Under the pieces are notes generated by a model. It ran no database searches. It was not told where the DNA came from and saw only the letters and a program-made list of their open reading frames with translations. A program made the translations under genes and the position numbers. From Scyliorhinus canicula (lineage: Eukaryota), in NCBI RefSeq assembly GCF_902713615.1, contig NC_052161.1, positions 2,252,892 to 2,316,891 on the forward strand: a stretch of DNA of 64,000 nucleotides. The letters run 5' to 3'. Below, piece by piece: positions 1-64,000 of this stretch. How positions within the stretch are numbered: position 1 is the stretch's first letter; each line of letters begins with the position of its first letter.

Positions 1-118
1 CACTGGACTGCGTGCACGCACCGCGGGCTCACACTGCACTGGACGGCATGCACCACGGGCTCACTCTGCACTGGTCTGCGTGCACACACACTGGACAGAG
101 AAAGAGCCGCACACTCAC

Positions 119-265
119 CCTGCACTTGACTTGGTCTCCCACACTGTACAGTTTTTCTGGATGTTTCAGTGGAATGTCTGCTAGGTGTGTCCGAGGTACC
201 AGACCCCGAATGTGGTCGGTCAGTTTCACATGCATCCCATACTTCTCCAGAGAACTGACTTTACC
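119..265 (-). CDS. PDCD11: PDCD11/RRP5 internal exon (S1 repeat; GKVSSLEKYG...QVKCR); gene continues left of the window
   Basis: ttttcag acceptor, GTGAGT donor, 147 nt, phase 0-0; peptide resembles the vertebrate RRP5 S1 domain. Confidence 0.92.
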
Positions 266-744
266 CTGAAAAACAGAAACAATGGAAAAAAGAGTATTGG
301 CAAATCTGTCATCAGGGCCTCCAGTTAGATTCCACTTGATGCCCTGACGGCCTCCAGTCCCATATGCCCTGGAAGGGAGTGAGTGCGGCCAAATGGACAT
401 TAATTACCCACTGATGTGGACCTTTATTTGAAGGGCAATAGGAGTGACAAAATTCTCGTTTGGGGTCAGCAGATAGCACTGAATATGAAGGTGGAGTCGG
501 TGAGGATGAGCAGATATACTGAAGAACGTGGGCCAGAGTTTGCTGAATGCTGACTAAATCTCACTGGTGAATGATGAGGAAAGGGAATCCTGGTGAATTT
601 AATGTTTCCGGCCTGATCCAAAGGACAAAACGCCAATTCCCACCCGGTTATAGACTGACTAACTCAGCACAGATTGAGAAAGCAGGCAGGCGAAATTACA
701 AAGCTGAGCGGAAGGGGTCGGCATAGTGGAGACTTTTGTCGAGG

Positions 745-1110
745 TCAACTTGGGATGTAGTCACACTGACCTGATCTCCATTGTGTCCCAAGCTGCTGTG
801 GGAGGCGAGGGAGGGGATTGCAGGGGATCTGACCCAAATTTTGAATTCCTCTCTGTCTACCGGGGAGGTGCCAGAGGACTTGAGAACAGCTATTGTGGAA
901 TATTCTGAAGGAGAGAATCGATCTCAACTTGGAGAAGCAAGGTTTGATCAGGAATAGTCAGCATGGCTTTGCCAGAGGGAGGTCATACCTGACAAATATG
1001 ATTGAAATTTTTGAGGTGGTGACCAGGTGTATAGACGAGGGTAGGGCAGTTGATGTAGTTTACATGGATTTCAGCAAAGCCATTGTCAAGGTCCCACACA
1101 GGAGACTGAT
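745..1110 (+). mobile_element. CR1 LINE ORF2 fragment
   Basis: IRNSQHGF..GRS.LTN / AVDVVYMDFSKA RT motifs. Confidence 0.8.
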
Positions 1111-1300
1111 AAAAGGAAAGTGGAGGAATCAATTGGACCAGGAACAGCAATGGAGGAAGAAAGTTGTTATTCTACTAAATTACCCCTTAGTGGCAAAAGG
1201 TGTACAGGTTAGGTAGATTAAGTGGGTCAAGGTAGAGTGCTCTTTGAGGGTCAGTGTGTCGATGGGCCAAAAGGTCTACTTTACACTGTCGGGATTCTAT

Positions 1301-1603
1301 TTAATAATAATCTTTATTGTCACAAGTAGGTTTACATTAACACTGCAATGAAGTTACTGTGAAAAGCCCCTAGTCGCCACATTCCGGCACCTGTTCGGGT
1401 ACGCAGAGGGAGAATTCAAACTGTCCAAATTACCTAACAAGCACGTCTTTCGGGACTTGTGGGAGGAAACCGGAGCACCCAGAGGAAACCCACGCCGATA
1501 TGGGGAGAGCGTGCAGACTCCGCAGAGTGCCCAAGCGGGAATGAAACCTGGGACCCTGCCACAGTGAAGCAACAGTGCTAACCCCTGTGCTACCGTGCTG
1601 CCC
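1301..1603 (-). mobile_element. tRNA-derived V-SINE (HE1-like)
   Basis: A/B-box head, GGGTTTCCTC.GGGTGCTCCGGTTTCCTCCCAC core, TTA tail. Confidence 0.85.
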
Positions 1604-1923
1604 GTTCTCTGGTACTTCTGGGTTTGATGTCGCGGCAACAAGGTTGTCCTGGCAAAACCAAAATTACAAGCAGGACTGGAAAAGCATCAGGAAGAACAGA
1701 ACAAATATCAAATCACTAGGAAAGGATCAGGAGGTGAAAGGACTGAACAAACTGGAAGCCTGACTCGTTCAACAGGAGCTGCAACTGATGCCGAGGAAAG
1801 AGAGAAGATGTGGGTCACACTGATTTCACTCAATCTCCTGGAGAATCTGAGAGAGTTTCTGGGACACACGGATTGCTCTCAATTTTCTGGAGAATGCACG
1901 AGAGACTGTCTGCAAAGACCCAC

Positions 1924-1984
1924 CTCAATCAGCTGTCCTGGTTTGATGTCCTGGTACCTCAAAAATGGGGCATCAAGAATGCTC
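1924..1984 (-). CDS. PDCD11: PDCD11 exon (SILDAPFLRYQDIKPGQLIE)
   Basis: 61 nt, AG/GT flanks, phase 2-0 fits neighbouring exons. Confidence 0.9.
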
Positions 1985-2142
1985 CTGAAAATGAGAAAGT
2001 GAAAATGAAGGAAGGGGTGCGAGTGCTTCACATAAGCAAACATTGCGCCTTCAATCTCTGCGAGCTGCATGGCTTCCTTGTGAATTGAGTTAGTGCCACT
2101 TTGATTCAATCTCTTCTGAGCACCATCCCAAAGTATAAAATC

Positions 2143-3532
2143 AACCCCGTGCTGCACCTGCCCTGGGAGTGTTTGATGGGGACAGTGTAGAGGGAGCTTT
2201 ACTCTGTATCTAACCCCGTGCTGTACCTGTCCTGGGAGTGTTTGATGGGGACAGTGTAGAGGGAGCTTTACTCTGTATCTAACCCCGTGCTGTACCGTCC
2301 TGGGAGTGTTTGATGGTGACAGTGTAGAGGGAGCTTCACTCTGTATCTAACCCCGTGCTGTACCTGTCCTGGGAGTGTTTGATGGAGACAGTGTAGAGGG
2401 AGCTTCACTCTGTATCTAACCCCGTGCTGTACCTGTCCTGGGAGTGTTTGATGGAGACAGTGTAGAGGGAGCTTTACTCTGTATCTAACCCCGTGCTGTA
2501 CCTGTCCTGGGAGTGTTTGATGGGGACAGTGTAGAGGGAGCTTTACTCTGTATCTAACCCCGTGCTGTTCCTGTCCTGGGAGTGTTTGATGGGGACACTG
2601 TGGAGCAGGGGTGGGCAAGCTTTCCCGTGCAAGGGCCACATTCAGAAATTCACAATTTTAAAGGGCCGCATAGTATATTAAGTAAAATAATTACTTCACC
2701 TGGTTATGATTCTGGGTGTCTCATATAGAACATAGAACAGTACAGCACAGAACAGGCCCTTCGGCCCTCGTTGTTGTGCTGAGAATGATCACCCTACTCA
2801 AGTCAACGTATCCACCCTATACCAGTAAGTAACCCAACAGCCCCCCCCCCCCCCATTAACCTTAAAAAATAAATAATTTTTTTTAAAAAATGACTTGGTG
2901 GGCCGCATAAAGACCTTTGGCGGGCCGCATAAAGACCTTTGGCGGGCCGCATAAAGACCTTTGGCGGGCCGCATGCGGCCCCATGGCCGGAGTTTGCCCA
3001 CCCCTGCTGTAGAGAGAGCTTTACTCTGTATCTAACCCCACGCAGTACCTGTCCTGGGAGTGTTTGATGGGGTCAGTGCAGAGGAAGCTTTACTCTGTAT
3101 CTAACCCTGTGCTGTACCTGTCCTGGGAGTGTTTGATGGGGACAGTGCAGAGGGAGCTTTACTCTGTATCTAACCCCGTGCTGTACCTGTCCTGGGAGTG
3201 TTTGATGGGGACAGTGTAGAGGGACCTTTACTCTGTATCTAACCCTGTGCTGTACCTGTCCTGGGAGTGTTTGATGGGGACAGTGTAGAGGGAGCTTTAC
3301 TCTGTATCTAACCCCGTGCTGTACCTGTCCTGGGAGTGTTTGATGGGGACAGTGTAGAGGGAGATTACTCTGTATCTAACCCCGTGCTGTACCTGTCCTG
3401 GGAGTGTTTGATGGGGACAGTGTAGAGGGAGCTTTACTCTGTATCTAACCCCGTGCTGTACCTGTCCTGGGAGTGTTTGATGGGGACAGTGTGGAAGGAG
3501 CTTTACTCTGTGTCTAACCCCGTGCAGTACCT
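2143..3532 (+). repeat. 69-bp satellite array 1 (about 14 units plus MITE)
   Basis: ccccgtgctgtacctgtcctgggagtgtttgatggggacagtgtagagggagctttactctgtatctaa. Confidence 0.97.
2606..3006. mobile_element. hAT-type MITE, copy 1, inserted in the 69-bp satellite
   Basis: TIR CAGGGGTGGGCAA...TTGCCCACCCCTG; 8-bp TSD ctgtggag/ctgtagag. Confidence 0.88.
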
Positions 3533-3674
3533 GTTCCGTCTCTAACGCACAGTTCCGCAATAGATTGTTTCCTTTACATAGCACTGGCTGGCGTCTATGC
3601 CACCTGTTACACAATTTAACATATTATCTTAGTATTATGGAATAATTGCAGTCATAAACAAACAGCTCACTCAC

Positions 3675-3799
3675 TTTTTCAGTGACACCAGAGCCATCTG
3701 TTCCATGGGGCTTTGATCAATGACCCTGCACCTGTGGTTGGTGCCTTCCTTAAACACGGTGGGGTTAACAGTTAGCTTCGTGTCCGACAGGTGAAATTT
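3675..3799 (-). CDS. PDCD11: PDCD11 exon (KFHLSDTK...HRCRVIDQSPMEQMALVSLK); not in ORF track
   Basis: catttcag acceptor, GTGAGT donor, 125 nt, phase 0-2. Confidence 0.88.
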
Positions 3800-3829
3800 C
3801 TGAAATGATAGGAGCAGTTGTTACCAATC

Positions 3830-4945
3830 AATAATTGTGTGCACAATCCGCTTTACCACCTTACCCTGGATCCCATGTGCATTTACCTTCAATATCAGTC
3901 TCCCATGTGGGATCCTGTCAAAGGCTTTGCGGAAATCCATATAAACTATATCAACGGCACTACCCTCATCTATACACTTGGTTACATGCTCAAAAATATC
4001 AATCGTATTAATTAGACACGAGCTCCCTCTGACAAAGCCATGCTGACTATTCCTGATCAAACCTTGCCTCTCCAAATGGAGATTGATTCTCTCCTTCAGA
4101 AATTTCTCCTGGTCTGTAGTTCCCTGGCTTATCTCTACAACACGACTTCAATAGTTGGACCACATTTACGGTTCTCCGGTCCTTTGGCACCTCACGTGGC
4201 CGGAGGAATTAAAAATTTGGATCAGAGCCCCTGCAATCTCCTCCCTCACTTCCCACAGCAACCTGGGACACAATTAGTCTGAATCTGGAGATTTGTCCAC
4301 TTTTAAGTGCGCCAACGCCTCCAATACCTTGTCACTTCCTGTGCCATTTTGCTCAAGAACCTCCCAGTCTTTCCCAGAGTTCCATATCCACCTCCTCACT
4401 CTCTTGGGTGGAGACAGATATGAAGTATTCATTCAACACTCTACCAATGTCCTCTGGCTCCACCCACAGATTGCCCCCATGGTCCCTAAATGACCCAACT
4501 CTTCCCCTGGATATCCTCTTCCCATTGATATACTTAGAAATGGGATTTCCCTACTTTTACCAGCCAGAGCTTTCTCATATCTTTGCTCTCCAATTTCTTC
4601 AGCTCCATCCTGCACTTCACTAATGCCTAAAGGTCTCTCTTTTCCTTCTCATTATATCCTGAATGTCTCTGGTCATCCATGGTTCTCTGGGTTTGTTACT
4701 CCTTCCTATTATTCTCGAGGGAACATGTTGGGTCTGTATCCTCCCCATTTCCTTTTTGAACACCCTCCACTGCTCTTCTGTAGATTTCCCCACAGTAACC
4801 TTTTCCTGTTTACCTTGGCCAGATCCTGCTTTATTTTACTAAAATCCACTCTCCCCCAATGCAAAACCTTTTTTTGCAACTTGTCTATTTCTTTGTCCAT
4901 AGCAAACTTAAATTGCACTATGTTGTGGTCACTGTCACCAAAATG
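3830..4945 (-). mobile_element. Decayed CR1 ORF2 fragment
   Basis: SQHGF, YMDF.KAFD and SDHN motifs across broken frames. Confidence 0.8.
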
Positions 4946-4981
4946 AACCCCCCCCCCAAAAAAAACATCACGCACCTCTCC

Positions 4982-5200
4982 GAGCAGCACAGTGATTAGC
5001 ACTGCTACCTCACGGCACCGAGGTTCCAGGTTTGATCCCAGGTCTGGGTCACTTCCCGTGTGGAATTTGCACATTCTCCCGGTGTCTGCGTGGGTCTCGC
5101 CCCTCACAACCCAAAGATGTGCAGGGTAGGTGAATTGGCCACGCTAAATTGTCTCGTAATTGTAAAAAATGAATTGGTTCCTCTAAATTTATTTAAGAAA
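4982..5200 (+). mobile_element. V-SINE, short-tail type
   Basis: same head and core. Confidence 0.75.
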
Positions 5201-5404
5201 AACCCCCACCTGTCTGGCTTGATTCTGCAGTTATGTCCAGCACTGCATCATCCCTGTTGAACCCTCTATATATTGATCCCAAATATTCTCCTATATACAT
5301 TTAAAGAGCTTCAGTCTCAGCCCTTAACATTATGATTATCCCGATTAATGGTGGGCAAGTCTCTTTTTTTCTTACCTTAGATTGAAGTGTATGACACCAA
5401 ACAC

Positions 5405-5711
5405 AGAACATAGAGTGCAGAAGGAGGCCATTCGGCCCATCGAGTCTGCAAGACACACTTCAGCCCTCACTTCCACCCTATCCCCACAACCCAATAACCC
5501 CATCTAACCTTTTTTTTGGTCACTAATGGCAATTTATCATGGCCAATCCACCTAACCTGCACGTCTTTGGACTGTGGGAGGAAACCGGAGCACCGGGAGG
5601 AAACCCACGCAGACACAGGGAGAATGTGCAGATTCCGCACAGTGACCCAGCGGGGAATCAAAGCTGGGACCCTGGCGCTGTGAAGCCACAGTGCGAGCCA
5701 CCGTGCTGCCC
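5405..5711 (-). mobile_element. V-SINE with CR1-like tail
   Basis: head/core plus gatgggccgaatggcctcc tail. Confidence 0.8.
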
Positions 5712-5834
5712 TAAAGCAATAGTGTTACACCGCAGATACAGAAACTGTTGCACACAGACACTTTTCACTGTACCTTGGTACACGTGACAATAAACATAAA
5801 CACATGTACAGATGAGCAGAGGTGAATCACTCAC

Positions 5835-6041
5835 ACGTGAATAGGCAAAACTCCCATCTCCCAGCTGAAAGATAACGCCAACTGCTTTGTGGTAGCGCAG
5901 CACTGAGCACTCCTCCAGAACCTCACCAATCCCATGTATGCCTGGCTGCTGGAACACAGCCCCAGGCTGCAGGAAGAGGGGCCGCAGTGTCAGGTGCACA
6001 GACTTTGCATCCGGCTGCACATACAGAACACAGGCTCTCAC
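5835..6041 (-). CDS. PDCD11: PDCD11 exon (VRACVLYVQP...SFAYSR)
   Basis: 207 nt, ttccag/GTGAGT, phase 0-0. Confidence 0.92.
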
Positions 6042-6524
6042 CTGGAAGAGAAACACAATCTTGTGATTTATTGCAGAGAGAACAGCAACAACACAGACAG
6101 GAAACATGGAAAAGCAGCAAATCCTAAATAAAATCCAATACACAATAGTTTTTTGCGTTTGGGCTGTGTGTGGGGGCTTCTCCCTCCGTGACGGGTCTCT
6201 TGTTTATAACGGAATTAACCCTCCCCCCCCGCCGATCCCGGGTTATGTACGGGAGCTGGGGGTGTCCCAGTGAGACCCCTCTTGTTCTGTTTGTCCACGT
6301 TTCCGAAGAGAGGATGTCATTGATGGTGTTGGGCAGGACTGGAGGTGGTGTTACCAAGTTTAACAAGACACAACCAAGAGACCAGCTGTTTATTAGAATC
6401 TGTCTCTCTTTATTGCCCAGATGTAAAACATGTTAAACACTTAATGAGGCTCATTTCAGCTCCTTCCGCCCAGTTGTTGGGCACCCTGTGTGTTTCTGCG
6501 TTACAGCTGCTTTATCAAACTAAC

Positions 6525-6632
6525 CTTCTGACCCTTGCGGTATGTCCCTACTTTCTGTGGGTCCAGATGCATGAAATCGACAGAACCAGTCAAACCGGAC
6601 AGGAACTGGAGAACCAGGCCATGTAAAGTCAC
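6525..6632 (-). CDS. PDCD11: PDCD11 exon (VTLHGLVLQFLSGLTGSVDFMHLDPQKVGTYRKGQK); not in ORF track
   Basis: ttttacag/GTTAGT, 108 nt, phase 0-0, VDFMHLDP motif as in RRP5. Confidence 0.9.
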
Positions 6633-6744
6633 CTGTAAAATAAAATTATAATGAGGGTCTAGTCATAAATCAACCATCTCGATAGGAGTTCAAATCAAAT
6701 CAGTGCACCTAAAGATGACTGCATAGGACACACACACACAGATT

Positions 6745-8752
6745 GAGAGGGAGCGAGGCAGGCAGAGAGGGAGCGAGGCAGGCAGAGAGGGAGCGAGGCA
6801 GGCAGAGACAGAGGGGGAGCGAGGCAGGCAGAGACAGAGAGGGAGCGAGGCAGGCAGAGACTGAAAGGGAGCGAGGCAGGCAGAGACAGAGAGAGCGACA
6901 GGCAGAGACAGAGAGGGAGCGAGGCAGGCAGAGACAGAGAGCGAGCGACAGGCAGAGACAGAGAGGGAGCGAGGCAGGCAGAGACAGAGAGCGAGCGACA
7001 GGCAGAGACAGAGAGGGAGCGAGGCAGGCAGAGACAGAGAGGGAGCGAGGCAGGCAGAGACAGAGAGGGAGCGAGCGACAGGCAGAGACAGAGAGGGAGC
7101 GACAGGCAGAGACAGAGAGAGCGACAGGCAGAGACAGAGAGGGAGCGACAGGCAGAGACAGAGAGGGAGCGACAGGCAGAGACAGAGAGAGCGACAGGCA
7201 GAGACAGAGAGAGCGACAGGCAGACAGAGGGAGCGACAGGCAGACAGAGGGAGCGACAGGCAGAGACAGAGAGAGCGACAGGCAGAGACAGAGAGAGCGA
7301 CAGGCAGAGACAGAGAGAGCGACAGGCAGAGACAGAGAGAGCGACAGGCAGAGACAGAGAGAGCGACAGGCAGAGACAGAGAGAGCGACAGGCAGAGACA
7401 GAGAGAGCGACAGGCAGAGACAGAGAGAGCGACAGGCAGAGACAGAGAGAGCAACAGGCAGAGACAGAGAGAGCGACAGGCAGAGACAGAGAGAGCGACA
7501 GGCAGAGACAGAGAGAGCGACAGGCAGAGACAGAGAGAGCGACAGGCAGAGACAGAGAGAGCGACAGGCAGAGACAGAGAGCGACAGGCAGAGACAGAGA
7601 GAGCGACAGGCAGAGACAGAGAGAGCGACAGGCAGAGACAGAGAGAGCGACAGGCAGAGACAGAGAGAGCGACAGGCAGAGACAGAGAGAGCGACAGGCA
7701 GAGACAGAGAGAGCGACAGGCAGAGACAGAGAGAGCGACAGGCAGAGACAGAGAGAGCGACAGGCAGAGACAGAGAGAGCGACAGGCAGAGACAGAGAGA
7801 GCGACAGGCAGAGACAGAGAGAGCGACAGGCAGAGACAGAGAGAGCGACAGGCAGAGACAGAGAGAGCGACAGGCAGAGACAGAGAGAGCGACAGGCAGA
7901 GACAGAGAGAGCGACAGGCAGAGACAGAGAGAGCGACAGGCAGAGACAGAGAGAGCGACAGGCAGAGACAGAGAGAGCGACAGGCAGAGACAGAGAGAGC
8001 GACAGGCAGAGACAGAGAGAGCGACAGGCAGAGACAGAGAGAGCGACAGGCAGAGACAGAGAGAGCGACAGGCAGAGACAGAGAGAGCGACAGGCAGAGA
8101 CAGAGAGAGCGACAGGCAGAGACAGAGAGAGCGACAGGCAGAGACAGAGAGAGCGACAGGCAGAGACAGAGAGAGCGACAGGCAGAGACAGAGAGAGCGA
8201 CAGGCAGAGACAGAGAGAGCGACAGGCAGAGACAGAGAGAGCGACAGGCAGAGACAGAGAGAGCGACAGGCAGAGACAGAGAGAGCGACAGGCAGAGACA
8301 GAGAGAGCGACAGGCAGAGACAGAGAGAGCGACAGGCAGAGACAGAGAGAGCGACAGGCAGAGACAGAGAGCGACAGGCAGAGACAGAGAGCGACAGGCA
8401 GAGACAGAGAGCGACAGGCAGAGACAGAGAGCGACAGGCAGAGACAGAGAGCGACAGGCAGAGACAGAGAGCGACAGGCAGAGACAGAGAGCGACAGGCA
8501 GAGACAGAGAGCGACAGGCAGAGACAGAGAGCGACAGGCAGAGACAGAGAGCGACAGGCAGAGACAGAGAGCGACAGGCAGACAGAGAGAGCGACAGGCA
8601 GAGACAGAGCGACAGGCAGAGACAGAGAGAGCGACAGGCAGAGACAGAGAGAGCGACAGGCAGAGACAGAGAGAGCGACAGGCAGAGACAGAGGGAGCGA
8701 CAGGCAGAGACAGAGAGAGCGACAGGCAGAGACAGAGAGAGCGACAGGCAGA
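6745..8752. repeat. 20-22-bp purine-rich minisatellite (gagacagagagagcgacaggca)n
   Basis: direct tandem repeat. Confidence 0.97.
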
Positions 8753-9269
8753 TTGAAAGAGCAAGTTAGAGAGACACACACACAGTGAGGGAGGCGCGCA
8801 CACTTTTTCAATGAGTGAACAGGTTCACTATACAATGTTATCAGTGATCACTTGCAGGTGCCTTCTGCCCCTCCAACCAAAGATTTGAGCTGCAAAGTCT
8901 TTCTAGGACATGAAACGTAAACGCTGTTGGTCCACCTCCACAGATGCTGAGTTTTTGCAGCATTTTCTATTATTTGAGGGAGTGTGTGAGGTGCCTGCAC
9001 CACAACTATTATGAAAGTTGGGCAGCCATTTCACTGAATCAGACAAACTTTGGTGAAGGTGGTTGTCTTTTGGTTCATCAGGTTTGATCTGTGGATCCCA
9101 CAGTCCTGGGGCCTTCCGTCCTCCCCTTGAACTCCAGCACCAACAGTGAGATTCAGTCTCTCATCACCAACCTGTAAAAACAGTCTTTGCCCTTTCACCC
9201 TCCCTTCACTTCGATAATCTTTAACCTTCACTGCTGCATTAATACAAGGAAAGTCTTTAATCATCACTA

Positions 9270-9646
9270 TACCATAACACCGCTGGTATTGTCCCTCTAT
9301 CAGTGGGCCATAACACCGCTGGTATTGTCCCTCTATCAGTGGGCCATAACACCGCTGGTATTGTCCCTCTATCAGTGGGCACCATAACACCGCTGGTATT
9401 GTCCCACTATCAGTGGGCACCATAACACCGCTGGTATTGTCCCACTATCAGTGGGCCATAACACCGCTGGTATTGTCCCTCTATCAGTGGGCACCATAAC
9501 ACCGCTGGTATTGTCCCACTATCAGTGGGCACCATAACACCGCTGGTATTGTCCCACTATCAGTGGGCACCATAACACCGCTGGTATTGTCCCACTATCA
9601 GTGGGCACCATAACACCGCTGGTATTGTCCCTCTATCAGTGGGCAC
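9270..9646. repeat. 36-38-bp minisatellite, about 10 units
   Basis: accataacaccgctggtattgtcccactatcagtgggc. Confidence 0.95.
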
Positions 9647-10320
9647 TCTTTCCAAAGCTTCAATATCCTGAAAGATGCAGTAAGTGCTCTGACTGTGATC
9701 GAACATATATAGATGAATAATTATCCAATAATTATCCCCATTTATCTTTAATGGTTCCTTTATTAAACTGTAGGATGGGAAATCTCACGTGTCAAAAGGA
9801 GAACTCTTGAATGGCGCAAATGTGAAATTAAAAGCAAAAAATACTGGGAGCAGAGAGATCAGACACTCAATCTTTGCTACTTGATCAAAATGCCAGGCGA
9901 GATAGGAACCAACTGGTTCGGCCTGAGGGGTTGATGCAAGGTTACAACTCATTTTTATGACGTTTCTTGAACACCATGTGGATATATAAAGGTCTGTGCT
10001 GGTGTTTGTGTTGGCCTTTCCCGTTCCTATCAACAAATCTTACTAATCCTTCCCCTGATGGGTTTATTCCCCATGAATATATCTATACTGTTCACCTCAT
10101 CCACTCCCTGGGTTAGCAAATTGTACATTTTCCCACTCTGAGTAACAGAATTCCTCCTGAATTGACATTTAGATGACCGTGACATTTGGTTCCATCCCAA
10201 GTGGAAATATCTTCTCTACATCATTCTTATCAAGCCCCCAGATCTCCATTAGCTCCGTCCCCAGGCTTCATCTCAGTCAGCTCAGTCGCTGGGGAATGGG
10301 AGACAACACACAGTCTGCAC

Positions 10321-10502
10321 CTTCTGAACGTCCGCCCTAATCACCAGCCCAGGGAGCAGGTTGCAAAGGCTCCATTTCTGATCTTCAGCTGCTATTGCTG
10401 CACCAACGTCAGCCGGCTGGATGGAGAGCTGGACAATCCGTCCATCATTCTTCACCGATTCCAGGAGGAAGGTTAGGTACTGACCAACACGGAGAGGCAA
10501 TC
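10321..10502 (-). CDS. PDCD11: PDCD11 exon (LPLRVGQYL...LLPGLVIRADVQK)
   Basis: 182 nt, phase 1-0, tttag/GTGCAG. Confidence 0.9.
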
Positions 10503-10596
10503 CTAAATAGGAGCAAACAGACCACAGCTGCAGTTACAAGATAAATACAGTGAATATCACAGCAAGACAGCCAGCAGAGAGAAGGTCAAAACGCAG

Positions 10597-10922
10597 GGCA
10601 ACACGGTAGCATGGTAGTTAGCACAATTGCTTCACAGCTCCAGGGTCCCAGGTTCGATTCCGGCTTGGGTCACTGTCTGTGCGGAGTCTGCACGGGTTTC
10701 CTCCGGGTGCTCCGGTTTCCTCCCACAGTCCAAAGATGTGCAGGTTAGGTGGATTGGCCTTGATAAATTGCACTTAGTGTCCAAAATTGCCCTTAGTGTT
10801 GGGTGGGGTTACTGGGTTATGGGGATAAGGTGGAGGTGTTGACCTCGGGTAGGGTGCTCTTTCCAAGAGCCGGTGTAGACTCGATGGGCCGAGTAGCCTC
10901 CTTCTGCACTGTAAATTCTATG
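10597..10922 (+). mobile_element. V-SINE with CR1-like tail
   Basis: head/core plus tail. Confidence 0.85.
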
Positions 10923-11708
10923 AAAACTGCACCTCACCTGCGGCCCTCAAAGAGGGCAGAAAAAAAGCAAAAAGGGGACAGAGAGAGAGAGAGAGAAAGG
11001 AAGAGGATACTGAGAAAGAATGAGAAAGAGAGAAGCACTAATATACATGAAGAGTATTTTCCAATTCCAAACTAAATCCTCAGCTTTGGTTAGGCAGCCA
11101 ATGAGTTGGAAAGCTTGCGTTGAGCAATGCAGCCGCACAGGAATAAGCAAATTCCAGAAAAATTATCCGAGGACAGGCGACTGGGCAGTCCACAGCTCCC
11201 AACACCTGGATGCTAGACCTGGAGCGAGGGGAGACTCGATCAGGAATATTAAATCCTGAACAGCATTGACAAGGTGGATGCGGGAAGGACGTTTCCTGGT
11301 GTGGGCGAGTCCAGAACTAGGAGGCACTGTTTTAAATGACGGGTCCACATTTAGGACATTCTCGGAGGTATTGGTGACTTTGGAACTGTCAGCCTCAGAA
11401 TGTGGTGGAGGCCGGTGACTGGGGAGGGGTTGAAATTTTAAAGATGGAAGTAGATAGATTCTCATTCGGCAGAAAAATCTGTGATTATCGGGGGTTGACG
11501 GAATGTAGAATTGGAAATACTATCAGGTGAATGGCAGAGCCGCCTCGAGGGGCCGAATGGTCTCCTGCTCCTATTCTGCATGTTCATATATTCACGGTTC
11601 AGAAATAGAGATACAGTTTGCCATCCGTTCCTTTCTGCTCCATGGCTGACTGTGCTGCTGACTGAGAGTATGACAGTGAGGATTACAGTATTACCGTGTG
11701 GGACTTAC

Positions 11709-11832
11709 CTCGATTTCTCCTCTTGATGTATTCCTGGGCTTTCTCTTGCGAGAGGAAAGCTTTTGTGGCCTTGACTCCAATATCGACCAGATACCCGTGG
11801 TCCTCAACACTGGACACACAGCCAGAGAGTAG
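11709..11832 (-). CDS. PDCD11: PDCD11 exon ([20 protein letters not shown]...)
   Basis: 124 nt, ctgcag/GTAAGT, EDHGY motif of RRP5 S1 repeat. Confidence 0.93.
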
Positions 11833-12659
11833 CTGCAGGTACAGGGGGAGATAGAGGAGAGGAGCACTCAGTACACAATACCAGAGGCCACATTCAGGGG
11901 AATAACAAACGGAACAATTGAAACAAACCAAAACAGATTCTGAATATTTGTCTCTCTTTCCTTCATCCTTAGTATTGAGTGGCACTGGAGTAACACCCAG
12001 GCCACAGATAATCCCCAGCCGCCACTCCCTGGCCTTCATAAGAAAAGGGATGTTAAATCTGTCCCACCCCTCCAGCTCCAGCCGTTTTTTTAAACTTAAA
12101 TAGTTTCAGGGTCACCAGAATATCCTCCAGCTTTATTGAGGGAACCATAAGATTTGAGAGAGGTCTGTCAACATTTCATGGAGAGAAATCCTAAAGGGTT
12201 CCCTCCAGCTCCACCTTCAGGAATTAAAGATTCTCAGGCTGGATAGAGGGGAAAAGCTGGTGGGATCCGTTTCCTGGAGCGAGCTCCAGCAGAGGTGAAG
12301 CAAAATGAATCCTTCCTGGCTCTGCAGAACATTCCAGAACAGTCAGCACCAATCAGCATCGAGTATCAGCAAAAGCCTGACAATTGAGCCAGCTCGCTGA
12401 CCACCAGCCAAGTCCATCAGCTATGCTATCACTGATTGCCCTTGAATCTGCTGAGCCATAATATGAACAGCTCTTTGCAACCTGCCTTGCCCGAGAGCAC
12501 AAGTCAATCCTCAGTTTACTAGCCACTAAAATTAAAGCTGAACTGCATCTTAAAGCATAGGGCCCATTAATTGTCCACGCACAAAAATTGTAATAAAACA
12601 GAAATTCCAAACGGAAAACAACAAAGAGACAAACAGGGATTAACAGGACGATCCTTACA

Positions 12660-13569
12660 CTCGCCATGCAGTGCCCCAGGAGGCCATGCCAACTCGCAGT
12701 GCCCCACTCACCATGCCAGCTCAGCGCCCCACTCACCATGCCAGCTGTGCCCCACTCAATGCCAGCTGTGCCCCACTCACAATGCCAGCTCTGTGCCCCA
12801 CTCACCATGCCAGCTCAGCGCCCCACTCACCATGCCAGCTCAGCGCCCCACTCACCATGCCAGCTCAGCGCCCCACTCACCATGCCAGCTGTGCCCCCAC
12901 TCACCATGCCAGCTCAGCGCCCCACTCACCATGCCAGCTCAGTGCCCCACTCACCATGCCAGCTCTGTGCCCCACTCACCATGCCAGCTCTGTGCCCCAC
13001 TCACCATGCCAGCTCTGTGCCCCACTCACCATGCCAGCTCTGTGCCCCACTCACCATGCCAGCAGTGCCCCACTCACCATGCCAGCAGTGCCCCACTCAC
13101 CATGCCAGCTCTGTGCCCCACTCACCATGCCAGCTCGCAGCGCCCCAGGAGACAGTGCCCCACTCACCATGCCAGCTGTGCCCCACTCAATGCCAGCAGT
13201 GCCCCACTCACCATGCCAGCAGTGCCCCACTCACCATGCCAGCTCAGTGCCCCACTCACCATGCCAGCTCAGCGCCCCACTCACCATGCCAGCTGTGCCC
13301 CACTCACCATGCCAGCTGTGCCCCACTCACCATGCCAGCTGTGCCCCACTCACCATGCCAGCTGTGCCCCACTCACCATGCCAGCTGTGCCCCACTCAAT
13401 GCCAGCTGTGCCCCACTCAATGCCAGCTGTGCCCCACTCAATGCCAGCTGTGCCCCACTCAATGCCAGCTGTGCCCCACTCAATGCCAGCTGTGCCCCAC
13501 TCACCATGCCAGCTCGCAGTGCCCCAGGAGACAGTGCCCCACTCACAATGCCAGCTGTGCCCCACTCAC
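12660..13569 (-). repeat. 21-25-bp minisatellite made of the PDCD11 exon/donor junction
   Basis: unit AGCTGGCATG|GTGAGTGGGGC. Confidence 0.95.
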
Positions 13570-13731
13570 CATGCCAGCTCGCAGCGCCCCAGGAGACAGT
13601 GACTTGTTTACATCTTTCGGATTAATGGAGAGTTTCAAGCTGTGGTGGCTTGCTTTGGTCTTTCCGAGTTCAGAGACAGTGCACCGTACGACCATACCAG
13701 CACTGTACAGGTCTGAGAGAGCAGTCAGATC
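13570..13731 (-). CDS. PDCD11: PDCD11 exon (DLTALSDLYSAGMVVRC...LSINPKDVN...RAGM); most 5' exon visible
   Basis: 162 nt, cccag/GTGAGT, phase 0-0. Confidence 0.9.
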
Positions 13732-14495
13732 CTGGGTTTGGGTTCGAATAAAACGGAACAGGTCAATGAGCAGAAAGCAGCACAGACACAGAAACCAAAA
13801 CCTCAGCAGCATTTACAAAACTCAAGCAGAAATTCCCCTCCCCCCATTACCTCTACTGACCTGCCTGAGACCCGTTCTCTCTGTGAGGCAGCTGGGGAAT
13901 ATACAGCCCCTACTGCCGCTGTTTACAAGGCTGCAGCTTAAATCACATTTAGCCACCTGGCTGTGTCACAGTAACTGTCACTGGGTACTCACCAGTTTAC
14001 AATCATCACTTGTGTTTTACACACCCTTTATTAACCTTCCTTCACAACCAAAATGTTTTCTGCCGGCTTAAAAGTAGAATTTGCTGCACTGGCTCAGGAT
14101 AACCTTCTCTGTCACAAATTGGTGTGTAGCATCTTCTCGATATCTACCCCATTGAACCTTTTCATAGTTTAAAAACTCTCCAACAATTCACCACTCCACT
14201 TTCTCAATAGTTGAGGAAAGATGCCCAGTTGGTTCAGTCTTTCCTGACAATCTTGCTGAGCTGGCCCAGTTTTGAAGCTAATTCTAGAGGACGGTTTGAA
14301 AATCTCACTCTGAGCAGCTCTGATTAGTTGCTGATTTGTTTAGTGTTGATGTCAGGCAGATTGTTGTGGCTTCACCTCAGTGTGCACACTGGTGGGATGT
14401 TCACATGGTGGAGAATGTAGTGAGAGGAGAACACGCTGATTAACAAACACCTTTCCAGGCAGTTAACACAGAGTTAACCACCACGGTGCAAACAA

Positions 14496-14858
14496 GGGCG
14501 GCACAGTGGTTAACACCGCAGCCTCACAGCTCCAGGGTTCAATTCTAGCCTGTCTGTATGGAGTTTCTCCCCGTGCCTGCGTGGGTTTCCTCCGGGTGCT
14601 CTGGTTACTTCCCACAGTCCAAAGATGTGCAAGTTTATGGATTGGCCATGATAAATTGCCCTTAGTGTCCAGCTGTGGAGCTGGTTTAGCACACTGGGCT
14701 AAACAGCTGGCTTGTAATGCAGAACAAGGCCAGCAGCGTGAATTCAATTCCCGTACCGGCCTCCCCAAACAGGCATCGGAATGTGGCGACTAGGGGCTTT
14801 TCACAGTAACTTCATTGCAGTGTTAATGTAAGCCTGTGACAATAATAAAGATTATTAT
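14496..14858 (+). mobile_element. V-SINE followed by a second SINE type (GCTGGTTTAGCAC head)
   Basis: two tRNA-like heads in tandem. Confidence 0.75.
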
Positions 14859-15109
14859 GAACCATAGAAATGATACAGCACAGGAGGCTATTCGGCCCAT
14901 CATGTCCATGCCAGCCTGAGGTCACCCAGATGCCCTTTCTAATCCCACCTTCCCGATCCATAGCCCTGCAGCTGACAGCCTTTACGGTGCAGATCCAGGT
15001 ACTTTTAAAGAGTTTAGGGCCTCTGCCTCTGCCGTTTTTCCTCATATCCTCTCCAATTCTTCCACCAATCACCTTAAATCTATGTCCCCTGGAAATTGTC
15101 CTCTCGGCT

Positions 15110-15148
<39 letters not shown>

Positions 15149-15648
15149 NNNNNNNNNNNNNNNNNNNNNNNNNNNNNNNNNNNNNNNNNNNNNNNNNNNN
15201 NNNNNNNNNNNNNNNNNNNNNNNNNNNNNNNNNNNNNNNNNNNNNNNNNNNNNNNNNNNNNNNNNNNNNNNNNNNNNNNNNNNNNNNNNNNNNNNNNNNN
15301 NNNNNNNNNNNNNNNNNNNNNNNNNNNNNNNNNNNNNNNNNNNNNNNNNNNNNNNNNNNNNNNNNNNNNNNNNNNNNNNNNNNNNNNNNNNNNNNNNNNN
15401 NNNNNNNNNNNNNNNNNNNNNNNNNNNNNNNNNNNNNNNNNNNNNNNNNNNNNNNNNNNNNNNNNNNNNNNNNNNNNNNNNNNNNNNNNNNNNNNNNNNN
15501 NNNNNNNNNNNNNNNNNNNNNNNNNNNNNNNNNNNNNNNNNNNNNNNNNNNNNNNNNNNNNNNNNNNNNNNNNNNNNNNNNNNNNNNNNNNNNNNNNNNN
15601 NNNNNNNNNNNNNNNNNNNNNNNNNNNNNNNNNNNNNNNNNNNNNNNN
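15149..15648. other. Assembly gap (500 N) flanked by poly-G/G-rich sequence
   Basis: run of N. Confidence 1.
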
Positions 15649-16004
15649 GGGGGCTGGGCAGTGAAGGGTAGGGGGGGTGTGGGTGGTGAAGGGTGGGGGG
15701 GTTGGCGGTGAAGGGTAGGGGGTGTGGGGCTTAAAGGGTTGGGGTTGAAGGGTAGGGGGGGGGGGGTGTCTGAGGATCAGTTAAGTATTGACATGGCTGC
15801 GGGGTCCATGCTCCGCTCCCCGAATTGCCCCATAACCTGGCCATTCGCTTTGGCAGCTTTCCAGTTCTAACCAGGTTTCCAAGTCATCTCTGATTGCCAA
15901 GAGGCTGGTTTCTTTGTCCGTGTGTGTCTTCAGACCATGAAAGCAGTTTCAGGATGTGTTGTAAATTGTTCTGTTTCCCTCTGCAGTTTGTGTGAGGAGT
16001 GAGA

Positions 16005-16091
16005 ATGGCGGGTCATGATGCTGGCAGTCAGCATCAGTTCACTGGCTTCCAAAAGTATTTCAATGCCTACACCATCACAGGGAGGAGGAAC
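16005..16091 (+). CDS. ATP5MK: ATP synthase subunit DAPIT/USMG5, coding exon 1 (MAGHDAGSQHQFTGFQKYFNAYTITGRRN)
   Basis: acceptor at 15985-15986, ATG at 16005, GTAAGT donor; QFTG..KYFN.YT.TGR.N motif; TAF5-ATP5MK-PDCD11 order as in mammals. Confidence 0.92.
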
Positions 16092-17314
16092 GTAAGTACC
16101 AATAACAGAAACATTGGTGTAAAAGTGCAGAATTCTCTGAAATAACTTAATTACTTATCAATCTGAAGTAGATTTTAGTTAGCCAAGGATATTAGGTGAT
16201 TTTAAGGCGAGGTGGGGTGGAAGGAGGTTGGGTAAGATCAGCCACAATTTCATTGACTAGCGTTGTGAGAAAACTTTGAGGGGCAATATTCCTTGTATTT
16301 CCTTAGCAGTTGACCGCCTCGTTGGGGCAGCCCAAAATGTTTCTCCAAATAATAATATCGTAGCCACTGTTGGCAAAATGCCTTCACTGCTCTTGGTTTA
16401 CTTTATATTTCTCAGAGCGCCAATGTGTACAGGGAGCTCCTATAAACTGCAATGACTATATTAGACAAATTCAGTGATGGGGAAGGTGAGCAGTGTGAAA
16501 TTTCCACTTTTATGAAAAATAGAATTTATTTTCAAGTTGAGAGGCAAGTAAATCACAAACTTTAGATGGTGGTACAGTAAGAAATTAAGAAGGCATATGT
16601 TGTCCTTTATTGCAAGGGTGTTGGTGTATGAGAGTAAGGAAATCTTGCTGTAATAATATCAAACCATAGAATCCCTACAATGCCGGAGGTAATTCGGCCC
16701 ATTGAGTCTGAACCAACCCTGTGAAAGAGCCTCTACCCAGGTCCAAGTTTCCACTCTATCCCTGTAACCCCATAACCATTAGGAGCAATTTAGCATTGCC
16801 AATCCACCTAACCTGCAAATCTTTAGACTCTCGGAGGAAACCGACACAGACACGGGGAGGAAGTGTAAACTCCACGCAGTCTCCCAAGGCTGGAATTGAA
16901 CCTGGGTCCCTGTTGAGGGACAGAGCTAACCGTCATGCCCCTTAGGGTGTACATAGCGCATATCTGATACTATAGGTGGAATACACTATACAGTTTTGGT
17001 TTCCTTACCTCAAGATATAGTTGACTTGGTGGGGGTTAAAGGCAGGTCTGATTTCTGCGGCAAGGGGGTTATCCTTTGGCACCCCCTGTACTTCCAATGT
17101 GGAAAACGCTTGGAGGGTTTACCAGGATAGCTCCGGAGGAGTTCTACTGACTGGAGATTCTAGAACTAGAGGCCAGAGTCCTGAGAAAGAGGTCAGTTAT
17201 TCAGGGTGGGGATGAAAATTGTGAACCATTGGCATTTTCTGTGAACTAATACTCAGTCATTGAGTGTTCAAGACAGAGGCATAAATCTCTGCACATGAAT
17301 GGATATGGGTGGAC

Positions 17315-17500
17315 CAAGCATGGTGACACAGTGGTTAGCACTGCTGCCTCACGGCGCCAAGGGCCTGGGTTCGATCCTGGCTCTGGGTCACTGTCTGGGG
17401 GGAGTTTGCACATTCTCCCCGCGTCTGCGTGGGTCACACCCCCCACAACTCCAAAAAGATATGCAGGGTAGGTGGATTGGCCACGCTAAATTGCTCCTTT
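17315..17500 (+). mobile_element. V-SINE (a decayed minus copy also at about 16665-16942)
   Basis: head/core similarity. Confidence 0.75.
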
Positions 17501-17706
17501 AAAAACAAGCATGGATATGGGGGGGGGGAAACAGAATTGAGGTAACACAGCTACCTCAATCTTACTAGATTTAAGGGGCTACATGGTGAATGTTTGTTCT
17601 AAAAAGCCTCATTCTTTCATTCAGTAGAATGCAGGTCCATTCTAGTTTATCTGTTCTCTCCTTCTTGGAGCTGGTTACGATTAACAAATGCTCTCCCTGT
17701 TCACAG

Positions 17707-17805
17707 TATGTGATAGCTACATATTCAACAATTGCAGTGATTTGTTTGTTCTTCAAAATGAGATCCAAGAAGAAGGCACCAGCAGCAATCACAGAAAATA
17801 AATGA
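17707..17805 (+). CDS. ATP5MK: ATP5MK coding exon 2 (YVIATYSTIAVICLFFKMRSKKKAPAAITENK*)
   Basis: tcacag acceptor, phase 0, TM segment plus basic tail; GTAAGG donor 6 nt after the stop. Confidence 0.9.
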   Translation, partial: YVIATYSTIAVICLFFKMRSKKKAPAAITENK

Positions 17806-17832
17806 CATGTGGTAAGGAATTCATTTTATTAC

Positions 17833-18528
17833 TCCGTGCTGTACCTGTCCTGGGAGTGTTTGATGGGGACAGTGTAGAGGGAGCTTTACTCTGTATCTAA
17901 CCCCGTCCTGTACATGTCCTGGGAGTGTTTGATGGGGACAGTGTAGAGGGAGCTTTACTCTGTATCTAAGCCCGTGCTGTACCTGTCCTGGGAGTGTTTG
18001 ATGGGGACAGTGTAGAGGGAGCTTTACTCTGTATCTAACCCGTGCTGTACCTGTCCTGGGAGTGTTTGATGGGGACAGTGTAGATGGAGCTTTACTCTGT
18101 ATCTAACCCCGTGCTGCACCTGTCCTGGGAGTGTTTGATGGAGACAGTGTAGAGGGAGCTTTACTCTGTATCTAACCCGTGCTGTACCTGTCCTGGGAGT
18201 GTTTGATGGGGACAGTGTCGAGGGAGCTTTACTCTGTATCTAACCCCGTGCTGTACCTGTCCTGGGAGTGTTTGATGGGGACAGTGTAGAGGGAGCTTTA
18301 CTCTGTATCTAACCCCGTGCTGTACCTGTCCTGGGAGTGTTTGATGGGGACAGTGTAGAGGGAGCTTTACTCTGTATCTAACCCCGTGCTGTACCTGTCC
18401 TGGGAGTGTTTGATGGGGACAGTGTAGAGGGAGCTTTACTCTGTATCTAACCCCGTGCTGTACCTGTCCTGGGAGTGTTTGATGGGGACAGTGTTGAGGG
18501 AGCTTTACTCTGTATCTAACCCCGTGCT
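17833..18528 (+). repeat. 69-bp satellite array 2 (about 10 units)
   Basis: same unit. Confidence 0.97.
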
Positions 18529-18697
18529 TCATAATGACTCTGAACATTAGGGTGTGTTTAATTCCTAAAGTTGTCCTTCACTTCAGTTAGGAAAGGATTG
18601 TTGCCAGTTTTGTCAAACACAGCTGGTTTGATTTTGAATTTTTGAACTGTGCTATGATATGTGTATATGATTCCATCTCTTTGATTCTTCATTTTAG

Positions 18698-18845
18698 GTT
18701 CTCCTCTGGGGCAGGGCAAGTGGAATTTAAGGATCAGCATGTGAAATCTGTGTGAATGTTTGAAACTTCTGCAATCGTGTCACTATAATGGTGTATTTTA
18801 AGTTATCAGTCTTCACAAATAAAACTCGTGGGAAGCCATGTGCTG
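18698..18845 (+). other. ATP5MK: Probable ATP5MK non-coding last exon with AATAAA (18818-18823)
   Basis: ttcttcattttag acceptor followed by a polyA signal and GT-rich downstream sequence; 3' end approximate. Confidence 0.6.
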
Positions 18846-19036
18846 TTTATTTTTGCGTGGAAATGGTTTTGTGGTTGGAGCAGGTATCCTAGGGCATTTG
18901 GGGGGGGGGGGGGGGGGGGGTCGATCTAACCAGTGCTCTGCTCTCACAATCAGAATTGAGACTCTTCCTCGAGCACATTTCCATCGGCCTCTCTCAGCGT
19001 GAGTGTGTTCGCACATATCAGAATTCTCGCCAACCC

Positions 19037-19272
19037 GGGCAGCAGGGTGGCGCAGTGGGTTAGCACTGGTGCCTCACAGCGCCTCGATCCCGGCTCTGGG
19101 TCACTGTCCGTGTGGAGTTTGCACATTCTCCCCATGTTTGCGTGGGTTTCGCCCCCACAACCCAAAGATGTGCTGGGGAGGTGGATTGGCCACGCTAAAT
19201 TGCCCCTTCATTGGGAAAATGAATTGGGTACTCTAAATTTCAGGGGGAAAAAAATGATTTAAAAAAAAAAAA
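19037..19272 (+). mobile_element. V-SINE, short-tail type
   Basis: head/core, poly-A end. Confidence 0.8.
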
Positions 19273-20210
19273 ATTCTCTCCGCCCAATAATTGCCATGTG
19301 TTCTTGAACATAAATTGCAGGCACAGCTGTTGCACTCCCACCAGAACTTGCTGCCCATTGTCTGGCCTGTGACTCAATCAGAAAAGGAGTTGATGCATGT
19401 GGTCTGAAGAACACTGGCTAACATCATGCGATCAACCTCCTGAAAAGCCACACCCACGTTGAAGCCTATGCTCTCGCTAATTGTGTTAAGCACAATTTCC
19501 AGCCAGACTGTACCTGGGTCCTGATAGAATGATTGTATTACACAGAGACCAACCGATGGGGATGGCCATTATTACAAGGTCACTTGACTTGGATTCAACA
19601 ATTATTTGAGGGCACTTCAGGAGGAGGATAACCATTTTAAAATTAATGCGTTGCTCGACCTAGAGCCAATGCAACTCATCAAACCAGGATGGGAAGGAGG
19701 GCAGGCATCAGAATTTTATGGAGTACATGAGATGTGGGGCTAGCAAAGAGGACAGTGGCACTGTCCCCACACAAGCCTGGGGATCTCCTGACCAATACCA
19801 GATGCATAAGATGAAGTGCAGGTTAAATTTGGATGTTTCAAAGAACAGTACAGCAGAGGAACAGGCCCATCGGCCCTCCAAGCCTGTGCCGACCATGCTG
19901 CCCGTCTAAACTAAAATCTTCTGCACTTAGGGGTCCATTCCAGAAATTAACCTGACAACTGGTGTGAACAGTTAATAGAGCACAGACCAGTACGAATATA
20001 ATGGCTCCTATCTCTGGATGAAAAACCCTACCTTGGGTTTGACAGAAGTGTTTTTAAATCAGACACCAGCCTCCAGTTGCTCCGTGAGTGTTTGGTGGAG
20101 CAGTGAAGAGGAAACTGGTGCGAAAGGTTGTACCGATCACCTACAATTTGTGATGGGAATTTATTTTCCTGCTCCTGCAGAAAATATAGATCACAAACTA
20201 ATTTCAGGGT

Positions 20211-20216
20211 TTTATT
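20211..20216 (-). promoter_or_regulatory. TAF5: Candidate TAF5 polyadenylation signal AATAAA
   Basis: tttatt on plus, about 1.04 kb downstream of the stop. Confidence 0.5.
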
Positions 20217-20614
20217 CAAAACTTAAAAAAACAAGAATAACACCATTCACATTAATACAAAACATCCCAGAACGACAATATGTCGCAAATATGCTGCAGG
20301 CGATTCACCTTGAGGGAGGGGTCCCTCAGGTAAGTGACCTCGAGGAGGCGGGAGGGAATAGAGACTAAATTTTAAAAATGTCACGGATGCCGTGAAAATA
20401 TCTGCATCCCCTCCATTTTGAGATGGATGGTGGGGAATTAGGATGGGAACTAGCACGGTTCATCATCCTGGAATATGTCTGAATGTTGGGGTTGGGGGGG
20501 GGGGGAATGAAATGAAAATGGCTTGTCACGAGTAGGCTTCAATGAAGTTACTGTGAAAAGCCCCTAGTCACCACATTCCGGCGCCTGTCCGGGGAGGCTG
20601 GTACGGGAATGTGC

Positions 20615-21253
20615 CCATAACGGGGTTTATATGTGGGGGGGGAAAGGGGGAGAGAGACGTTGCAGAGGGTTATATGTGTGGGTGGGATGATGTTACAGCG
20701 GGTTACATGTGTGTGTGTGTGTGTGTGTGGGGGGGGGGGTGACGTTACGTGTGTGGGGGCTTGCGTTACAGCGGGTTGTGTGTGCGCGTGAGGGGGGTAA
20801 CGTTACAGCGGGTTGCATGTGTGTGTGCGGGGTTGGGGTAACGTTACGTGTGTGGAGGCTTACGTTACAGCGGGTTGTGTGCGCGCGTGAGGGGGGTGAC
20901 GTTACAGCGTGTGTGTGGGGGCTTACATTACAGCGGGTTGTGTGTGTTCGGGGGGGGTTGGGGTAACGTTACATGTGTGTGGGGGCTTACATTACAGCGG
21001 GTTGTGTGCGCGCGTGAGGGGGGTGACGTTACAGCGGGTTACATATGTTCGGGGAGGTGATGTTGCAGCAGGTTATATGTGCGGGGTTGGGGTAACGTCA
21101 CAGCGGGTTAGATGTGTGCTGGGGGGTGGGGTTGACGTCACAGCGGGTTAGATGTGTGCTGGGGGGTGGGGTTGACGTCACAGCGGGTTAGATGTGTGCT
21201 GGGGGGTGGGGTTGACGTCACAGCGGGTTTTGTGTGCACGCAGGGCGGTAACG
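20615..21253 (-). repeat. Degenerate ~40-bp minisatellite in the TAF5 3'UTR built on the stop-codon sequence
   Basis: core AACCCGCTG(TGA/TAA)CGT repeated. Confidence 0.85.
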
Positions 21254-21471
21254 TCACAGCGGGTTATATGCACCCGCAGCCAGCAGTAGATTGCGACGGG
21301 TGAAGTGCAGGCCAATGACTGGCGTGGATTTAGTCATGTAGGAGCCTAGTAACAGCTCCTGAGAGTTGTCGGGCAAGTTGATGTGGCCAGTGGCAGTGCT
21401 GAAATCGTCCGTCTCCAGGTCCTCAAAGGCTTTGACCGTGTCCCACATTTTCACCGTGTGATCCATAGAAC
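21254..21471 (-). CDS. TAF5: TAF5 coding exon 10 (last; SMDHTVKMWD...LLLAAGAYNPL*)
   Basis: WD40 C-terminus, TGA at 21256-21254. Confidence 0.95.
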
Positions 21472-22182
21472 CTGAAACACAGCAATTCAGCACAGTGAAG
21501 ACAGTTTTACAGCTGGGAACTTCCGAGACTGCTCCCAGTGTTACTTTACTGTACGAAAGCCACCAGTAACACCAGTAGAGGGGATTTCCCAACTGACATT
21601 GTCCTATTAATTCCCGTGCTTGGGGTAAATGTCCCGAATGAGGCAGGACTGGTGCATACGAGACAAGAAACGCTAGGAGTCAACTCTCGCACCTTGCTGC
21701 ACAGGAAATAAAACTGCAGGAATGGTGTTGAAATAACTACAGGTGAAGCCGCGGGAAGACAGGGTCAACTGCAGAGCAGCAATCGACAACTCTGGACATT
21801 GAACTGGGCAGCTAAAAGCTGGTTAGAGGGCAGTGTACTGCATATGCGACTGCATTAATAATCCACATTCAAACCCCATTAATTGGTTTCTGTGAAGCTG
21901 TCAGATTATCATAAAAATAAGTGATTCACCAATGCCCTTTTGGGCAGGAAACGCTCCTTACCCAGTCTCGGCTCCAGTCTGTGGTTCCAGTCCCACAACA
22001 TGGTTGAATCTTAACTACCCTCTGAAAGGACCAGTTTGCATTAAATCAATACCAACAGTTGAAGAAAGATTCTCACTAGCTTCTCAGAGTGATGAGGGGG
22101 TGAGTATTCATCAGCCATGCCAGCAAAGAGAAATACAGAAACATCTGCCCTTCACGCACCCCATAAAAACACTCAATCTCAC

Positions 22183-22360
22183 CTGAGGCTAAAATCTCGC
22201 CATCTCGGCTGAACTTTAGTGCGTAGACCGTGTCGGTGTGACCTTTCAATTCGCCCACCAGTAACCCGTGCCCAATGTCCCACAGCAGGATGCGGCCGTC
22301 TGTTGCCCCAGACGCCAGGTACCTGCCATTTGGAGAGAACACCAACGAATGTATCGGGCC
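22183..22360 (-). CDS. TAF5: TAF5 exon 9 (WD40; GPIHSLVFSPNGRYLASG...)
   Basis: 178 nt, AG/GT, phase 0-1. Confidence 0.95.
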
Positions 22361-22462
22361 CTGGGAAGAACACGAAAGGGACATTAATGAGTGGGCCTGT
22401 TTGAGTGGGAATATGGGGACAGTGTGGGACTCAGCAACAGCCACTCACACACGGCTACATAC

Positions 22463-22640
22463 CTTGTGTCCTGTAAGGATCCTAACACAGTTGCCATTCA
22501 GCACGTCCCAGAGCCGGATGGTCCTGTCTGCAGACCCGGTCACCACGTAATTCGAGTTGGGATGAAATCTTGTGCAGGTGACATCAGAGAGGTGACCTGA
22601 GAATATTCGCAAGGGCTGGTAGTGGTCAGTCACCCAAAGC
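22463..22640 (-). CDS. TAF5: TAF5 exon 8 (WD40; LWVTDHYQPLRIF...TGHK)
   Basis: 178 nt, phase 2-0. Confidence 0.95.
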
Positions 22641-22842
22641 CTGAGTAATGTAAGGTCCCAAATTGTTAACAAATACATCATAGTAACTCTCCACCCACTA
22701 TGTTCCTGGCCCCAGGGAGAGACAGTCCAGCTTCATTAAAGTCTATCTGTACAAAGTTCAGTACCGATTGTCAAAATGCAGATGTTTTAGAAAAGCTCAG
22801 ACAAACGTGGTCGGGCACATTCAGTGATATGAAGAAAGACTC

Positions 22843-23732
22843 AGGGTCTGTACGTACTGCAGGGCCTGTACGTACTGCAGGGTCTGTACGTACTGCAGGG
22901 TCTGTACGTACTGCAGGGCCTGTACGTACTGCAGGGCCTGTACGTACTGCAGGGCCTGTACGTACTGCAGGGTCTGTACGTACTGCAGGGCCTGTACGTA
23001 CTGCAGGGTCTGTACGTACTGCAGGGCCTGTACGTACTGCAGGGCCTGTACGTACTGCAGGGCCTGTACGTACTGCACGGTCTGTACGTACTGCAGGGTC
23101 TGTACGTACTGCAGGGCCTGTACGTACTGCAGGGTCTGTACGTACTGCAGGGTCTGTACGTACTGCAGGGCCTGTACGTACTGCAGGGTTCTGTACGTAA
23201 TGCAGGGTCTGTACGTACTGCAGGGCCTGTACGTACTGCAGGGTCTGTACGTACTGCAGGGTCTGTACGTACTGCAGGGCCTGTACGTACTGCAGGGTCT
23301 GTACGTACTGCAGGGTTCTGTACGTACTGCAGGGTCTGTACGTACTGCAGGGTCTGTACGTACTGCAGGGTTCTGTACGTACTGCAGGGTCTGTACGTAC
23401 TGCAGGGTCTGTACGTACTGCAGGGCCTGTACGTACTGCAGGGTCTGTACGTACTGCAGGGCCTGTACGTACTGCAGGGTCTGTACGTACTGCAGGGCCT
23501 GTACGTACTGCAGGGCCTGTACGTACTGCAGGGCCTGTACGTACTGCAGGGCCTGTACGTACTGCAGGGCCTGTACGTACTGCAGGGTCTGTACGTACTG
23601 CAGGGCCTGTACGTACTGCAGGGCCTGTACGTACTGCAGGGCCTGTACGTACTGCAGGGCCTGTACGTACTGCAGGGTCTGTACGTACTGCAGGGTTCTG
23701 TACGTACTGCAGGGTCTGTACGTACTGCAGGG
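22843..23732. repeat. 18-bp minisatellite (tctgtacgtactgcaggg)n, about 49 units
   Basis: direct tandem repeat. Confidence 0.97.
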
Positions 23733-23832
23733 TATCAGGAGGGTGGAAGTGAAGAAGATATTTCACCAAGATATGGAGTCCATTCATATCAATGTAGTCA
23801 TTGAAATGGAAAAATGAAGCTGAATTGCTGAG

Positions 23833-24211
23833 TCACAACCCCACACTCACCCTGCCACTCGATCGTGACCCCACATTCGCACATTCACCCGTGCCACTCG
23901 ATTGTGACCCCACATTCACACACTTACTTTGCCACTAGATCATGACCCCACATTCGCACATTCACCGTGCCACTCGATTGTGACCCCACATTCGCACACT
24001 CGCCGTGCCACTCGATTGTGACCCCACATTCATACACTTACTTTGCCACTATTGTGACCCCACTCACGCACTCTGCCACTCGATCGTGACCCCACATTCG
24101 CACTCACCATGCCACTCGATCGTGACCCCACATTCGCACACTCACCGTGCTACTCGATTGTGAGCCCACTCACTCTGCCACTCGATCGTGACCCCACATT
24201 TGCAAACTCAC
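23833..24211 (-). repeat. ~38-bp minisatellite made of the TAF5 exon 7/donor junction
   Basis: unit GGTCACGATCGAGTGGCACG|GTGAGT... Confidence 0.92.
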
Positions 24212-24376
24212 CGTGCCACTCGATCGTGACCTCCTGAAATGAAGTAGTAGCCGTACGGAGAAAACTGTGTATCCCACACTGGGTAGTTATGTCCTTTGTA
24301 GCCGACGAGGCAGGTGAAGGTCTGCAGACTCCAGAGTCTCACTGTGCCATCCTCTGAGCTGGACAGCAGATAATTT
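24212..24376 (-). CDS. TAF5: TAF5 exon 7 (NYLLSSSEDGTVRLWSL...GGHDRVAR); not in ORF track
   Basis: 165 nt, phase 2-2, GTGAGT donor. Confidence 0.93.
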
Positions 24377-24820
24377 CTGAGTGAGAGAGTGCAGAAGCGT
24401 TAAACACAGGCAGATTTCCAGGCTGCAAAGTCAAGTCTGTCTTGGTCAAAATCTTCCTCGTTTGTCGAGGGTTCCACTGCTGCGAGTGCACTAAACTCAG
24501 CGTTGATCCTCTGGGTCCAAATCAATTCGAACTGTTTTCTCTTTTCTACTCTCTCAGGATGTCAAATCCATGAAATTCCTCAGCTCTCCACTACAATTTA
24601 CAGGCTTCAAAATCCTCTCTCCCCAATTAATCTCTCCTCTCTCGCACCTTTCATCCATGGATGTACTCTACCCTCCCCTCACGAGTAGAACTGACTCGAT
24701 GGAGAGTGTGTGTGTGTGTGGGATACAGCAGATCTGCAGCACAGCGGAGTTAGTCAGGAGGTGCAGGCTTTGCTATGCCAGAGTCTAGGAATATGGCAGC
24801 GAGTGATATTACAGCTTCCC

Positions 24821-25190
24821 ATAAGACCATAAGACATAGGAGTGGAAGTAAGCCATTCGGCCCATCGAGTCCACTCCGCCATTCAATCATGGCTGATGGG
24901 CATTTCAACTCCACCTACCAGCATTCTCCCCGTAGCCCTTAATTCCTCGCGACATCAAGAATTTATCTATCTCTGCCTTGAAGCCATTTAGTGTCCCGGC
25001 CTCCACTGCACTCCGCGGCAATGAATTCCACAGGCCCACCACTCTCTGGCTGAAGAAATGTCTCCGCATTTCTGTTCTGAATTTACCCCCTCTAATTCTA
25101 AGGCTGTGCCCACGGGTCCTCGTCTCCTCGCCTAATGGAAACAGTTTCTTTGCGTCCACCCTTTCTAAGCCATGTATTATCTTGTAAGTT
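24821..25190 (-). mobile_element. CR1 3' end
   Basis: TRGHSL..R.FFSQRVV.LWNSLP motif plus short-repeat tail. Confidence 0.8.
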
Positions 25191-25539
25191 CCCGTCTGAG
25201 GTGCATGCACAGTTTCCTGCACGGTGATGTGAAAGATCCCATACCACGATTCTGAGTGCTCCAACCCATGGCACTGCCAATACCAATCCCCCAACCATCA
25301 CTAAATAAAGCTAATCTATGATCAAGTTACTGCTATCAGTGAGAGCCTGTTGTGTGAATGTTTCAAACACACCAATAATTATTACAATTCAGAACACTTC
25401 AGGGGGTGCGAAGCACTTGGGGATGTCCCAGGGTCATGACAGGAGCTACGGAAATGAAAGTTCTTTCTGACCAGTGCCTGGTCTGTTCATTTTGTTCGAA
25501 ACAAAGACGTTTACTGGTTTCCAAGTAGCTGCTTCTTAC

Positions 25540-25669
25540 CTGTCAGGACTGAAGCTTGTCCCATACACTGGGCCACCATGTCCCAGTAACATTTTAAACT
25601 CACACGCAGTTTTCTCATCCATTATCCGCTCCAGCACATCTTCCGACTCCTTGTCGATTAAACTGAGAT
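25540..25669 (-). CDS. TAF5: TAF5 exon 6 (DLSLIDKESEDVLERIMDEK...FSPD)
   Basis: 130 nt, phase 1-2. Confidence 0.93.
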
Positions 25670-26479
25670 CTAACGGAGAAAGACAAACCAGTTAGCGAGA
25701 CTGCTCATACTGGGACTGAGAGCAACACACTTCCCGTAGCACAGCCAATCTCAGAAAAGGCTAGAAATTTTATGTATGTGTATCTTGATGTATAAAAATC
25801 AAATCGTAGAGTAAATGCCCTGAGAGATGGAAATCTCCTTGACTGCCCTGAGCTACAACAAACTGGTCTTGTGTGTAGAAGTGTACAGGGCTGTATGATG
25901 AATTCACTGCTGTGCTCCGAAAGCTAGGTGATTTGAAACAATCCTGTTGGACTTTAACCTGGTGTTGTAAGACTTCTTACTGTTTTCAGGAAGAGTTCCA
26001 GAGACTCTCAAAACTCTGAGAGAAAACATTTCTCCTCAGCTCTGTCTGAAATGGGTGACTACTTACTTTTAAACAGTGACCCCCCAGTTCTAGATTCTTC
26101 AACAAGAGGAAACATCCTCTCCACATTCGCCCTGTCAACACCCGTCAGGATCTTAAAGGCTTTAAGTCACCTCTTACTCTTCTAAATTCCAACAGATACA
26201 AATCAAACCTTTCCTCATGTGACAACCAGCCCATTCCTGATATTAGTCTAATGAACCTTCTTTGAACTGCTTCTAATGTATAACAATAATTGCTTATTGT
26301 CACACGTAGGCTTCAATGAAGTTACTGTGAAGTTACTGTGGCCCCTAGTCGCCACATTCCGGTGCCTGTTCGGGGAGGCCGGTACAGAAATTGAACCGTG
26401 CTGCTGCCTTGATCTGCATTTCAAGCCAGCAATTTAGCCCAGTGTGCTAAACCAGCCTTTATTTACATATTTCCTTAAA

Positions 26480-26970
26480 CACAACCACAACTTATGGATC
26501 AGGTCTAAGCTCTGCAGTCCTGCAACATCCAGCTATGAATGGCGGTGGACAATTAAACAACTCACTGGAGGAGGAGGCTCCACAAATATCCCCATCCTCA
26601 ATGACGGAGGAGCCCAGCAGCATCAGTGCAAAGGACAAGGCTGAAGCATTCGCAACAATCTTCAGCCAGAAGTGTCGAGTGGGTGATCCATCTCAGTCTC
26701 CTCCGGAGGTCCCCAGCATCACAGATGTCAGTCTTCAGCCAATACGATTCACTCCCCGTGATATCAAGAAATGGCTGAAGGCACTGGATAATGCAAAGGC
26801 TATGGGCCCTGACAATATCCCGACAATAGTACTGAAGACTTGTGGCCCAGAACATGGCGCACCCCTAGCCAAGCTGTTCCAGTACATCTACCCGGCAATG
26901 TGGAAAATTGCTTAGGTGTGTACTGTACACAAGAAACGGAAAAACCCAATCTGGCCAATTACCGCCCTAT
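26480..26970 (+). mobile_element. Non-LTR (CR1/L2-group) RT fragment; a possibly related piece at about 48350-48740
   Basis: KAMGPDNIP..VLK motif; IYKAQVRSVMEYS in the second piece. Confidence 0.65.
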
Positions 26971-27034
26971 TAGGCAGGAACATAGTGGCGGTGATGGACA
27001 CCTGAGGGGCAGCCTGGTTGCCGGCTATTTTTAC

Positions 27035-27155
27035 CTGTAGCCCCTTTGACGCTGCGCAGTTTCTTTGGTGTGACACTCCACACTCTGACAGTGGAATCAG
27101 CAAATCCTCCTGCTATCAGACTAGAATCATCGGTGAAGTCAACCGCAGTGAGACC
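27035..27155 (-). CDS. TAF5: TAF5 exon 5 (GLTAVDFTDDSSLIAGGFADSTVRVW...)
   Basis: 121 nt, phase 0-1. Confidence 0.95.
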
Positions 27156-28720
27156 CTGCAGCGGGGGGGAAAAGGCGGAAATCACAGATCAGAAAGCAAA
27201 CAGAACAAGATGGCCATTTCTGAAGAATTAGTCATTAAAAACATCAAATTTACATACAGTAGTCCTACAATCATAAAATGATTGAAGCCCATTGTGTCTG
27301 TGCGACTCTGCAAAAGCAATTTACCCGGTGCCAATCCCCTCCTACTGTAACTAAACCAATCTCTTGTACAAATTCAACAACTCTGTTTACAGATCTAAAT
27401 CCCAGTTAACTTCTGGATGACCTTGTCTAGCTGTACTCTCACCTTTAACAATCTGTATACCTGTAAGTCCAACATCTCCCTGTTTCTTCACTGCATCATG
27501 ACCCCATTATCCTGCTGTTCATTTTCCCATATTTCATTGACCATCTATCTGCTAAATTAGTGCCTCCATTTGATTTAATAAGGTAGAGCAGACTACTGAT
27601 CCCCACCGTGACCTCCTCACAAGATAAAAATCACTGGCTAGTTACAAGTGTGCCAACAATGACAATATTTTCCCTCCTTGAACCAATTTAACTAGGAAAC
27701 TACCTGCTCACATATATCTCCAGCCCTGGAATATCCTGACCATTTGAGCACTGGGAGTACAGGGCCCGGTGAGAGATAGAGTTCTCAGCCATCAGGGCAG
27801 CGGTCAGTCCACTGAGGTTGATTTTGCAGGAGTTTGACTGGAATGTTTGTGGATCTAGCTTAAAGAGGGCCATGAGTGTTTGTTCAGCAGCCCTCCCATT
27901 GAACCCTGAGGATACGGTGGAGGTATTGTTAATGGAATTTCTCTCGTGCTCTTATGGACTGGTCAGGTGAGCAGGGAAGTGGCAAATTCAATCCAGAGAA
28001 GTGTGAGGTGATGAATTTCAGGAGGTCGGACAAGGCAAAGGAATACACAATAAATGGGAGGATACTGAGAGGTGTAGAGGAAGTGAGGGACATTGGAGTG
28101 AATGGCCACAGATCCCTGACGGAACTCACTGCCTGAAAGGGTATTATAGAGGCAGAAACCCTCATTGGGAAGGCGGCAGCAGATACACACCCAAGTTGAA
28201 AGTTTCCAATCTGAATGGGTATCGAGATTGCATGTCCGATAATGGTGTTCACTCTTCATCTTTCATTTACTGAGCAGGAATATAATTTATCACATCTGGA
28301 TTTCCATTTGGCCACATGGAGCTCAGAACAACCTAATGGGCAACAAACCCCGTGGACAACAATGACCATGAAAGCATTTGACTCTGTCTCCAGTCAACTC
28401 CGTCGCTTGAACTGTTCTGGAAACCATTCTTCCCTGTGCACTATTCTCTCCCTCACCGAGCCTCGAACCAACACTCTCATTAGCACCAGGTGACCCAGAG
28501 TTCGGAAGTTCCCTGGCACAGCCTGGAATAGGAAACAGAGTGGCACATCCAACAACTTTCCAATGACAGATGGGTAAGCAGGGTAGAGGTGCTTCAGCGG
28601 ACGAGAGCAGTTTCTCACACCAAGAGGACTATCTATATTGGCTGCAGCACGAGTGGGTCCTTGTAGGAAGATGGCAACCTTTAAAGGCTGCACTATGTGT
28701 CCATGCGGTAAATCACTCAC

Positions 28721-28856
28721 CTGATAGGCATTGAGGAAGGTGTAGAAACAGATGGAGGGAAGGCAATCAGGCCCAAGCTTCACCCGCTTTGTGGCTTCTT
28801 TCATTATCATTATCTTGTCCACTTTGTCAGAATCTTTCAGCTCAGGAAGTGGAATT
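28721..28856 (-). CDS. TAF5: TAF5 exon 4 (IPLPELKDSDK...LPSICFYTFLNAYQ)
   Basis: 136 nt, phase 2-0. Confidence 0.95.
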
Positions 28857-29058
28857 CTGAAGGAAGGAAAGAAAGAAAGATTTTAAAGAACAATCCTTCT
28901 CAATCCAACAGTGTTGAATTAGAAAGTCAGATTGACAAGGTGGATCTTTGGGTGATCGGGTCCATGCTGACTGTGTGTGCAGCAGTCCCCTCAGCACCAA
29001 ACTCCCGCTCCATCCCTGCAGACTGAAAGTGTTACTTCCCTCAAGTGGACAATCAAAG

Positions 29059-29285
29059 GGCAGCACGATGGCGCAGTGGGTTAGCCCTGCAGCCTCACGG
29101 CGCCGAGGTCCCAGGTTCGATCCCGGCTCTGGGTCACTGTCCATGTGGACTTTGCACATTCTGCCCGTGTTTGCGTAGGTTTCGCCCCCACAAGTCAAAG
29201 ATGTGCAGGCTAGGTGGATTGGACACACTAAATTGCCCCTTAATTGGATAAAATGAATTTGGTACTCTAAATTTAAAATAAAAAG
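29059..29285 (+). mobile_element. V-SINE, short-tail type, with TSD-like flanks
   Basis: aagtggacaatcaaa on both sides. Confidence 0.85.
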
Positions 29286-29429
29286 TGGACAATCAAAAAC
29301 TTTTTAAAATTGTTATTTGTTGCCACTACCACCATTCTTGAAGGAAGTGGGTTTGCACCAGAGTGCACGGCAGTGCCTAACTTGGCATCTGGAAAGGGAC
29401 ACTGGATAACTAAAGGGTCCAGCGCCCTA

Positions 29430-30537
29430 GCCCGTGCTGTACCTGCCCTGGGAGTGTCTGATGGGGACAGTGTAGAGGGAGCTTTACTCTGTATCTAACC
29501 CCGTGCTGTACCTGTCCTGGGAGTGTTTGATGGGGACAGTGTAGAGGGAGCTTTACTCTGTATCTAACCCCGTGCTGTACCTGTCCTGGGAGTGTCTGAT
29601 GGGGACAGTGTAGAGGGAGCTTTACTCTGTATCTAACCCCGTGCTGTACCTGTCCTGGGAGTGTTTGATGGGGACAGTGTAGAGGGAGCTTTACTCTGTA
29701 TCTAACCCCGTGCTGTACCTGTCCTGGGAGTGTTTGATGGGGACAGTGTAGAGGGAGCTTTACTCTGTATCTAACCCCGTGCTGTACCTGTCCTGGGAGT
29801 GTTTGATGTGGACTGTGTAGTGGGAGCTTTACTCTGTATCTAATCCCGTGCTGTACCTGCCCTGGGAGTGTTTGATGGGGACAGTGTAGAGGGAGCTTTA
29901 CTCTGTATCTAACCCCGTGCTGTACCTGTCCTGGGAGTGTTTGATGTGGACTGTGTAGTGGGAGCTTTACTCTGTATCTAACCCCGTGCTGTACCTGTCC
30001 TGGGAGTGTTTGATGGGGACAGTGCAGAGGGAGCTTTACTCTGTATCTAACCCCGTGCTGTACCTGTCCTGGGAGTGTTTGATGAGGACAGTGTAGAGGG
30101 AGCTTTACTCTGTATCTAACCCCGTGCTGTACCTGTCCTGGGAGTGTTTGATGGGGACAGTGTAGAGGGAGCTTTACTCTGTATCTAACCCCGTGCTGTA
30201 CCTGTCCTTGGAGTGTTTGATGGGGACAGTGTTGAGGGAGCTTTACTCTGTATCTAACTCCGTGCTGTACCTGTCCTGGGAGTGTTTGATGGGGACAGTG
30301 TAGAGGGAGCTTTACTCTGTATCTAACCCCGTGCTGTACCTGTCCTGGGAGTGTTTGATGCAGACAGTGTAGGGGGAGCTTTACTCTGTATCTAACCCCG
30401 TGCTGTACCTGTCCTGGGAGTGTTTGAAGGGGACAGTGTAGAGGGAGTTTTACTCTGTATCTAACCCCGTGCTGTACCTGTCCTGGGAGTGTTTGATGGG
30501 GACAGTGTGGAGGAAGCTTTACTCTGTCTCTAACCCT
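29430..30537 (+). repeat. 69-bp satellite array 3 (about 16 units)
   Basis: same unit. Confidence 0.97.
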
Positions 30538-31454
30538 GGACCATTTCTGGATGTTATAATAAAAATGCTCACAACTTGGTTCACAATTTCAAACATTTGA
30601 AACATTTATCACAAAATACCCCCTGATTAAATAAAGAATAAATAACGTGGAAGAAGTAAAATCCAGTATTCTGTTGTGTGACAAGACACCCCTTGGTTAG
30701 TCAAATGATGTCAGCGTTAAGAACAAGAGTAAAGGACATAATGAAGTCAGAGCTAAAATATTGACCGCTGCAATCATTTCCTGGAGCAATAATCCAAGCA
30801 TCACCAATAAAAGAGAATGACACAGCGTGCTTGAGGGGCTGATTGGCCGAGTTTGTGCTGGTTTGCTCCTACAGACAACTGGCACACACACCATGGTCGA
30901 ATGGTCTCCTTCTGTGCTAAAGCAGTTCTGTGACACGAGGACAGTTTGTTTAAGAGTCTAATATTGAGCTCACATGACTGAGGTGATTCGATTGAAGTGT
31001 TTAAACTGGTGGAAACAGAGAAACTAACTCTTCTGCTGGGGAATCCAGAACAAAGGGACAAAATTTTAAATCTGGAGTCAGGCTGTTCAGGGGATGAAAT
31101 CAGGAAACCCGTTTTCCATACAGTGGGAATGTGAAACTGTGCGTGTGGATGCTGGTGCTCAACAGAAGCTTTCAAAACAGTGAGGTGATTATTTACGAAG
31201 GTTATCAACGGCTATGGAGCAAAGACGGGTGAATGGAGTTGATCTAACTGAATGGTCAAACAGACAGAAGGGCTGAACAGATTCCTCCTGGTGAGAAATA
31301 TTTTCTAATTGCCTCTCGCAGGAGAACAACAAATCACAGAGCAGAGCTGAGCTGCTAAATGTAGATATGATCCAACAGCTGAACAGGGTTGCAGGGAGTC
31401 AGATTGCTGAGTGAAGCTGTATGGATATGGCTGTGATAATGCTGTCCTACTCAC

Positions 31455-31618
31455 CTGTTTTGTGGTGGAGCGTTTGGGTCCTGCTTCTTGCTCTTCGCCC
31501 CCAGGCTGTCCTTCTTTGGCTTTTTCTTCTTTGGTTTCCCCTCCTCGTTCTCTCCTTCCTCATCCTCATCGTCAAGAGGCAACTCGATCTCCGGCTCCTT
31601 CAACAGCCCAAAGAACAC
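31455..31618 (-). CDS. TAF5: TAF5 exon 3 (VFFGLLKEPE...KQDPNAPPQN)
   Basis: 164 nt, phase 0-2. Confidence 0.95.
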
Positions 31619-32211
31619 CTGCCAAGATTTCACCAAGTTAACTGGGCCCAGGATCAGATTTGACCAACCCAGAAAACACACCCAAATGACACCTCCTGAC
31701 TCAGGGCATTCCCATTCAGAAACTCAACATTTCACAGCACAACCTGGTACGTTTCACCTCCTTTCTCTCCTCTCCAATGTGTCAGCTCCAATCTGGGCTA
31801 CAGATCTTCCACCACTTTATTCGTGAGCGAGATGGCGGGCTATCCAACTAGAGGAAGCCTCAAATCAACTCTGAACTACCTCACCAGATCGATCGTACTC
31901 TCACTCAGGAGCAAACACACTATCCTGCAGAATTCACGGATTGGGACTCTAATTATTACTCCAACTGTATCACCAAAACACTGGCAACACCCTGACTGAG
32001 ATCTATACAGACTGGGAATCAAGCCTGGATCCTTTCCCGATCTGTAATGGCTCGTTCATTATTTGTCTGACGAAGAGTCAAAGAAACATTAACTCTGTTT
32101 CTCTCCTAATTGATATTGCCAGACCGGCTCAGCTTTCCCAGCATCCTCTGTTCGTGTTTGTTACTTTTCACTGTAACGGATACACAGAGAGCAGTGTGGA
32201 GTTGTAACAGA

Positions 32212-32985
32212 TATAAACAAAGACAAGTACAGCACAGGAACAGGCCCTTCGGCCCTCCAAGCCCGCGCCGACCATGCTGCCCGTCTAAACAAAAATCTTC
32301 TACACTTCCGGGGTCCCTATCCCTCTATTCCCATCCTAGTCATGTATTTGTCAAGATGCCCCTTAAACGTCACTATCGTCCCTGCTTCCACCACCTCCTC
32401 CGGCAGGGAGTTCCAGGCACCCACTACCCTCTGTGTAAAAAACTTGCCTCGTACATCTCCTCTAAACCTTGCCCCTCGCACCTTAAACCTATGCCCCGTA
32501 GTAATTGACCCCTCTACCCTGGGAAAAAGTGTCTATGCCCCTCATAATTTTGTAAACCTCTATCAGGTCGCCCCTCAACCTCCGTCGTTCCAGTGAGAAC
32601 AAACCGAGTTTATTCAACCTCTCCTCATAGCTAATGCCCTCCATACCAGGCAACATCCTGGTAAATCTCTTCTGCATCCTCTCCAAAGCCTCCACATGCT
32701 TCTGGTAATGTGGCCACCAGAATTGAACACTATACTCCACGTGTGGCCTAACTAAGGTTCTATACAGCTGCAACATGACTTGCCAATTTTTATACTCAAT
32801 GCCCCGGCCAATGAAGGCAAGCATGCCGTATGCCTTCTTGACTACCTTCTCCACCTGTGTTGTCCCTTTCAGTGACCTGTGGACCTGTACTTCTAGATCT
32901 CTCTGATTTTCAATACACTTGAGGGTTCTACCATTCACTGTATATTCCCGACCTGCATTAGACCTTCCAAAATACATTACCTCAC
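32212..32985 (-). mobile_element. 5'-truncated CR1, inserted at the edge of the 31-bp minisatellite
   Basis: LYRTLVRPH.EY..QFW.PH motif; one satellite unit lies left of it at about 32170-32210. Confidence 0.85.
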
Positions 32986-32989
32986 AAAA

Positions 32990-33780
32990 CACAGACAATA
33001 GTGTGGCATTGTAATGGATACACAGACCATCAGTGTGGAGTTTTAACGGATACAGACAGCAGTGTGGAATTGTAATGAATACACAGACAGTAGTGTGGAG
33101 TTGTAATGGATACTCAGACAGCAGTGTGGAGTTGTAATGGATACTCAGACAGCAGTGTGCAGTTGTAATGGATACTCAGACAGCAGTGTGCAGTTGTAAT
33201 GGATACACAGTGGGGTTGTAATGCATACTCAGACAGCAGTGTGCAGTTGTAATGGATACACAGTGGGGTTGTAATGCATACTCAGACAGCAGTGTGGGGT
33301 TGTAATGGATACACAGTGGGGTTGTAATGGATACTCAGACAGCAGTATGGAGTTGTAATGGATACTCAGACAGCAGTGTGTGGTTGTAATGGATACACAG
33401 ACAGCAGTGTGGAGTTGTAATGGATACTCAGACAGCAGTGTGGAGTTGTAATGGATACTCAGACAGCAGTGTGGGGTTGTAATGGATACACAGTGGGGTT
33501 GTAATGGATACTCAGACAGCAGTGTGGGGTTGTAATGGATACTCAGACAGCAGTGTGGAGTTGTAATGGATACACAGACAGCAGTGTGGAGTTGTAATGG
33601 ATACACAGACAGCAGTGTGGAGTTGTAATGGATACTCAGACAGCAGTGTGGAGTTGTAATGGATACTCAGACAGCAGTGTGGGGTTGTAATGGATACTCA
33701 GACAGCAGTGTGGAGTTGTAATGGATACACAGACAGCAGTGTGGAGTTGTAATGGATACACAGACAGCAGTGTGGAGTTG
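32990..33780. repeat. 31-bp minisatellite (with 22-bp variants)
   Basis: atggatactcagacagcagtgtggagttgta. Confidence 0.95.
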
Positions 33781-34337
33781 AGTTTTCACTTTGGGTGCAG
33801 TAGACAACCAGTTGCAGATTGCACTTATTTTGAGAAGTGTGATGAATGTGAGGAATTGCTATTTAAGTTGTATTGTATGTATGTGTGGCTGAATTTTTTT
33901 TAAAAGACAGACTCTGGAAGACTTTGTGACTGCTAAAGGTGCAATTAAAATATCTTAACAGTGAGATCATCTAATTTCAAGCCATGTATGTTTACAAAGA
34001 GGGGCCGAATGGGAGTTTGTTATGACTTCTGGGGAGTAAATAATTAGTGAAACTATTAGAGAGACAGTGTTTAAACGTAAGTAATTAGGTCATGGAACTG
34101 GAGTGGGATAAAGATGATGTAGTAATGGGAGATGCCAGGGCTGGTGCAGGCAGTCAGTTCTGAGTGAGTTTAGTTTTGGCTGTGACATGAACATCAGCTT
34201 CTGCAGAAGGCTGTCAGAGATTCAGCATTAACCCAACAGGATCTCTCTCTTCAAACAGTCTATCAAAAGATTTCTCTATCCAAAGGTTTATGAGTAATCC
34301 CATGTTTGCTAACTGGAGTTAAAAGTGGGTTTTGACA

Positions 34338-34620
34338 TAATAATCTTTATTATTGTCACAAGTAGGCTTACATTAACACTGCAATGAAGTTACTGTGAAA
34401 ATTCCCGAGTCGCCACATTCCGGCACATGGAAGGAGAATTCAGAATGTCCAAATTACCTAACAGCACGTCTTTCGGGACTTGTGGGAGGAAACCGGAGCA
34501 CCCAGAGGAAACCCACGCAGACACGGGGAGAGCGTGCAGACTCCGCACAGACAGTGACCCAAGCAGGAATCGAACCTGGGTCCCTGGAGCTGTGAAGCAA
34601 CAGTGCTAACCACTGTACTG
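34338..34620 (-). mobile_element. V-SINE
   Basis: head/core/TTA tail. Confidence 0.8.
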
Positions 34621-35099
34621 GCATGCCAGATGGGTTTGGCTTGATTGAAGATAAAGAAGGTATCAGTTAAAAGTTAAAAGTGTTTCTTTTGATAAGCATT
34701 GTTAACTGGTTATTGCAAGCTATTTTTCTGTGATGTTGAGGTAGTTTAATATTGTGTTCATAATAAAGTTTGTTTTAAAAAGCATATCCCTAATTGTGTG
34801 GAATCACTTCTGGAGCAAAGTATCCTTTCCTCAGTTTTACAAATGAAAAAGAGAGTGATTGGGATTCCTATCTGGTGTCCTGGCCAATGTTGGGGTCTGG
34901 TCCGGGATCATAGTAGAAGTAGGTATTTCTCCAGAGTTTCCACTCGAGTGTATGAAAATTGCTGAATGTAGAACCGACAATGAACCTGAATTATTGTATT
35001 TTATAAAGAAAAATCTTTAAAAGATTGAGAAACATTTATGATATTTTTATAAGTGGTAACTTGGGTCTAGTTTAACATTGTTGGAAAAGGGCTCATCAG

Positions 35100-36130
35100 A
35101 AGAAAGCATTTTAAATTTTTCTCTTCTTCGGTGATCACTCAGAAACGAGTATGATTATCCACCTAGGAAACTCCGTGTTTCTGGTCAAGGTTCTGTGAGT
35201 TCTTGTGTGGCTGATGATCCCGATCCTAGAGCCTCATCTTTGATCTCACACTTGGCAGGTGTTTCTGGGAGGTGGACTCAGGATCACTGGTATTCCTTTC
35301 TCAGGCTCCTTTTCCAGGCCTCCTCTTGCTGACGGGTATCCTCAAAAGAATTGTGTCCCTTCAATAGGAGGTTCCTCCAAGTCGGTCCTGAGCAAGGGCC
35401 GCCCAGGCATCGACATCTATGTTGCATTTCTTGAGGTAAGTCTTCAGGGTGTCTGTGAAGCTCTCCCTTTGTCATCCGCTTGTTCTAAGCCTTTCTTGAG
35501 CTGGGCAAAGAGATTCCCTTTGCCAGTCGGGACTGTAACATCCTAAGCACATAGCCGGCCCAGGAGAGTTAGTTTCTGATGATCGTGGCCTTGATGCTGG
35601 TGTTCTTGGCTCCTTCAAGGTCACTGATGTTAGTGCGCCTGTTCTCCCAGCTGATGCGGAGAATCCATCGCAGGCAGCGCTGATGGTACCTCTCCAAGTC
35701 CTTGAAGTGTCGTCTGTGCATAGTCCAAGATTCTGAGCCAGAGAGAAGATTGGCAGAATGACTGGGAGGATGACTGCTTTGTACACGAGGATCATGGTAT
35801 CAGCACCAATGTCACCATTGTCAAAGTTTCTTGTACTCAGGCATCCAGAGGAGGCGTCACGGATTGGATACTATGTTGATTATCCCATTGTCTGCCCTAC
35901 AGTAGAAGTGGCTCCCCAGGTATGGGAATGTTCTATGTTTGGGAGAATTTCTTCACTGATCTTGATGGAGGGAAGAGACTGGCATCTTACCCTGGGTGGG
36001 ATGGTAAAGGACTCAAGTCTTGTTGAGGTTGAGAACGATTCTTTGGCATGCTTCCATGAAAGTGTCAAACATAGCTTGGGAGAGGGTGGAAACGGCATGG
36101 TCATCCGATTACTTCCACGAGCGATGTCAA
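35100..36130 (-). mobile_element. Decayed RTE-like LINE fragment
   Basis: broken frames with LVYKAVIL and other post-RT-like segments; clade assignment tentative. Confidence 0.5.
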
Positions 36131-36255
36131 TGTCGTTTTCTTCACGGCAAGGTAGCAATCCAAGGAAAGGCAGTTTTAATTATAATGTCAACCACCACTA
36201 ATGAGTAACCTGATTTTAAATGACTGAACATGATTTTTCTATATAGCACCATTTT

Positions 36256-36566
36256 TAATAATAATAATCTTTATTAGTGTCGCAAGTAGGCTTACATTAA
36301 CACTGCAATGAAGTTACTGTGAAAAGCCCCTAGTCGCCACATTCCGGTGCCTGTGCGGGTACACCGAGGGAGAATTCGGAATGTCCAATTCACCTAACAG
36401 CACGTCGTTTGGGACTTATGTGAGGAAACCGGAGCACCCGGAGGAAACCCACGCAGACACGGGGAGAACGTGCAGACTCCGCAGACAGTGACCCAAGCCG
36501 CGAATCGAACCTGGGACCCTGGTGCTGTGAAGCAACAGTGCTAACCATTGTGCTACAGTGCCGCCC
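36256..36566 (-). mobile_element. V-SINE
   Basis: head/core/TTA tail. Confidence 0.85.
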
Positions 36567-37345
36567 TAGTGCAAAAGATTGTAGCAACTGGACTTGTGCT
36601 CAACCAAATTTGTGTTTAAAATTCTGCAATCTTTTTGGTGGTTACATTGATTGCAGGTGCTCTGTATTGCAGGGTGAGGGCAGGACAACGCAGAGGTCTG
36701 ATCAGCTGGATATCACTCAGTCTCTGTGTGAAATAGAAATTGTATATCGTGCTGACAGCATTTCACTGCATCTTCAACACTTCCTGAGTACAGACCAAGG
36801 TTGTGCAATAAAGATGAAACTAAATCAGCCAGGTTACTCCTGCACCTCCTAACAGTGACATCTGGCAAGCATTGCAGCACAACTCCCGTCTATCCCTCCT
36901 GGCCCCCAGGACCCCTGATGGTCAACAACCGCAGTGGAGAGCTACACTTCTACACCGGCAATCCATGTAAGTCTCCCCCATGACAAGAGAGTCAAATCTC
37001 AGGGAGGATAGTCACTGCTGGCCACAAAACATTACCCAGCAATCCAATAGGAAAGCTCGAGACATAGCTGATCTCAGCTGGGACCCGCGCACGGCTGAAA
37101 AGGCTCATGTACAATGATGACCCTCTGCAAATATATCTCGGATAGGAGAAGGCATTCAACTACGTAATCTGCTGGGCTCCACAGAGAATGAGGTCTGGGA
37201 TCCCAGGGTAGCCGATTCAAGAGAAAATGGGGTCTGGGATCACTGATTCAGTAGAGTATGGAGATTTTGGGGGTCCTGATTCTGTAGAATATGGGGTCTA
37301 GGGGCCCTGGGGTAGTTAATTCAGTAGAAAATGACTGTTCCATAC

Positions 37346-37661
37346 CTTTGTTTTATTTGCTTCCCTCTTAGCTTCTCCGGCCATTCCACCAGACGTGACC
37401 TCGATCTGCTGCTTGCTCCTGGGCATTCCATCAAACACGTCGATGAATAGGTGCTCCTGTACAATGTTCCAAATCTGGTTGTTGTGTCTCTCCTGTAGGT
37501 GACGCTTCAGGCACTGGTAGGAGTCCCGTGAAATACGCAGCACAAACTTACTGGTCCGAAAATCCAGCACGGTTTCATTACCCTGCATGTGTTCCTTCTT
37601 CGACAGCCCAGCTAGTACTCGCAGGTCATCATGGTAATAACCTTCCTGATCGCCGTGATAC
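37346..37661 (-). CDS. TAF5: TAF5 exon 2 (NTD2; YHGDQEGYY...EAKREANKTK)
   Basis: 316 nt, phase 2-0. Confidence 0.95.
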
Positions 37662-38527
37662 CTGTAAGCAACCAGGAAACAGGTTCAGACTGTGACAAGG
37701 TGCAGCTGGACATGGGGCAATGTAACCTCTCCCAAACACTCCTGAACCATGGTTATTCAGTAAATCTCTACCAGAGAAAGTCAGCCATATTCCCAAAGGA
37801 CACCCTCCCCACAAGGTCAGCTAATTCCCCAACATAGATGCAAATATAGTGTGCCAGCACCGGACTCCGTTTCCAGGAGCCAGCATTTACAAAAAGTAAT
37901 ACCTTCAGCAACTGCAGCCCCAAAATGTGTGTGCGCAAGGGGGGGGTCTATCCCAATCAAAACTGCTAATGGTAGAAGAATGCTGCGGTTGTGAGAAAAA
38001 GATGTTCATGGTTCGGGGAGGGGGGGGTGGTGCAGACACAACCCTGAGATGTTGGCCAAGAGGAAACCCATCTTCAAGAAAAGGGGAAATCCAGATAGGA
38101 CAGAGAGAGTGAGCGCATAATAGGATGCAGATAGGAAGTGAAAAGAAAGGAAGAAAGTTCCCGTTGACCTGGAAGGAGGTGAAGCAAACATTGGACAGAA
38201 ACTCCATTGTAGGAGGCATAGGAACAGGAGGCCTTTCAGCCCTCGAGCCTGTTCCGCCATCATGGTGGATGTGACCTAACTCCATGTCCCTGTATTTGAC
38301 CCTAATACCTTACTATAACAAGGCTCTATTAATCTCATATAAAATTAACAATTAATCTAAGCTAGCATCAATTGCTGTTTGTGGAAATAAAGTTTCCATT
38401 CCACCCCACGTTCACGTGCTTCCTGATTCCACTCCTGAAAGGTCTGGCTTGATTTTATTTAGACTCTGCCCCCTTCCTGGTGCTGGATTCTGCAATCAGG
38501 CAAAATAGTTTCTATCTACCCTCTTTT

Positions 38528-38831
38528 AATCTTTATCAGTGTCACAAAGTATGGCTTACATTAACACTGCAATGAAGTTACTGCGAAAAGCCCCTGGTCT
38601 CCACACTCCGGCGCCTGTTCGTGTACACAGAGGGAGAATTCAGAATGTCCAATTCACCTAACAAGCACATCTTTCAGAGCTTGTGGGAGGAAACCAGAGC
38701 ACCCGGAGGAAACCCACACATACACGGGGTGAACATGCAGATTCTGCACAGACAGTGACCCAAGCTGGGAATCAAACCCAGGTCCCTGGCGCTGTGAAGC
38801 AACAGTGCTAACATGTGCTACCGTGCTACCC
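38528..38831 (-). mobile_element. V-SINE
   Basis: head/core/tail. Confidence 0.8.
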
Positions 38832-39114
38832 CAGTTTCCCATATTCCCAGAGCTCTGACGTAGACTCATCCAGACTCAAAACGTTAGCTCCCTTCTCCCG
38901 TTGACAGAGATGCTGTCGGACCTGCTGAGACGGTCCAGCATTTCCTGCTTTTCAGATTACAGCATCCGCAGTAATTTGCTTTGATCCCATATTTTGCTGA
39001 AAGCTTCTAAACTGAGGGGAGTCCAGGCCCAGTTTGTGTAATCTCTCCTTGTAATTCAGGGTGAAGTATTATTGTGGTGAATGTGCAGTCTGTGCCTGAG
39101 CAGTGAGCTGAACA

Positions 39115-39335
39115 GGATGCTGAGCTGTGTTTCACACTGCCCTCTCCCTGGGTTATATTGATCATTGGGAGCTGGATGTTGAGCTCTGTGTTTCACACTG
39201 CCCTCTCCCTGGGTTATATTGATCATTGGGAGCTGGATGTTGAGCTCTGTGTTTCACACTGCCCTCTCCCTGGGTTATATTGATCATTGGGAGCTGGATG
39301 TTGAGCTCTGTGTTTCACACTGCCCTCTCTCCCTA
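39115..39335. repeat. ~61-bp tandem repeat, about 3.5 units
   Basis: gagctctgtgtttcacactgccctctccctgggttatattgatcattgg... Confidence 0.92.
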
Positions 39336-39344
39336 TATTTGGGT

Positions 39345-39612
39345 GGGCGGCACAGTAGCTAGCACTGTTGGTTCACAGCGCATGGTCCTGGGTTCAATTC
39401 CGGGCTTGGGCCACTGTCGGTGCGGAGTCTGCATGTTCTCCCCGTGTCTGCGTGGGTTTCCTCCGGGTGCTCCGGTTTCCTCCCACAGTCCAAAGACGTG
39501 CTGTTGGGTGAATAGGCCATTGTGAATTCTCCCTCTGTGACCCGAACAGGCGCCGGAGTGTGGGGACTAGGGGCTTTTCACAGTAACTTCATTGCAGGGT
39601 TAATGTCAGCCT
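39345..39612 (+). mobile_element. V-SINE ending about 30 bp from the TAF5 exon 1 donor
   Basis: head/core/tail. Confidence 0.8.
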
Positions 39613-39641
39613 AGTTATGACATGGTTATTGGGGGTCTCAC

Positions 39642-40261
39642 TTGTGGAAGAAGTGGCGGGCTTCCCTCTCATGCTGGTTGTAGACCAGCTCCAGGTAGAG
39701 GTGCACGAAGACGGGGTAGAGCAGGGTGGAGAGCTCGGCTTTGAAGGCGTCCAGCGCCGTCTCGATGAAGCCCTTGAGGCCGGTGTAATACTCCTCGTAC
39801 AGGCTGGGGTCGCCCTCGTTGCTGTAGGCCGACAGCACCGAGCTAACGTCGGGCTGGTGGACCGAGTCTGAGCCGCGCTGGCCGGCCGCCCGAGACTCGT
39901 CCAGGCTGTCCTGCAGGTTGGCCTCCTTCCGCAGGATCTCCTCCGCCTCCCTGAAGTGGTTCTTCTTGAGGAACTGCAGCACGGCCAGCAGGGTCTGCTT
40001 GTCAGGGAGGTCGGTGCCGGCCGGAGGCTGGGCCGGGGCCTGGGCCGGAGGCTGGGCCGGGGCCTGGGCCGCCGAGCCTGGCCGCTGGCTCTCAGCCGGG
40101 CTCTCAGCCGGCTCCACCTTCAGGGTGGGTGAGGGAGAGGGAGAGGGAGAGGGAGTGGGGACCGGGACCGGGGACGGAGCCGGGGAGGCGGTCGGGCCCG
40201 AGGCCGGGGACGGAGCCGGGGCCTCGCTTGGCGCCGCGGGCGGCTCCGGCACCGCCGCCAT
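39642..40261 (-). CDS. TAF5: TAF5 exon 1 (MAAVPEPP..., LisH, start of NTD2)
   Basis: aaaATGG Kozak context at 40261, 620 nt, GTGAGA donor; joined CDS 2226 nt = 741 aa. Confidence 0.92.
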
Positions 40262-40420
40262 TTTGACAGCGTCTGGGATTCTTTGCGACACACGGCGCTC
40301 CTTTTAAACAGCGGTCGCCCCGCTTTACGGCAAGAGGGCAAACCGCCTCCGCTGCCGCCTCACGACAGTTTGGGCAAACTGCAAATCCGCTTTACGGACG
40401 AGTCCTCTCTTAAAGGGACA
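39700..40420. promoter_or_regulatory. TAF5: CpG island / TAF5 promoter-exon 1
   Basis: GC- and CpG-dense relative to flanks and spans the start codon; limits approximate. Confidence 0.7.
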
Positions 40421-40544
40421 GTTCAGGGGTGTGTCAGACAATCACAACAAGGGTCATTTCTTCAACTTAGTCAAAAGGACAGTCTTGAGACAACCACACT
40501 GTTGTTACTCAAATACAAACAATGATGAAAAGCGACATACAAAG

Positions 40545-40872
40545 GGGCGGCAGGGTTGCACATTGGTTAGCACTGTTGCTTCACAGCGCCTGGGACCTGG
40601 GTTCAATTCCCGGCTGAGTCACTGTCTGTGTGGAGTCTGCACGTTCTCCCCGTGTCTGTGTGGGTTTCCTCCGGGTGCTCTGGTTTTCTCCCACACACCA
40701 AAGATCTGCAGGTTAGGTGGATTGGCCATGATAAATTGCCCTTAGTGTCCAAAACATTAGGTGGGATTACTGGGATAGAGCGAGGGAGTGGGCCTAGGTA
40801 GGGTGCTCTTTCCAAAGGTCAGTGCACACCCGATGGGCTGAATGGCCTCCTTCTGTGCTGTAGGGATTCTAC
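40545..40872 (+). mobile_element. V-SINE with CR1-like tail, upstream of TAF5
   Basis: head/core/tail. Confidence 0.8.
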
Positions 40873-41191
40873 GAAATCTCAAGAACATTTTGAAGGCTTT
40901 TCACAAAAAAATGTTCATTGAAACTACTTTCTCGCACTAGAAAAATTGATAAAGCTTTAAAAAAAACGAAACAGCACGAGTAATGATCATCAAAATGAGT
41001 TCAACTGGTCAAAGTCTAGAGCCACTTATGCGCTGCCCATAGCTGCAGATACTTGTGAAGAGCCCATGGCTCAGGGTTGGCCAATGTTTAACTGTCACAG
41101 GAAACTCACCGCAACACAACAATTCGAGGACTGTGCAAGGCCATTCAGCCCATCTTTCCCATACAAAACAAAATTATCTCACCTGTACCAT

Positions 41192-43216
41192 CATATAACA
41201 TAGAACGTAGAACATAGAACATTACAGCGCAGTACAGGCCCTTCGCCCCACGATGTTGCACAGTCCTGTGAAACCCTTCTAAAGTCCCTCTACACTATTC
41301 CCTTATCGTCCATATGCCTATCCAATGACCATTTGAATGCGTTTAGTGTTGGCGAGTCCACTACTGTTGCAGGCAGGGCATTCCATGCCCTTACTACTCT
41401 CTGAGTAAAGAACCTACCTCTGACATCTGTCCTATATCTATCTCCCCTAAATTTAAAGCTATGTCCCCTCGTGCTGGACATCACCATCCGAGGAAAAAGG
41501 CTCTCACTGTCCACCCTATCTAATTCTCTGATCATCTTGTATGCCTCAATTAAGTCCCCTCTTAACCTTCTTCTCTAACGAAAACAGCCTCAAGTCCTTC
41601 AGCCTTTCCTCATATGACCTTCCCTCCATACCAGGCAACATTCTTGTAAATCTCCTTTGTACCCTTTCCAATGCTTCCACATCCTTCCTATAATGCGGCG
41701 ACCAGAACTGCACACAATACTCCAAATGCGGCCGCACCAGAGTTTTGTACAACTGCAACATGACCTCATGGCTCCGAAACTCAATTCCTCTACCAATAAA
41801 AGCTAACACACTGTACCCCTTCTTAACAATCCTCTCAACCTGGGTGGCAACTTTCAGGGATCTATGTACATGGACACCGAGATCTCTCTGCTCGTCCACA
41901 CTACCAAGAATCTTACCATTAGCCCAGTACTCTGCCTTTCTGTTATTCCTTCCAAAATGAATCACCTCACAATTTTCTGCATTAAACTCCATTTGCCACC
42001 TGTCAGCCCAGCTCTGCAGCTTATCTATGTCCCTCTGGAACTTGTAACATCCTTCTGCACTGTCCACAACTCCACCGACTTTAGTGTCATCTGCAAATGT
42101 ACTCACCCATCCTTCTACGCCCTCCTCCAGGTCATTAATAAAAATGACAAACAGCAACGGCCCCAAAACAGATCCTTGTGGCACACCACTAGTAACTGGA
42201 CACCAGTCAGAGCATTTCCCATCAACCACCACTCTTTGTCTTCTATCAGCTAGCCAATTTCTGATCCAAACTGCTAAATCACCCTGAATCCCATGCCTCT
42301 GTATTTTCTGCAATAGCCTACCGTGGGGAACCTTATCAAACGCTTTACTGAAATCCATATACACCACATCAACTGCTTTACCCTCATCCACCTGTTTGGT
42401 CACCTTCTCGAAGAACTCAATGAGGTTTGTGAGGCACGACCTACCCTTCACAAAACCATGTTGACTATCTCTAATCAAATTATTCCTTTCCAGATGATTA
42501 TACATCCTATCTCTTATAAACCTTTCCAAGACTTTTCCCACATCAGAGGTAAGGCTCACTGGTCGATAGTTACCGGGGTTATCTCTACTCCCCTTCTTGT
42601 ACAAGGGGACAACATTTGCTATCCTCCAGTCCTCTGGCACTATTCCTGTAGACAAAGATGACTTAAAGATCAAGGCCAAAGGCTCAGCAATCTCCTCCCT
42701 AGCTTCCCAGAGAATCCTAGGATAAATCCCATCCAGCCCAGGGGACTTATCTATTTTCACACTTTCCAGAATCGCTAACACCTCCTCCTTATGAACCTCA
42801 AGCCCTTCTAGTCTAGTAGCCTGTATCTCAGTATTCTCCTCGACAACTTTGTCTTTTTCCTGTGTGAATACTGACGAAAAATACTCATTTAGCGCCTCTC
42901 CTATCTCCTGGGACTCTACGCACAACTTCCCTTGACTGGCCCTACTCTTACCTTAGTCATTCTTTTATTCCTGACATACCTATAGAAAGCTTTAGGGTTA
43001 TCCTTGATCCCACCTGCCAAAGACTTCTCATGTCCTCGCTTGGCTCTTCTTAGCTCTCTCTTTAGAGCCTTCCTAGCTAACTTGTAACTCTCAAGCGACC
43101 CAACTGAACCATCACATCTCATCTTTACATAAGCCTCCTTCTTCCTCTTGACAAGTGATTCAACTGCTTTAGTAACCCATGGTTCCCTCACTCGACCACT
43201 TCCTCCCTGCCTAACA
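41192..43216 (-). mobile_element. 5'-truncated CR1 LINE, ORF2 RT (frameshifted)
   Basis: NYRPVSLTS, GVPQGSVLGP and FADD motifs; (TTCTATG)n 3' tail. Confidence 0.95.
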
Positions 43217-43230
43217 GTTGTCCCTTAGTG

Positions 43231-43704
43231 CAGGGGTGGGCAAACTATGGCCCGTGGGCCGCATGCGGCCCGCCAAAGGTCTTTATGCGGCCCACCAAGA
43301 TCAAGTCCTCAAAAAAAATTTTTTAAATTTTTTTAAAAATTATTTTTTTATAAGGTTAATGGGGGGGGGGGGGGCTGTTGGGTTACTTACTGGTATAGGG
43401 TGGATACGTTGACTTGAGTAGGGTGATCATTGCTCGGCACAACATCGAGGGCCGAAGGGCCTGTTCTGTGCTGTACTGTTCTATGTTCTATATGAGGCGC
43501 CCAGAATCATAACCGGGTGAAGCGCCATTTTTGAAAAGTAGAGGAAAAGAGGGCTAAAGGCAGGATGCTGCCGGGAGAAGCGCTGAGGTATATGCCGCAC
43601 GCTAATTGGTTACAACCGGGACTATTAATTAATATACTATGCGGCCCTTTAAAATTGTGAATTTCTGAATGTGGCCCTTGCACGGAAAAGTTTGCCCACC
43701 CCTG
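43231..43704. mobile_element. hAT-type MITE, copy 2 (opposite orientation)
   Basis: TIR CAGGGGTGGGCAAACT; perfect 8-bp TSD ccttagtg. Confidence 0.92.
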
Positions 43705-43749
43705 CCTTAGTGTGTGTGTGGAGAGCCCAAAATATCACAGCGGGCCAGG

Positions 43750-46700
43750 GAGCCCCACAATGCTCAAATCCCCATACCCCACAATGCCCAGGCCCTAATA
43801 CCCCACAGTGCCTCAACCCCTATACCAGGCTATGCCTGAACCCTAATACCCCAATATGCCCGAACCCCAATACCACACAATCCCTGAACCCTCAAACCCC
43901 AATATGCCTGAACCCCAATACTTCACAATGCCTGAACCCCAATACCCCACACCTAAACCCCAATACCCCACAACACCCAAACCACAATATCCCACAATGC
44001 CTGAACCCCAATACCCCACAATGCCTGAACCCCAATACCCCACAAATGCCTGAACCCCAATACCCCACAACTGAACCTCAATACCCCACAATGCCTGAAC
44101 CCCAATACCCCACAATGCCTGAACCCCAATACCCCACAATGCCTGAACCCCAATACCCCACAATGCCTGAACCCCAATACCCCACAATGCCTGAACCCCA
44201 ATACCCCACAATGCCTGAACCTCAATACCCCAGAATGCCTGAACCCCAATACCCCACAATGCCTGAACCCCAATACCCCACAACTGAACCCCAATACCCC
44301 ACAATACTGAAACCCTAATACCCCACTGCACCCGAACCCCAATACCCCACAGCACCCGAACCCCAATACCCCACAGCACCCGAACCCCAATACCCCACAA
44401 TACCCAAATCCCAATACCCCACAATACCCAAACCCCAATACCCCACAATACCTGAACCCCAATACCCCACAATACCTGAACCCCAATACCCCACAATACC
44501 CGAACCCCAATATCCCACAATACCTGAACCCCAATACCCCACAATACCCGAACCCCAATATCCCACAATACCAAACCCCAATACCCCACAGCACCTGAAC
44601 CCAATACCCCACAACACCCAAACCCCAATATCCCACAATACCCAAACCCCAATACCCCACAATACCCGAACCCCAATACACCACAATACCAAACCCCAAT
44701 ATCCCACAATACCTGAACCCCAATACCCCACAACACCCGAACACCAATACCCCACAATAACCGAACCCCAATACCCCACAACACCTGAACACCAATACCC
44801 CACAATACCCAATACCCCAATACCCCACGATACCCGAACCCCAATACCCCACGATACCCGAACTCCAACATCCCATAATACCCCGGAACCCAATACTCCA
44901 CAATACTGAAACCCCAATACCCCACAATACCCGACCACCAATACCAACAATACCTGAACCCCAATACCCCACAATCCCAAACCCCAATACCCCACAATGC
45001 CCAAACCCCAATATCCCACAATATCCAAACCCCAATACCCCACAATACCCGAACCCCAATACACCACAATACCAAACCCCAATACCCCACAGCACCTGAA
45101 CCCCAATACCCCACAACACCCAAACCCCAATATCCCACAATACCCAAACCCCAATACCCCACAATACCCGAACGCCAATACACCACAATACCAAACCCCA
45201 ATATCCCACAATACCTGAACCCCAATACCCCACAATACCCGAACTCCAATACCCCACAATAACCGAACCCCAATACCCCACAACACCCGAACACCAATAC
45301 CCCACAATACCCAATACCCCAATACCCCACGATACCCGAACCCCAATACCCCACGATACCCGAAGTCCAACATCCCATAATACCCGGAACCCAATACTCC
45401 ACAATACTGAAACCCCAATACCCCACAATACCCGACCACCAATACCAACAATACCTGAACCCCAATACCCCACAATCCCAAACCCCAATACCCCACAATG
45501 CCCAAACCCCAATACCCCACAATACATGAACCCCAATACCCCACAATAACCGACCCCCAATACCCCACAATACATGAACCCCAATACCCCACAATAACCG
45601 ACCCCCAATACCCCACAATACCCAAACCCCAATACCCCACAGCACCCAAACCCCAATACCCCACAATACCCAAACCCCAATACCCCACAATACCAAACCC
45701 CAATACCCCACAATACCTGAACCCCAATACCCCACAATGCCCAAATCCCAATACCCCACAATACTGAAACCACAATACCCACAACAGAACCCCAATACCT
45801 CATAATACCCAAACCCCAATACCCCACAATACCCGAACCCCAATACCTCATAATACCCAAACCCCAATACCCCACAATACCCGAACCCCAATATCCCACA
45901 ATGCCTGAACCCCAATACTCCACAATACCCAAATCCCAATACCCCACAATACCCAAATCCCAATACCCCACAACAGAACCCCAATACACCACAATACTGA
46001 AACCCTAATACCCCACAGCACCCAAACCCCAATACCCCACAACACCCAAATCCGAATACCCCACAATACCCAAACCCCAATACCCCACAACAGAACCCCA
46101 ATACACCACAATACTGAAACTCTAATACCCCACAGCACCCGAACCCCAATACCCCACAACACCCAAACCCCAATATCCCACAATATCCAAACCCCAATAC
46201 CCCACAATACCCAAACCCCAATACCCCACAATACCCGAACCCCAATACACCACAATACCAAACCCCAATACCCCACAGCACCCGAACCCCAATACCCCAC
46301 AACACCCAAACCCCAATATCCCACAATACCTGAACCCCAATACCCCACAATGCCCAAATCCCAATACCCCACAATACTGAAACCCCAATACCCACAACAG
46401 AACCCCAATACCTCATAATACCCAAACCCCAATACCCCATAATACCCGAACCCCAATACCCCACAATACCCGAACCCCAATACCCCACAATAACTGAACC
46501 CCAATAGTCCACAACACCCGAACCCCAATACCCCAAAATAGCTGAATCCCAATACCCCACAGCCCCCAAACCCCAACACCCCACAACTGAACCCCAATAC
46601 CTCACAACACCTGAACCCCAATACCCCACAATACTGAAACCCAATACCCCACAATACCCAAATCCCAATACCCCACAATGCCCGAACTCCAACACCCCAT

Positions 46701-47868
46701 AATACCCGAACCCCAATACCCCACAATAACCGAACCCCAATACCCCACAATACCTGAACCCCAATACCCTACAACATCCGAACCCCAATACCCGACCCCC
46801 AATACCAACAATACCCGAACCCCAATACCCCACAATACCAAACCCCAATATCCCACAATACCTGAACCCCAATACCCCACAATACCAAACCCCAGTATCC
46901 CACAATGCCCAAACCCCAATACCTCACAACACCCGAACCCCAATACCCCACAATACCCAAACCCCAATACCCCACAATACCAAACCCCAATATCCCACAA
47001 TACTGAAACCCCAATACCCCACAATGCCTGAACCCCAATACCCCACAATACCCGAACCCCAATACCCCACAATACCCGAACCCCAATACCCCACAATACC
47101 CGAACCCCAATACCCCACAATACCCGAACTCCAATACCCCACAATACCCAAATCCCAATACCCCACAATACCCGAACCCCAATACCCCACAATACCCGAA
47201 CCCCAATACCCCACAATACCCAAACCCCAATACCCACCATGCCCAAAGCCCAATACCTCACAACACCCGAACCCCAATACCCCACAATACCCGAACCCCT
47301 ATATCCCACAATACCCAAACTGCAATACCCCACAATACCCAAACCCCAATACCCCACAATACCCAAACCCCAATACCCCACAATACCCAAACCCCAATAC
47401 CCCACAGTACCCAAACCCCAATACCCCTCAGCACCCGAACCCCAATACCCCACAGCACCCAAACCCCAATACCCCACAACACCCAAACCCCAATACCCCA
47501 CAGCACCCGAACCCCAATACCCCACAACACCCAAACCCCAATACCCCACAGCACCCAAACCCCAATACCCCACAGCACCCAAACCCCAATACCCCACAAC
47601 ACCCAAACCCCAATACCCCACAGCACCCGAACCCCAATACCCCACAATACCCAAACCCCAATACCCCACAACACCCGAACCCCAATACCCCACAATACCC
47701 GAACCCCAATACCCCACAATACCCAAACCCCAATACCCCACAATACCCAAACCCCAATACCCCACAATACCCAAACCCCAATACCCCACAATACCCAAAC
47801 CCCAATACCCCACAATACCCAAACCCCAATACCCCACAATACCCGAACCCCAATACCCCACAATACCC
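43750..47868. repeat. ~22-bp C-rich minisatellite, 4.1 kb
   Basis: ccccaataccccacaatacccgaa-type unit. Confidence 0.97.
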
Positions 47869-49089
47869 TCCCAGCTCTGTACATTCCTATTTATCGCACC
47901 TGTAGCATTGATTTTTTTTCACTGTAGGAGACAATTAATCAGCCAAGGTGTCACCAAGTTTTATGTTAAAGAAAATACAAACTAAATTATAAAAAGTGCA
48001 ATTTGTTTTTTTATTTATCTCTCAAGGTTAATGGTGGTGCTCCACACCATGAAAACATGTCACGTAGGAAAGAAAAATGTGTTGGTTCATGATAAGTGGA
48101 AAAAAATATGATTAAGTGGAATTAATAATTAACTCATTTGCATAATATTGGATCAAATTTTCTCTGTCAGCCATGAACTCAATTCCCCTTCCCAGCCAAT
48201 GTCTCAGTCTGGGTCGGATTGTTTAGAAACTTATCTCATTTGTTTTGGGATGTGGGCATTGCTGCCGACGCCATCATTTGTTGCCCATCCCTAGTTGCCC
48301 TTGGGAAGGTGGTGGTGAGCTGCCTTCTAGAACCGTTACTGTCCGTTTAGATGGAATATCATCAGGAATGTTCACTGATGATTGCATAATGTTCAGCACC
48401 ATTCACATCTCCTCAGATACTGAGCCAGTTCATGCCTGGGTACAACACGACCAAGACTGGGGTTACCATTAACCACTGGACTAGCCATATAAAAACTGTG
48501 GCTACAAGAGGAGGTCAGAGGCGACAAATAATAATAATCTTTATTCGTGTCACAAGTAGGCTTACATTAACGCTGCAATGATGTTACTGTGAAAATAACT
48601 CACCTCCTGACCCTCCAAAGCCTGTCCACCATCTACAAAGCACAAGTCAGGAGTGTGATGGAATACTCTCCACTTGCCTGGATGAGTGCAGCTCCAACAA
48701 CACTCAAGAAGCTCAACACCATCCAGGACAAAGCAGCCCTCGCTTATGGTGTAGGTACATCCACAATGCTGTTAGGGAGGGAGTTCCAGGATTTTGACCC
48801 AGCGACAATGAAGGATCAGCGACGTATTTCCAAGACAGGATGCTGTGACTTGGTGAGGAACTTGCAGGTGGCAATGTTCCCACGTATCTGCTGCCCCTGT
48901 CCTTGTAGATTTTTGAGGTCACAGGCTGGGAAGATGCTGTTAAAGGAGCCTCAATTAGTTGGTGCAGTGCAAACAGTAGATGGTACACACGGCTGCCATT
49001 GATAGTGGAGGGAATGAATGTTTAAGGTGATGAATAAAGTCAACCAAGCAGGCTGCTTTGTCGTGGATGGTGTCAAGCTTCTTGAGTGT

Positions 49090-52000
49090 TGTTGGAGATG
49101 CACTCGTATGGCTAGTCCAGTCCAGATGTTGAGAAGGTGCGGGGCTGGAGGAGGTTTTGTGGGTGAAGGTGGAGGCAGGGTTTTTGTGAGGGGTCAGGGT
49201 TGCGGGTGTTGGCGATGGCTCTGCTCTTTTTGCCCCGGGGAGGTATCCGGGGAGTCCGGTCGTGGTGGTCATGCTGAAATTATGGAGGCAGTTTCGGCTG
49301 CGCTTTAAGTTGGGAGCAGCATTGAAACTGATGCTGATTCGGGGGAACAATGGGTTTGAGCCCGGGAGGGTGGATGGGAGGTTTCGGGGATGGGAGGAGT
49401 GAGGGGCGGTGGAAAGAAAGGATCTGTTCCTCGAGGATGGTTCTGGAGGAGGGGGTGGGGTGTGGGTGCTGGAGGAGGGGGTGTGAGGTACTGGAGGAGG
49501 GGGTGTGGGTGCTGGAGGAGGGGGTGTGGGTGCTGGAGGAGGGGGTGTGGGTGCTGGAGGAGGGGGTGTGGGTGCTGGAGGAGGGGGTGTGGGTGCTGGA
49601 GGAGGGGGTGTGGGTGTGGGTGCTGGAGGAGGGGGTGTGGGTGCTGGAGGAGGGGGTGTGGGTGACGTGAGGGAAAGGTTTCAGTTACATGCTGGTTGGG
49701 ATTTTGTGAAAATGGTCTGTGTGACCTTTCCAGTGACACCGCCCCCTCTTTGCTGGAGGGGGTGATGTCAGTGATGGGGTTGGGGGGGCGGGGGTCATCT
49801 CGGCGATTTATGGGAGGATTTTGGAGGAGGATAGGGCATCTCTGGAGGGGGTTAAGGCCAAGTGGGAGGAGGAGCTGGGGATGGCGCTGGAGGAGGGGGT
49901 GGGGTGTGGGTGCTGGAGGACGGGGTGTGGGTGCTGGAGGAGGGGGTGGGGTGTGGGTGCTGGAGGAGGGGGTGGGGTGTGGGCGCTGGAGGAGGGGGTG
50001 TGGGTGCTGGAGGAGGGGGTGGGGTGTGGGTGCTGGAGGAGGGGGTGGGGTGTGGGCGCTGGAGGAGGGGGTGTGGGTGCTGGAGGAGGGGGTGGGGTGT
50101 GGGTGCTGGAGGAGGGAGTGGGGTGTGGGTGCTGGAGGAGGGGGTGGGGTGTAAGGTGCTGGAGGAGGGGGTGGGGTGTGAGGTGCTGGAGGAGGGGGTG
50201 GGGATGGTGCTGGAGGAGGGGGTGGGGTGTGGGTGCTGGAGGAGGGGGTGGGGTGTGGGTGCTGGAGGAGGGGGTGGGGTGTGGGTGCTGGAGGAGGGGT
50301 GGGGTGTGAGGTGCTGGAGGAGGGGGTGGGGTGTGAGGTGCTGGAGGAGAGGGTGTGGGTGCTGGAGGAGGGGGTGGGGTGTGGGTGCTGGAGGAGGGGT
50401 TGTGGGTGCTGGAGGAGGGGGTGTGGGTGCTGGAGGAGGGGGTGTGGGTGCTGGAGGAGGGGGTGTGGGTGCTGGAGGAGGGGGTGTGGGTGCTGGAGGA
50501 GGGGGTGTGGGTGCTGGAGGAGGGGGTGTGGGTGCTGGAGGAGGGGGTGGGGATGGTGCTGGAGGAGGGGGTGGGGTGTGAGGTGCTGGAGGAGGGGGTG
50601 GTGTGTGGGTGCTGGAGGAGGTGGTGGGGTGTGAGGTGCTGGAGGAGGGGGTGGGGTGTGAGGTGCTGGAGGAGGGGGTGTGAGGTGCTGGAGGAGGGGG
50701 TGGGGTGTGGGTGCTGGAGGAGGGGGTGTGGGTGCTGGAGGAGGGGGTGTGAGGTGCTGGAGGAGGGGGTGGGGTGTGAGGTGCTGGAGGAGGGGGTGGG
50801 GTGTGAGGTGCTGGAGGGGGGGTGTGAGGTGCTGGAGGAGGGGGTGGGGTGTGGGTGCTGGAGGAGGGGGTGGGATGTGAGGTGCTGGAGGAGGGGGTGG
50901 GGTGTGAGGTGCTGGAGGAGGGGGTGGGGTGTGGGTGCTGGAGGAGGGGGTGGGGTGTGAGGTGCTGGAGGAGGGGGTGGGGTGTGAGGTGCTGGATGAG
51001 GGGGTGTGAGGTGCTGGAGGAGGGGGTGGGGTGTGGGTGCTGGAGGAGGGGGTGTGGGTGTGGGTGCTGGAGGAGGGGGTGGGGTGTGAGGTGCTGGAGG
51101 AGGGGGTGTGAGGTGCTGGAGGAGGGGGTGGGGTGTGAGGTGCTGGAGGAGGGGGTGGGGTGTGAGGTGCTGGAGGAGGGGGTGTGAGGTGCTGGAGGAG
51201 GGGGTGGGGTGTGAGGTGCTGGAGGAGGGGGTGGGGTGTGAGGTGCTGGAGGGGGGGTGTGAGGTGCTGGAGGAGGGGGTGGGGTGTGGGTGCTGGAGGA
51301 GGGGGTGGGGTGTGAGGTGCTGGAGGAGGGGGTGTGGGTGCTGGAGGAGGGGGTGTGGGTGCTGGAGGAGGAGCTGGGGATGGTGCTGGAGGAGGGGGTG
51401 GGGTGTGAGGTGCTGGAGGAGGGGGTGTGGGTGTGGGTGCTGGAGGAGGGAGTGGATGCTGGAGGAGGGGGTGTGGGTGCTGGAGGAGGGGGTGTGGGTG
51501 TTGGAGGAGGGGGTGGGGTGCTGGAGGAGGGGGTGTGGGCGCTGGAGGAGGAGGTGGGGTGTGAGGTGCTGGAGGAGGGGGTGTGAGGTGCTGGAGGAGG
51601 GGGTGGGGTGTGGGTGCTGGAGGAGGGGGTGGGGTGTGGGTGCTGGAGGAGGGGGTGTGGGTGCTGGAGGAGGGGGTGTGAGGTCCTGGAGGAGGGGGTG
51701 TGGGTGCTGGAGGAGGGAGTGGGGTGCTGCGGAGAATGAATGCCCCAACCCCATGTGCGAGGCTGGGTTTGATACAGTTAACGGTCGTGCACAGAGCACA
51801 GCTGATGAAATTGGGGATGAGCCGGCAGTTGGAGGGAGTGAAGGATATTTGTGGGCAGTGTGGGAGGGGCCCGGACAATCACACACACGTGTTCTGGTCC
51901 TGCCTAAAGCTGGAGAAGTTTTGGGGGGTATCTTTCAGCACCATGTCTGCGATCCTGCGCATGGATTTAGAGCTCAGTCCCCTGGGGGCCATATCCGGGA

Positions 52001-52110
52001 TCTTGGACTTGCCAGAGTTGGGGATAGGAGCGGGGGACAGATGTTTTAGCCTTTGCCTCATTTGCTCACAGGCGGGTCCTGTTGGGGTGGAGGTCAGCTT
52101 CTCTCCCACC
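49090..52110 (+). mobile_element. Decayed L1-like ORF2 C-terminal fragment inflated by an internal minisatellite
   Basis: KWEEELG...; CGQC...HVFWSC zinc-knuckle motif at about 51850-51905. Confidence 0.7.
49440..51725. repeat. 21/26-bp G-rich minisatellite (two blocks, 49440-49665 and 49880-51725)
   Basis: gtgctggaggagggggtg... Confidence 0.95.
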
Positions 52111-52525
52111 CCCCAACCCTGTCCGGGTTAAATGGCGGAGCAGATCCAGGGACGGAGTGGCTACTCCTGCACCTTGTTCATATGTTCATATTTCAAATTC
52201 TTCTTTTAAATTCCACCACGGCCTCGATCCATCCCAGTCTTTGTAACCCCCTCCAACCCTACAAAGCTCTGATTGCAGGATCTTGCCCTTCTCCCCTGCC
52301 TCCCCCTCACTGCTGGCAATGAGTTTTCAGGCAACTAGGTGGACTGGACGAGTGCCACGTTGCTGTCATTTTAAGCTTCACACCTCCCTCCTGACCCTTG
52401 TGCACCCAGTTCTTGCTGGGTGAAGGGGCAAGAGGTTAAAATTGGGGCATTAATGATACTGGATCCTGACCTTGTGGGAATGACAGTGAGGGGTCAGGGC
52501 TATGTGTCTGGCATTGTCCAGAGTG

Positions 52526-52603
52526 CAGCTGTACACTTCCCACATTTTAACCTGCTGTTTGTAAGGATTGGGAAATCAAGGGGAGTGTGTGTGTGTATAT
52601 AGA
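52526..52603 (+). promoter_or_regulatory. Candidate pancreatic lipase promoter: E-box CAGCTG + TC-box (PTF1-type site), second TC-box TGGGAAA, TATATAGA
   Basis: CAGCTG 52526-52531, CTTCCCA 52536-52542, TGGGAAA 52569-52575, TATA 52596-52603. Confidence 0.55.
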
Positions 52604-52624
52604 GAGAGAGCAGCAGTGGGCAAC

Positions 52625-52656
52625 ACTGACACAGCTGAATCCGTGCCTTGGAGATG
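52625..52656 (+). other. Candidate short first exon of the lipase gene ending ATG|GTGAGT
   Basis: consensus donor at 52657, about 55 nt after the TATA; start approximate. Confidence 0.5.
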
Positions 52657-53167
52657 GTGAGTCTTTCCTGTAACATATGTCACTTTTGCCAATGACTAAA
52701 AGACAGTGAAGTTACTACTTGGGAGCGTGCGGAAGGTTCGGGTCGATAGTTAGAACAGCAGCACTAGCAGGAGAGCCGGTAACCAGAGGTTTATCATCGA
52801 TAATTAAATAACCAGCATGGAGATGAGGAAAGAGATGGGAAAGTTATTGTGTCAGGAAGGCGATGTCTGAAAGGACGGTGGAGGCAGATTCAACAGTAAC
52901 TTTCAAAATGGATAAAGACTTGGAAGGAAAAGAAAACATTTGCTGGGTGATGAGGAACATGCAGGAAAGTGGGACTGATGGGATAGACCGAGAATAGGCA
53001 TGATGGGCCAAATGGCCGCTTGTGCTGATTATTCTATGATTCGATAACTTGGAAAAACAGCAAAATAAAGGGAGCAATAAAGATTAGAGTGGACTGCATT
53101 GCCGAAAGGAATTTTTAATCTTATATTCCTGAAAAGGGAATATGGGAGGGGGGGGGGGGGGGGGGGG

Positions 53168-54862
53168 CGAGGATGGAGGGAGGGTGAGGATGGAGGGGGT
53201 GAGGATTGAGGGCAGTGAGGATGGAGGGAGTGAGGATGGAGGGAGGGTGAGGATGGAGGGAGGGTGAGGATGGAGGGGGTGAGGATGGAGGGGTGAGGAT
53301 GGAGGGGGTGAGGATGGAGGGGGTGAAGATGGAGGGGGTGAGGATGGAGGGGGTGAGGATGGAGGGGGTGAGGATGGAGGGGGTGAGGATGGAGGTGGTG
53401 AGGATGGAGGGGGTGAGGATGGAGGGGGTGAGGATGGAGGGGGTGAGGATGGAGGGGGGGTGAGGATGGAGGTGGTGAGGATTGAGGGCGGTGAGGATGG
53501 AGGGGGTGAGGATGGAGGGGGTGAGGATGGAGGGGGATGAGGATGGAGGGGGTGAGGATGGAGGGGGTGAGGATGGAGGGGGTGAGGATGGAGGGGGTGA
53601 GGATGGAGGGGGTGAGGATGGAGCGGGTGAGGATGGAGGGGGTGAGGATGGAGGGGGTGAGGATAGAGGGGGTGAGGATGGAGGGGGTGAGGATGGAGGG
53701 AGTGAGGATGGAGGGGGTGAGGATGGGGGTGAGGATGGAGGGGGTGAGGATGGAGGGGGTGAGGATGGAGGGGGTGAGGATGGAGGGTGTGAGGATGGGG
53801 GTGAGGATGGAGGGGGTGAGGATGGAGGGGGTGAGAATGGAGGGTGTGAGGATGGGGGTGAGGATGGAGGGGGTGAGGATGGAAGGGGTGAGGATGGGGG
53901 TGAGGATGGAGGGTGAGGATGGAGGGCGGTGAGGATGGGGGTGAGGATGGAGGGGGTGAGGATGGGGGTGAGGATGGAGGGGGTGAGGATGGGGAGTTTA
54001 GGATGAAGGGGTTTAGGATGGAGGGAGGCGAAGATGGAGAGAGTGAAGACTGAGGGCGGTAAGGATTGAGGGTGGTGAAGATTGAGGGCAGTGAGGATGG
54101 AGGGGTGAGGATGGAGGGGGTGAGGATAGAGGGGGTGAGGATGGAGCGGGTGAGGATGGAGGGGGTGAGGATGGAGTGGGTGAGGATGGAGGGGGTGAGG
54201 ATGGAGGGGGTGAGGATGGAGGGAGTGAGGATGGAGGGGGTGAGGATGGGGGGGTTAGGATGGAGGGGGTGAGGATGGAGGGTGAGGATGGAGGGTGAGG
54301 ATGGAGGGTGAGGATGGGGGTTTAGGATGAAGGGGGTTAGGATGGAGGGAGGCGAAGATGGAGAGAGTGAAGACTGAGGGCGGTAAGGATTGAGGGTGGT
54401 GAGGATTGAGGGCAGTGAGGATGGAGGGGGTGAGGATGGAGGGGGTGAGGATGGAGGGGGTGAGGATAGAGGGGGTGAGGATAGAGGTGGTGAGGATGGA
54501 GGGGGTGAGGATGGAGGGGGTGAGGATGGAGGGGGTGAGGATGGAGGGGGTGAGGATGGAGGGGTGAGGATGGAGGGGGTGAGGATGGAGGGGGTGAGGA
54601 TAGAGGGGGTGAGGATAGAGGGGGTGAGGATTGAGGGCGGTGAGGATGGTGGGGGTGAGGATGGAGGGGTGAGGATGGAGGGGGTGAGGATGGAGGGAGT
54701 GAGGATGGAGGGGGTGAGGATAGAGGGGGTGAGGATTGAGGGCGTTGAGGATAGAGGGGGTGAAGATTGAGGGCGGTGAGGATAGAGGGGGTGAGGATTG
54801 AGGGCGGTGAGGATAGAGGGGGTGAGGATTGAGGGCGATGAGGATTGAGGGCAGTGAGGATG
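53168..54862. repeat. 15-bp G-rich minisatellite (gaggatggagggggt)n
   Basis: direct tandem repeat; lies in the putative lipase intron 1. Confidence 0.96.
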
Positions 54863-55323
54863 AAATGCCCTCTGAAATAGTCGAGCAAGACCCAGTCCAA
54901 GGGCAATTTGGGATGGACAATAAATGCTGGTTAAAAGCAAATTACTGCGAATCTGAAACGAAAGAGAAAATGCTGGAAAATCTCAGCAGGTCTGTCAGCA
55001 TCTGTAGGGAGAGAAAAGAGCCAATGTTTCGAGTCCAGATGACCCTTTGTCAAAGCTAACAGGCAGAGACTATGCTGGTCTCACCTGCGTCACCCACCCC
55101 ATTTATGAATTTAAAAAATCAACCTCAGATTGAAGCTGTGACAATGAATGAGTAATAACTGAAAGGCTCCGTTAAGCACACGGACATTTCCACCACATTA
55201 CACGGTTCGAAGCTAATATGTTTCCAAAGATGAAAGTAATTTTGTAAATGAGGAATATTCTGTGTATTACACTTGTTGCTGATTGGTGCTGTGATGATCC
55301 TGTTAACTACATTTCTCTTCCAG

Positions 55324-55372
55324 ATGTTGAAGTTCTGGCTACCCCTGGCCATCTTGCTCAACCGAGTCACTG
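55324..55372 (+). CDS. Pancreatic lipase family (PNLIP/PNLIPRP-like) signal-peptide exon MLKFWLPLAILLNRVT
   Basis: tttctcttccag|ATG, 49 nt, G|GTTAGT phase 1, joins the next exon in frame. Confidence 0.8.
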
Positions 55373-55723
55373 GTTAGTAACATTTTCTATTGCTGGTAAT
55401 GTTCGAAGTGGAGGTTATCAGCTGCCTCTACACACTCAGCCAAAGAGTGTGGACACGATCCTGGTGCGTCTCTTCCTGAATTGCTCACTCGGAGGTGGTG
55501 AGATCAAATCCCAGCAGGAAAAGTTGGGAAAGTGAATTCAGGAGGTGACTGCAAATTGCTGATCATTCTGCAAACTAGCGAGTTTCCCAACATATCCATT
55601 CAGGAAGGAACCCAAAGCCAGTCTGGCCTCTCAGTCACTCCGAACACTCTGTCCTCAGGGTGATATGGGAGGGGAAATCTTGTCACTGTAACCCATACAA
55701 ATAATTTAAAATAAAATGACTCG

Positions 55724-57012
55724 GCAGGTACAGCACACCGTTAAAAACAGAGTAAAGCTCCCTCCACACTGTCCCCATCAAACACTCCCAGGACAGGTAC
55801 AGCACACCGTTAAAAACAGAGTAAAGCTCCCTCCACACTGTCCCCGTCAAACACTCCCAGGACAGGTACAGCACGGGGTTAGATACAGAGTAAAGCTCCC
55901 TCTACACTCTCCCCATCAAACACGCCCAGGACAGGTACAGCACGGGGTTAGATACAGAGTAAAGCACCCTCTACACTGTCCCCATCAAACACTCCCAGGA
56001 CAGGTACAGCACGGGGTTAGATACAGAGTAAAGCTCCCTCTACGCTGTCCCCATCAAACACTCCCAGGACAGGTACAGCACGGGGTTAGATACAGAGTAA
56101 AGCTCCCTCTACACTGTCCCCATCAAATACTCCCAGGACAGGTACAGCACAGGGTTAATACAGAGTAAAGCTCCCTCTACACTGTCCCCATCAAATACTC
56201 GCAGGACAGGTACATCACGGGGTTAGATACAGAGTAAAGCTCCCTCTACACTGTCCCCATCAAACACTCCCAGGACAGGTACAGCACGGGGTTAGATACA
56301 GAGTAAAGCTCCCTCTACGCTGTCCCCATCAAACACTCCCAGGACAGGTACAGCACGGGGTTAGATACAGAGTAAAGCTCCCTCTACACTGTCCCCATCA
56401 AACACTCCCAGGGCAGGTACAGCACGGGGTTAGATACAGAGTAAAGCTCCCTCTGCACTGTCCCCATCAAACACTCCCAGGACAGGTACAGCACCGGGGT
56501 TAGATACAGAGTAAAGCTCCCTCTACATTTCCCCATCAAACACTCCCAGGACAGGTACAGCACGGGGTTAGATACAGAGTAAAGCTCCCTCTGCACTGTC
56601 CCCATCAAACACTCCCAGGACAGGTACAGCACGGGGTTAGATACAGAGTAAAGCTCCCTCTACACTGTCCCCATCAAACACTCCCAGGACAGGTACAGCA
56701 CGGGGTTAGATACAGAGTAAAGCTCCCTCTACATTTCCCCATCAAACACTCCCAGGACAGGTACAGCACGGGGTTAGACACAGAGTAAAGCTCACTCTGC
56801 ACTGTCCCCATCAAACACTCCCAGGACAGGTACAGCACGGGGTTAGATACAGAGTAAAGCTCCCTCTACACTGTCCCCATCAAACACTCCCAGGACAGGT
56901 ACAGCACGGGGTTAGATACAGAGTAAAGCTCCCTCTACATTTCCCCATAAAACACTCCCAGGACAGGTACAGCACGGGGTTAGATACAGAGTAAAGCTCC
57001 CTCTACATTTCC
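55724..57012 (-). repeat. 69-bp satellite array 4 (about 18 units, inverted)
   Basis: reverse complement of the same unit. Confidence 0.97.
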
Positions 57013-57030
57013 CCGAACAAACACTTGGGA

Positions 57031-57700
57031 CATAAGAACATAAGAACTAGGAGCAGGAGTAGGCCATCTGGTTCCTCGAGCCTGCTCCGCCATTCAATGA
57101 GATCATGGCTGATCTTTTGTGGACTCAGCTCCACTTTCCGGCCTGAACACCATAACCCTTAGTCCCTTTATTCTTCAAAAAACTATCTATCTTTGCCTTG
57201 AAAACATTTAATGAAGGAGCCTCAACTGCTTCACTGGGCAAGGAATTCCATAGATTCTACAACCCTTTGGGTGATGAAGTTCCTCCTAAACCCAGTCCTA
57301 AATCTACTTCCCCTTATTTGAGGCTATGTCCCCTAGTTCTGCTGTCACCCACCAGTGGAAAGAACCTGTCCGCATCTATCCTATCTATTCCCTTCATAAT
57401 TTTATACGTTTCTCTAAGATCCCCCCTCATCCTTCTAAATTCCAACGAGTACAGTCCCAGTCTACTCAACCTCTCCTCATAATCCAACCCCCTCAGCTCT
57501 GGGATTAACCTAGTGAATCTCCTCTGCACACCCTCCCGTGCCAGTACGTCCTTTCTCAAGTAAGGAGACCAAAACTGAACACAATACTCCAGGTGTGGCC
57601 TCACTAACACCTTATACAGTTGCAGCATAACCTCCCTAGTCTTCAACTCCATCCCTCTAGCAATGAAGGACAAAAATCCATTTGCCTTCTTAATCACCTC
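57031..57700 (-). mobile_element. CR1 3' fragment
   Basis: LYKVLVRPHLEYCVQFWSP; cataagaa repeats at the tail. Confidence 0.85.
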
Positions 57701-60014
57701 ACAATCATTGGTATAGAATCACAGAATCACAGAATAATACAGTGCAGAAAAGGCCCTTCGGCCCATCGAGTCTGCACCTACACATGAAAGCCCCTGACCT
57801 GCCCACCTAATCCCATTTGCCAGCACTTGGCCCATAGCCTTGAATGTTATGACGTTGCCAAGTCCTCATCCAGGTACTTGTTAAAGGATGTGAGGCAACC
57901 TGCCTCTACCACCCTCCAGGCAGTGCGTTCCAGACCGTCACCACCCTCTGGGTCAAAGAGTTTTTCCTGAAGTCTCCCCTAAACCTCCCACCCCTCACTT
58001 TGAACTTTTGCCTCCTCGTAACTGACCCTTCAACTGAGGGTAACAGCTGCTCCCTATCCGCCCTGTCCATGCCCCTCAGAATCCTGTCCACCTCGATCAG
58101 GTCACCCCTCAGTCTTCTCTGCTCCAGCTAAAACAACCCAAGCCTATCCAACCTCTCTTTGTAACTGAAATGTTCCATCCCAGCAACATCCTGGTGAATC
58201 CCCTCTGCACCCCCTCCAGTACAATCACATCCTTCCGATATTGTCTTGACTAGAATTACACACAGTGCTCCAGCTGTGACCTCACCAAAGCTCGATACAA
58301 CTCCAATATGACCGCCCTGCTTGTGTAATCTATGCCCCGATTGATAAAGCGAGTATCCCAGATGCCTTTTTCACCTCCCTATTAACCTGCCCTTCTGCCA
58401 TCGGAGATCTATGGACAAACACACCAAGGTCCCTTTCTTCCTCGGAACTTCCCAGTGTCAGGCCATTCAGTGAATACTTCCTTGTCAAATTACTCCTTCA
58501 AACGTTTATCATCTCAATTTTCAGGGTTAAATTTCATCTGCCACTTATCCGCCCATTTGACCATCCCGTCGATTTCCTCCCAAGACTCTCAGCCTCACTG
58601 TTAATCACCTGGTTAATCTTTGTGTCATCCGTAAACTTACTGATCCTACCCCCCACATAGTCATCTATGTCATTTATATAAATGACAAACAATAGGGGGC
58701 CCAGCACAGATCCCTGTGGTACCCCACTGGACACTGGCTTCCATTCACTAAAGCAGCCGTCTGTCATCGCCCTCTGTCTCCTACAGCTCAGCCAATTATG
58801 AATCCACTGTATCAAGTTATCCCATATCCCAATGTGCATTTGCCTTCTTAATAGGTTTCCCATGTAACCTTGTCAAAGGCTTTGCTGAAATTCATGTAAA
58901 CCACATCAACTACACTACCCTCATCTATACACTTGGTTACATGCTCAAAAAAAATCTCAACCAAATTTGTTAGCCATGACCTCCCTCTGACAAAGCCATG
59001 CTGACTATTCCTGAACAAACCTTGCCTCTCCAAGTGGAGATAGATTCTCTCCTTCAGAATCTTCTCCAGTAGTTTCCCAACCACTGAAGTGAGACTCACT
59101 GGTCTGTAGATCCCTGGCTTATCTCTACGACCCTTCTTAAATAGTGAGACCACATTAGCTGTTCTCCAGTCCTCTAACACCTCCCCCGTGGCCAGAGAGG
59201 AATTAAAAATTTGGGTCAGAGCCCCTGCAATCTCTTCCCTTATCTCCTACAGCAGCCTGGGACAGAATTCCTCTGGACCTTGGAGATTTGTCTACTTTTA
59301 AGTCTGTCAACACCTCCAATACCTTATCCCGCAAACAAAGAACAAAGAAACGTACAGCACACGATCAGGCCCTTCGGCCCTCCAAGCCTGTGCTGACCAT
59401 GCTGCCCATCGAAATTAAAATCTTCTACACTTCCTGTGTCCGTATCCCTCTATTCCCATCCTATTCATGTATTTGTCAAGATGCCCTTAAACATCACTAT
59501 CGTCCCTGCCTCCACCACCTCCTACGGCAGCGAGTTCCAGGCACCCACTACCTTCTGTGTAAAAAACTTGCCTCGTACATCTCCTCTAAACCTTGCCCCT
59601 CGCACCTTAAACCTATGCCCCCTAGTAATTGACCCCTCTACCCTGGGAAAAAGCCTTTGACTATCCACTCTGTCTATGCCCCTCATAATTTTGTAGACCT
59701 CTATCATGTTGCCTCTCAACCTCCGTTGTTCCAGTGAGAACAAACCGAGTTTATTCAACCGCTCCTCATAGCTACTGCCCTCCATACCAGGCAACATCCT
59801 GGCAAATCTCTTCTGCACCCTCTCTAAAGCCTTCACATCCTTCTGGTAGTGTGGCGACCAGAATTGAACACCATACTCCAAGTGTGGCCTAACTAAGGTT
59901 CTATACAGCTGCAACATGACTTGCCAATTTTTATACTCAATGCCCCGGCCAATGAAGGCAAGCATGCCGTATGCCTTCTTGACTACCTTCTCCACCTGTG
60001 TTGCCCTTTTCAGT

Positions 60015-60266
60015 CATGATGTGGAGATGCCGGCGTTGGACTAGGGTGAGCACAGTAAGAAGTCTTACAACACCAGGTTAAAGTCCAACAGGTTTGTTTC
60101 AAACACGAGCTTTCGGAGCACGGCTCCTTCTTCAGGTGAATCTTGATTTCATTTCATTTCATTTTGGGATATTTGACATTCACCTGAAGAAGGAGCCGTG
60201 CTCCGAAAGCTCGTGTTTGAAACAAACCTGTTGGACTTTAACCTGGTGTTGTAAGACTTCTTACTG
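60015..60266. mobile_element. Penelope-like inverted-repeat element with hammerhead motifs
   Basis: perfect 92-bp IR 60050-60141/60178-60269; 13-bp TSD tgcccttttcagt (60002-60014, 60267-60279). Confidence 0.75.
60181..60215 (+). ncRNA. Minimal type-I hammerhead ribozyme motif (mirror copy on minus at 60104-60138)
   Basis: CAC-CUGAAGA-A-GGAGC(CGU)GCUCC-GAAA-GC-UC-GUG. Confidence 0.7.
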
Positions 60267-60632
60267 TGCCCTTTTCAGTGACAGATGGCAATAACGCCCT
60301 ATGGCAATATTGCTCCCTATTGCTCAATAACCTCACAGTCTCTCTGCCCTAGTTCCATAACCACCTCCTCATTCTCTCGGGTGAAGACAGATGTGAAATA
60401 TTCGTTCAACACCCCACCAATGTTCTCTGGCTCCACCCACAGATCTCCCCCTTGGTCTTCAATGGTCCCTACTCTTTCCCGATTATCCTCTTCCCATTAA
60501 CATACTTATAAAATATCTTGGGATTTTCCCTACTTTTACCAGTCAGAGCTCTCTCATATCCCTTCTTTGCCCTTCCTAATTGATTTCTTCAGCTCCATCC
60601 TGCACTTTCTGTACTCCACTAACTCCACTGGC

Positions 60633-61229
60633 AGGGGCTGGTTTAGCACACTGGGCTAAATCGCTGGCTTTTAAAGCAGACCAAGGCAGGCCAGCAGCAC
60701 GGTTCAATTCCCGTAATAGCCTCCCCGAACAGGCGCCGGAATGTGGCAACTAGGGGCTTTTCACAGTAACTTCATTTGAAGTCTACTTGTGACAATAAGC
60801 GATTTTCATTTCATTTCATTTTGGATATTTGACTAAGTTAAAGGTGCTATATGAACACACGTTGTTATTATATAACATACTGAAATATTTAACAAACTTA
60901 TCAGAAAACATGCAAGTTCCACTTGACTGAATCTGGGTCTGTAAACTCTGTTCGGATACCGAACACGAACCTCAAACAATTTTTAATTTGTAAAACAGTG
61001 AGGAAAGGATATTTCACCCCGGGAGCGATAACTCTGACTAATGGGTATCTGTTATGTTAAAATGAAATGAAAATCGCTTATTGTCACGAGTAGGCTTCAA
61101 ATGAAGTTACTGTGAAAAGCCCCTAGTCGCCACATTCCGGCGCCTGTTCGGGGAGGCTGGTACGGGAATCGAACCATGCTGCTGGCCTGCCTTGGTCTGC
61201 TTTACAAGCCAGCGATTTAGCCCAGTGCT
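60633..61229. mobile_element. Two type-2 SINEs tail-to-tail (60633-60820 plus; 61060-61229 minus); further pieces at about 20505-20610 and 26281-26457
   Basis: GGGGCTGGTTTAGCAC head, (TTTCA)n tail. Confidence 0.8.
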
Positions 61230-62193
61230 AAAAAGCAAACTTTAATTTAAACACTTTAGTTTAATTAAATTAATTAAACTTTAATTTAATTTAAAAATCC
61301 TTCTGTCTTGTCAGACTAAAATCCTCTAAAATCTTCTAACAGACTGCAAAGCTTCAGACATCCCTAGCTCCTCCCATTCATTATAGTTTCTTTATTTGTC
61401 CATGGGCATCGCTGGCTGGGCCGGCATTTATTGCCCATTCCTGAGGGCATTTAATAGTCAAGCGCATTGCTGTGGATCTAGAGTCACATGTCAGGGTAAG
61501 GATGGCAGATTTCCTTCCCTAAAGGGCATTAGTGAATCACAAGGGGTTTTACAACAATTGACAACGGTTTCCAGATTAATTTCCTTTTAATTCCAGATTA
61601 TTTTTTAATTGAATTCAAAATTCATTATCTGTCATTGTGGGATTCGAAACCAGAGCATTACTCTGGATCTCAGGAGTCCAGTGACAATCCCACGACGCCA
61701 CCAGCTCCCCGTATATAATCTGTATCCCATTAAGATGTTTCATGACCTGCTTAGCTAGAACTAAACACCATTCCCTCATAAATTATCTCCAGCAATCAAA
61801 ACAATAACCCATTAGCCATCTATATGTAAACAGTAAATGGTTAGAAACCATGGTTCCCTCACTTTTTATGCTTCATTAATTGCAGCTTTAGTAGACACAC
61901 TGCCCGGGTGTATTTTGAGTAAAGGTTTTTAATAACATTACTGACACGGATATGAAATATAATGCATAACAGTTTCTACATTCATCACACTAGCACAGTA
62001 ATATCATCCCACATGACCCAGACTGTGGGTACACTGCAGACTGGGACATGCTGCCGTCAGTTGGCACGATGTCATTCATACTGCAGGGGATGTATTTGAC
62101 ATTGTGGGAGGTACATTTCAGCCTGTGCATTTTATTGCCTTTCTCACTGACTCTCAATTATCTATCTCCTGTGAACACTACGTTTTGGTGAAG

Positions 62194-62348
62194 CGGAGGG
62201 AATTTGCTATGACAGACTCGGCTGCTTCCCAGGAGGGTCTCCATGGACAGGGACAAAGGAGAGGCCTGGAATCAAGCTCCCCTGGAGCCCGGAAAAGATC
62301 AACACCCATTTCCAACTGTACACCAGGCAGAACCCGAACATTTATCAG
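62194..62348 (+). CDS. Pancreatic lipase family exon (AEGICYDRLGCFPGGSPWTGTKERPGIKLPWSPEKINTHFQLYTRQNPNIYQ); gene continues right of the window
   Basis: CY.RLGCF..PW...LPWSP..INT.F.LYT..NP signature of the pancreatic lipase N-terminus; 155 nt, AG/GT. Confidence 0.88.
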
Positions 62349-62512
62349 GTAGAGTCACTTTCATAAAGAACAACTGCATGAAGACAACTCCAACAGCAGT
62401 GAAACAACTCGCAGCAACTAGACTCTGCAAAACACATCTTGAATGCAACTTATTAAATGCTGCATTTCAGCAACACTGAGGCAGAGAACATAGAATATTC
62501 ACCAGAATAGCA

Positions 62513-64000
62513 CAGAGGGTCACTACTGAGGGAGTGCTGTACTGTCAGAGGGTCACTACTGAGGGAGTGCTGCACTGTCAGAGGGTCAGTACTGAGGGAG
62601 TGCTGCACTGTCAGAGGGTCAGTACTGAGGGTGTGCCGCACTGTCAGAGGGTCAGTACTGAGGGAGTGCCGCACTGTCAGAGGGTCAGTACTGAGGGTGT
62701 GCCGCACTGTCAGAGGGTCAGTACTGAGGGAGTGCCGCACTGTCAGAGGGTCAGTACTGAGGGAGTGCCGCACTGTCAGAGGGTCAGTACTGAGGGAGTG
62801 CCGCACTGTCAGAGGGTCAGTACTGAGGGAGTGCCGCACTGTCAGAGGGTCAGTACTGAGGGAGTGCCGCACTGTCAGAGGGTCAGTACTGAGGGAGAGC
62901 TGCACTGTCAGAGGGTCAGTACTGAGGGAGTGCTGCACTGTCAGAGGGTCAGTACTGAGGGAGTGCCGCACTGTCAGAGGGTCAGTACTGAGGGAGTGCC
63001 GCACTGTCAGAGGGTCAGTACTGAGGGAGTGCTGCACTGTCAGAGGGTCAGTACTGAGGGAGTGCTGCACTGTCAGAGGGTCAGTACTGAGGGAGTGCCG
63101 CACTGTCAGAGGGTCAGTACTGAGGGAGTGCCGCACTGTGAGAGGGTCAGTACTGAGGGAGTGCCGCACTGTCAGAGGGTCAGTACTGAGGGAGTGCCGC
63201 ACTGTCAGAGGGTCAGTACTGAGGGAGTGCCACACTGTCAGAGGGTCAGTACTGAGGGAGTGCCGCACTGTCAGAGGGTCAGTGCTGAGGGAGTGCCGCA
63301 CTGTCAGAGGGTCAGTACTGAGGGAGTGCCGCACTGTCAGAGGGTCAGTACTGAGGGAGTGCTGCACTGTCAGAGGGTCAGTACTGAGGGAGTGCCGCAC
63401 TGTCAGAGGGTCAGTACTGAGGGAGTGCCGCACTGTCAGAGGGTCAGTACTGAGGGAGTGCTGCACTGTCAGAGGGTCAGTACTGAGGGAGTGCTGTACT
63501 GTCAGAGGGTCAGTACTGAGGGAGTGCCGCACTGTCAGAGGGTCAGTACTGAGGGAGTGCCGCACTGTCAGAGGGTCAGTACTGAGGGAGTGCCGCACTG
63601 TCAGAGGGTCAGTACTGAGGGAGTGCTGCACTGTCAGAGGGTCAGTACTGAGGGAGTGCCGCACTGTCAGAGGGTCAGTACTGAGGGAGTGCCGCACTGT
63701 CAGAGGGTCAGTACTGAGGGAGTGCTGCACTGCCAGAGGGTCAGTACTGAGGGAGCGCCGCACTGTCAGAGGGTCAGTACTGAGGGAGTGCTGCACTGTC
63801 AGAGGGTCAGTACTGAGGGAGCGCCGCACTGTCAGAGGGTCAGTACTGAGGGAGTGCCGCACTGTGAGAGGGTCAGTACTGAGAGAGTGCCTCACTGTCA
63901 GAGGGTCAGTATTGAGGGAGTGCCTCACTGTCAGAGGGTCAGTATTGAGGGAGTGCCGCACTGTCAGAGGGTCAGTGCTGAGGGAGTGCCGCACTGTCAG
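62513..64000. repeat. 33-bp satellite, runs off the window
   Basis: gtcagagggtcagtactgagggagtgccgcact. Confidence 0.97.

What the first reader, a model, noticed from the sequence alone, without database searches (positions are those of the whole stretch)
12660..13600. Minisatellite built from a 5' splice site: dozens of decoy donors behind a PDCD11 exon
Seen: the ~0.9-kb array is tandem copies of the exon end plus intron start (AGCTGGCATG|GTGAGTGGGGC; 21/23/25-nt units). Longer units at about 13136-13157 and 13514-13535 copy further into the exon. Most units keep a donor identical to the real one at 13569. Read-through hits TGA at 13545-13543 and the nearest decoy shifts the frame, so only the first donor gives intact protein. 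Inference: either strict first-donor selection among roughly 30 equal U1 sites, or a copy-number-tunable NMD/U1-loading element in an essential ribosome-biogenesis gene.
Basis: partly seen in the sequence, partly recalled or inferred. Interest (0 to 1): 0.8.

Follow-up and report, generated by a model that had tools for sequence, protein, structure and literature searches.

The report
Splice-donor minisatellite in shark PDCD11 intron
The end of a PDCD11 exon plus its splice donor has been copied about 35 times in tandem into the intron; RNA reads show only the first donor joined, as in the known human F7-type boundary minisatellites, so it is probably a tolerated by-product of a repeat-rich genome.

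Summary
On the minus strand, a PDCD11 (RRP5 homologue) exon at 13731-13570 is followed by 35 tandem units of 21-42 nt plus two decayed copies (13563-12659). There are 28 extra GTGAGT donors, and 26 of them match the real donor over all nine positions. Every decoy would give a frameshift or an in-frame TGA.

New here:
- The whole unit derives from the last 21 nt of the exon plus only 6 nt of intron.
- The seven units nearest the real donor are donor-poor; only one is perfect.
- RNA data show a single joint, 13570 to 11832, in 8 raw reads and one 3.8-kb RNA contig. No decoy joint and no intron reads appear in poly(A) RNA.
- A related organism's DNA carries the start of the array.

This is a new member of a known kind: minisatellites whose first unit spans an exon-intron boundary (human F7, IFI6, CBS, LMNB2, PDGFA; PMC1557585). 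In F7 only the most upstream donor is used.

The window is 31% minisatellite and holds a second such array behind a TAF5 exon. This scan had already noted similar arrays elsewhere in this genome (LAMTOR1, FPGT and others). A tuning role through NMD or U1 loading has no support but is not excluded below about 30% (reads), perhaps a few percent (contigs).

The parts
13570..13731 (-). PDCD11 (RRP5 homologue) coding exon, 162 nt, phase 0, ending ...GGGGCGCTGCGAGCTGGCATG
   Evidence: Translates without a stop. Joined to the next exon, its translation matches PDB 1wi5 'RRP5 protein homolog' at E=4e-19. RNA depth about 15 in X21 and 143 in X1.
13564..13572 (-). Authentic 5' splice site ATG|GTGAGT (GT at 13569-13568), the only donor seen joined in RNA
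   Evidence: Joint 11832 to 13570, skipping 1737 nt, with ends CT..AC on the plus strand (GT..AG on the minus strand). Seen in 8 reads with 5 starts in X21 and in one contig at depth 143 in X1.
12706..13563 (-). Minisatellite of 35 units (21/23/24/25/42 nt, register GGGG...GAGT) holding 28 decoy GTGAGT donors, 26 of them with the identical 9-mer
   Evidence: TRF, unit parse, donor list with frames and stops, and 29 hits against 0.01 expected.
13394..13563 (-). Donor-poor zone: of the first seven units, unit 1 has ATT|GT (-1 G>T), unit 2 is a 42-nt unit with a perfect donor, and units 3-7 are five identical 21-nt units without GT
   Evidence: Fisher test, 1 of 7 against 25 of 28 perfect donors, p=3e-4. 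The five 21-nt units are probably one mutational event that was then amplified, so the test overstates the case.
13543..13545 (-). In-frame TGA, formed by the GTGAGT of decoy 1 read in the shifted frame; it ends read-through and lies in every product of decoys 2-28
   Evidence: The ORF ends at 13543. A stop at codon 62 is found for every decoy product except decoy 1.
13499..13540 (-). First 42-nt unit, re-copying the last 30 nt of the exon (CTGTCTCCTGGGGCACTGCGAGCTGGCATG) plus GTGAGT
   Evidence: A contig from organism B DNA is identical over 13481-13563.
13120..13161 (-). Second 42-nt unit, with the exon-like G variant (GGGGCGCTGCGAG)
12659..12705 (-). Two decayed terminal copies (GGGGCACTGCGAGTTGGCATGG and CCTCCTGGGGCACTGCATGGCGAGT). 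The last has GC instead of GT and runs straight into unique intron (GTAAGGATCG...)
   Evidence: This fixes the right edge of the seed at intron position +6.
11833..12658 (-). Unique remainder of the intron, with acceptor AG at 11834-11833
   Evidence: Depth is zero in X21 apart from a few reads (depth 0.5) on the dispersed repeat at 12319-12373. Organism B DNA contigs cover 11907-12226.
11709..11832 (-). Next PDCD11 exon, 124 nt ([20 protein letters not shown]...)
23841..24231 (-). Related case in the same window: the last 20 nt of a TAF5 exon plus 18 nt of intron (38-nt unit), real junction plus 10 more diverged copies. The real donor GT is at 24211
   Evidence: Sequence, parse. The exon matches human TAF5 residues 567-610 at E=1.6e-37. 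Donor use was not measured.

Best explanation
This is an exon-intron boundary minisatellite.

Origin (inferred): a 27-nt seed, the last 21 nt of the PDCD11 exon plus the first 6 nt of the intron, was duplicated in tandem. It then expanded by slippage or unequal exchange into about 35 units that lie entirely inside the intron. Blocks of identical neighbouring units show recent local amplification.

Splicing (shown): the spliceosome joins only the most upstream, exon-attached donor to the acceptor at 11833, so the whole array is removed with the intron.

Why the first donor wins (inferred): by analogy with human F7 intron 7, the choice is positional. It would come from 5'-to-3' 'oriented scanning' and/or exon definition from the upstream acceptor, not from repression of the copies.

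Function (inferred): the array is most likely neutral or slightly harmful and tolerated. Selection probably acts only against use of the nearest decoys, which are the ones that have decayed. It exists because this genome region produces minisatellites at a very high rate.
For: Origin:
- Every unit aligns to exon -21..-1 plus GTGAGT with small internal deletions, and the last copy runs into unique intron right after GAGT.
- Runs of 5, 5, 4 and 3 identical units are present.

Splicing:
- There is a single joint, 13570 to 11832, in 8 of 8 junction reads in X21 and in a 3807-nt RNA contig at depth 143 in X1. Array depth is zero in both raw poly(A) runs.
- The array RNA folds less stably than shuffled sequence (z=+3.99), so the decoys are not masked by structure.

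Precedent:
- PMC1557585 describes the class (F7, IFI6, CBS, LMNB2, PDGFA). For F7 it shows with 50 constructs that identical pseudo-sites are functional but only the most upstream one is used.

Genome context:
- 21 arrays cover 31% of the window, and a second boundary array follows a TAF5 exon.
- First-stage notes of this scan list further donor arrays and two acceptor arrays in the same genome. These notes are unchecked.
- Shark small chromosomes are reported to be rich in simple tandem repeats (PMC10620051).

The array is real:
- RNA contigs match specific unit combinations with 0-2 differences.
- An organism B DNA contig is identical over 83 nt spanning units 1-3.
Against: - Sensitivity is low. 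Eight junction reads bound decoy use only to below about 31%, and NMD would remove decoy products.
- RNA run X1 holds short array contigs at depth 3-21 while the unique part of the intron has depth 0. Traces of pre-mRNA or DNA seen only where words are multi-copy could explain this. Low-level use of distant decoys would give the same pattern.
- In IFI6 and CBS the two nearest pseudo-sites are used (PMC1557585), so strict silence is not universal in this class.
- Two boundary arrays among about 15 locus-specific arrays in one window is more than a naive positional null predicts (0.13-0.35 expected).
- Copy number and polymorphism were not verified.
Confidence: 0.78

Rival explanations
1. Regulatory unproductive splicing. 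A fraction of transcripts uses decoy donors, and all such products carry a frameshift or the in-frame TGA and are degraded by NMD. The number of intact decoys would then set PDCD11 output.
For: - 26 decoys carry the same strong 9-mer as the real donor, and all decoy products are out of frame or stopped.
- In IFI6 and CBS the proximal pseudo-sites are used (PMC1557585).
- Array contigs appear in RNA run X1 without the unique intron.
Against: - No decoy joint was listed in two raw runs or in the contig run, while contigs at depth 3-5 were kept in X1 against exon depth 143.
- The nearest decoys, the ones used in IFI6 and CBS, are weakened or lack GT here.
- The same kind of array follows unrelated genes, which argues for a by-product.
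- F7 pseudo-sites are silent.
Confidence: 0.08
2. U1-loading element. The 28 U1-binding sites recruit U1 snRNP to the intron without being spliced, and affect transcription, premature polyadenylation (telescripting), intron retention (decoy-type) or chromatin retention.
For: - There is a dense array of sites with seven consecutive pairs to the U1 5' end, from -1 to +6 (own knowledge of U1 pairing applied to the sequence).
- Decoy splice sites can drive intron retention in other genes (PMC6097662, PMC7373989).
Against: - No intron retention was seen: depth is zero across the intron in X21, apart from a few reads on the dispersed repeat at 12319-12373, while exon depth is about 15.
- Nothing distinguishes this array from the many other arrays in the window.
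- No test of U1 binding was possible.
Confidence: 0.06
3. Junction-targeted mutational process. Exon-intron boundaries in this genome are preferred seeds for tandem duplication, for example through breaks linked to polymerase pausing or R-loops at G-rich 5' splice sites. Boundary arrays would then be truly enriched, not merely tolerated.
For: - Two of about 15 locus-specific arrays in this window span a donor, against 0.13-0.35 expected.
- At least seven donor arrays were noted by first readers in about 1351 windows (unchecked).
- The sense strand of the array is G-rich (GC skew -0.29 on the plus strand).
Against: - The window came to attention because of the array (ascertainment).
- A rough genome-scale estimate gives the same order of magnitude as the number noted. 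This is my own arithmetic on assumed densities (about 5 arrays and 3 donors per window), not a measurement.
- Acceptor arrays and a U12-type, not G-rich, donor array are also noted, which fits random seeding better than a donor-motif bias.
Confidence: 0.06
4. Assembly artefact. The array, or its length, is produced by mis-assembly of repetitive reads.
For: - Copy number was not verified by long reads.
- A 500-N stretch lies 1.6 kb away.
- One X1 contig suggests a different unit order (loose end at 13113).
Against: - Independent RNA contigs match several specific unit-variant combinations exactly, and a DNA contig from another organism is identical over units 1-3.
- The ordered block structure with private variants is typical of real minisatellites.
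Confidence: 0.02

Closest known systems
Human F7 intron 7 37-bp VNTR (Borensztajn et al. 2006, PMC1557585)
   Same: The first monomer spans the exon-intron boundary, so the authentic donor is followed by identical pseudo-donors. Only the most upstream donor is used, and no RNA structure explains the choice.
   Different: F7 has 5-9 repeats of 37 bp (4 nt of exon plus 33 nt of intron) with a weak donor, UGG|gugggu. Here there are about 35 units of 21-25 nt, made of 21 nt of exon plus 6 nt of intron, with a strong ATG|GTGAGT donor. The nearest units have lost or weakened their donor. The function of the decoys after loss of the first donor was tested for F7 but not here.
Human IFI6 (6-16) intron 2 and CBS intron 13 boundary minisatellites (as reviewed in PMC1557585)
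   Same: Many reiterated donors lie behind the real one (25 pseudo-sites in IFI6; 15-20 repeats in CBS).
   Different: [quoted passage not shown] Here no decoy use was detected, and the most proximal decoy carries a -1 G>T change.
Human LMNB2 (100-bp unit) and PDGFA intron 4 (81-bp unit) boundary minisatellites (PMC1557585)
   Same: Boundary-spanning arrays in which only the authentic donor is used.
   Different: Their units are much longer, so decoys are far apart. Here decoys sit every 21-25 nt.
Decoy exons that promote intron retention (SF3B1 and others; PMC6097662, PMC7373989)
   Same: Unproductive splice sites inside an intron.
   Different: Decoy exons have both a 3' and a 5' splice site, are conserved, and cause measurable intron retention. 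Here there are only donors and no retention was seen in poly(A) RNA.
Other boundary arrays noted by this scan in the same genome (LAMTOR1, FPGT, ARL16, ZPR1, 'alpha2' exon, TAF5; acceptor arrays at ERGIC3 and LBH)
   Same: Same construction: an exon edge plus its splice site amplified into the intron.
   Different: Those are AI notes. Only the TAF5 case was checked here. For LAMTOR1 the earlier follow-up stated that donor use could not be measured. Here it was measured for PDCD11.

Membership tests
Exon-intron boundary minisatellite (F7 IVS7 type) | Tandem array in an intron whose first monomer spans the exon-intron boundary | tested here: met
   Units align to exon -21..-1 plus intron +1..+6. 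The array starts right at the real junction and ends in unique intron.
Exon-intron boundary minisatellite (F7 IVS7 type) | The authentic donor sequence is reiterated as identical pseudo-sites | tested here: met
   26 decoys carry the identical 9-mer ATGGTGAGT, and 2 more carry ATTGTGAGT.
Exon-intron boundary minisatellite (F7 IVS7 type) | Under normal conditions only (or mainly) the most upstream donor is used | tested here: met
   The only joint is 13570 to 11832, in 8 of 8 reads in X21 and in a contig at depth 143 in X1. The bound on decoy use is below about 31% from reads.
Exon-intron boundary minisatellite (F7 IVS7 type) | Pseudo-sites are functional and take over, next in line, when the upstream donor is inactivated | not testable with these tools
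   This needs minigene mutagenesis, as done in PMC1557585.
Exon-intron boundary minisatellite (F7 IVS7 type) | Copy-number polymorphism (VNTR) | tested here: inconclusive
   One X1 contig implies a different unit order (loose end at 13113) and a 2-nt indel at 13480. Organism B has a 23-nt unit where the reference has a 21-nt unit. Short contigs cannot give copy number.
Regulated unproductive splicing / NMD switch | Stop-containing isoforms detectable in RNA | tested here: not met
   No decoy joint was listed in X20, X21 or X1. Sensitivity is limited and there were no NMD-inhibited data.
Regulated unproductive splicing / NMD switch | Conservation of the element across species | tested here: inconclusive
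   Organism B DNA shares units 1-3 exactly. Its distance from organism A is unknown, and more distant species could not be examined.
Decoy-exon type intron retention element | Measurable retention of the host intron in poly(A) RNA | tested here: not met
   Depth is zero over 11866-13521 in X21, apart from a few reads on the dispersed repeat at 12319-12373, with exon depth about 15.

The most novel reading that the evidence does not exclude
Boundary-spanning minisatellites may be genuinely enriched at splice junctions in this shark genome. That would point to a transcription- or splicing-linked duplication process at exon edges. Alternatively, distant decoys may be used at a low, copy-number-dependent rate that NMD hides, which the array-only contigs in RNA run X1 do not exclude. 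Either way the genome would offer a natural library, with tens to hundreds of identical donors per locus, for testing how the spliceosome picks the first donor.
Probability: 0.13. Interest if true: 0.65.

Novelty: new member of a known kind. Interest (0 to 1): 0.3.

Why it matters
How the spliceosome picks one donor among identical ones is still debated. The candidates are positional scanning, exon definition, and proximity to the acceptor.

This locus is a natural test with 26 perfect, strong copies at 21-25-nt spacing, far more than the 4-8 in the F7 model. It sits in an essential ribosome-biogenesis gene of a cartilaginous fish. The RNA data indicate the first-donor rule holds there too, which extends the rule beyond mammals.

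For annotation, such arrays can mislead gene predictors and read aligners. For evolution, they show that a genome with runaway minisatellite formation can place arrays on splice junctions without breaking genes. The locus itself is probably not functional.

Tried and rejected
- RNA structure hiding the decoys: rejected. The first 360 nt fold less stably than shuffled sequence (z=+3.99).
- A dispersed repeat family that happens to touch the exon: rejected. The unit occurs only at this locus in the window, and the long units carry 30 nt of this exon.
- Other arrays in the window abutting exons: the flanks of nine other locus-specific arrays were inspected, and none showed an obvious exon-edge copy.
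- Pfam on single exons: the 54-aa and 41-aa exon translations gave no hit by themselves. The PDB sequence search gave the identification instead.
- The exon upstream of 13731: its end is visible as loose ends of RNA reads but was not found in the readable window. It may lie in the N run at 15149-15648, which by instruction I did not try to fill.
- A search for a shark or catshark genome paper stating minisatellite content gave only a general statement on tandem repeats in shark small chromosomes.
- No splice-site strength score (MaxEnt or consensus value) was computed, because no matrix was available. Strength is argued from pairing to U1 only.
- The organism's name is coded in the run tables. 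'Small-spotted catshark' comes from earlier follow-up notes of this scan and was not verified independently.

Full report
**Observation**

Read on the minus strand, window 13731-13570 is a 162-nt open exon (DLTALS...SPGALRAGM). Joined to the next exon (11832-11709), its translation matches the S1 domain of the human 'RRP5 protein homolog' (PDCD11), PDB 1wi5, at E=4e-19. It also matches fungal Rrp5. An ORF further downstream in the gene carries the Pfam RRP5 S1 domain.

The exon ends ...GGGGCGCTGCGAGCTGGCATG|GTGAGT, with the donor GT at 13569-13568. The intron is 1737 nt, GT..AG, and ends at 11833.

Directly behind the donor, TRF reports one array (12699-13514, 35 copies, 90% matches). A 20-mer across the junction occurs 29 times, all on this strand between 12701 and 13578, against 0.01 expected from shuffles.

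- Unit sizes are 21, 23 and 25 nt.
- Two longer units reach further into the exon.
- The TGA is at 13545-13543.
- The nearest decoy shifts the frame by 23 nt.
- Only the first donor gives an open product.

**Anatomy**

Cut in the register GGGG...GAGT, the array has 35 units (13563-12706). Two decayed copies follow (12705-12659), and then unique intron resumes with GTAAGGATCG.

Every unit can be derived from the last 21 nt of the exon plus only the first 6 nt of the intron, with internal deletions of 2-6 nt. For example, the 25-nt unit GGGGCGCTGAGCTGGCATGGTGAGT is the 27-nt seed minus CG. So the 'GGGGC' behind the real donor is exon-derived, not ancestral intron.

Two 42-nt units (13540-13499 and 13161-13120) re-copy 30 nt of the exon. 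Runs of 5, 5, 4 and 3 identical neighbouring units show recent local amplification. This is the usual signature of slippage or unequal exchange.

There are 29 GTGAGT sites:
- the real donor;
- 26 decoys with the identical 9-mer ATG|GTGAGT;
- 2 decoys with ATT|GTGAGT.

Seven units (ATTGAGT) have lost the GT through a 2-nt deletion. Decoy 1 adds 23 nt and shifts the frame. All later decoys include the in-frame TGA, which is the GTGAGT of decoy 1 read in the shifted frame.

Unit 1 has -1 G>T, units 3-7 have no GT, and only unit 2 is perfect. Among the other 28 units, 25 are perfect (Fisher p=3e-4). The five 21-nt units are probably one event that was then amplified, so this is only a hint of selection against proximal decoys.

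**RNA and DNA evidence**

I laid two raw poly(A)-selected RNA runs (X20, X21), the contigs of one RNA run (X1), and the DNA contigs of a related organism B (X33) on 11650-13790.

The only joint listed is 11832 to 13570. It skips 1737 nt, with ends CT..AC on the plus strand, which is GT..AG on the gene strand. It is seen in 8 reads with 5 start points in X21. It is also seen in one 3807-nt RNA contig at depth 143 in X1 that carries both exons exactly joined.

No joint from any decoy was listed. Depth over the array is zero in both raw runs, while exon depth in X21 is about 15. So neither decoy use nor intron retention was seen.

The limits are real:
- Eight of eight reads bound steady-state decoy use only to below about 31%.
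- NMD would remove decoy products.
- Contigs drop rare variants.

In X1, contigs at depth 3-5 were kept while the exon stands at 143. A decoy-joined form above a few percent would therefore probably have been assembled. This is an inference about the assembler.

One thing is unexplained. X1 holds short (53-72 nt) array contigs at depth 3-21, while the unique part of the intron (11866-12585) has depth 0. Traces of pre-mRNA or DNA seen only where words are multi-copy would explain it. Low-level use of distant decoys would give the same picture.

The array is not an assembly invention. Several X1 contigs match particular unit-variant combinations with 0-2 differences. A 95-nt DNA contig of organism B is identical over 13481-13563, covering unit 1, the first 42-nt unit and the start of unit 3. 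That contig then continues with ATTGTGAGT where the reference has the 21-nt form ATTGAGT. This suggests the 21-nt units arose from ATT|GT units by a 2-nt deletion. Copy number was not verified.

**What it is not**

The array RNA is less structured than shuffled sequence (z=+3.99), so the decoys are not hidden in hairpins. The unit is not a dispersed family, because it occurs only here in the window.

**Context**

The window is extraordinarily rich in minisatellites. There are 21 arrays with period of at least 10 and at least 3 copies, covering 31% of the readable sequence. Five of them belong to one dispersed 69-bp family.

About 11 kb upstream on the same strand lies an exon identical in all but a few residues to human TAF5 567-610 (E=1.6e-37). 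It ends ...GGTCACGATCGAGTGGCACG|GTGAGTTTGCAAATGTGG. This 38-nt junction is repeated 10 more times (24231-23841), in a more diverged state.

First-stage notes of this scan list further donor arrays in the same genome: LAMTOR1, FPGT, ARL16 with a U12-type donor, ZPR1, and an 'alpha2' exon. They also list two acceptor arrays, ERGIC3 and LBH. Two earlier follow-ups call the species the small-spotted catshark and class the LAMTOR1 and FPGT arrays as a known kind. These are unchecked AI notes and I use them only as leads. The organism name is coded in my run tables.

Published shark genomes show simple tandem repeat content rising on small, gene-rich chromosomes (PMC10620051).

**Chance**

With about 15 locus-specific arrays, 20-30 donors and units of about 27-35 nt, a naive positional null predicts 0.13-0.35 donor-spanning arrays in this window. 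Two are seen (P about 0.01-0.05).

The window came to attention because of them. With more than a thousand windows read, one such window is expected. On my own rough assumptions for an average window (about 5 arrays and 3 donors), the expectation over about 1350 windows is of the order of ten. That is the same order as the number noted.

I therefore see no need for a junction-specific mechanism, but I could not run the proper genome-wide test.

**Comparison with what is known**

Borensztajn et al. [quoted passage not shown] Their examples are:
- F7 intron 7: 37 bp, 5-9 repeats;
- IFI6 intron 2: 25 pseudo-sites, with the two nearest used;
- CBS intron 13: 15-20 repeats, with two pseudo-sites used;
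- LMNB2: 100 bp;
- PDGFA intron 4: 81 bp.

With 50 F7 constructs they showed three things. The identical pseudo-sites are functional. [quoted passage not shown] Neither structure nor nearby intronic elements explain this. They call it 5'-to-3' oriented scanning, with a contribution from exon definition.

The PDCD11 array meets the defining features I could test: a boundary-spanning first unit, identical reiterated donors, and use of the first donor. It differs in degree:
- It has more copies of a stronger donor, with seven consecutive pairs to U1 from -1 to +6 (my own knowledge of U1 pairing).
- Its units are much shorter and made mostly of exon sequence.
- It has a decayed zone next to the real donor.

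**Mechanism and verdict**

Shown:
- The array exists.
- It derives from this junction.
- The first donor is the one joined in mature RNA.
- Decoy products would be non-functional.

Inferred:
- Origin by tandem duplication and slippage.
- Positional first-donor choice, as in F7.
- Neutrality.

The second, a tunable NMD or U1-loading element, has no support but is not excluded at low levels.

This is a new member of a known kind, and this scan had already found the kind at other loci of the same genome.

Noticed in passing
window 23841-24231 (minus strand): A second boundary minisatellite. The last 20 nt of a TAF5 exon plus 18 nt of intron (38-nt unit) is repeated 10 more times, at about 80% identity. 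The first decoy has lost the -1 G (CAGA|GTGAGT). Donor use was not measured.
   Followed up: partly
window 1-64000: 31% of the window is minisatellite: 21 arrays with periods of 12-69 nt. A 69-bp unit recurs at five places (2143, 3008, 17834, 29431, 55725) and looks like a dispersed family. A 4.1-kb 24-nt array lies at 43753-47868 and a 2.3-kb G-rich array at 49457-51729.
   Followed up: partly
window 15149-15648 (N run) and RNA loose ends at 13733: RNA reads and a contig continue upstream of the exon into a sequence not present in the readable window (0 matches). The upstream PDCD11 exon may lie in the 500-N stretch. By instruction I did not try to fill it.
   Followed up: no
window 12586-13521, RNA run X1: Short array contigs at depth 3-21 are present in an RNA run, while the unique part of the same intron (11866-12585) has depth 0. 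This may be word multiplicity from traces of pre-mRNA or DNA, or low-level use of distant decoys. It is unresolved.
   Followed up: no
window 13586 and 13618: Two exon variants appear in RNA run X21: G>A at 13586 in 6 of 8 reads (Ala>Val on the gene strand) and C>T at 13618 in 5 of 10 reads. They are likely polymorphisms between individuals.
   Followed up: no
window 12319-12373: A short stretch in the PDCD11 intron is matched by several organism B contigs and by RNA reads that run on into unlike sequence on both sides. It is probably a dispersed repeat fragment.
   Followed up: no
window 893-1216, 3821-4075, 24905-25294: ORFs with reverse-transcriptase-like motifs (for example ...VDIVYMDFRKAFDRIPHGRL...) sit in the introns. 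They look like decayed LINE-type retroelement fragments, judged by eye only.
   Followed up: no
window 22842-23733: An 18-nt array of 49 copies (95% matches) lies about 100 nt downstream of the TAF5 donor array in the same intron, so two unrelated minisatellites sit back to back.
   Followed up: no

What the first reader, a model, noticed from the sequence alone, without database searches (positions are those of the whole stretch)
23833..24232. Second donor-seeded array: TAF5 exon 7 junction repeated about 10 times
Seen: ~38-nt units consisting of the last ~20 exon nt (GGTCACGATCGAGTGGCACG, coding GHDRVAR) plus the intron start. Units carry GTGAGT, GTGAAT or GTAAGT donors. Read-through gives CGG TGA immediately, so every decoy is non-productive. 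The sequence is unrelated to the PDCD11 array but the architecture is the same, suggesting a general bias in this genome.
Basis: partly seen in the sequence, partly recalled or inferred. Interest (0 to 1): 0.7.

Follow-up and report, generated by a model that had tools for sequence, protein, structure and literature searches.

The report
Splice-donor minisatellite in shark TAF5 intron
The last 20 bases of a TAF5 exon plus its splice donor have been copied ten more times, head to tail, into the following intron of this shark genome, yet RNA joins only the first, genuine donor. It is a real but ordinary example of a repeat type already known from human genes such as F7.

Summary
On the minus strand, a TAF5 WD40 exon (24376..24212) ends inside the first unit of an 11-unit minisatellite (23833-24231, modal unit 38 nt). 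Each unit holds about 20 exon-derived nt plus the intron start. Five of the ten spare donors score as high as the true one, and five are weakened. Using any spare donor would give CGG TGA straight after the exon.

The array is not an assembly artefact. Contigs from an independent DNA run and from an RNA run tile it in the same order as the reference.

In RNA from two studies only the first donor is seen joined to exon 8 (5 reads and one 747-nt spliced contig). The two poly(A) runs have zero depth in the array. Differences between units are mostly CpG decay (26% against 3.5%). The GT dinucleotide decays neither faster nor slower than the rest.

This is the known exon-boundary minisatellite class (human F7 IVS7, IFI6, CBS, LMNB2, PDGF; PMC1557585). 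It is most likely a tolerated by-product of a minisatellite-rich genome, since 31% of this window is tandem arrays.

The scan has already noted the same kind at PDCD11 in this window and at about eight other genes on other DNA of this genome. A genome-wide bias towards donors is neither shown nor excluded.

The parts
24212..24376 (-). TAF5 coding exon (7th coding exon counted in this window), 165 nt. It ends with CG, the first two bases of an Arg codon.
   Evidence: The translation matches human TAF5 residues 556-609 and Pfam WD40. RNA joint 25540->24376 is seen in 5 reads and one contig, and the splice at 24212|24211 is seen in RNA.
24206..24214 (-). Genuine 5' splice site ACG|GTGAGT (+1 G at 24211).
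   Evidence: Five X23 reads and the X5 747-nt contig leave the reference here and continue with the first bases of exon 8. Approximate PWM score is 9.9 bits.
24194..24231 (-). Unit 0 of the minisatellite: 20 exon nt (GGTCACGATCGAGTGGCACG) plus the first 18 intron nt.
23833..24193 (-). Ten further units (lengths 28, 38, 36, 32, 36, 38, 38, 38, 39 nt, and a last unit of about 30 nt that merges into unique intron).
   Evidence: Independent contigs.
23845..24148 (-). Span holding the five full-strength spare donors, with +1 G at 24145 (ACG|GTGAGT), 24107 (ATG|GTGAGT), 24041 and 23927 (AAA|GTAAGT) and 23850 (AGG|GTGAGT). The weakened ones are at 24173 (AGA|GTGAGT), unit 4 (GTGCGT), 24003 (GCGAGT), 23965 and 23888 (GTGAAT).
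   Evidence: Approximate PWM scores of 9.5-10.1 bits against 9.9 for the true site, and 6.4-6.8 or lower for the weakened ones.
22842..23733 (-). Second, unrelated minisatellite in the same intron (18 nt x 49). With the 38-nt array it makes up about 81% of the 1571-nt intron 7 (24211..22641).
22463..22640 (-). Next TAF5 exon (G CTT TGG GTG ACT GAC CAC ... = (R)LWVTDH...), acceptor cag at 22643-22641.
   Evidence: Its first 28-30 bases are the loose-end consensus of the spliced reads and contig.

Best explanation
This is an exon-boundary minisatellite. A segment of about 30-38 bp, made of the last 20 nt of the TAF5 exon and the first 10-18 nt of the intron, was duplicated in tandem, probably by replication slippage at a short GGT/GG microhomology. 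It then expanded by slippage or unequal exchange to 11 units, all lying on the intron side. The gene tolerates it because the spliceosome uses the most upstream of a row of equivalent donors, so the mRNA is unchanged. Any rare use of a spare donor would hit a TGA one codon later and be removed by nonsense-mediated decay. The spare copies then drift neutrally, mainly by CpG decay. Shown here: the anatomy, the reality of the array, first-donor use at the depth available, and the CpG-dominated variation. Inferred: the slippage origin, neutrality, and the first-donor rule as the reason the array is tolerated.
For: Anatomy. Exon identity and junction. RNA: in X23, 5 reads cross exon 6->7, and 5 reads leave at 24211 with a consensus equal to the start of exon 8. 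In X5, from another study, a 747-nt contig at depth 40 joins exon 6, exon 7 and exon 8 through the first donor. X22 and X23 have zero depth in every array bin. X5 depth in the array is 0.6-12, like intron 6 at 6-9, against 35-40 on the exons. Five spare donors equal the true one in score, so position, not strength, decides. This is what Borensztajn et al. 2006 showed experimentally for the F7 IVS7 37-bp minisatellite, and that paper lists IFI6, CBS, LMNB2 and PDGF as further cases (PMC1557585). Neutral drift: differences from the unit consensus are 19/72 in CpG columns against 9/259 elsewhere (p 4e-8). GT shows 1/20, no different from the rest (p 0.53). Small indels differ between individuals. 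Multi-unit periods of 66, 104 and 142 nt indicate block duplications. There is no special RNA structure (z +0.93). Background: 17 arrays cover 31% of the window.
Against: RNA depth is low (about 12 reads on the exon, 5 across the donor). Nonsense-mediated decay would hide spare-donor products, so low-level use is not excluded. The 9-nt donor motif is more variable among spare units than the rest of the unit (16/86 against 13/265, p 2e-4; non-CpG columns only, 6/66 against 4/213, p 0.013). That could mean selection against strong decoys rather than pure neutrality. However, several of these variants are shared between units by block duplication, which leaves about 4 independent events, so the excess is not significant. 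Two such arrays in one window is more than random seeding predicts.
Confidence: 0.8

Rival explanations
1. The row of donors is functional. It could be a cluster of U1 snRNP binding sites that helps define exon 7 or protects the transcript from premature cleavage. Alternatively it could be a set of poison donors that lowers TAF5 output through unproductive splicing and nonsense-mediated decay.
For: Six equal-strength donors lie within 360 nt. Every spare-donor product carries a premature stop. The kind recurs in this genome according to earlier notes, which I have not checked.
Against: No read or contig uses a spare donor, and array depth equals the intron background. Half the spare donors are already degraded and variation is CpG-driven. 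The stop is an automatic result of exon phase plus GTRAG. Two non-shark vertebrate contigs have no array at this junction, and in one the intron is about 100 nt. The human counterparts are silent (PMC1557585).
Confidence: 0.07
2. Origin by a donor-specific bias. In this genome 5' splice junctions would be preferred seeds or preferred survivors of minisatellites. One route is that the G-rich GGTGAGTG(G) motif on the non-template strand favours slippage. Another is that arrays at donors are tolerated while arrays at acceptors or inside exons are purged. This concerns how the array arose and is compatible with its being neutral now.
For: Two of about 20 donors in the window carry such arrays against 0.2 expected (P about 0.02), and no acceptor does. 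Both arrays are G-rich on the sense strand. Earlier notes list about nine donor arrays and one acceptor array in this genome; these are leads only.
Against: The window was chosen post hoc. Fifteen of 17 arrays here have no donor motif. The notes also list arrays built from an acceptor, RAG signals and CTCF sites. First readers notice arrays that contain familiar motifs, so the counts are biased. With about 1% of junctions expected to be spanned by chance at this array density, a dozen cases in the DNA scanned so far needs no special bias.
Confidence: 0.2
3. Assembly artefact: the array, or its copy number, was created by mis-assembly of repeats.
For: The region is repeat-rich, and no single independent contig spans the whole array.
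Against: Contigs from an independent DNA run and from a run of another study cover every unit in the reference order, with overlaps of 17-43 nt. They include a 542-nt contig running from intron 6 through the exon into units 0-2. The units are individually distinguishable.
Confidence: 0.02

Closest known systems
Human F7 intron 7 (IVS7) 37-bp VNTR minisatellite (Borensztajn et al. 2006, PMC1557585)
   Same: The first monomer spans the exon 7/intron 7 boundary, so the donor is reiterated downstream. The unit length is nearly the same (37 against 38 nt). There are 5-9 copies in F7 against 11 here. Only the most upstream donor is used, although the pseudo-sites are equivalent.
   Different: The F7 unit holds only 4 exon nt against 20 here. 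The F7 pseudo-sites are identical to each other, whereas here five are intact and five are degraded. In F7 some pseudo-sites would keep the reading frame, whereas here all stop at once. The function of the pseudo-sites was tested by mutagenesis in F7 and is untested here. Copy-number polymorphism is shown in F7 and not here.
Human CBS 31-bp VNTR c.1444_1467+7(16_21) at exon 13/intron 13 (PMC2630376; PMC1557585)
   Same: The unit is mostly exon-derived (24 exon nt plus 7 intron nt), similar to the 20 + 18 split here, and it forms a tandem row of donors in the intron.
   Different: There are 16-21 copies. [quoted passage not shown] No such use was seen here.
Human IFI6 (6-16) intron 2, LMNB2 and PDGF boundary minisatellites (listed in PMC1557585)
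   Same: They are minisatellites whose first monomer spans an exon-intron boundary. In LMNB2 and PDGF only the authentic donor is used.
   Different: Unit lengths differ (81-100 bp in PDGF and LMNB2). IFI6 constitutively uses the two nearest pseudo-sites.
PDCD11 donor array in this window (12660-13600), plus LAMTOR1, FPGT, GEMIN5, ARL16, MHC class I and ZFYVE1-like arrays noted earlier in this genome
   Same: The architecture is the same: exon end plus donor repeated into the intron. Where those reports could check RNA, they found first-donor use. In my own scan of this window the PDCD11 array carries 26 strong donors on the sense strand.
   Different: The unit sequences are unrelated, so these are independent events. 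The TAF5 array is small (11 units against 20-364) and more decayed. I did not re-test the cases outside this window.

Membership tests
Exon-boundary (F7 IVS7-type) minisatellite | Head-to-tail array of a 10-100 bp monomer. | tested here: met
   Period 38, 11 units. Far above chance.
Exon-boundary (F7 IVS7-type) minisatellite | The first monomer spans the exon-intron junction, so the donor sequence is reiterated in the intron. | tested here: met
   Exon end fixed by translation and the TAF5 match and by spliced RNA. Units 1-10 repeat 18-20 exon nt plus a GT, GC or weakened GT site.
Exon-boundary (F7 IVS7-type) minisatellite | Only the most upstream donor (or the first few) is used in normal transcripts. 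| tested here: met
   Five reads (X23) and one 747-nt contig (X5, another study) use the first donor. No read or loose end falls at a spare donor, and there is zero array depth in two poly(A) runs. Depth is low, so use below roughly 10-30% in reads, or a few percent by X5 contig depth, is not excluded.
Exon-boundary (F7 IVS7-type) minisatellite | Copy number varies between individuals (VNTR). | tested here: inconclusive
   A 2-nt and a 1-nt indel differ between individuals. Short-read contigs cannot measure copy number.
Exon-boundary (F7 IVS7-type) minisatellite | Pseudo-sites are functional when the upstream site is inactivated. | not testable with these tools
   This needs a minigene experiment. 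By sequence, five spare sites score the same as the true site.
Regulated unproductive splicing (poison 5' splice sites coupled to nonsense-mediated decay) | Alternative donors are used at a measurable, regulated level and give a premature stop. | tested here: not met
   The premature stop is present for every spare donor, but no use was detected. Decay could mask it.
Regulated unproductive splicing (poison 5' splice sites coupled to nonsense-mediated decay) | The poison element is conserved across species. | tested here: inconclusive
   Only two non-shark vertebrate contigs were obtained, and neither has an array. No other shark sequence could be reached.

The most novel reading that the evidence does not exclude
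Junction minisatellites in this shark genome are truly enriched at 5' splice sites and depleted at 3' splice sites and exon interiors. The cause would be that the first-donor (5'->3') rule of splice-site choice makes only donor-side expansions harmless. The genome would then be a large natural experiment showing that this rule holds across jawed vertebrates. A bolder version is that the rows of U1 sites have been co-opted for exon definition or transcript protection.
Probability: 0.2. Interest if true: 0.55.

Novelty: new member of a known kind. Interest (0 to 1): 0.27.

Why it matters
On its own it matters little, because TAF5 mRNA is unaffected. Its value is as one more natural test of how the spliceosome picks among identical donors. 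Here six equal-strength donors, each preceded by the same 20 exon-derived bases, sit in a row in an essential gene of a cartilaginous fish, and only the first is seen in mRNA. That matches the oriented-scanning result for human F7 and suggests the rule is old. It is also a practical warning for gene annotation and variant calling in shark genomes, where gene predictors may choose a spare donor. Whether such arrays pile up at donors genome-wide is the question worth answering.

Tried and rejected
I used 23740-25700 instead and read donor use from loose ends whose letters equal the start of exon 8.

2. Other sharks. The one profile-free protein search with the NTD2 exon gave fragments and distant TAF5-like proteins, none close enough to use as a shark orthologue. 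A search with the exon 7 open frame gave 13 short fragments from other vertebrates. The two I fetched (L001 from a metagenome, L002 from a Logan contig) are not sharks and have no array. So the age of the array within sharks could not be determined. I did not fetch P0150, because its exon residues look like the mammalian or human form as I recall it.

4. RNA structure that might hide the spare donors: none found (z +0.93).

5. 'GT decays faster or slower': no difference (1/20 against 9/259).

6. Idea that the unit is a dispersed repeat or transposon piece: rejected, because all copies lie at this locus.

7. Idea that arrays in this genome generally carry donor motifs: rejected for this window, where 15 of 17 carry none.

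8. A literature search for a described catshark-wide bias found nothing.

The species name (small-spotted catshark) comes from earlier notes, not from my own test.

Full report
WHAT IS THERE

The window carries TAF5 on the minus strand. Open frames on that strand give, in order, a LisH/NTD2 first exon, a second NTD2 exon and a series of WD40 exons. The stretch 24375..24212 translates to NYLLSSSEDGTVRLWSLQTFTCLVGYKGHNYPVWDTQFSPYGYYFISGGHDRVA. It aligns end to end with residues 556-609 of human TAF5 in solved TFIID structures.

The exon is 24376..24212 (165 nt) and ends with CG, the first two bases of an Arg codon. The donor GT is at 24211-24210. The next exon starts at 22640 behind a cag acceptor. 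Intron 7 is therefore 1571 nt long. About 81% of it is two unrelated minisatellites: the 38-nt array studied here and an 18-nt x 49 array at 22842-23733. Each exon was searched separately by reference.

THE ARRAY

Tandem Repeats Finder reports period 38 with 8.9 copies, plus higher-order periods of 66, 104 and 142. Parsing the sense strand gives 11 units.

- Unit 0 (24231..24194) is the last 20 exon nt, GGTCACGATCGAGTGGCACG, plus the first 18 intron nt.
- Units 1-10 repeat both halves.
- Three units (1, 4 and the terminal unit 10) are a short form of 28-32 nt that lacks about 8 nt of the intron half.
- The last unit runs into unique intron at ...GTGAGTGTGGGG|TTGTGACTCAG.

The exon-derived 18-mer is found 10 times within three mismatches where 0.04 is expected, and only at this locus. 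The intron-derived part is found 6 times where 0 is expected.

IS IT REAL DNA?

X6 contigs cover 23740-23882, 23866-23972, 24074-24139 and 24111-24652. The last of these runs from intron 6 through the exon into units 0-2. An X5 contig covers 23930-24103. Together they tile every unit in the reference order. The only differences are a 1-nt deletion at 23888 and a CT insertion behind 24048, and both restore a 38-nt unit length. An assembly artefact is very unlikely, although exact copy number needs long reads.

WHICH DONOR IS USED?

- In X23, five reads join exon 6 to exon 7 (25540->24376).
- In X23, five reads leave the reference at 24211 with a loose-end consensus that is the reverse complement of the first 30 bases of exon 8.
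- In X5, a 747-nt contig at depth 40 joins exon 6, exon 7 and exon 8 through the same first donor.
- X22 and X23 have zero depth in all array bins.
- In X5 the array has depth 0.6-12, like intron 6 (6-9), against 35-40 on the exons.
- No loose end or joint was listed at any spare donor among those shown; 44 less-supported loose ends were not displayed (all).

The numbers are small, and nonsense-mediated decay would hide mis-spliced products. Low-level use is therefore not excluded.

STRENGTH AND CONSEQUENCE OF THE SPARE DONORS

I scored the sites with an approximate vertebrate 5' splice-site matrix, typed from my memory of published human frequencies.

- The true site, ACG|GTGAGT, scores 9.9 bits.
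- Five spare sites are equal to it: 24145, 24107, 24041, 23927 and 23850, at 9.5-10.1 bits.
- Five are weakened: AGA|GTGAGT at 6.8, two GTGAAT at about 6.4, one GTGCGT and one GC site.

Strength therefore does not explain the choice of the first site. Position does.

Every possible exon extension (38 to 361 nt) reads CGG TGA at once. This stop is not special to the array. It follows from the exon phase plus a GTRAG donor. The open frames of the same exon in 8 of the 11 closest vertebrate fragments also end ...HDRVAR-stop.

HOW THE UNITS EVOLVE

Against the unit consensus, spare units differ at 19 of 72 cells in CpG columns and at 9 of 259 cells elsewhere (odds ratio about 10, p 4e-8). This is the signature of methylated DNA drifting without constraint.

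The GT dinucleotide shows 1 change in 20 cells, which is no different from the rest (p 0.53).

The whole 9-nt donor motif is more variable than the rest of the unit: 16/86 against 13/265, or 6/66 against 4/213 without CpG columns. However, the GTAAGT and GTGAAT variants are each shared by two units three or two units apart. These are block duplications, in line with the higher-order periods. Only about four independent events remain, and the excess is not significant. A weak selection against strong decoys stays possible.

The array RNA has no unusual structure (z +0.93).

MOST LIKELY HISTORY (INFERENCE)

The short units, and the way the array ends, suggest an ancestral junction of ...GGTCACGATCGAGTGGCACG|GTGAGTGTGG GGTTGTGAC... 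A slip between the two GGT microhomologies would have duplicated about 30 nt. An 8-nt gain then made the 38-nt form, which spread by unequal exchange. Unit 0 itself now carries the long form, so the genuine junction takes part in the array's turnover. All growth is on the intron side, and the coding sequence is untouched.

COMPARISON WITH WHAT IS KNOWN

This is a described class. Borensztajn et al. 2006 (PMC1557585) study the human F7 IVS7 37-bp VNTR, whose first monomer spans the exon 7 boundary. Its four to eight identical pseudo-sites are functional but silent, because the most upstream site wins by what the authors call oriented scanning.

That paper lists further boundary minisatellites:

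- IFI6/6-16, with 25 pseudo-sites, of which the two nearest are used.
- CBS intron 13, with two pseudo-sites used.
- LMNB2 and PDGF, where only the authentic site is used.

The CBS repeat is written c.1444_1467+7(16_21), that is 24 exon nt plus 7 intron nt (PMC2630376). This is close to the 20 + 18 split here. The TAF5 array meets the testable defining features of the class. Copy-number polymorphism and pseudo-site competence remain untested.

THE 'GENERAL BIAS' IDEA

In this window 17 large arrays cover 31% of the bases. Only two of them, PDCD11 at 12699-13514 and this one, carry strong donors in most units, both on the sense strand. A third (53145-54862, GGAGGGGGTGAGGAT) has a few strong donors, and 14 have none. 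Donor motifs are therefore not the usual content of arrays here.

Random seeding of 17 arrays would span about 0.2 of roughly 20 donor junctions. Seeing two has P of about 0.02. The window was singled out for exactly this feature, so the figure is only suggestive.

Earlier notes of this scan are unchecked leads. They list the same kind at PDCD11 and at about eight further genes of this genome. They also list arrays built from an acceptor, from RAG signals and from CTCF sites. At the array density seen here, about 1% of junctions would be spanned by chance, so a dozen cases needs no special mechanism. The apparent excess of donor cases over acceptor cases is worth a proper genome-wide test. It would be expected if only donor-side expansions are harmless under the first-donor rule.

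LIMITS

No other shark sequence could be reached. The exon 7 open-frame search returned only non-shark vertebrate fragments. The two contigs I fetched (L001, L002) show the same exon end and no array, and in L002 the intron is about 100 nt. I did not fetch one hit (P0150) whose residues look like the mammalian or human form as I recall it. The age of the array within sharks is unknown. The species name comes from earlier notes.

VERDICT

The array is real and was correctly described. It is a new member of a known kind, most likely tolerated rather than useful. Interest is low to moderate.

Noticed in passing
window 22842-23733: The same intron holds a second, unrelated minisatellite: 18 nt x 49 copies at 95% identity. 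The unit contains the palindromes GTACGTAC and CTGCAG, and two unit variants (GGGCC/GGGTC) occur in blocks. Together the two arrays make up about 81% of intron 7. This repeat caused the read-laying tool to refuse the whole intron.
   Followed up: partly
window 2143-2605, 3008-3534, 17834-18528, 29431-30536, 55725-57025: Five separate arrays of one 69-nt unit lie in PDCD11 and TAF5 introns and upstream, the last one in the opposite orientation. This is a dispersed, array-forming repeat family. In all, 17 arrays cover 31% of the window.
   Followed up: no
window 53145-54862: A 15-nt array (GGAGGGGGTGAGGAT x 115) carries 15 strong-scoring donor-like sites on the + strand, without any recognised exon next to it. 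The neighbouring G-rich arrays at 49457-51729 are similar in flavour.
   Followed up: no
window 24048 and 23888: Small indel differences between individuals inside the array: a CT insertion behind 24048 in the X5 contig and a 1-nt deletion at 23888 in the X6 contig. Each restores a 38-nt unit.
   Followed up: partly
window 24796-25191 (intron 6): A retroelement-like fragment has read and contig depths thousands of times higher than its surroundings in all four runs, so it is a very high-copy, transcribed interspersed repeat. The open frame at 24908-25297 looks like the tail of a LINE reverse-transcriptase ORF.
   Followed up: no
window 6746-8752: A 22-nt x 91 array, pyrimidine-rich on the sense strand, ends about 100 nt upstream of a probable PDCD11 exon (open frame 6504-6662). 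It contains no exon sequence, so it is not an acceptor-junction array.
   Followed up: no
window 23871-24210: Each long unit contains a nine-codon mini-ORF, ATG TGG GGT CAC GAT CGA GTG GCA CGG TGA (MWGHDRVAR-stop). It is a by-product of copying the exon end and is probably meaningless.
   Followed up: no
L002 1-700: In one non-shark vertebrate contig the orthologous TAF5 intron is only about 100 nt, against 1571 nt here. This shows how much of the shark intron is recent repeat.
   Followed up: partly

Follow-up and report, generated by a model that had tools for sequence, protein, structure and literature searches.

In the 64-kb stretch of shark DNA analysed here (the window), a 252-bp insert interrupts a 5'-truncated LINE fragment at about 60 kb. 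A repeat search found that the insert contains an inverted pair, 60050-60141 and 60178-60269, whose two arms are 92 nt long, lie 36 nt apart and show 100% complementarity. The same search found a direct repeat, TGCCCTTTTCAGT, at 60002-60014 and 60267-60279, identical at 13 of 13 positions. An extension of 35 nt (60015-60049) is present on the left side only, without a right-hand counterpart, and no ORF was found between the repeats. The features of the locus, and of the two other sites in the window that bear on it, are as follows.

59341-60014, resuming at 60267-60282, minus strand: host 5'-truncated LINE fragment that received the Penelope-like element (PLE)
60002-60014, no strand: left copy of the target-site duplication (TSD), TGCCCTTTTCAGT, within the LINE fragment and matching the LINE paralogs at 32.8 kb and 41.8 kb
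60015-60049, minus strand: 35-nt PLE tail, the 3' end of the left copy, on one side only and with a sharp family edge at 60015-60017
60050-60141, minus strand: left arm, a PLE terminal copy with minus-strand sense, 100% complementary to the right arm and belonging to a very abundant family
60104-60138, minus strand: minimal type-I hammerhead motif of the left copy (descriptor match), with a predicted cut after the C opposite G60107
60142-60177, plus strand: 36-nt loop, a filler of which about 32 nt are copied from 60802-60833 (blastn and alignment)
60178-60269, plus strand: right arm, a tail-less PLE terminal copy with plus-strand sense, near the tail-less terminus of the family at 60265
60181-60215, plus strand: minimal type-I hammerhead motif of the right copy (descriptor match and fold), with a predicted cut after C60212
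60267-60279, no strand: right copy of the TSD, its first 3 nt overlapping the arm
60802-60833, plus strand: donor of the loop, consisting of the 3' (ATTTC)n tail of a SINE and 11 nt of the flank belonging to that SINE copy (blastn and alignment)
25896-25983, plus strand: older single-arm copy of the family (93% identity over 75 nt), in which the hammerhead has decayed and the end is tail-less

The coordinates of the arms, of the 36-nt loop and of the one-sided 35-nt extension reproduce those given in the initial annotation, and the insert is confirmed as a real structure, far beyond chance. The TSD of 13 bp reported there stands as a 13-nt repeat, but not as a duplication of exactly that length, since the final TGC of the right arm (60267-60269) also forms the opening 3 nt of the direct repeat; the TSD therefore measures 10-13 nt, with a microhomology of 3 nt. 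The sense strands of the two copies point outward from the centre, i.e., in a head-to-head orientation, and both copies have the same inner end, ATTCAC.

The host LINE lies in turn within an older repeat, which is represented by 58801-59328 and 60320-60607 and is equivalent to 3845-4617. A paralog of the LINE in the window has an ORF (41549-42925) matching RVT_1 (Pfam, E 3.6e-35). No more than 3 nt separate the TSD from the 5' junction of the host LINE, a proximity that we can only regard as a coincidence and that counts against the integration account given below. The hairpin had been placed in the pre-mRNA of a lipase. A six-frame regular-expression search for GxSxG-type lipase motifs found nothing, and the Pfam analysis of 20 ORFs returned only the RVT_1 of the LINE and a TAF5 N-terminal domain, with no lipase. 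The proposed lipase host is not supported, as neither a lipase signature nor a Pfam match was found.

On the plus strand, the right-arm motif begins with CAC (60181-60183), CUGAAGA (60184-60190) and an unpaired extra A (60191), continues with helix II, formed by GGAGC (60192-60196) and GCUCC (60200-60204) around a CGU loop, and ends with GAAA (60205-60208), GC (60209-60210), U (60211), C17 (60212) and GUG (60213-60215). The left arm carries the mirror motif on the minus strand (60104-60138). Every letter of the core is present, namely C3 U4 G5 A6 N7 G8 A9, G12 A13 A14, A15.1-U16.1 and H17. When the isolated motif is folded, its minimum-free-energy structure, predicted at -9.5 kcal/mol, contains both helix I, of 3 bp, and helix II, of 5 bp. 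A descriptor of the minimal hammerhead (min-HHR) matched exactly twice in the 64-kb window, once in each arm, and gave no match in 300 first-order Markov shuffles; it required a helix I no shorter than 3 bp, CUGANGA, a bulge of 0-1, a helix II no shorter than 4 bp with G10.1-C11.1 as its closing pair, GAAA, Watson-Crick pairing of 15.2 with 16.2, U16.1 and H17. Judged from these letters and the predicted fold, both arms carry a minimal, dimer-type type-I hammerhead motif. The min-HHR is the motif that was defined for metazoan Penelope-like elements, in which dual min-HHRs on opposite strands, 100-700 bp apart, have already been published (PMC4209133). The min-HHRs of PLEs are presumed to work in dimeric form, and their cleavage in vitro is poor (PMC4209133; review PMC6765202).

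The search with hammerhead covariance models that the initial annotation had proposed turned out negative: run with Infernal, the Rfam hammerhead models gave no match in the whole window at the gathering score, and none at E<=10 on the 501-nt region 59900-60400 or on the isolated arm 60172-60232. This miss is expected, because the motif is without a helix III hairpin. The only Rfam matches were sub-threshold miRNA-precursor models, reflecting the long hairpin. In the raw RNA reads, which come from an oligo-dT library and are family-wide, no pile-up of molecule ends was seen anywhere on the stretch, the cut site included; a negative result of the same kind has been published for the Anolis PLE (PMC11167929). 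The hammerheads, previously called intact, are so in their core letters in both arms; their activity is supported neither by the covariance models, which gave no match, nor by the reads, none of which ends at the predicted cut. Among the DNA-contig differences listed, the variation of the family inside the motif falls on N7 (60188, A/G), the first letter of loop II (60197) and H17 (60212, C/A), all of which are free positions. Taken from the listed, unlinked differences, this distribution is only suggestive of constraint on the motif.

To place the insert in its family, reads and contigs were aligned to the locus at a likeness of at least 90%, which captures the whole family, so that all depths on the arms and tail are family-wide and not locus-specific. 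Summed in this way, the depth on the arms and tail reached about 10^6 in DNA runs of two organisms, as compared with 1.6-4 on the unique right flank, and the arms and tail therefore belong to a very abundant repeat family. The summed depth of the tail was about 54% of that of the adjoining arm (runs X4 and X6), i.e., about half, which indicates that the tail is optional. At the tailed terminus, family homology begins sharply at 60015-60017 beside unrelated flanks. At the tail-less terminus, it stops at 60265 (mirror position 60054), also beside unrelated flanks, and the end of the right arm is at most 4 nt away from this usual terminus. The family copies are heavily 3'-biased, and the depth drops toward the inner, hammerhead end, which fits 5' truncation together with subfamily divergence. 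Other subfamilies read ...GGAGC-NNN-GCUCCGAAAGCUAGUGAUUCC, with loose ends at 60099 and 60216-60220. Many further head-to-head joints occur within the family; in two joints the sense arm starts at 60179 or 60180 (60130 to 60179 in X4, and 60095 to 60180 in X1), and others have variable breakpoints, some of them mirror-symmetric.

In the alignment, the copy at 25.9 kb continues into a degenerate CUGAUGA box, and a match that would have it start at ATTCAC was rejected as spurious. The conserved core of the arm had no matches when collections of viral and metagenome contigs were scanned for the exact pattern. Among the window ORFs scanned, none was of the PLE-type RT/GIY-YIG kind, and the RVT_1 of the LINE was found instead. 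Since no autonomous RT/GIY-YIG partner sharing the terminus was retrieved, the assignment of the insert to PLEs rests on its architecture and motif; the dimer-type minimal motifs, the PLE tail and the TSD are all present, and in this respect the original Penelope-type reading holds. Variants of the locus account for about half of the family depth in organism A and for about 1-14% in organism B, which is indicative of a subfamily that is recent and lineage-specific. Given the identity of the arms, and given that the subfamily variants are common in organism A and nearly absent in organism B, we consider the insertion probably young. The description of the insert as a young non-coding element is retained at that strength.

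The sequence of the loop could be traced within the window. By blastn (96.8% over 31 nt, E 5e-8), about 32 of its 36 nt correspond to 60802-60833, in the same orientation; homopolymer runs in the two differ in length by a single base at one or two places. The donor SINE also has an inverted copy, at 61060-61232, with the same tail and a different flank. Because the loop includes the unique flank of the donor, it must have been copied from the neighbourhood. In addition, five sampled 31-mers across the arm-loop junctions occurred in only two runs, X1 and X2. The local loop and the rare junction words together indicate that the hairpin was assembled in situ, and is not a transposing fold-back unit. 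A true inverted SINE pair (60642-60816 and 61060-61232) lies just downstream of the insert. Filler templated less than 1 kb away is also known as a signature of DNA-repair synthesis, and in that sense it counts against an account based on the PLE only.

The anatomy of the insert closely resembles that described for PLEs. PLE insertions are strongly 5'-truncated, often with an adjoining inverted, 5'-truncated copy that results in an inverted repeat, and their tail, of 30-40 bp, is often single-ended (PMC8557442); an optional tail is also found in PMC3846280 and PMC11167929. Rotifer PLEs have inverted pLTRs, a 31-bp tail and TSDs of 8-10 bp, and unrelated sequence trapped between pLTRs and flanked by a TSD is on record (PMC3846280). 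In vitro, a PLE protein from Anolis acts on both strands of the target, each of which it cleaves and extends, and reverse transcription starts at two adjacent internal sites, the interval between them being the tail (PMC11167929). We consider it very likely that the insert arose in a single integration event of a shark PLE, which left two mirror-image end copies, a local filler and passenger min-HHRs.

From the observed anatomy, family membership, tail, termini and local loop, we infer the following order of molecular steps. The PLE endonuclease would cut both strands of the LINE with a stagger of 10-13 nt, giving rise to the TSD, and each target 3' end would prime reverse transcription of the terminal 92-127 nt or so of the PLE RNA. 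On the left side, synthesis would start at the distal site and generate the 35-nt tail; on the right side, it would start at the internal, tail-less site, where a target microhomology of 3 nt is available. Both cDNAs would stop at one template position (ATTCAC), which is probably a unit or template boundary, and would be joined via a short template jump copying about 32 nt from 650 bp downstream. The outcome would be a head-to-head perfect inverted repeat, in which each copy inherits the min-HHR of the family. For the inner ends to be equal, either the template had a defined end or self-copying took place; the sense arms starting at 60179 and 60180 in the two other joints may be taken as some support for a defined template end, which the variable breakpoints of the remaining joints weaken. 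More specifically, the insert may be an in vivo record of Anolis-type two-strand, two-start-site integration, with tailed and tail-less priming, a mini-template of about 92-127 nt and a local RNA/DNA bridge. We put this forward tentatively, as a reading that is possible and has somewhat less than an even chance of being correct.

When folded as RNA, the full insert is predicted to form a single perfect 92-bp hairpin on either strand (-201 and -191 kcal/mol), and the geometry of the insert is such that the antisense arm is transcribed first on either strand; in both respects, our results agree with what had been proposed. Since the antisense arm comes first, and since the hairpin is predicted at -190 to -200 kcal/mol vs -9.5 kcal/mol for the hammerhead, the hairpin is expected to outcompete the ribozyme fold. 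The hammerheads at this locus are almost certainly masked passengers, and probably inert. The locus itself seems to be transcribed, given that X1, a run with an RNA-seq-assembly-like size profile, has a depth of 2,200-7,500 on the unique flank, and that X1 and X2 contain loop-junction words. Differences of the T>C type were enriched in RNA at 60078, 60079, 60097, 60098, 60111, 60185 and 60239, with a support of at most 1% in DNA contigs, and constitute 7 of about 10 RNA-enriched differences on the arms in these family-wide reads. Non-editing changes, G>C at 60233 and G>A at 60193, were RNA-enriched too. The T>C differences could be due to A-to-I editing of family hairpins, although the signal is ambiguous. 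This family-level enrichment is all that was found to bear on the suggested ADAR/Drosha processing of the hairpin, a suggestion that our data do not sustain.

One might argue from the strong representation in the RNA-like runs X1 and X2, loop-junction words included, and from the predominance of T>C among the RNA-enriched differences, that the hairpin is a working RNA device, i.e., an antisense-gated ribozyme, or a source of small RNAs or editing that regulates the host transcript. However, those reads are family-wide, the G>C and G>A changes are enriched as well, molecule ends do not pile up at the cut site, the structure is the default product of PLE integration, and the insertion is too young for a conservation signal. 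We consider such a function unlikely. The twin-hammerhead hairpin is a routine by-product of PLE integration, ordinary among structures of a kind already described, rather than a new type of ribozyme device.

Another possible explanation is that a single tailed PLE was inserted first, and that the second arm and the loop were added later by fold-back or template-switching repair (MMBIR/FoSTeS-like or polymerase-theta-like) with nearby DNA as template. The location of the loop template, 650 bp away on the same strand, the mirror-exact arms and the 3-nt microhomology at the right junction would all be in keeping with such a repair. It is nevertheless a decidedly unlikely history, as the 13-nt repeat encloses the whole structure and not one arm, the right arm ends no more than 4 nt from the tail-less terminus of the family, and head-to-head forms are common both in the family and in published PLEs. 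Two independent PLE insertions, the second beside the first and in the opposite orientation, might be envisaged because PLEs favour, and are prone to use, sites in or near existing copies (PMC6765202). However, only one TSD pair is present, with no second duplication, and the two arms, identical throughout their 92 nt, have their inner end in common, so that we regard a double insertion as very improbable.

Still less credible is a MITE of the DNA-transposon type, or a fold-back element, that would have the 92-bp arms as its terminal inverted repeats and would be mobile as a unit. The perfect terminal inverted repeats and the flanking duplication would suit an element of this type, whereas the loop is local and its junction words are almost unique (two runs only), single-arm copies exist, the tail is one-sided and the copies are 3'-biased in depth. 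Moreover, a TSD of 13 nt is not known to be typical of DNA transposons. Equally hard to credit is an assembly artefact in the form of a palindromic chimera, since, although the five sampled loop-junction words occur in no DNA short-read run, X1 and X2 contain such words, and a clean TSD, a tail and canonical termini are features of biological origin.

The DNA runs in question cover 50-63% of the 1.1-kb locus, and none of them has the five sampled loop-junction words. In one X1 contig, 59988-60001 is followed directly by the sequence that begins at 60267, as in an empty site; X1 is RNA-like, and a skip during reverse transcription is possible there. In the DNA reads, which at the likeness used are dominated by the whole family, no empty allele was seen. 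The missing junction words in DNA and the empty form in X1 could be explained by a segregating insertion, by drop-out of the palindrome from short-read DNA libraries, or by a reverse-transcription skip between the 13-nt repeats.

The integration mechanism of the PLE class is still poorly understood. The 252-bp insert is a clean specimen in this respect, in which both termini, the tail, the TSD, the microhomology and a traceable filler donor can be read at base resolution. With regard to annotation, twin hammerhead palindromes in the shark genome are to be regarded as routine PLE scars and not as ribozyme devices. If the insertion is polymorphic and lies in a strongly transcribed region, it would offer a natural allele for studying how vertebrates handle long perfect RNA hairpins. 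If, in addition, the two-start-site reading is true and the insertion is segregating, twin insertions in the shark could be mined for the integration mechanism of PLEs, and the allele would test the effect of a perfect 92-bp hairpin inside a highly expressed transcript.

The motifs have their closest known counterparts in metazoan PLEs, in the form of minimal dimeric type-I hammerheads (Cervera and De la Pena 2014), among which dual opposite-strand motifs also occur. In comparison with these, the present motif has a helix I of 3 bp vs 4-5 bp, and a helix II of 5 bp vs 6-8 bp, and its two copies are complementary and not tandem, so that they are predicted to pair with each other instead of building a dimeric ribozyme. 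With the EN+ PLEs (Penelope/Poseidon/Neptune), the insert has in common the head-to-head inverted terminal copies, a one-sided tail (here 35 nt), a TSD (here 10-13 nt), a hammerhead in the terminal repeat (pLTR) and foreign sequence between the repeats. It differs from them in that it is only 252 bp long, with repeats of only 92 nt and no ORF between them, and in that what was captured between them is 32 nt copied from a site at a distance of 650 bp. Non-LTR retrozymes are likewise non-coding, hammerhead-bearing and probably PLE-mobilised (PMC7229834; bioRxiv 10.64898/2026.07.22.740005), but they are direct tandem repeats with canonical hammerheads, whereas the insert is an inverted pair with minimal motifs; cleavage could therefore not free a circularisable unit, in contrast to the tandem retrozymes that give circular RNAs. 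A classification as a non-LTR retrozyme was rejected, as the two motifs are inverted and there are no direct tandem units. Finally, inverted SINE pairs, e.g., the inverted Alus that serve as dsRNA/ADAR substrates, resemble the insert in being inverted repeats in transcribed DNA with a long predicted duplex; unlike these, the repeat described here is perfect, short-looped and, in our reading, the product of a single event.

Within 60267-60320, the fragment of the host LINE, into which the Penelope-like element (PLE) hairpin is inserted, ends 3 nt past the target-site duplication. This places the PLE insertion almost exactly at the 5' junction of the LINE. Between the LINE end and the resumption of the older repeat lie approximately 30 unassigned nt, in which ATGGCAATA occurs twice.

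The unique flank 60403-60542 was strongly represented in X1, a sequencing run with an RNA-like profile, as a 140-nt contig with zero differences and a depth of ~2,200. We found T>C differences at 60078-60111, 60185 and 60239 in 15-40% of the RNA reads (plus strand), as compared with ≤1% of DNA contig depth, these frequencies being family-wide, that is, for the abundant PLE repeat family of the arms and tail. The RNA-enriched T>C differences may reflect A-to-I editing of Penelope hairpins or, alternatively, a small number of expressed copies may be over-represented among the RNA reads.

Shortly 3' of the PLE hairpin, two inverted copies of a tRNA-type SINE (94% identity over 175 nt), separated by ~243 nt, form a second dsRNA-prone structure:

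60642-60816, left SINE copy
61060-61232, right SINE copy, in the opposite orientation

The tail and flank of the left copy are the donor of the PLE hairpin loop.

Elsewhere, the window contains the following features, in addition to a 500-N assembly gap at 15149-15648:

6690-8835, long stretch, stop-free in several frames simultaneously
39641-40291, minus strand, ORF with TFIID_NTD2 (E 1.5e-18) and LisH-like matches, the predicted TAF5 N-terminal exon
43671-47985, stop-free as the first
49305-52131, likewise
53084-54940, likewise
62453-63994, likewise

Translations of the five stop-free stretches are short peptide repeats, e.g., SILTP/PSSPP and HSLSTDPLTVR, which indicates that these stretches are probably large minisatellite arrays.

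The sense strand of the PLE tail terminates in ...CACATCATG (60015-60017, minus strand). Speculatively, this terminal ATG might serve as a start codon of the family in tandem copies, since in other PLEs the ORF starts within or adjoining the pLTR and tail.
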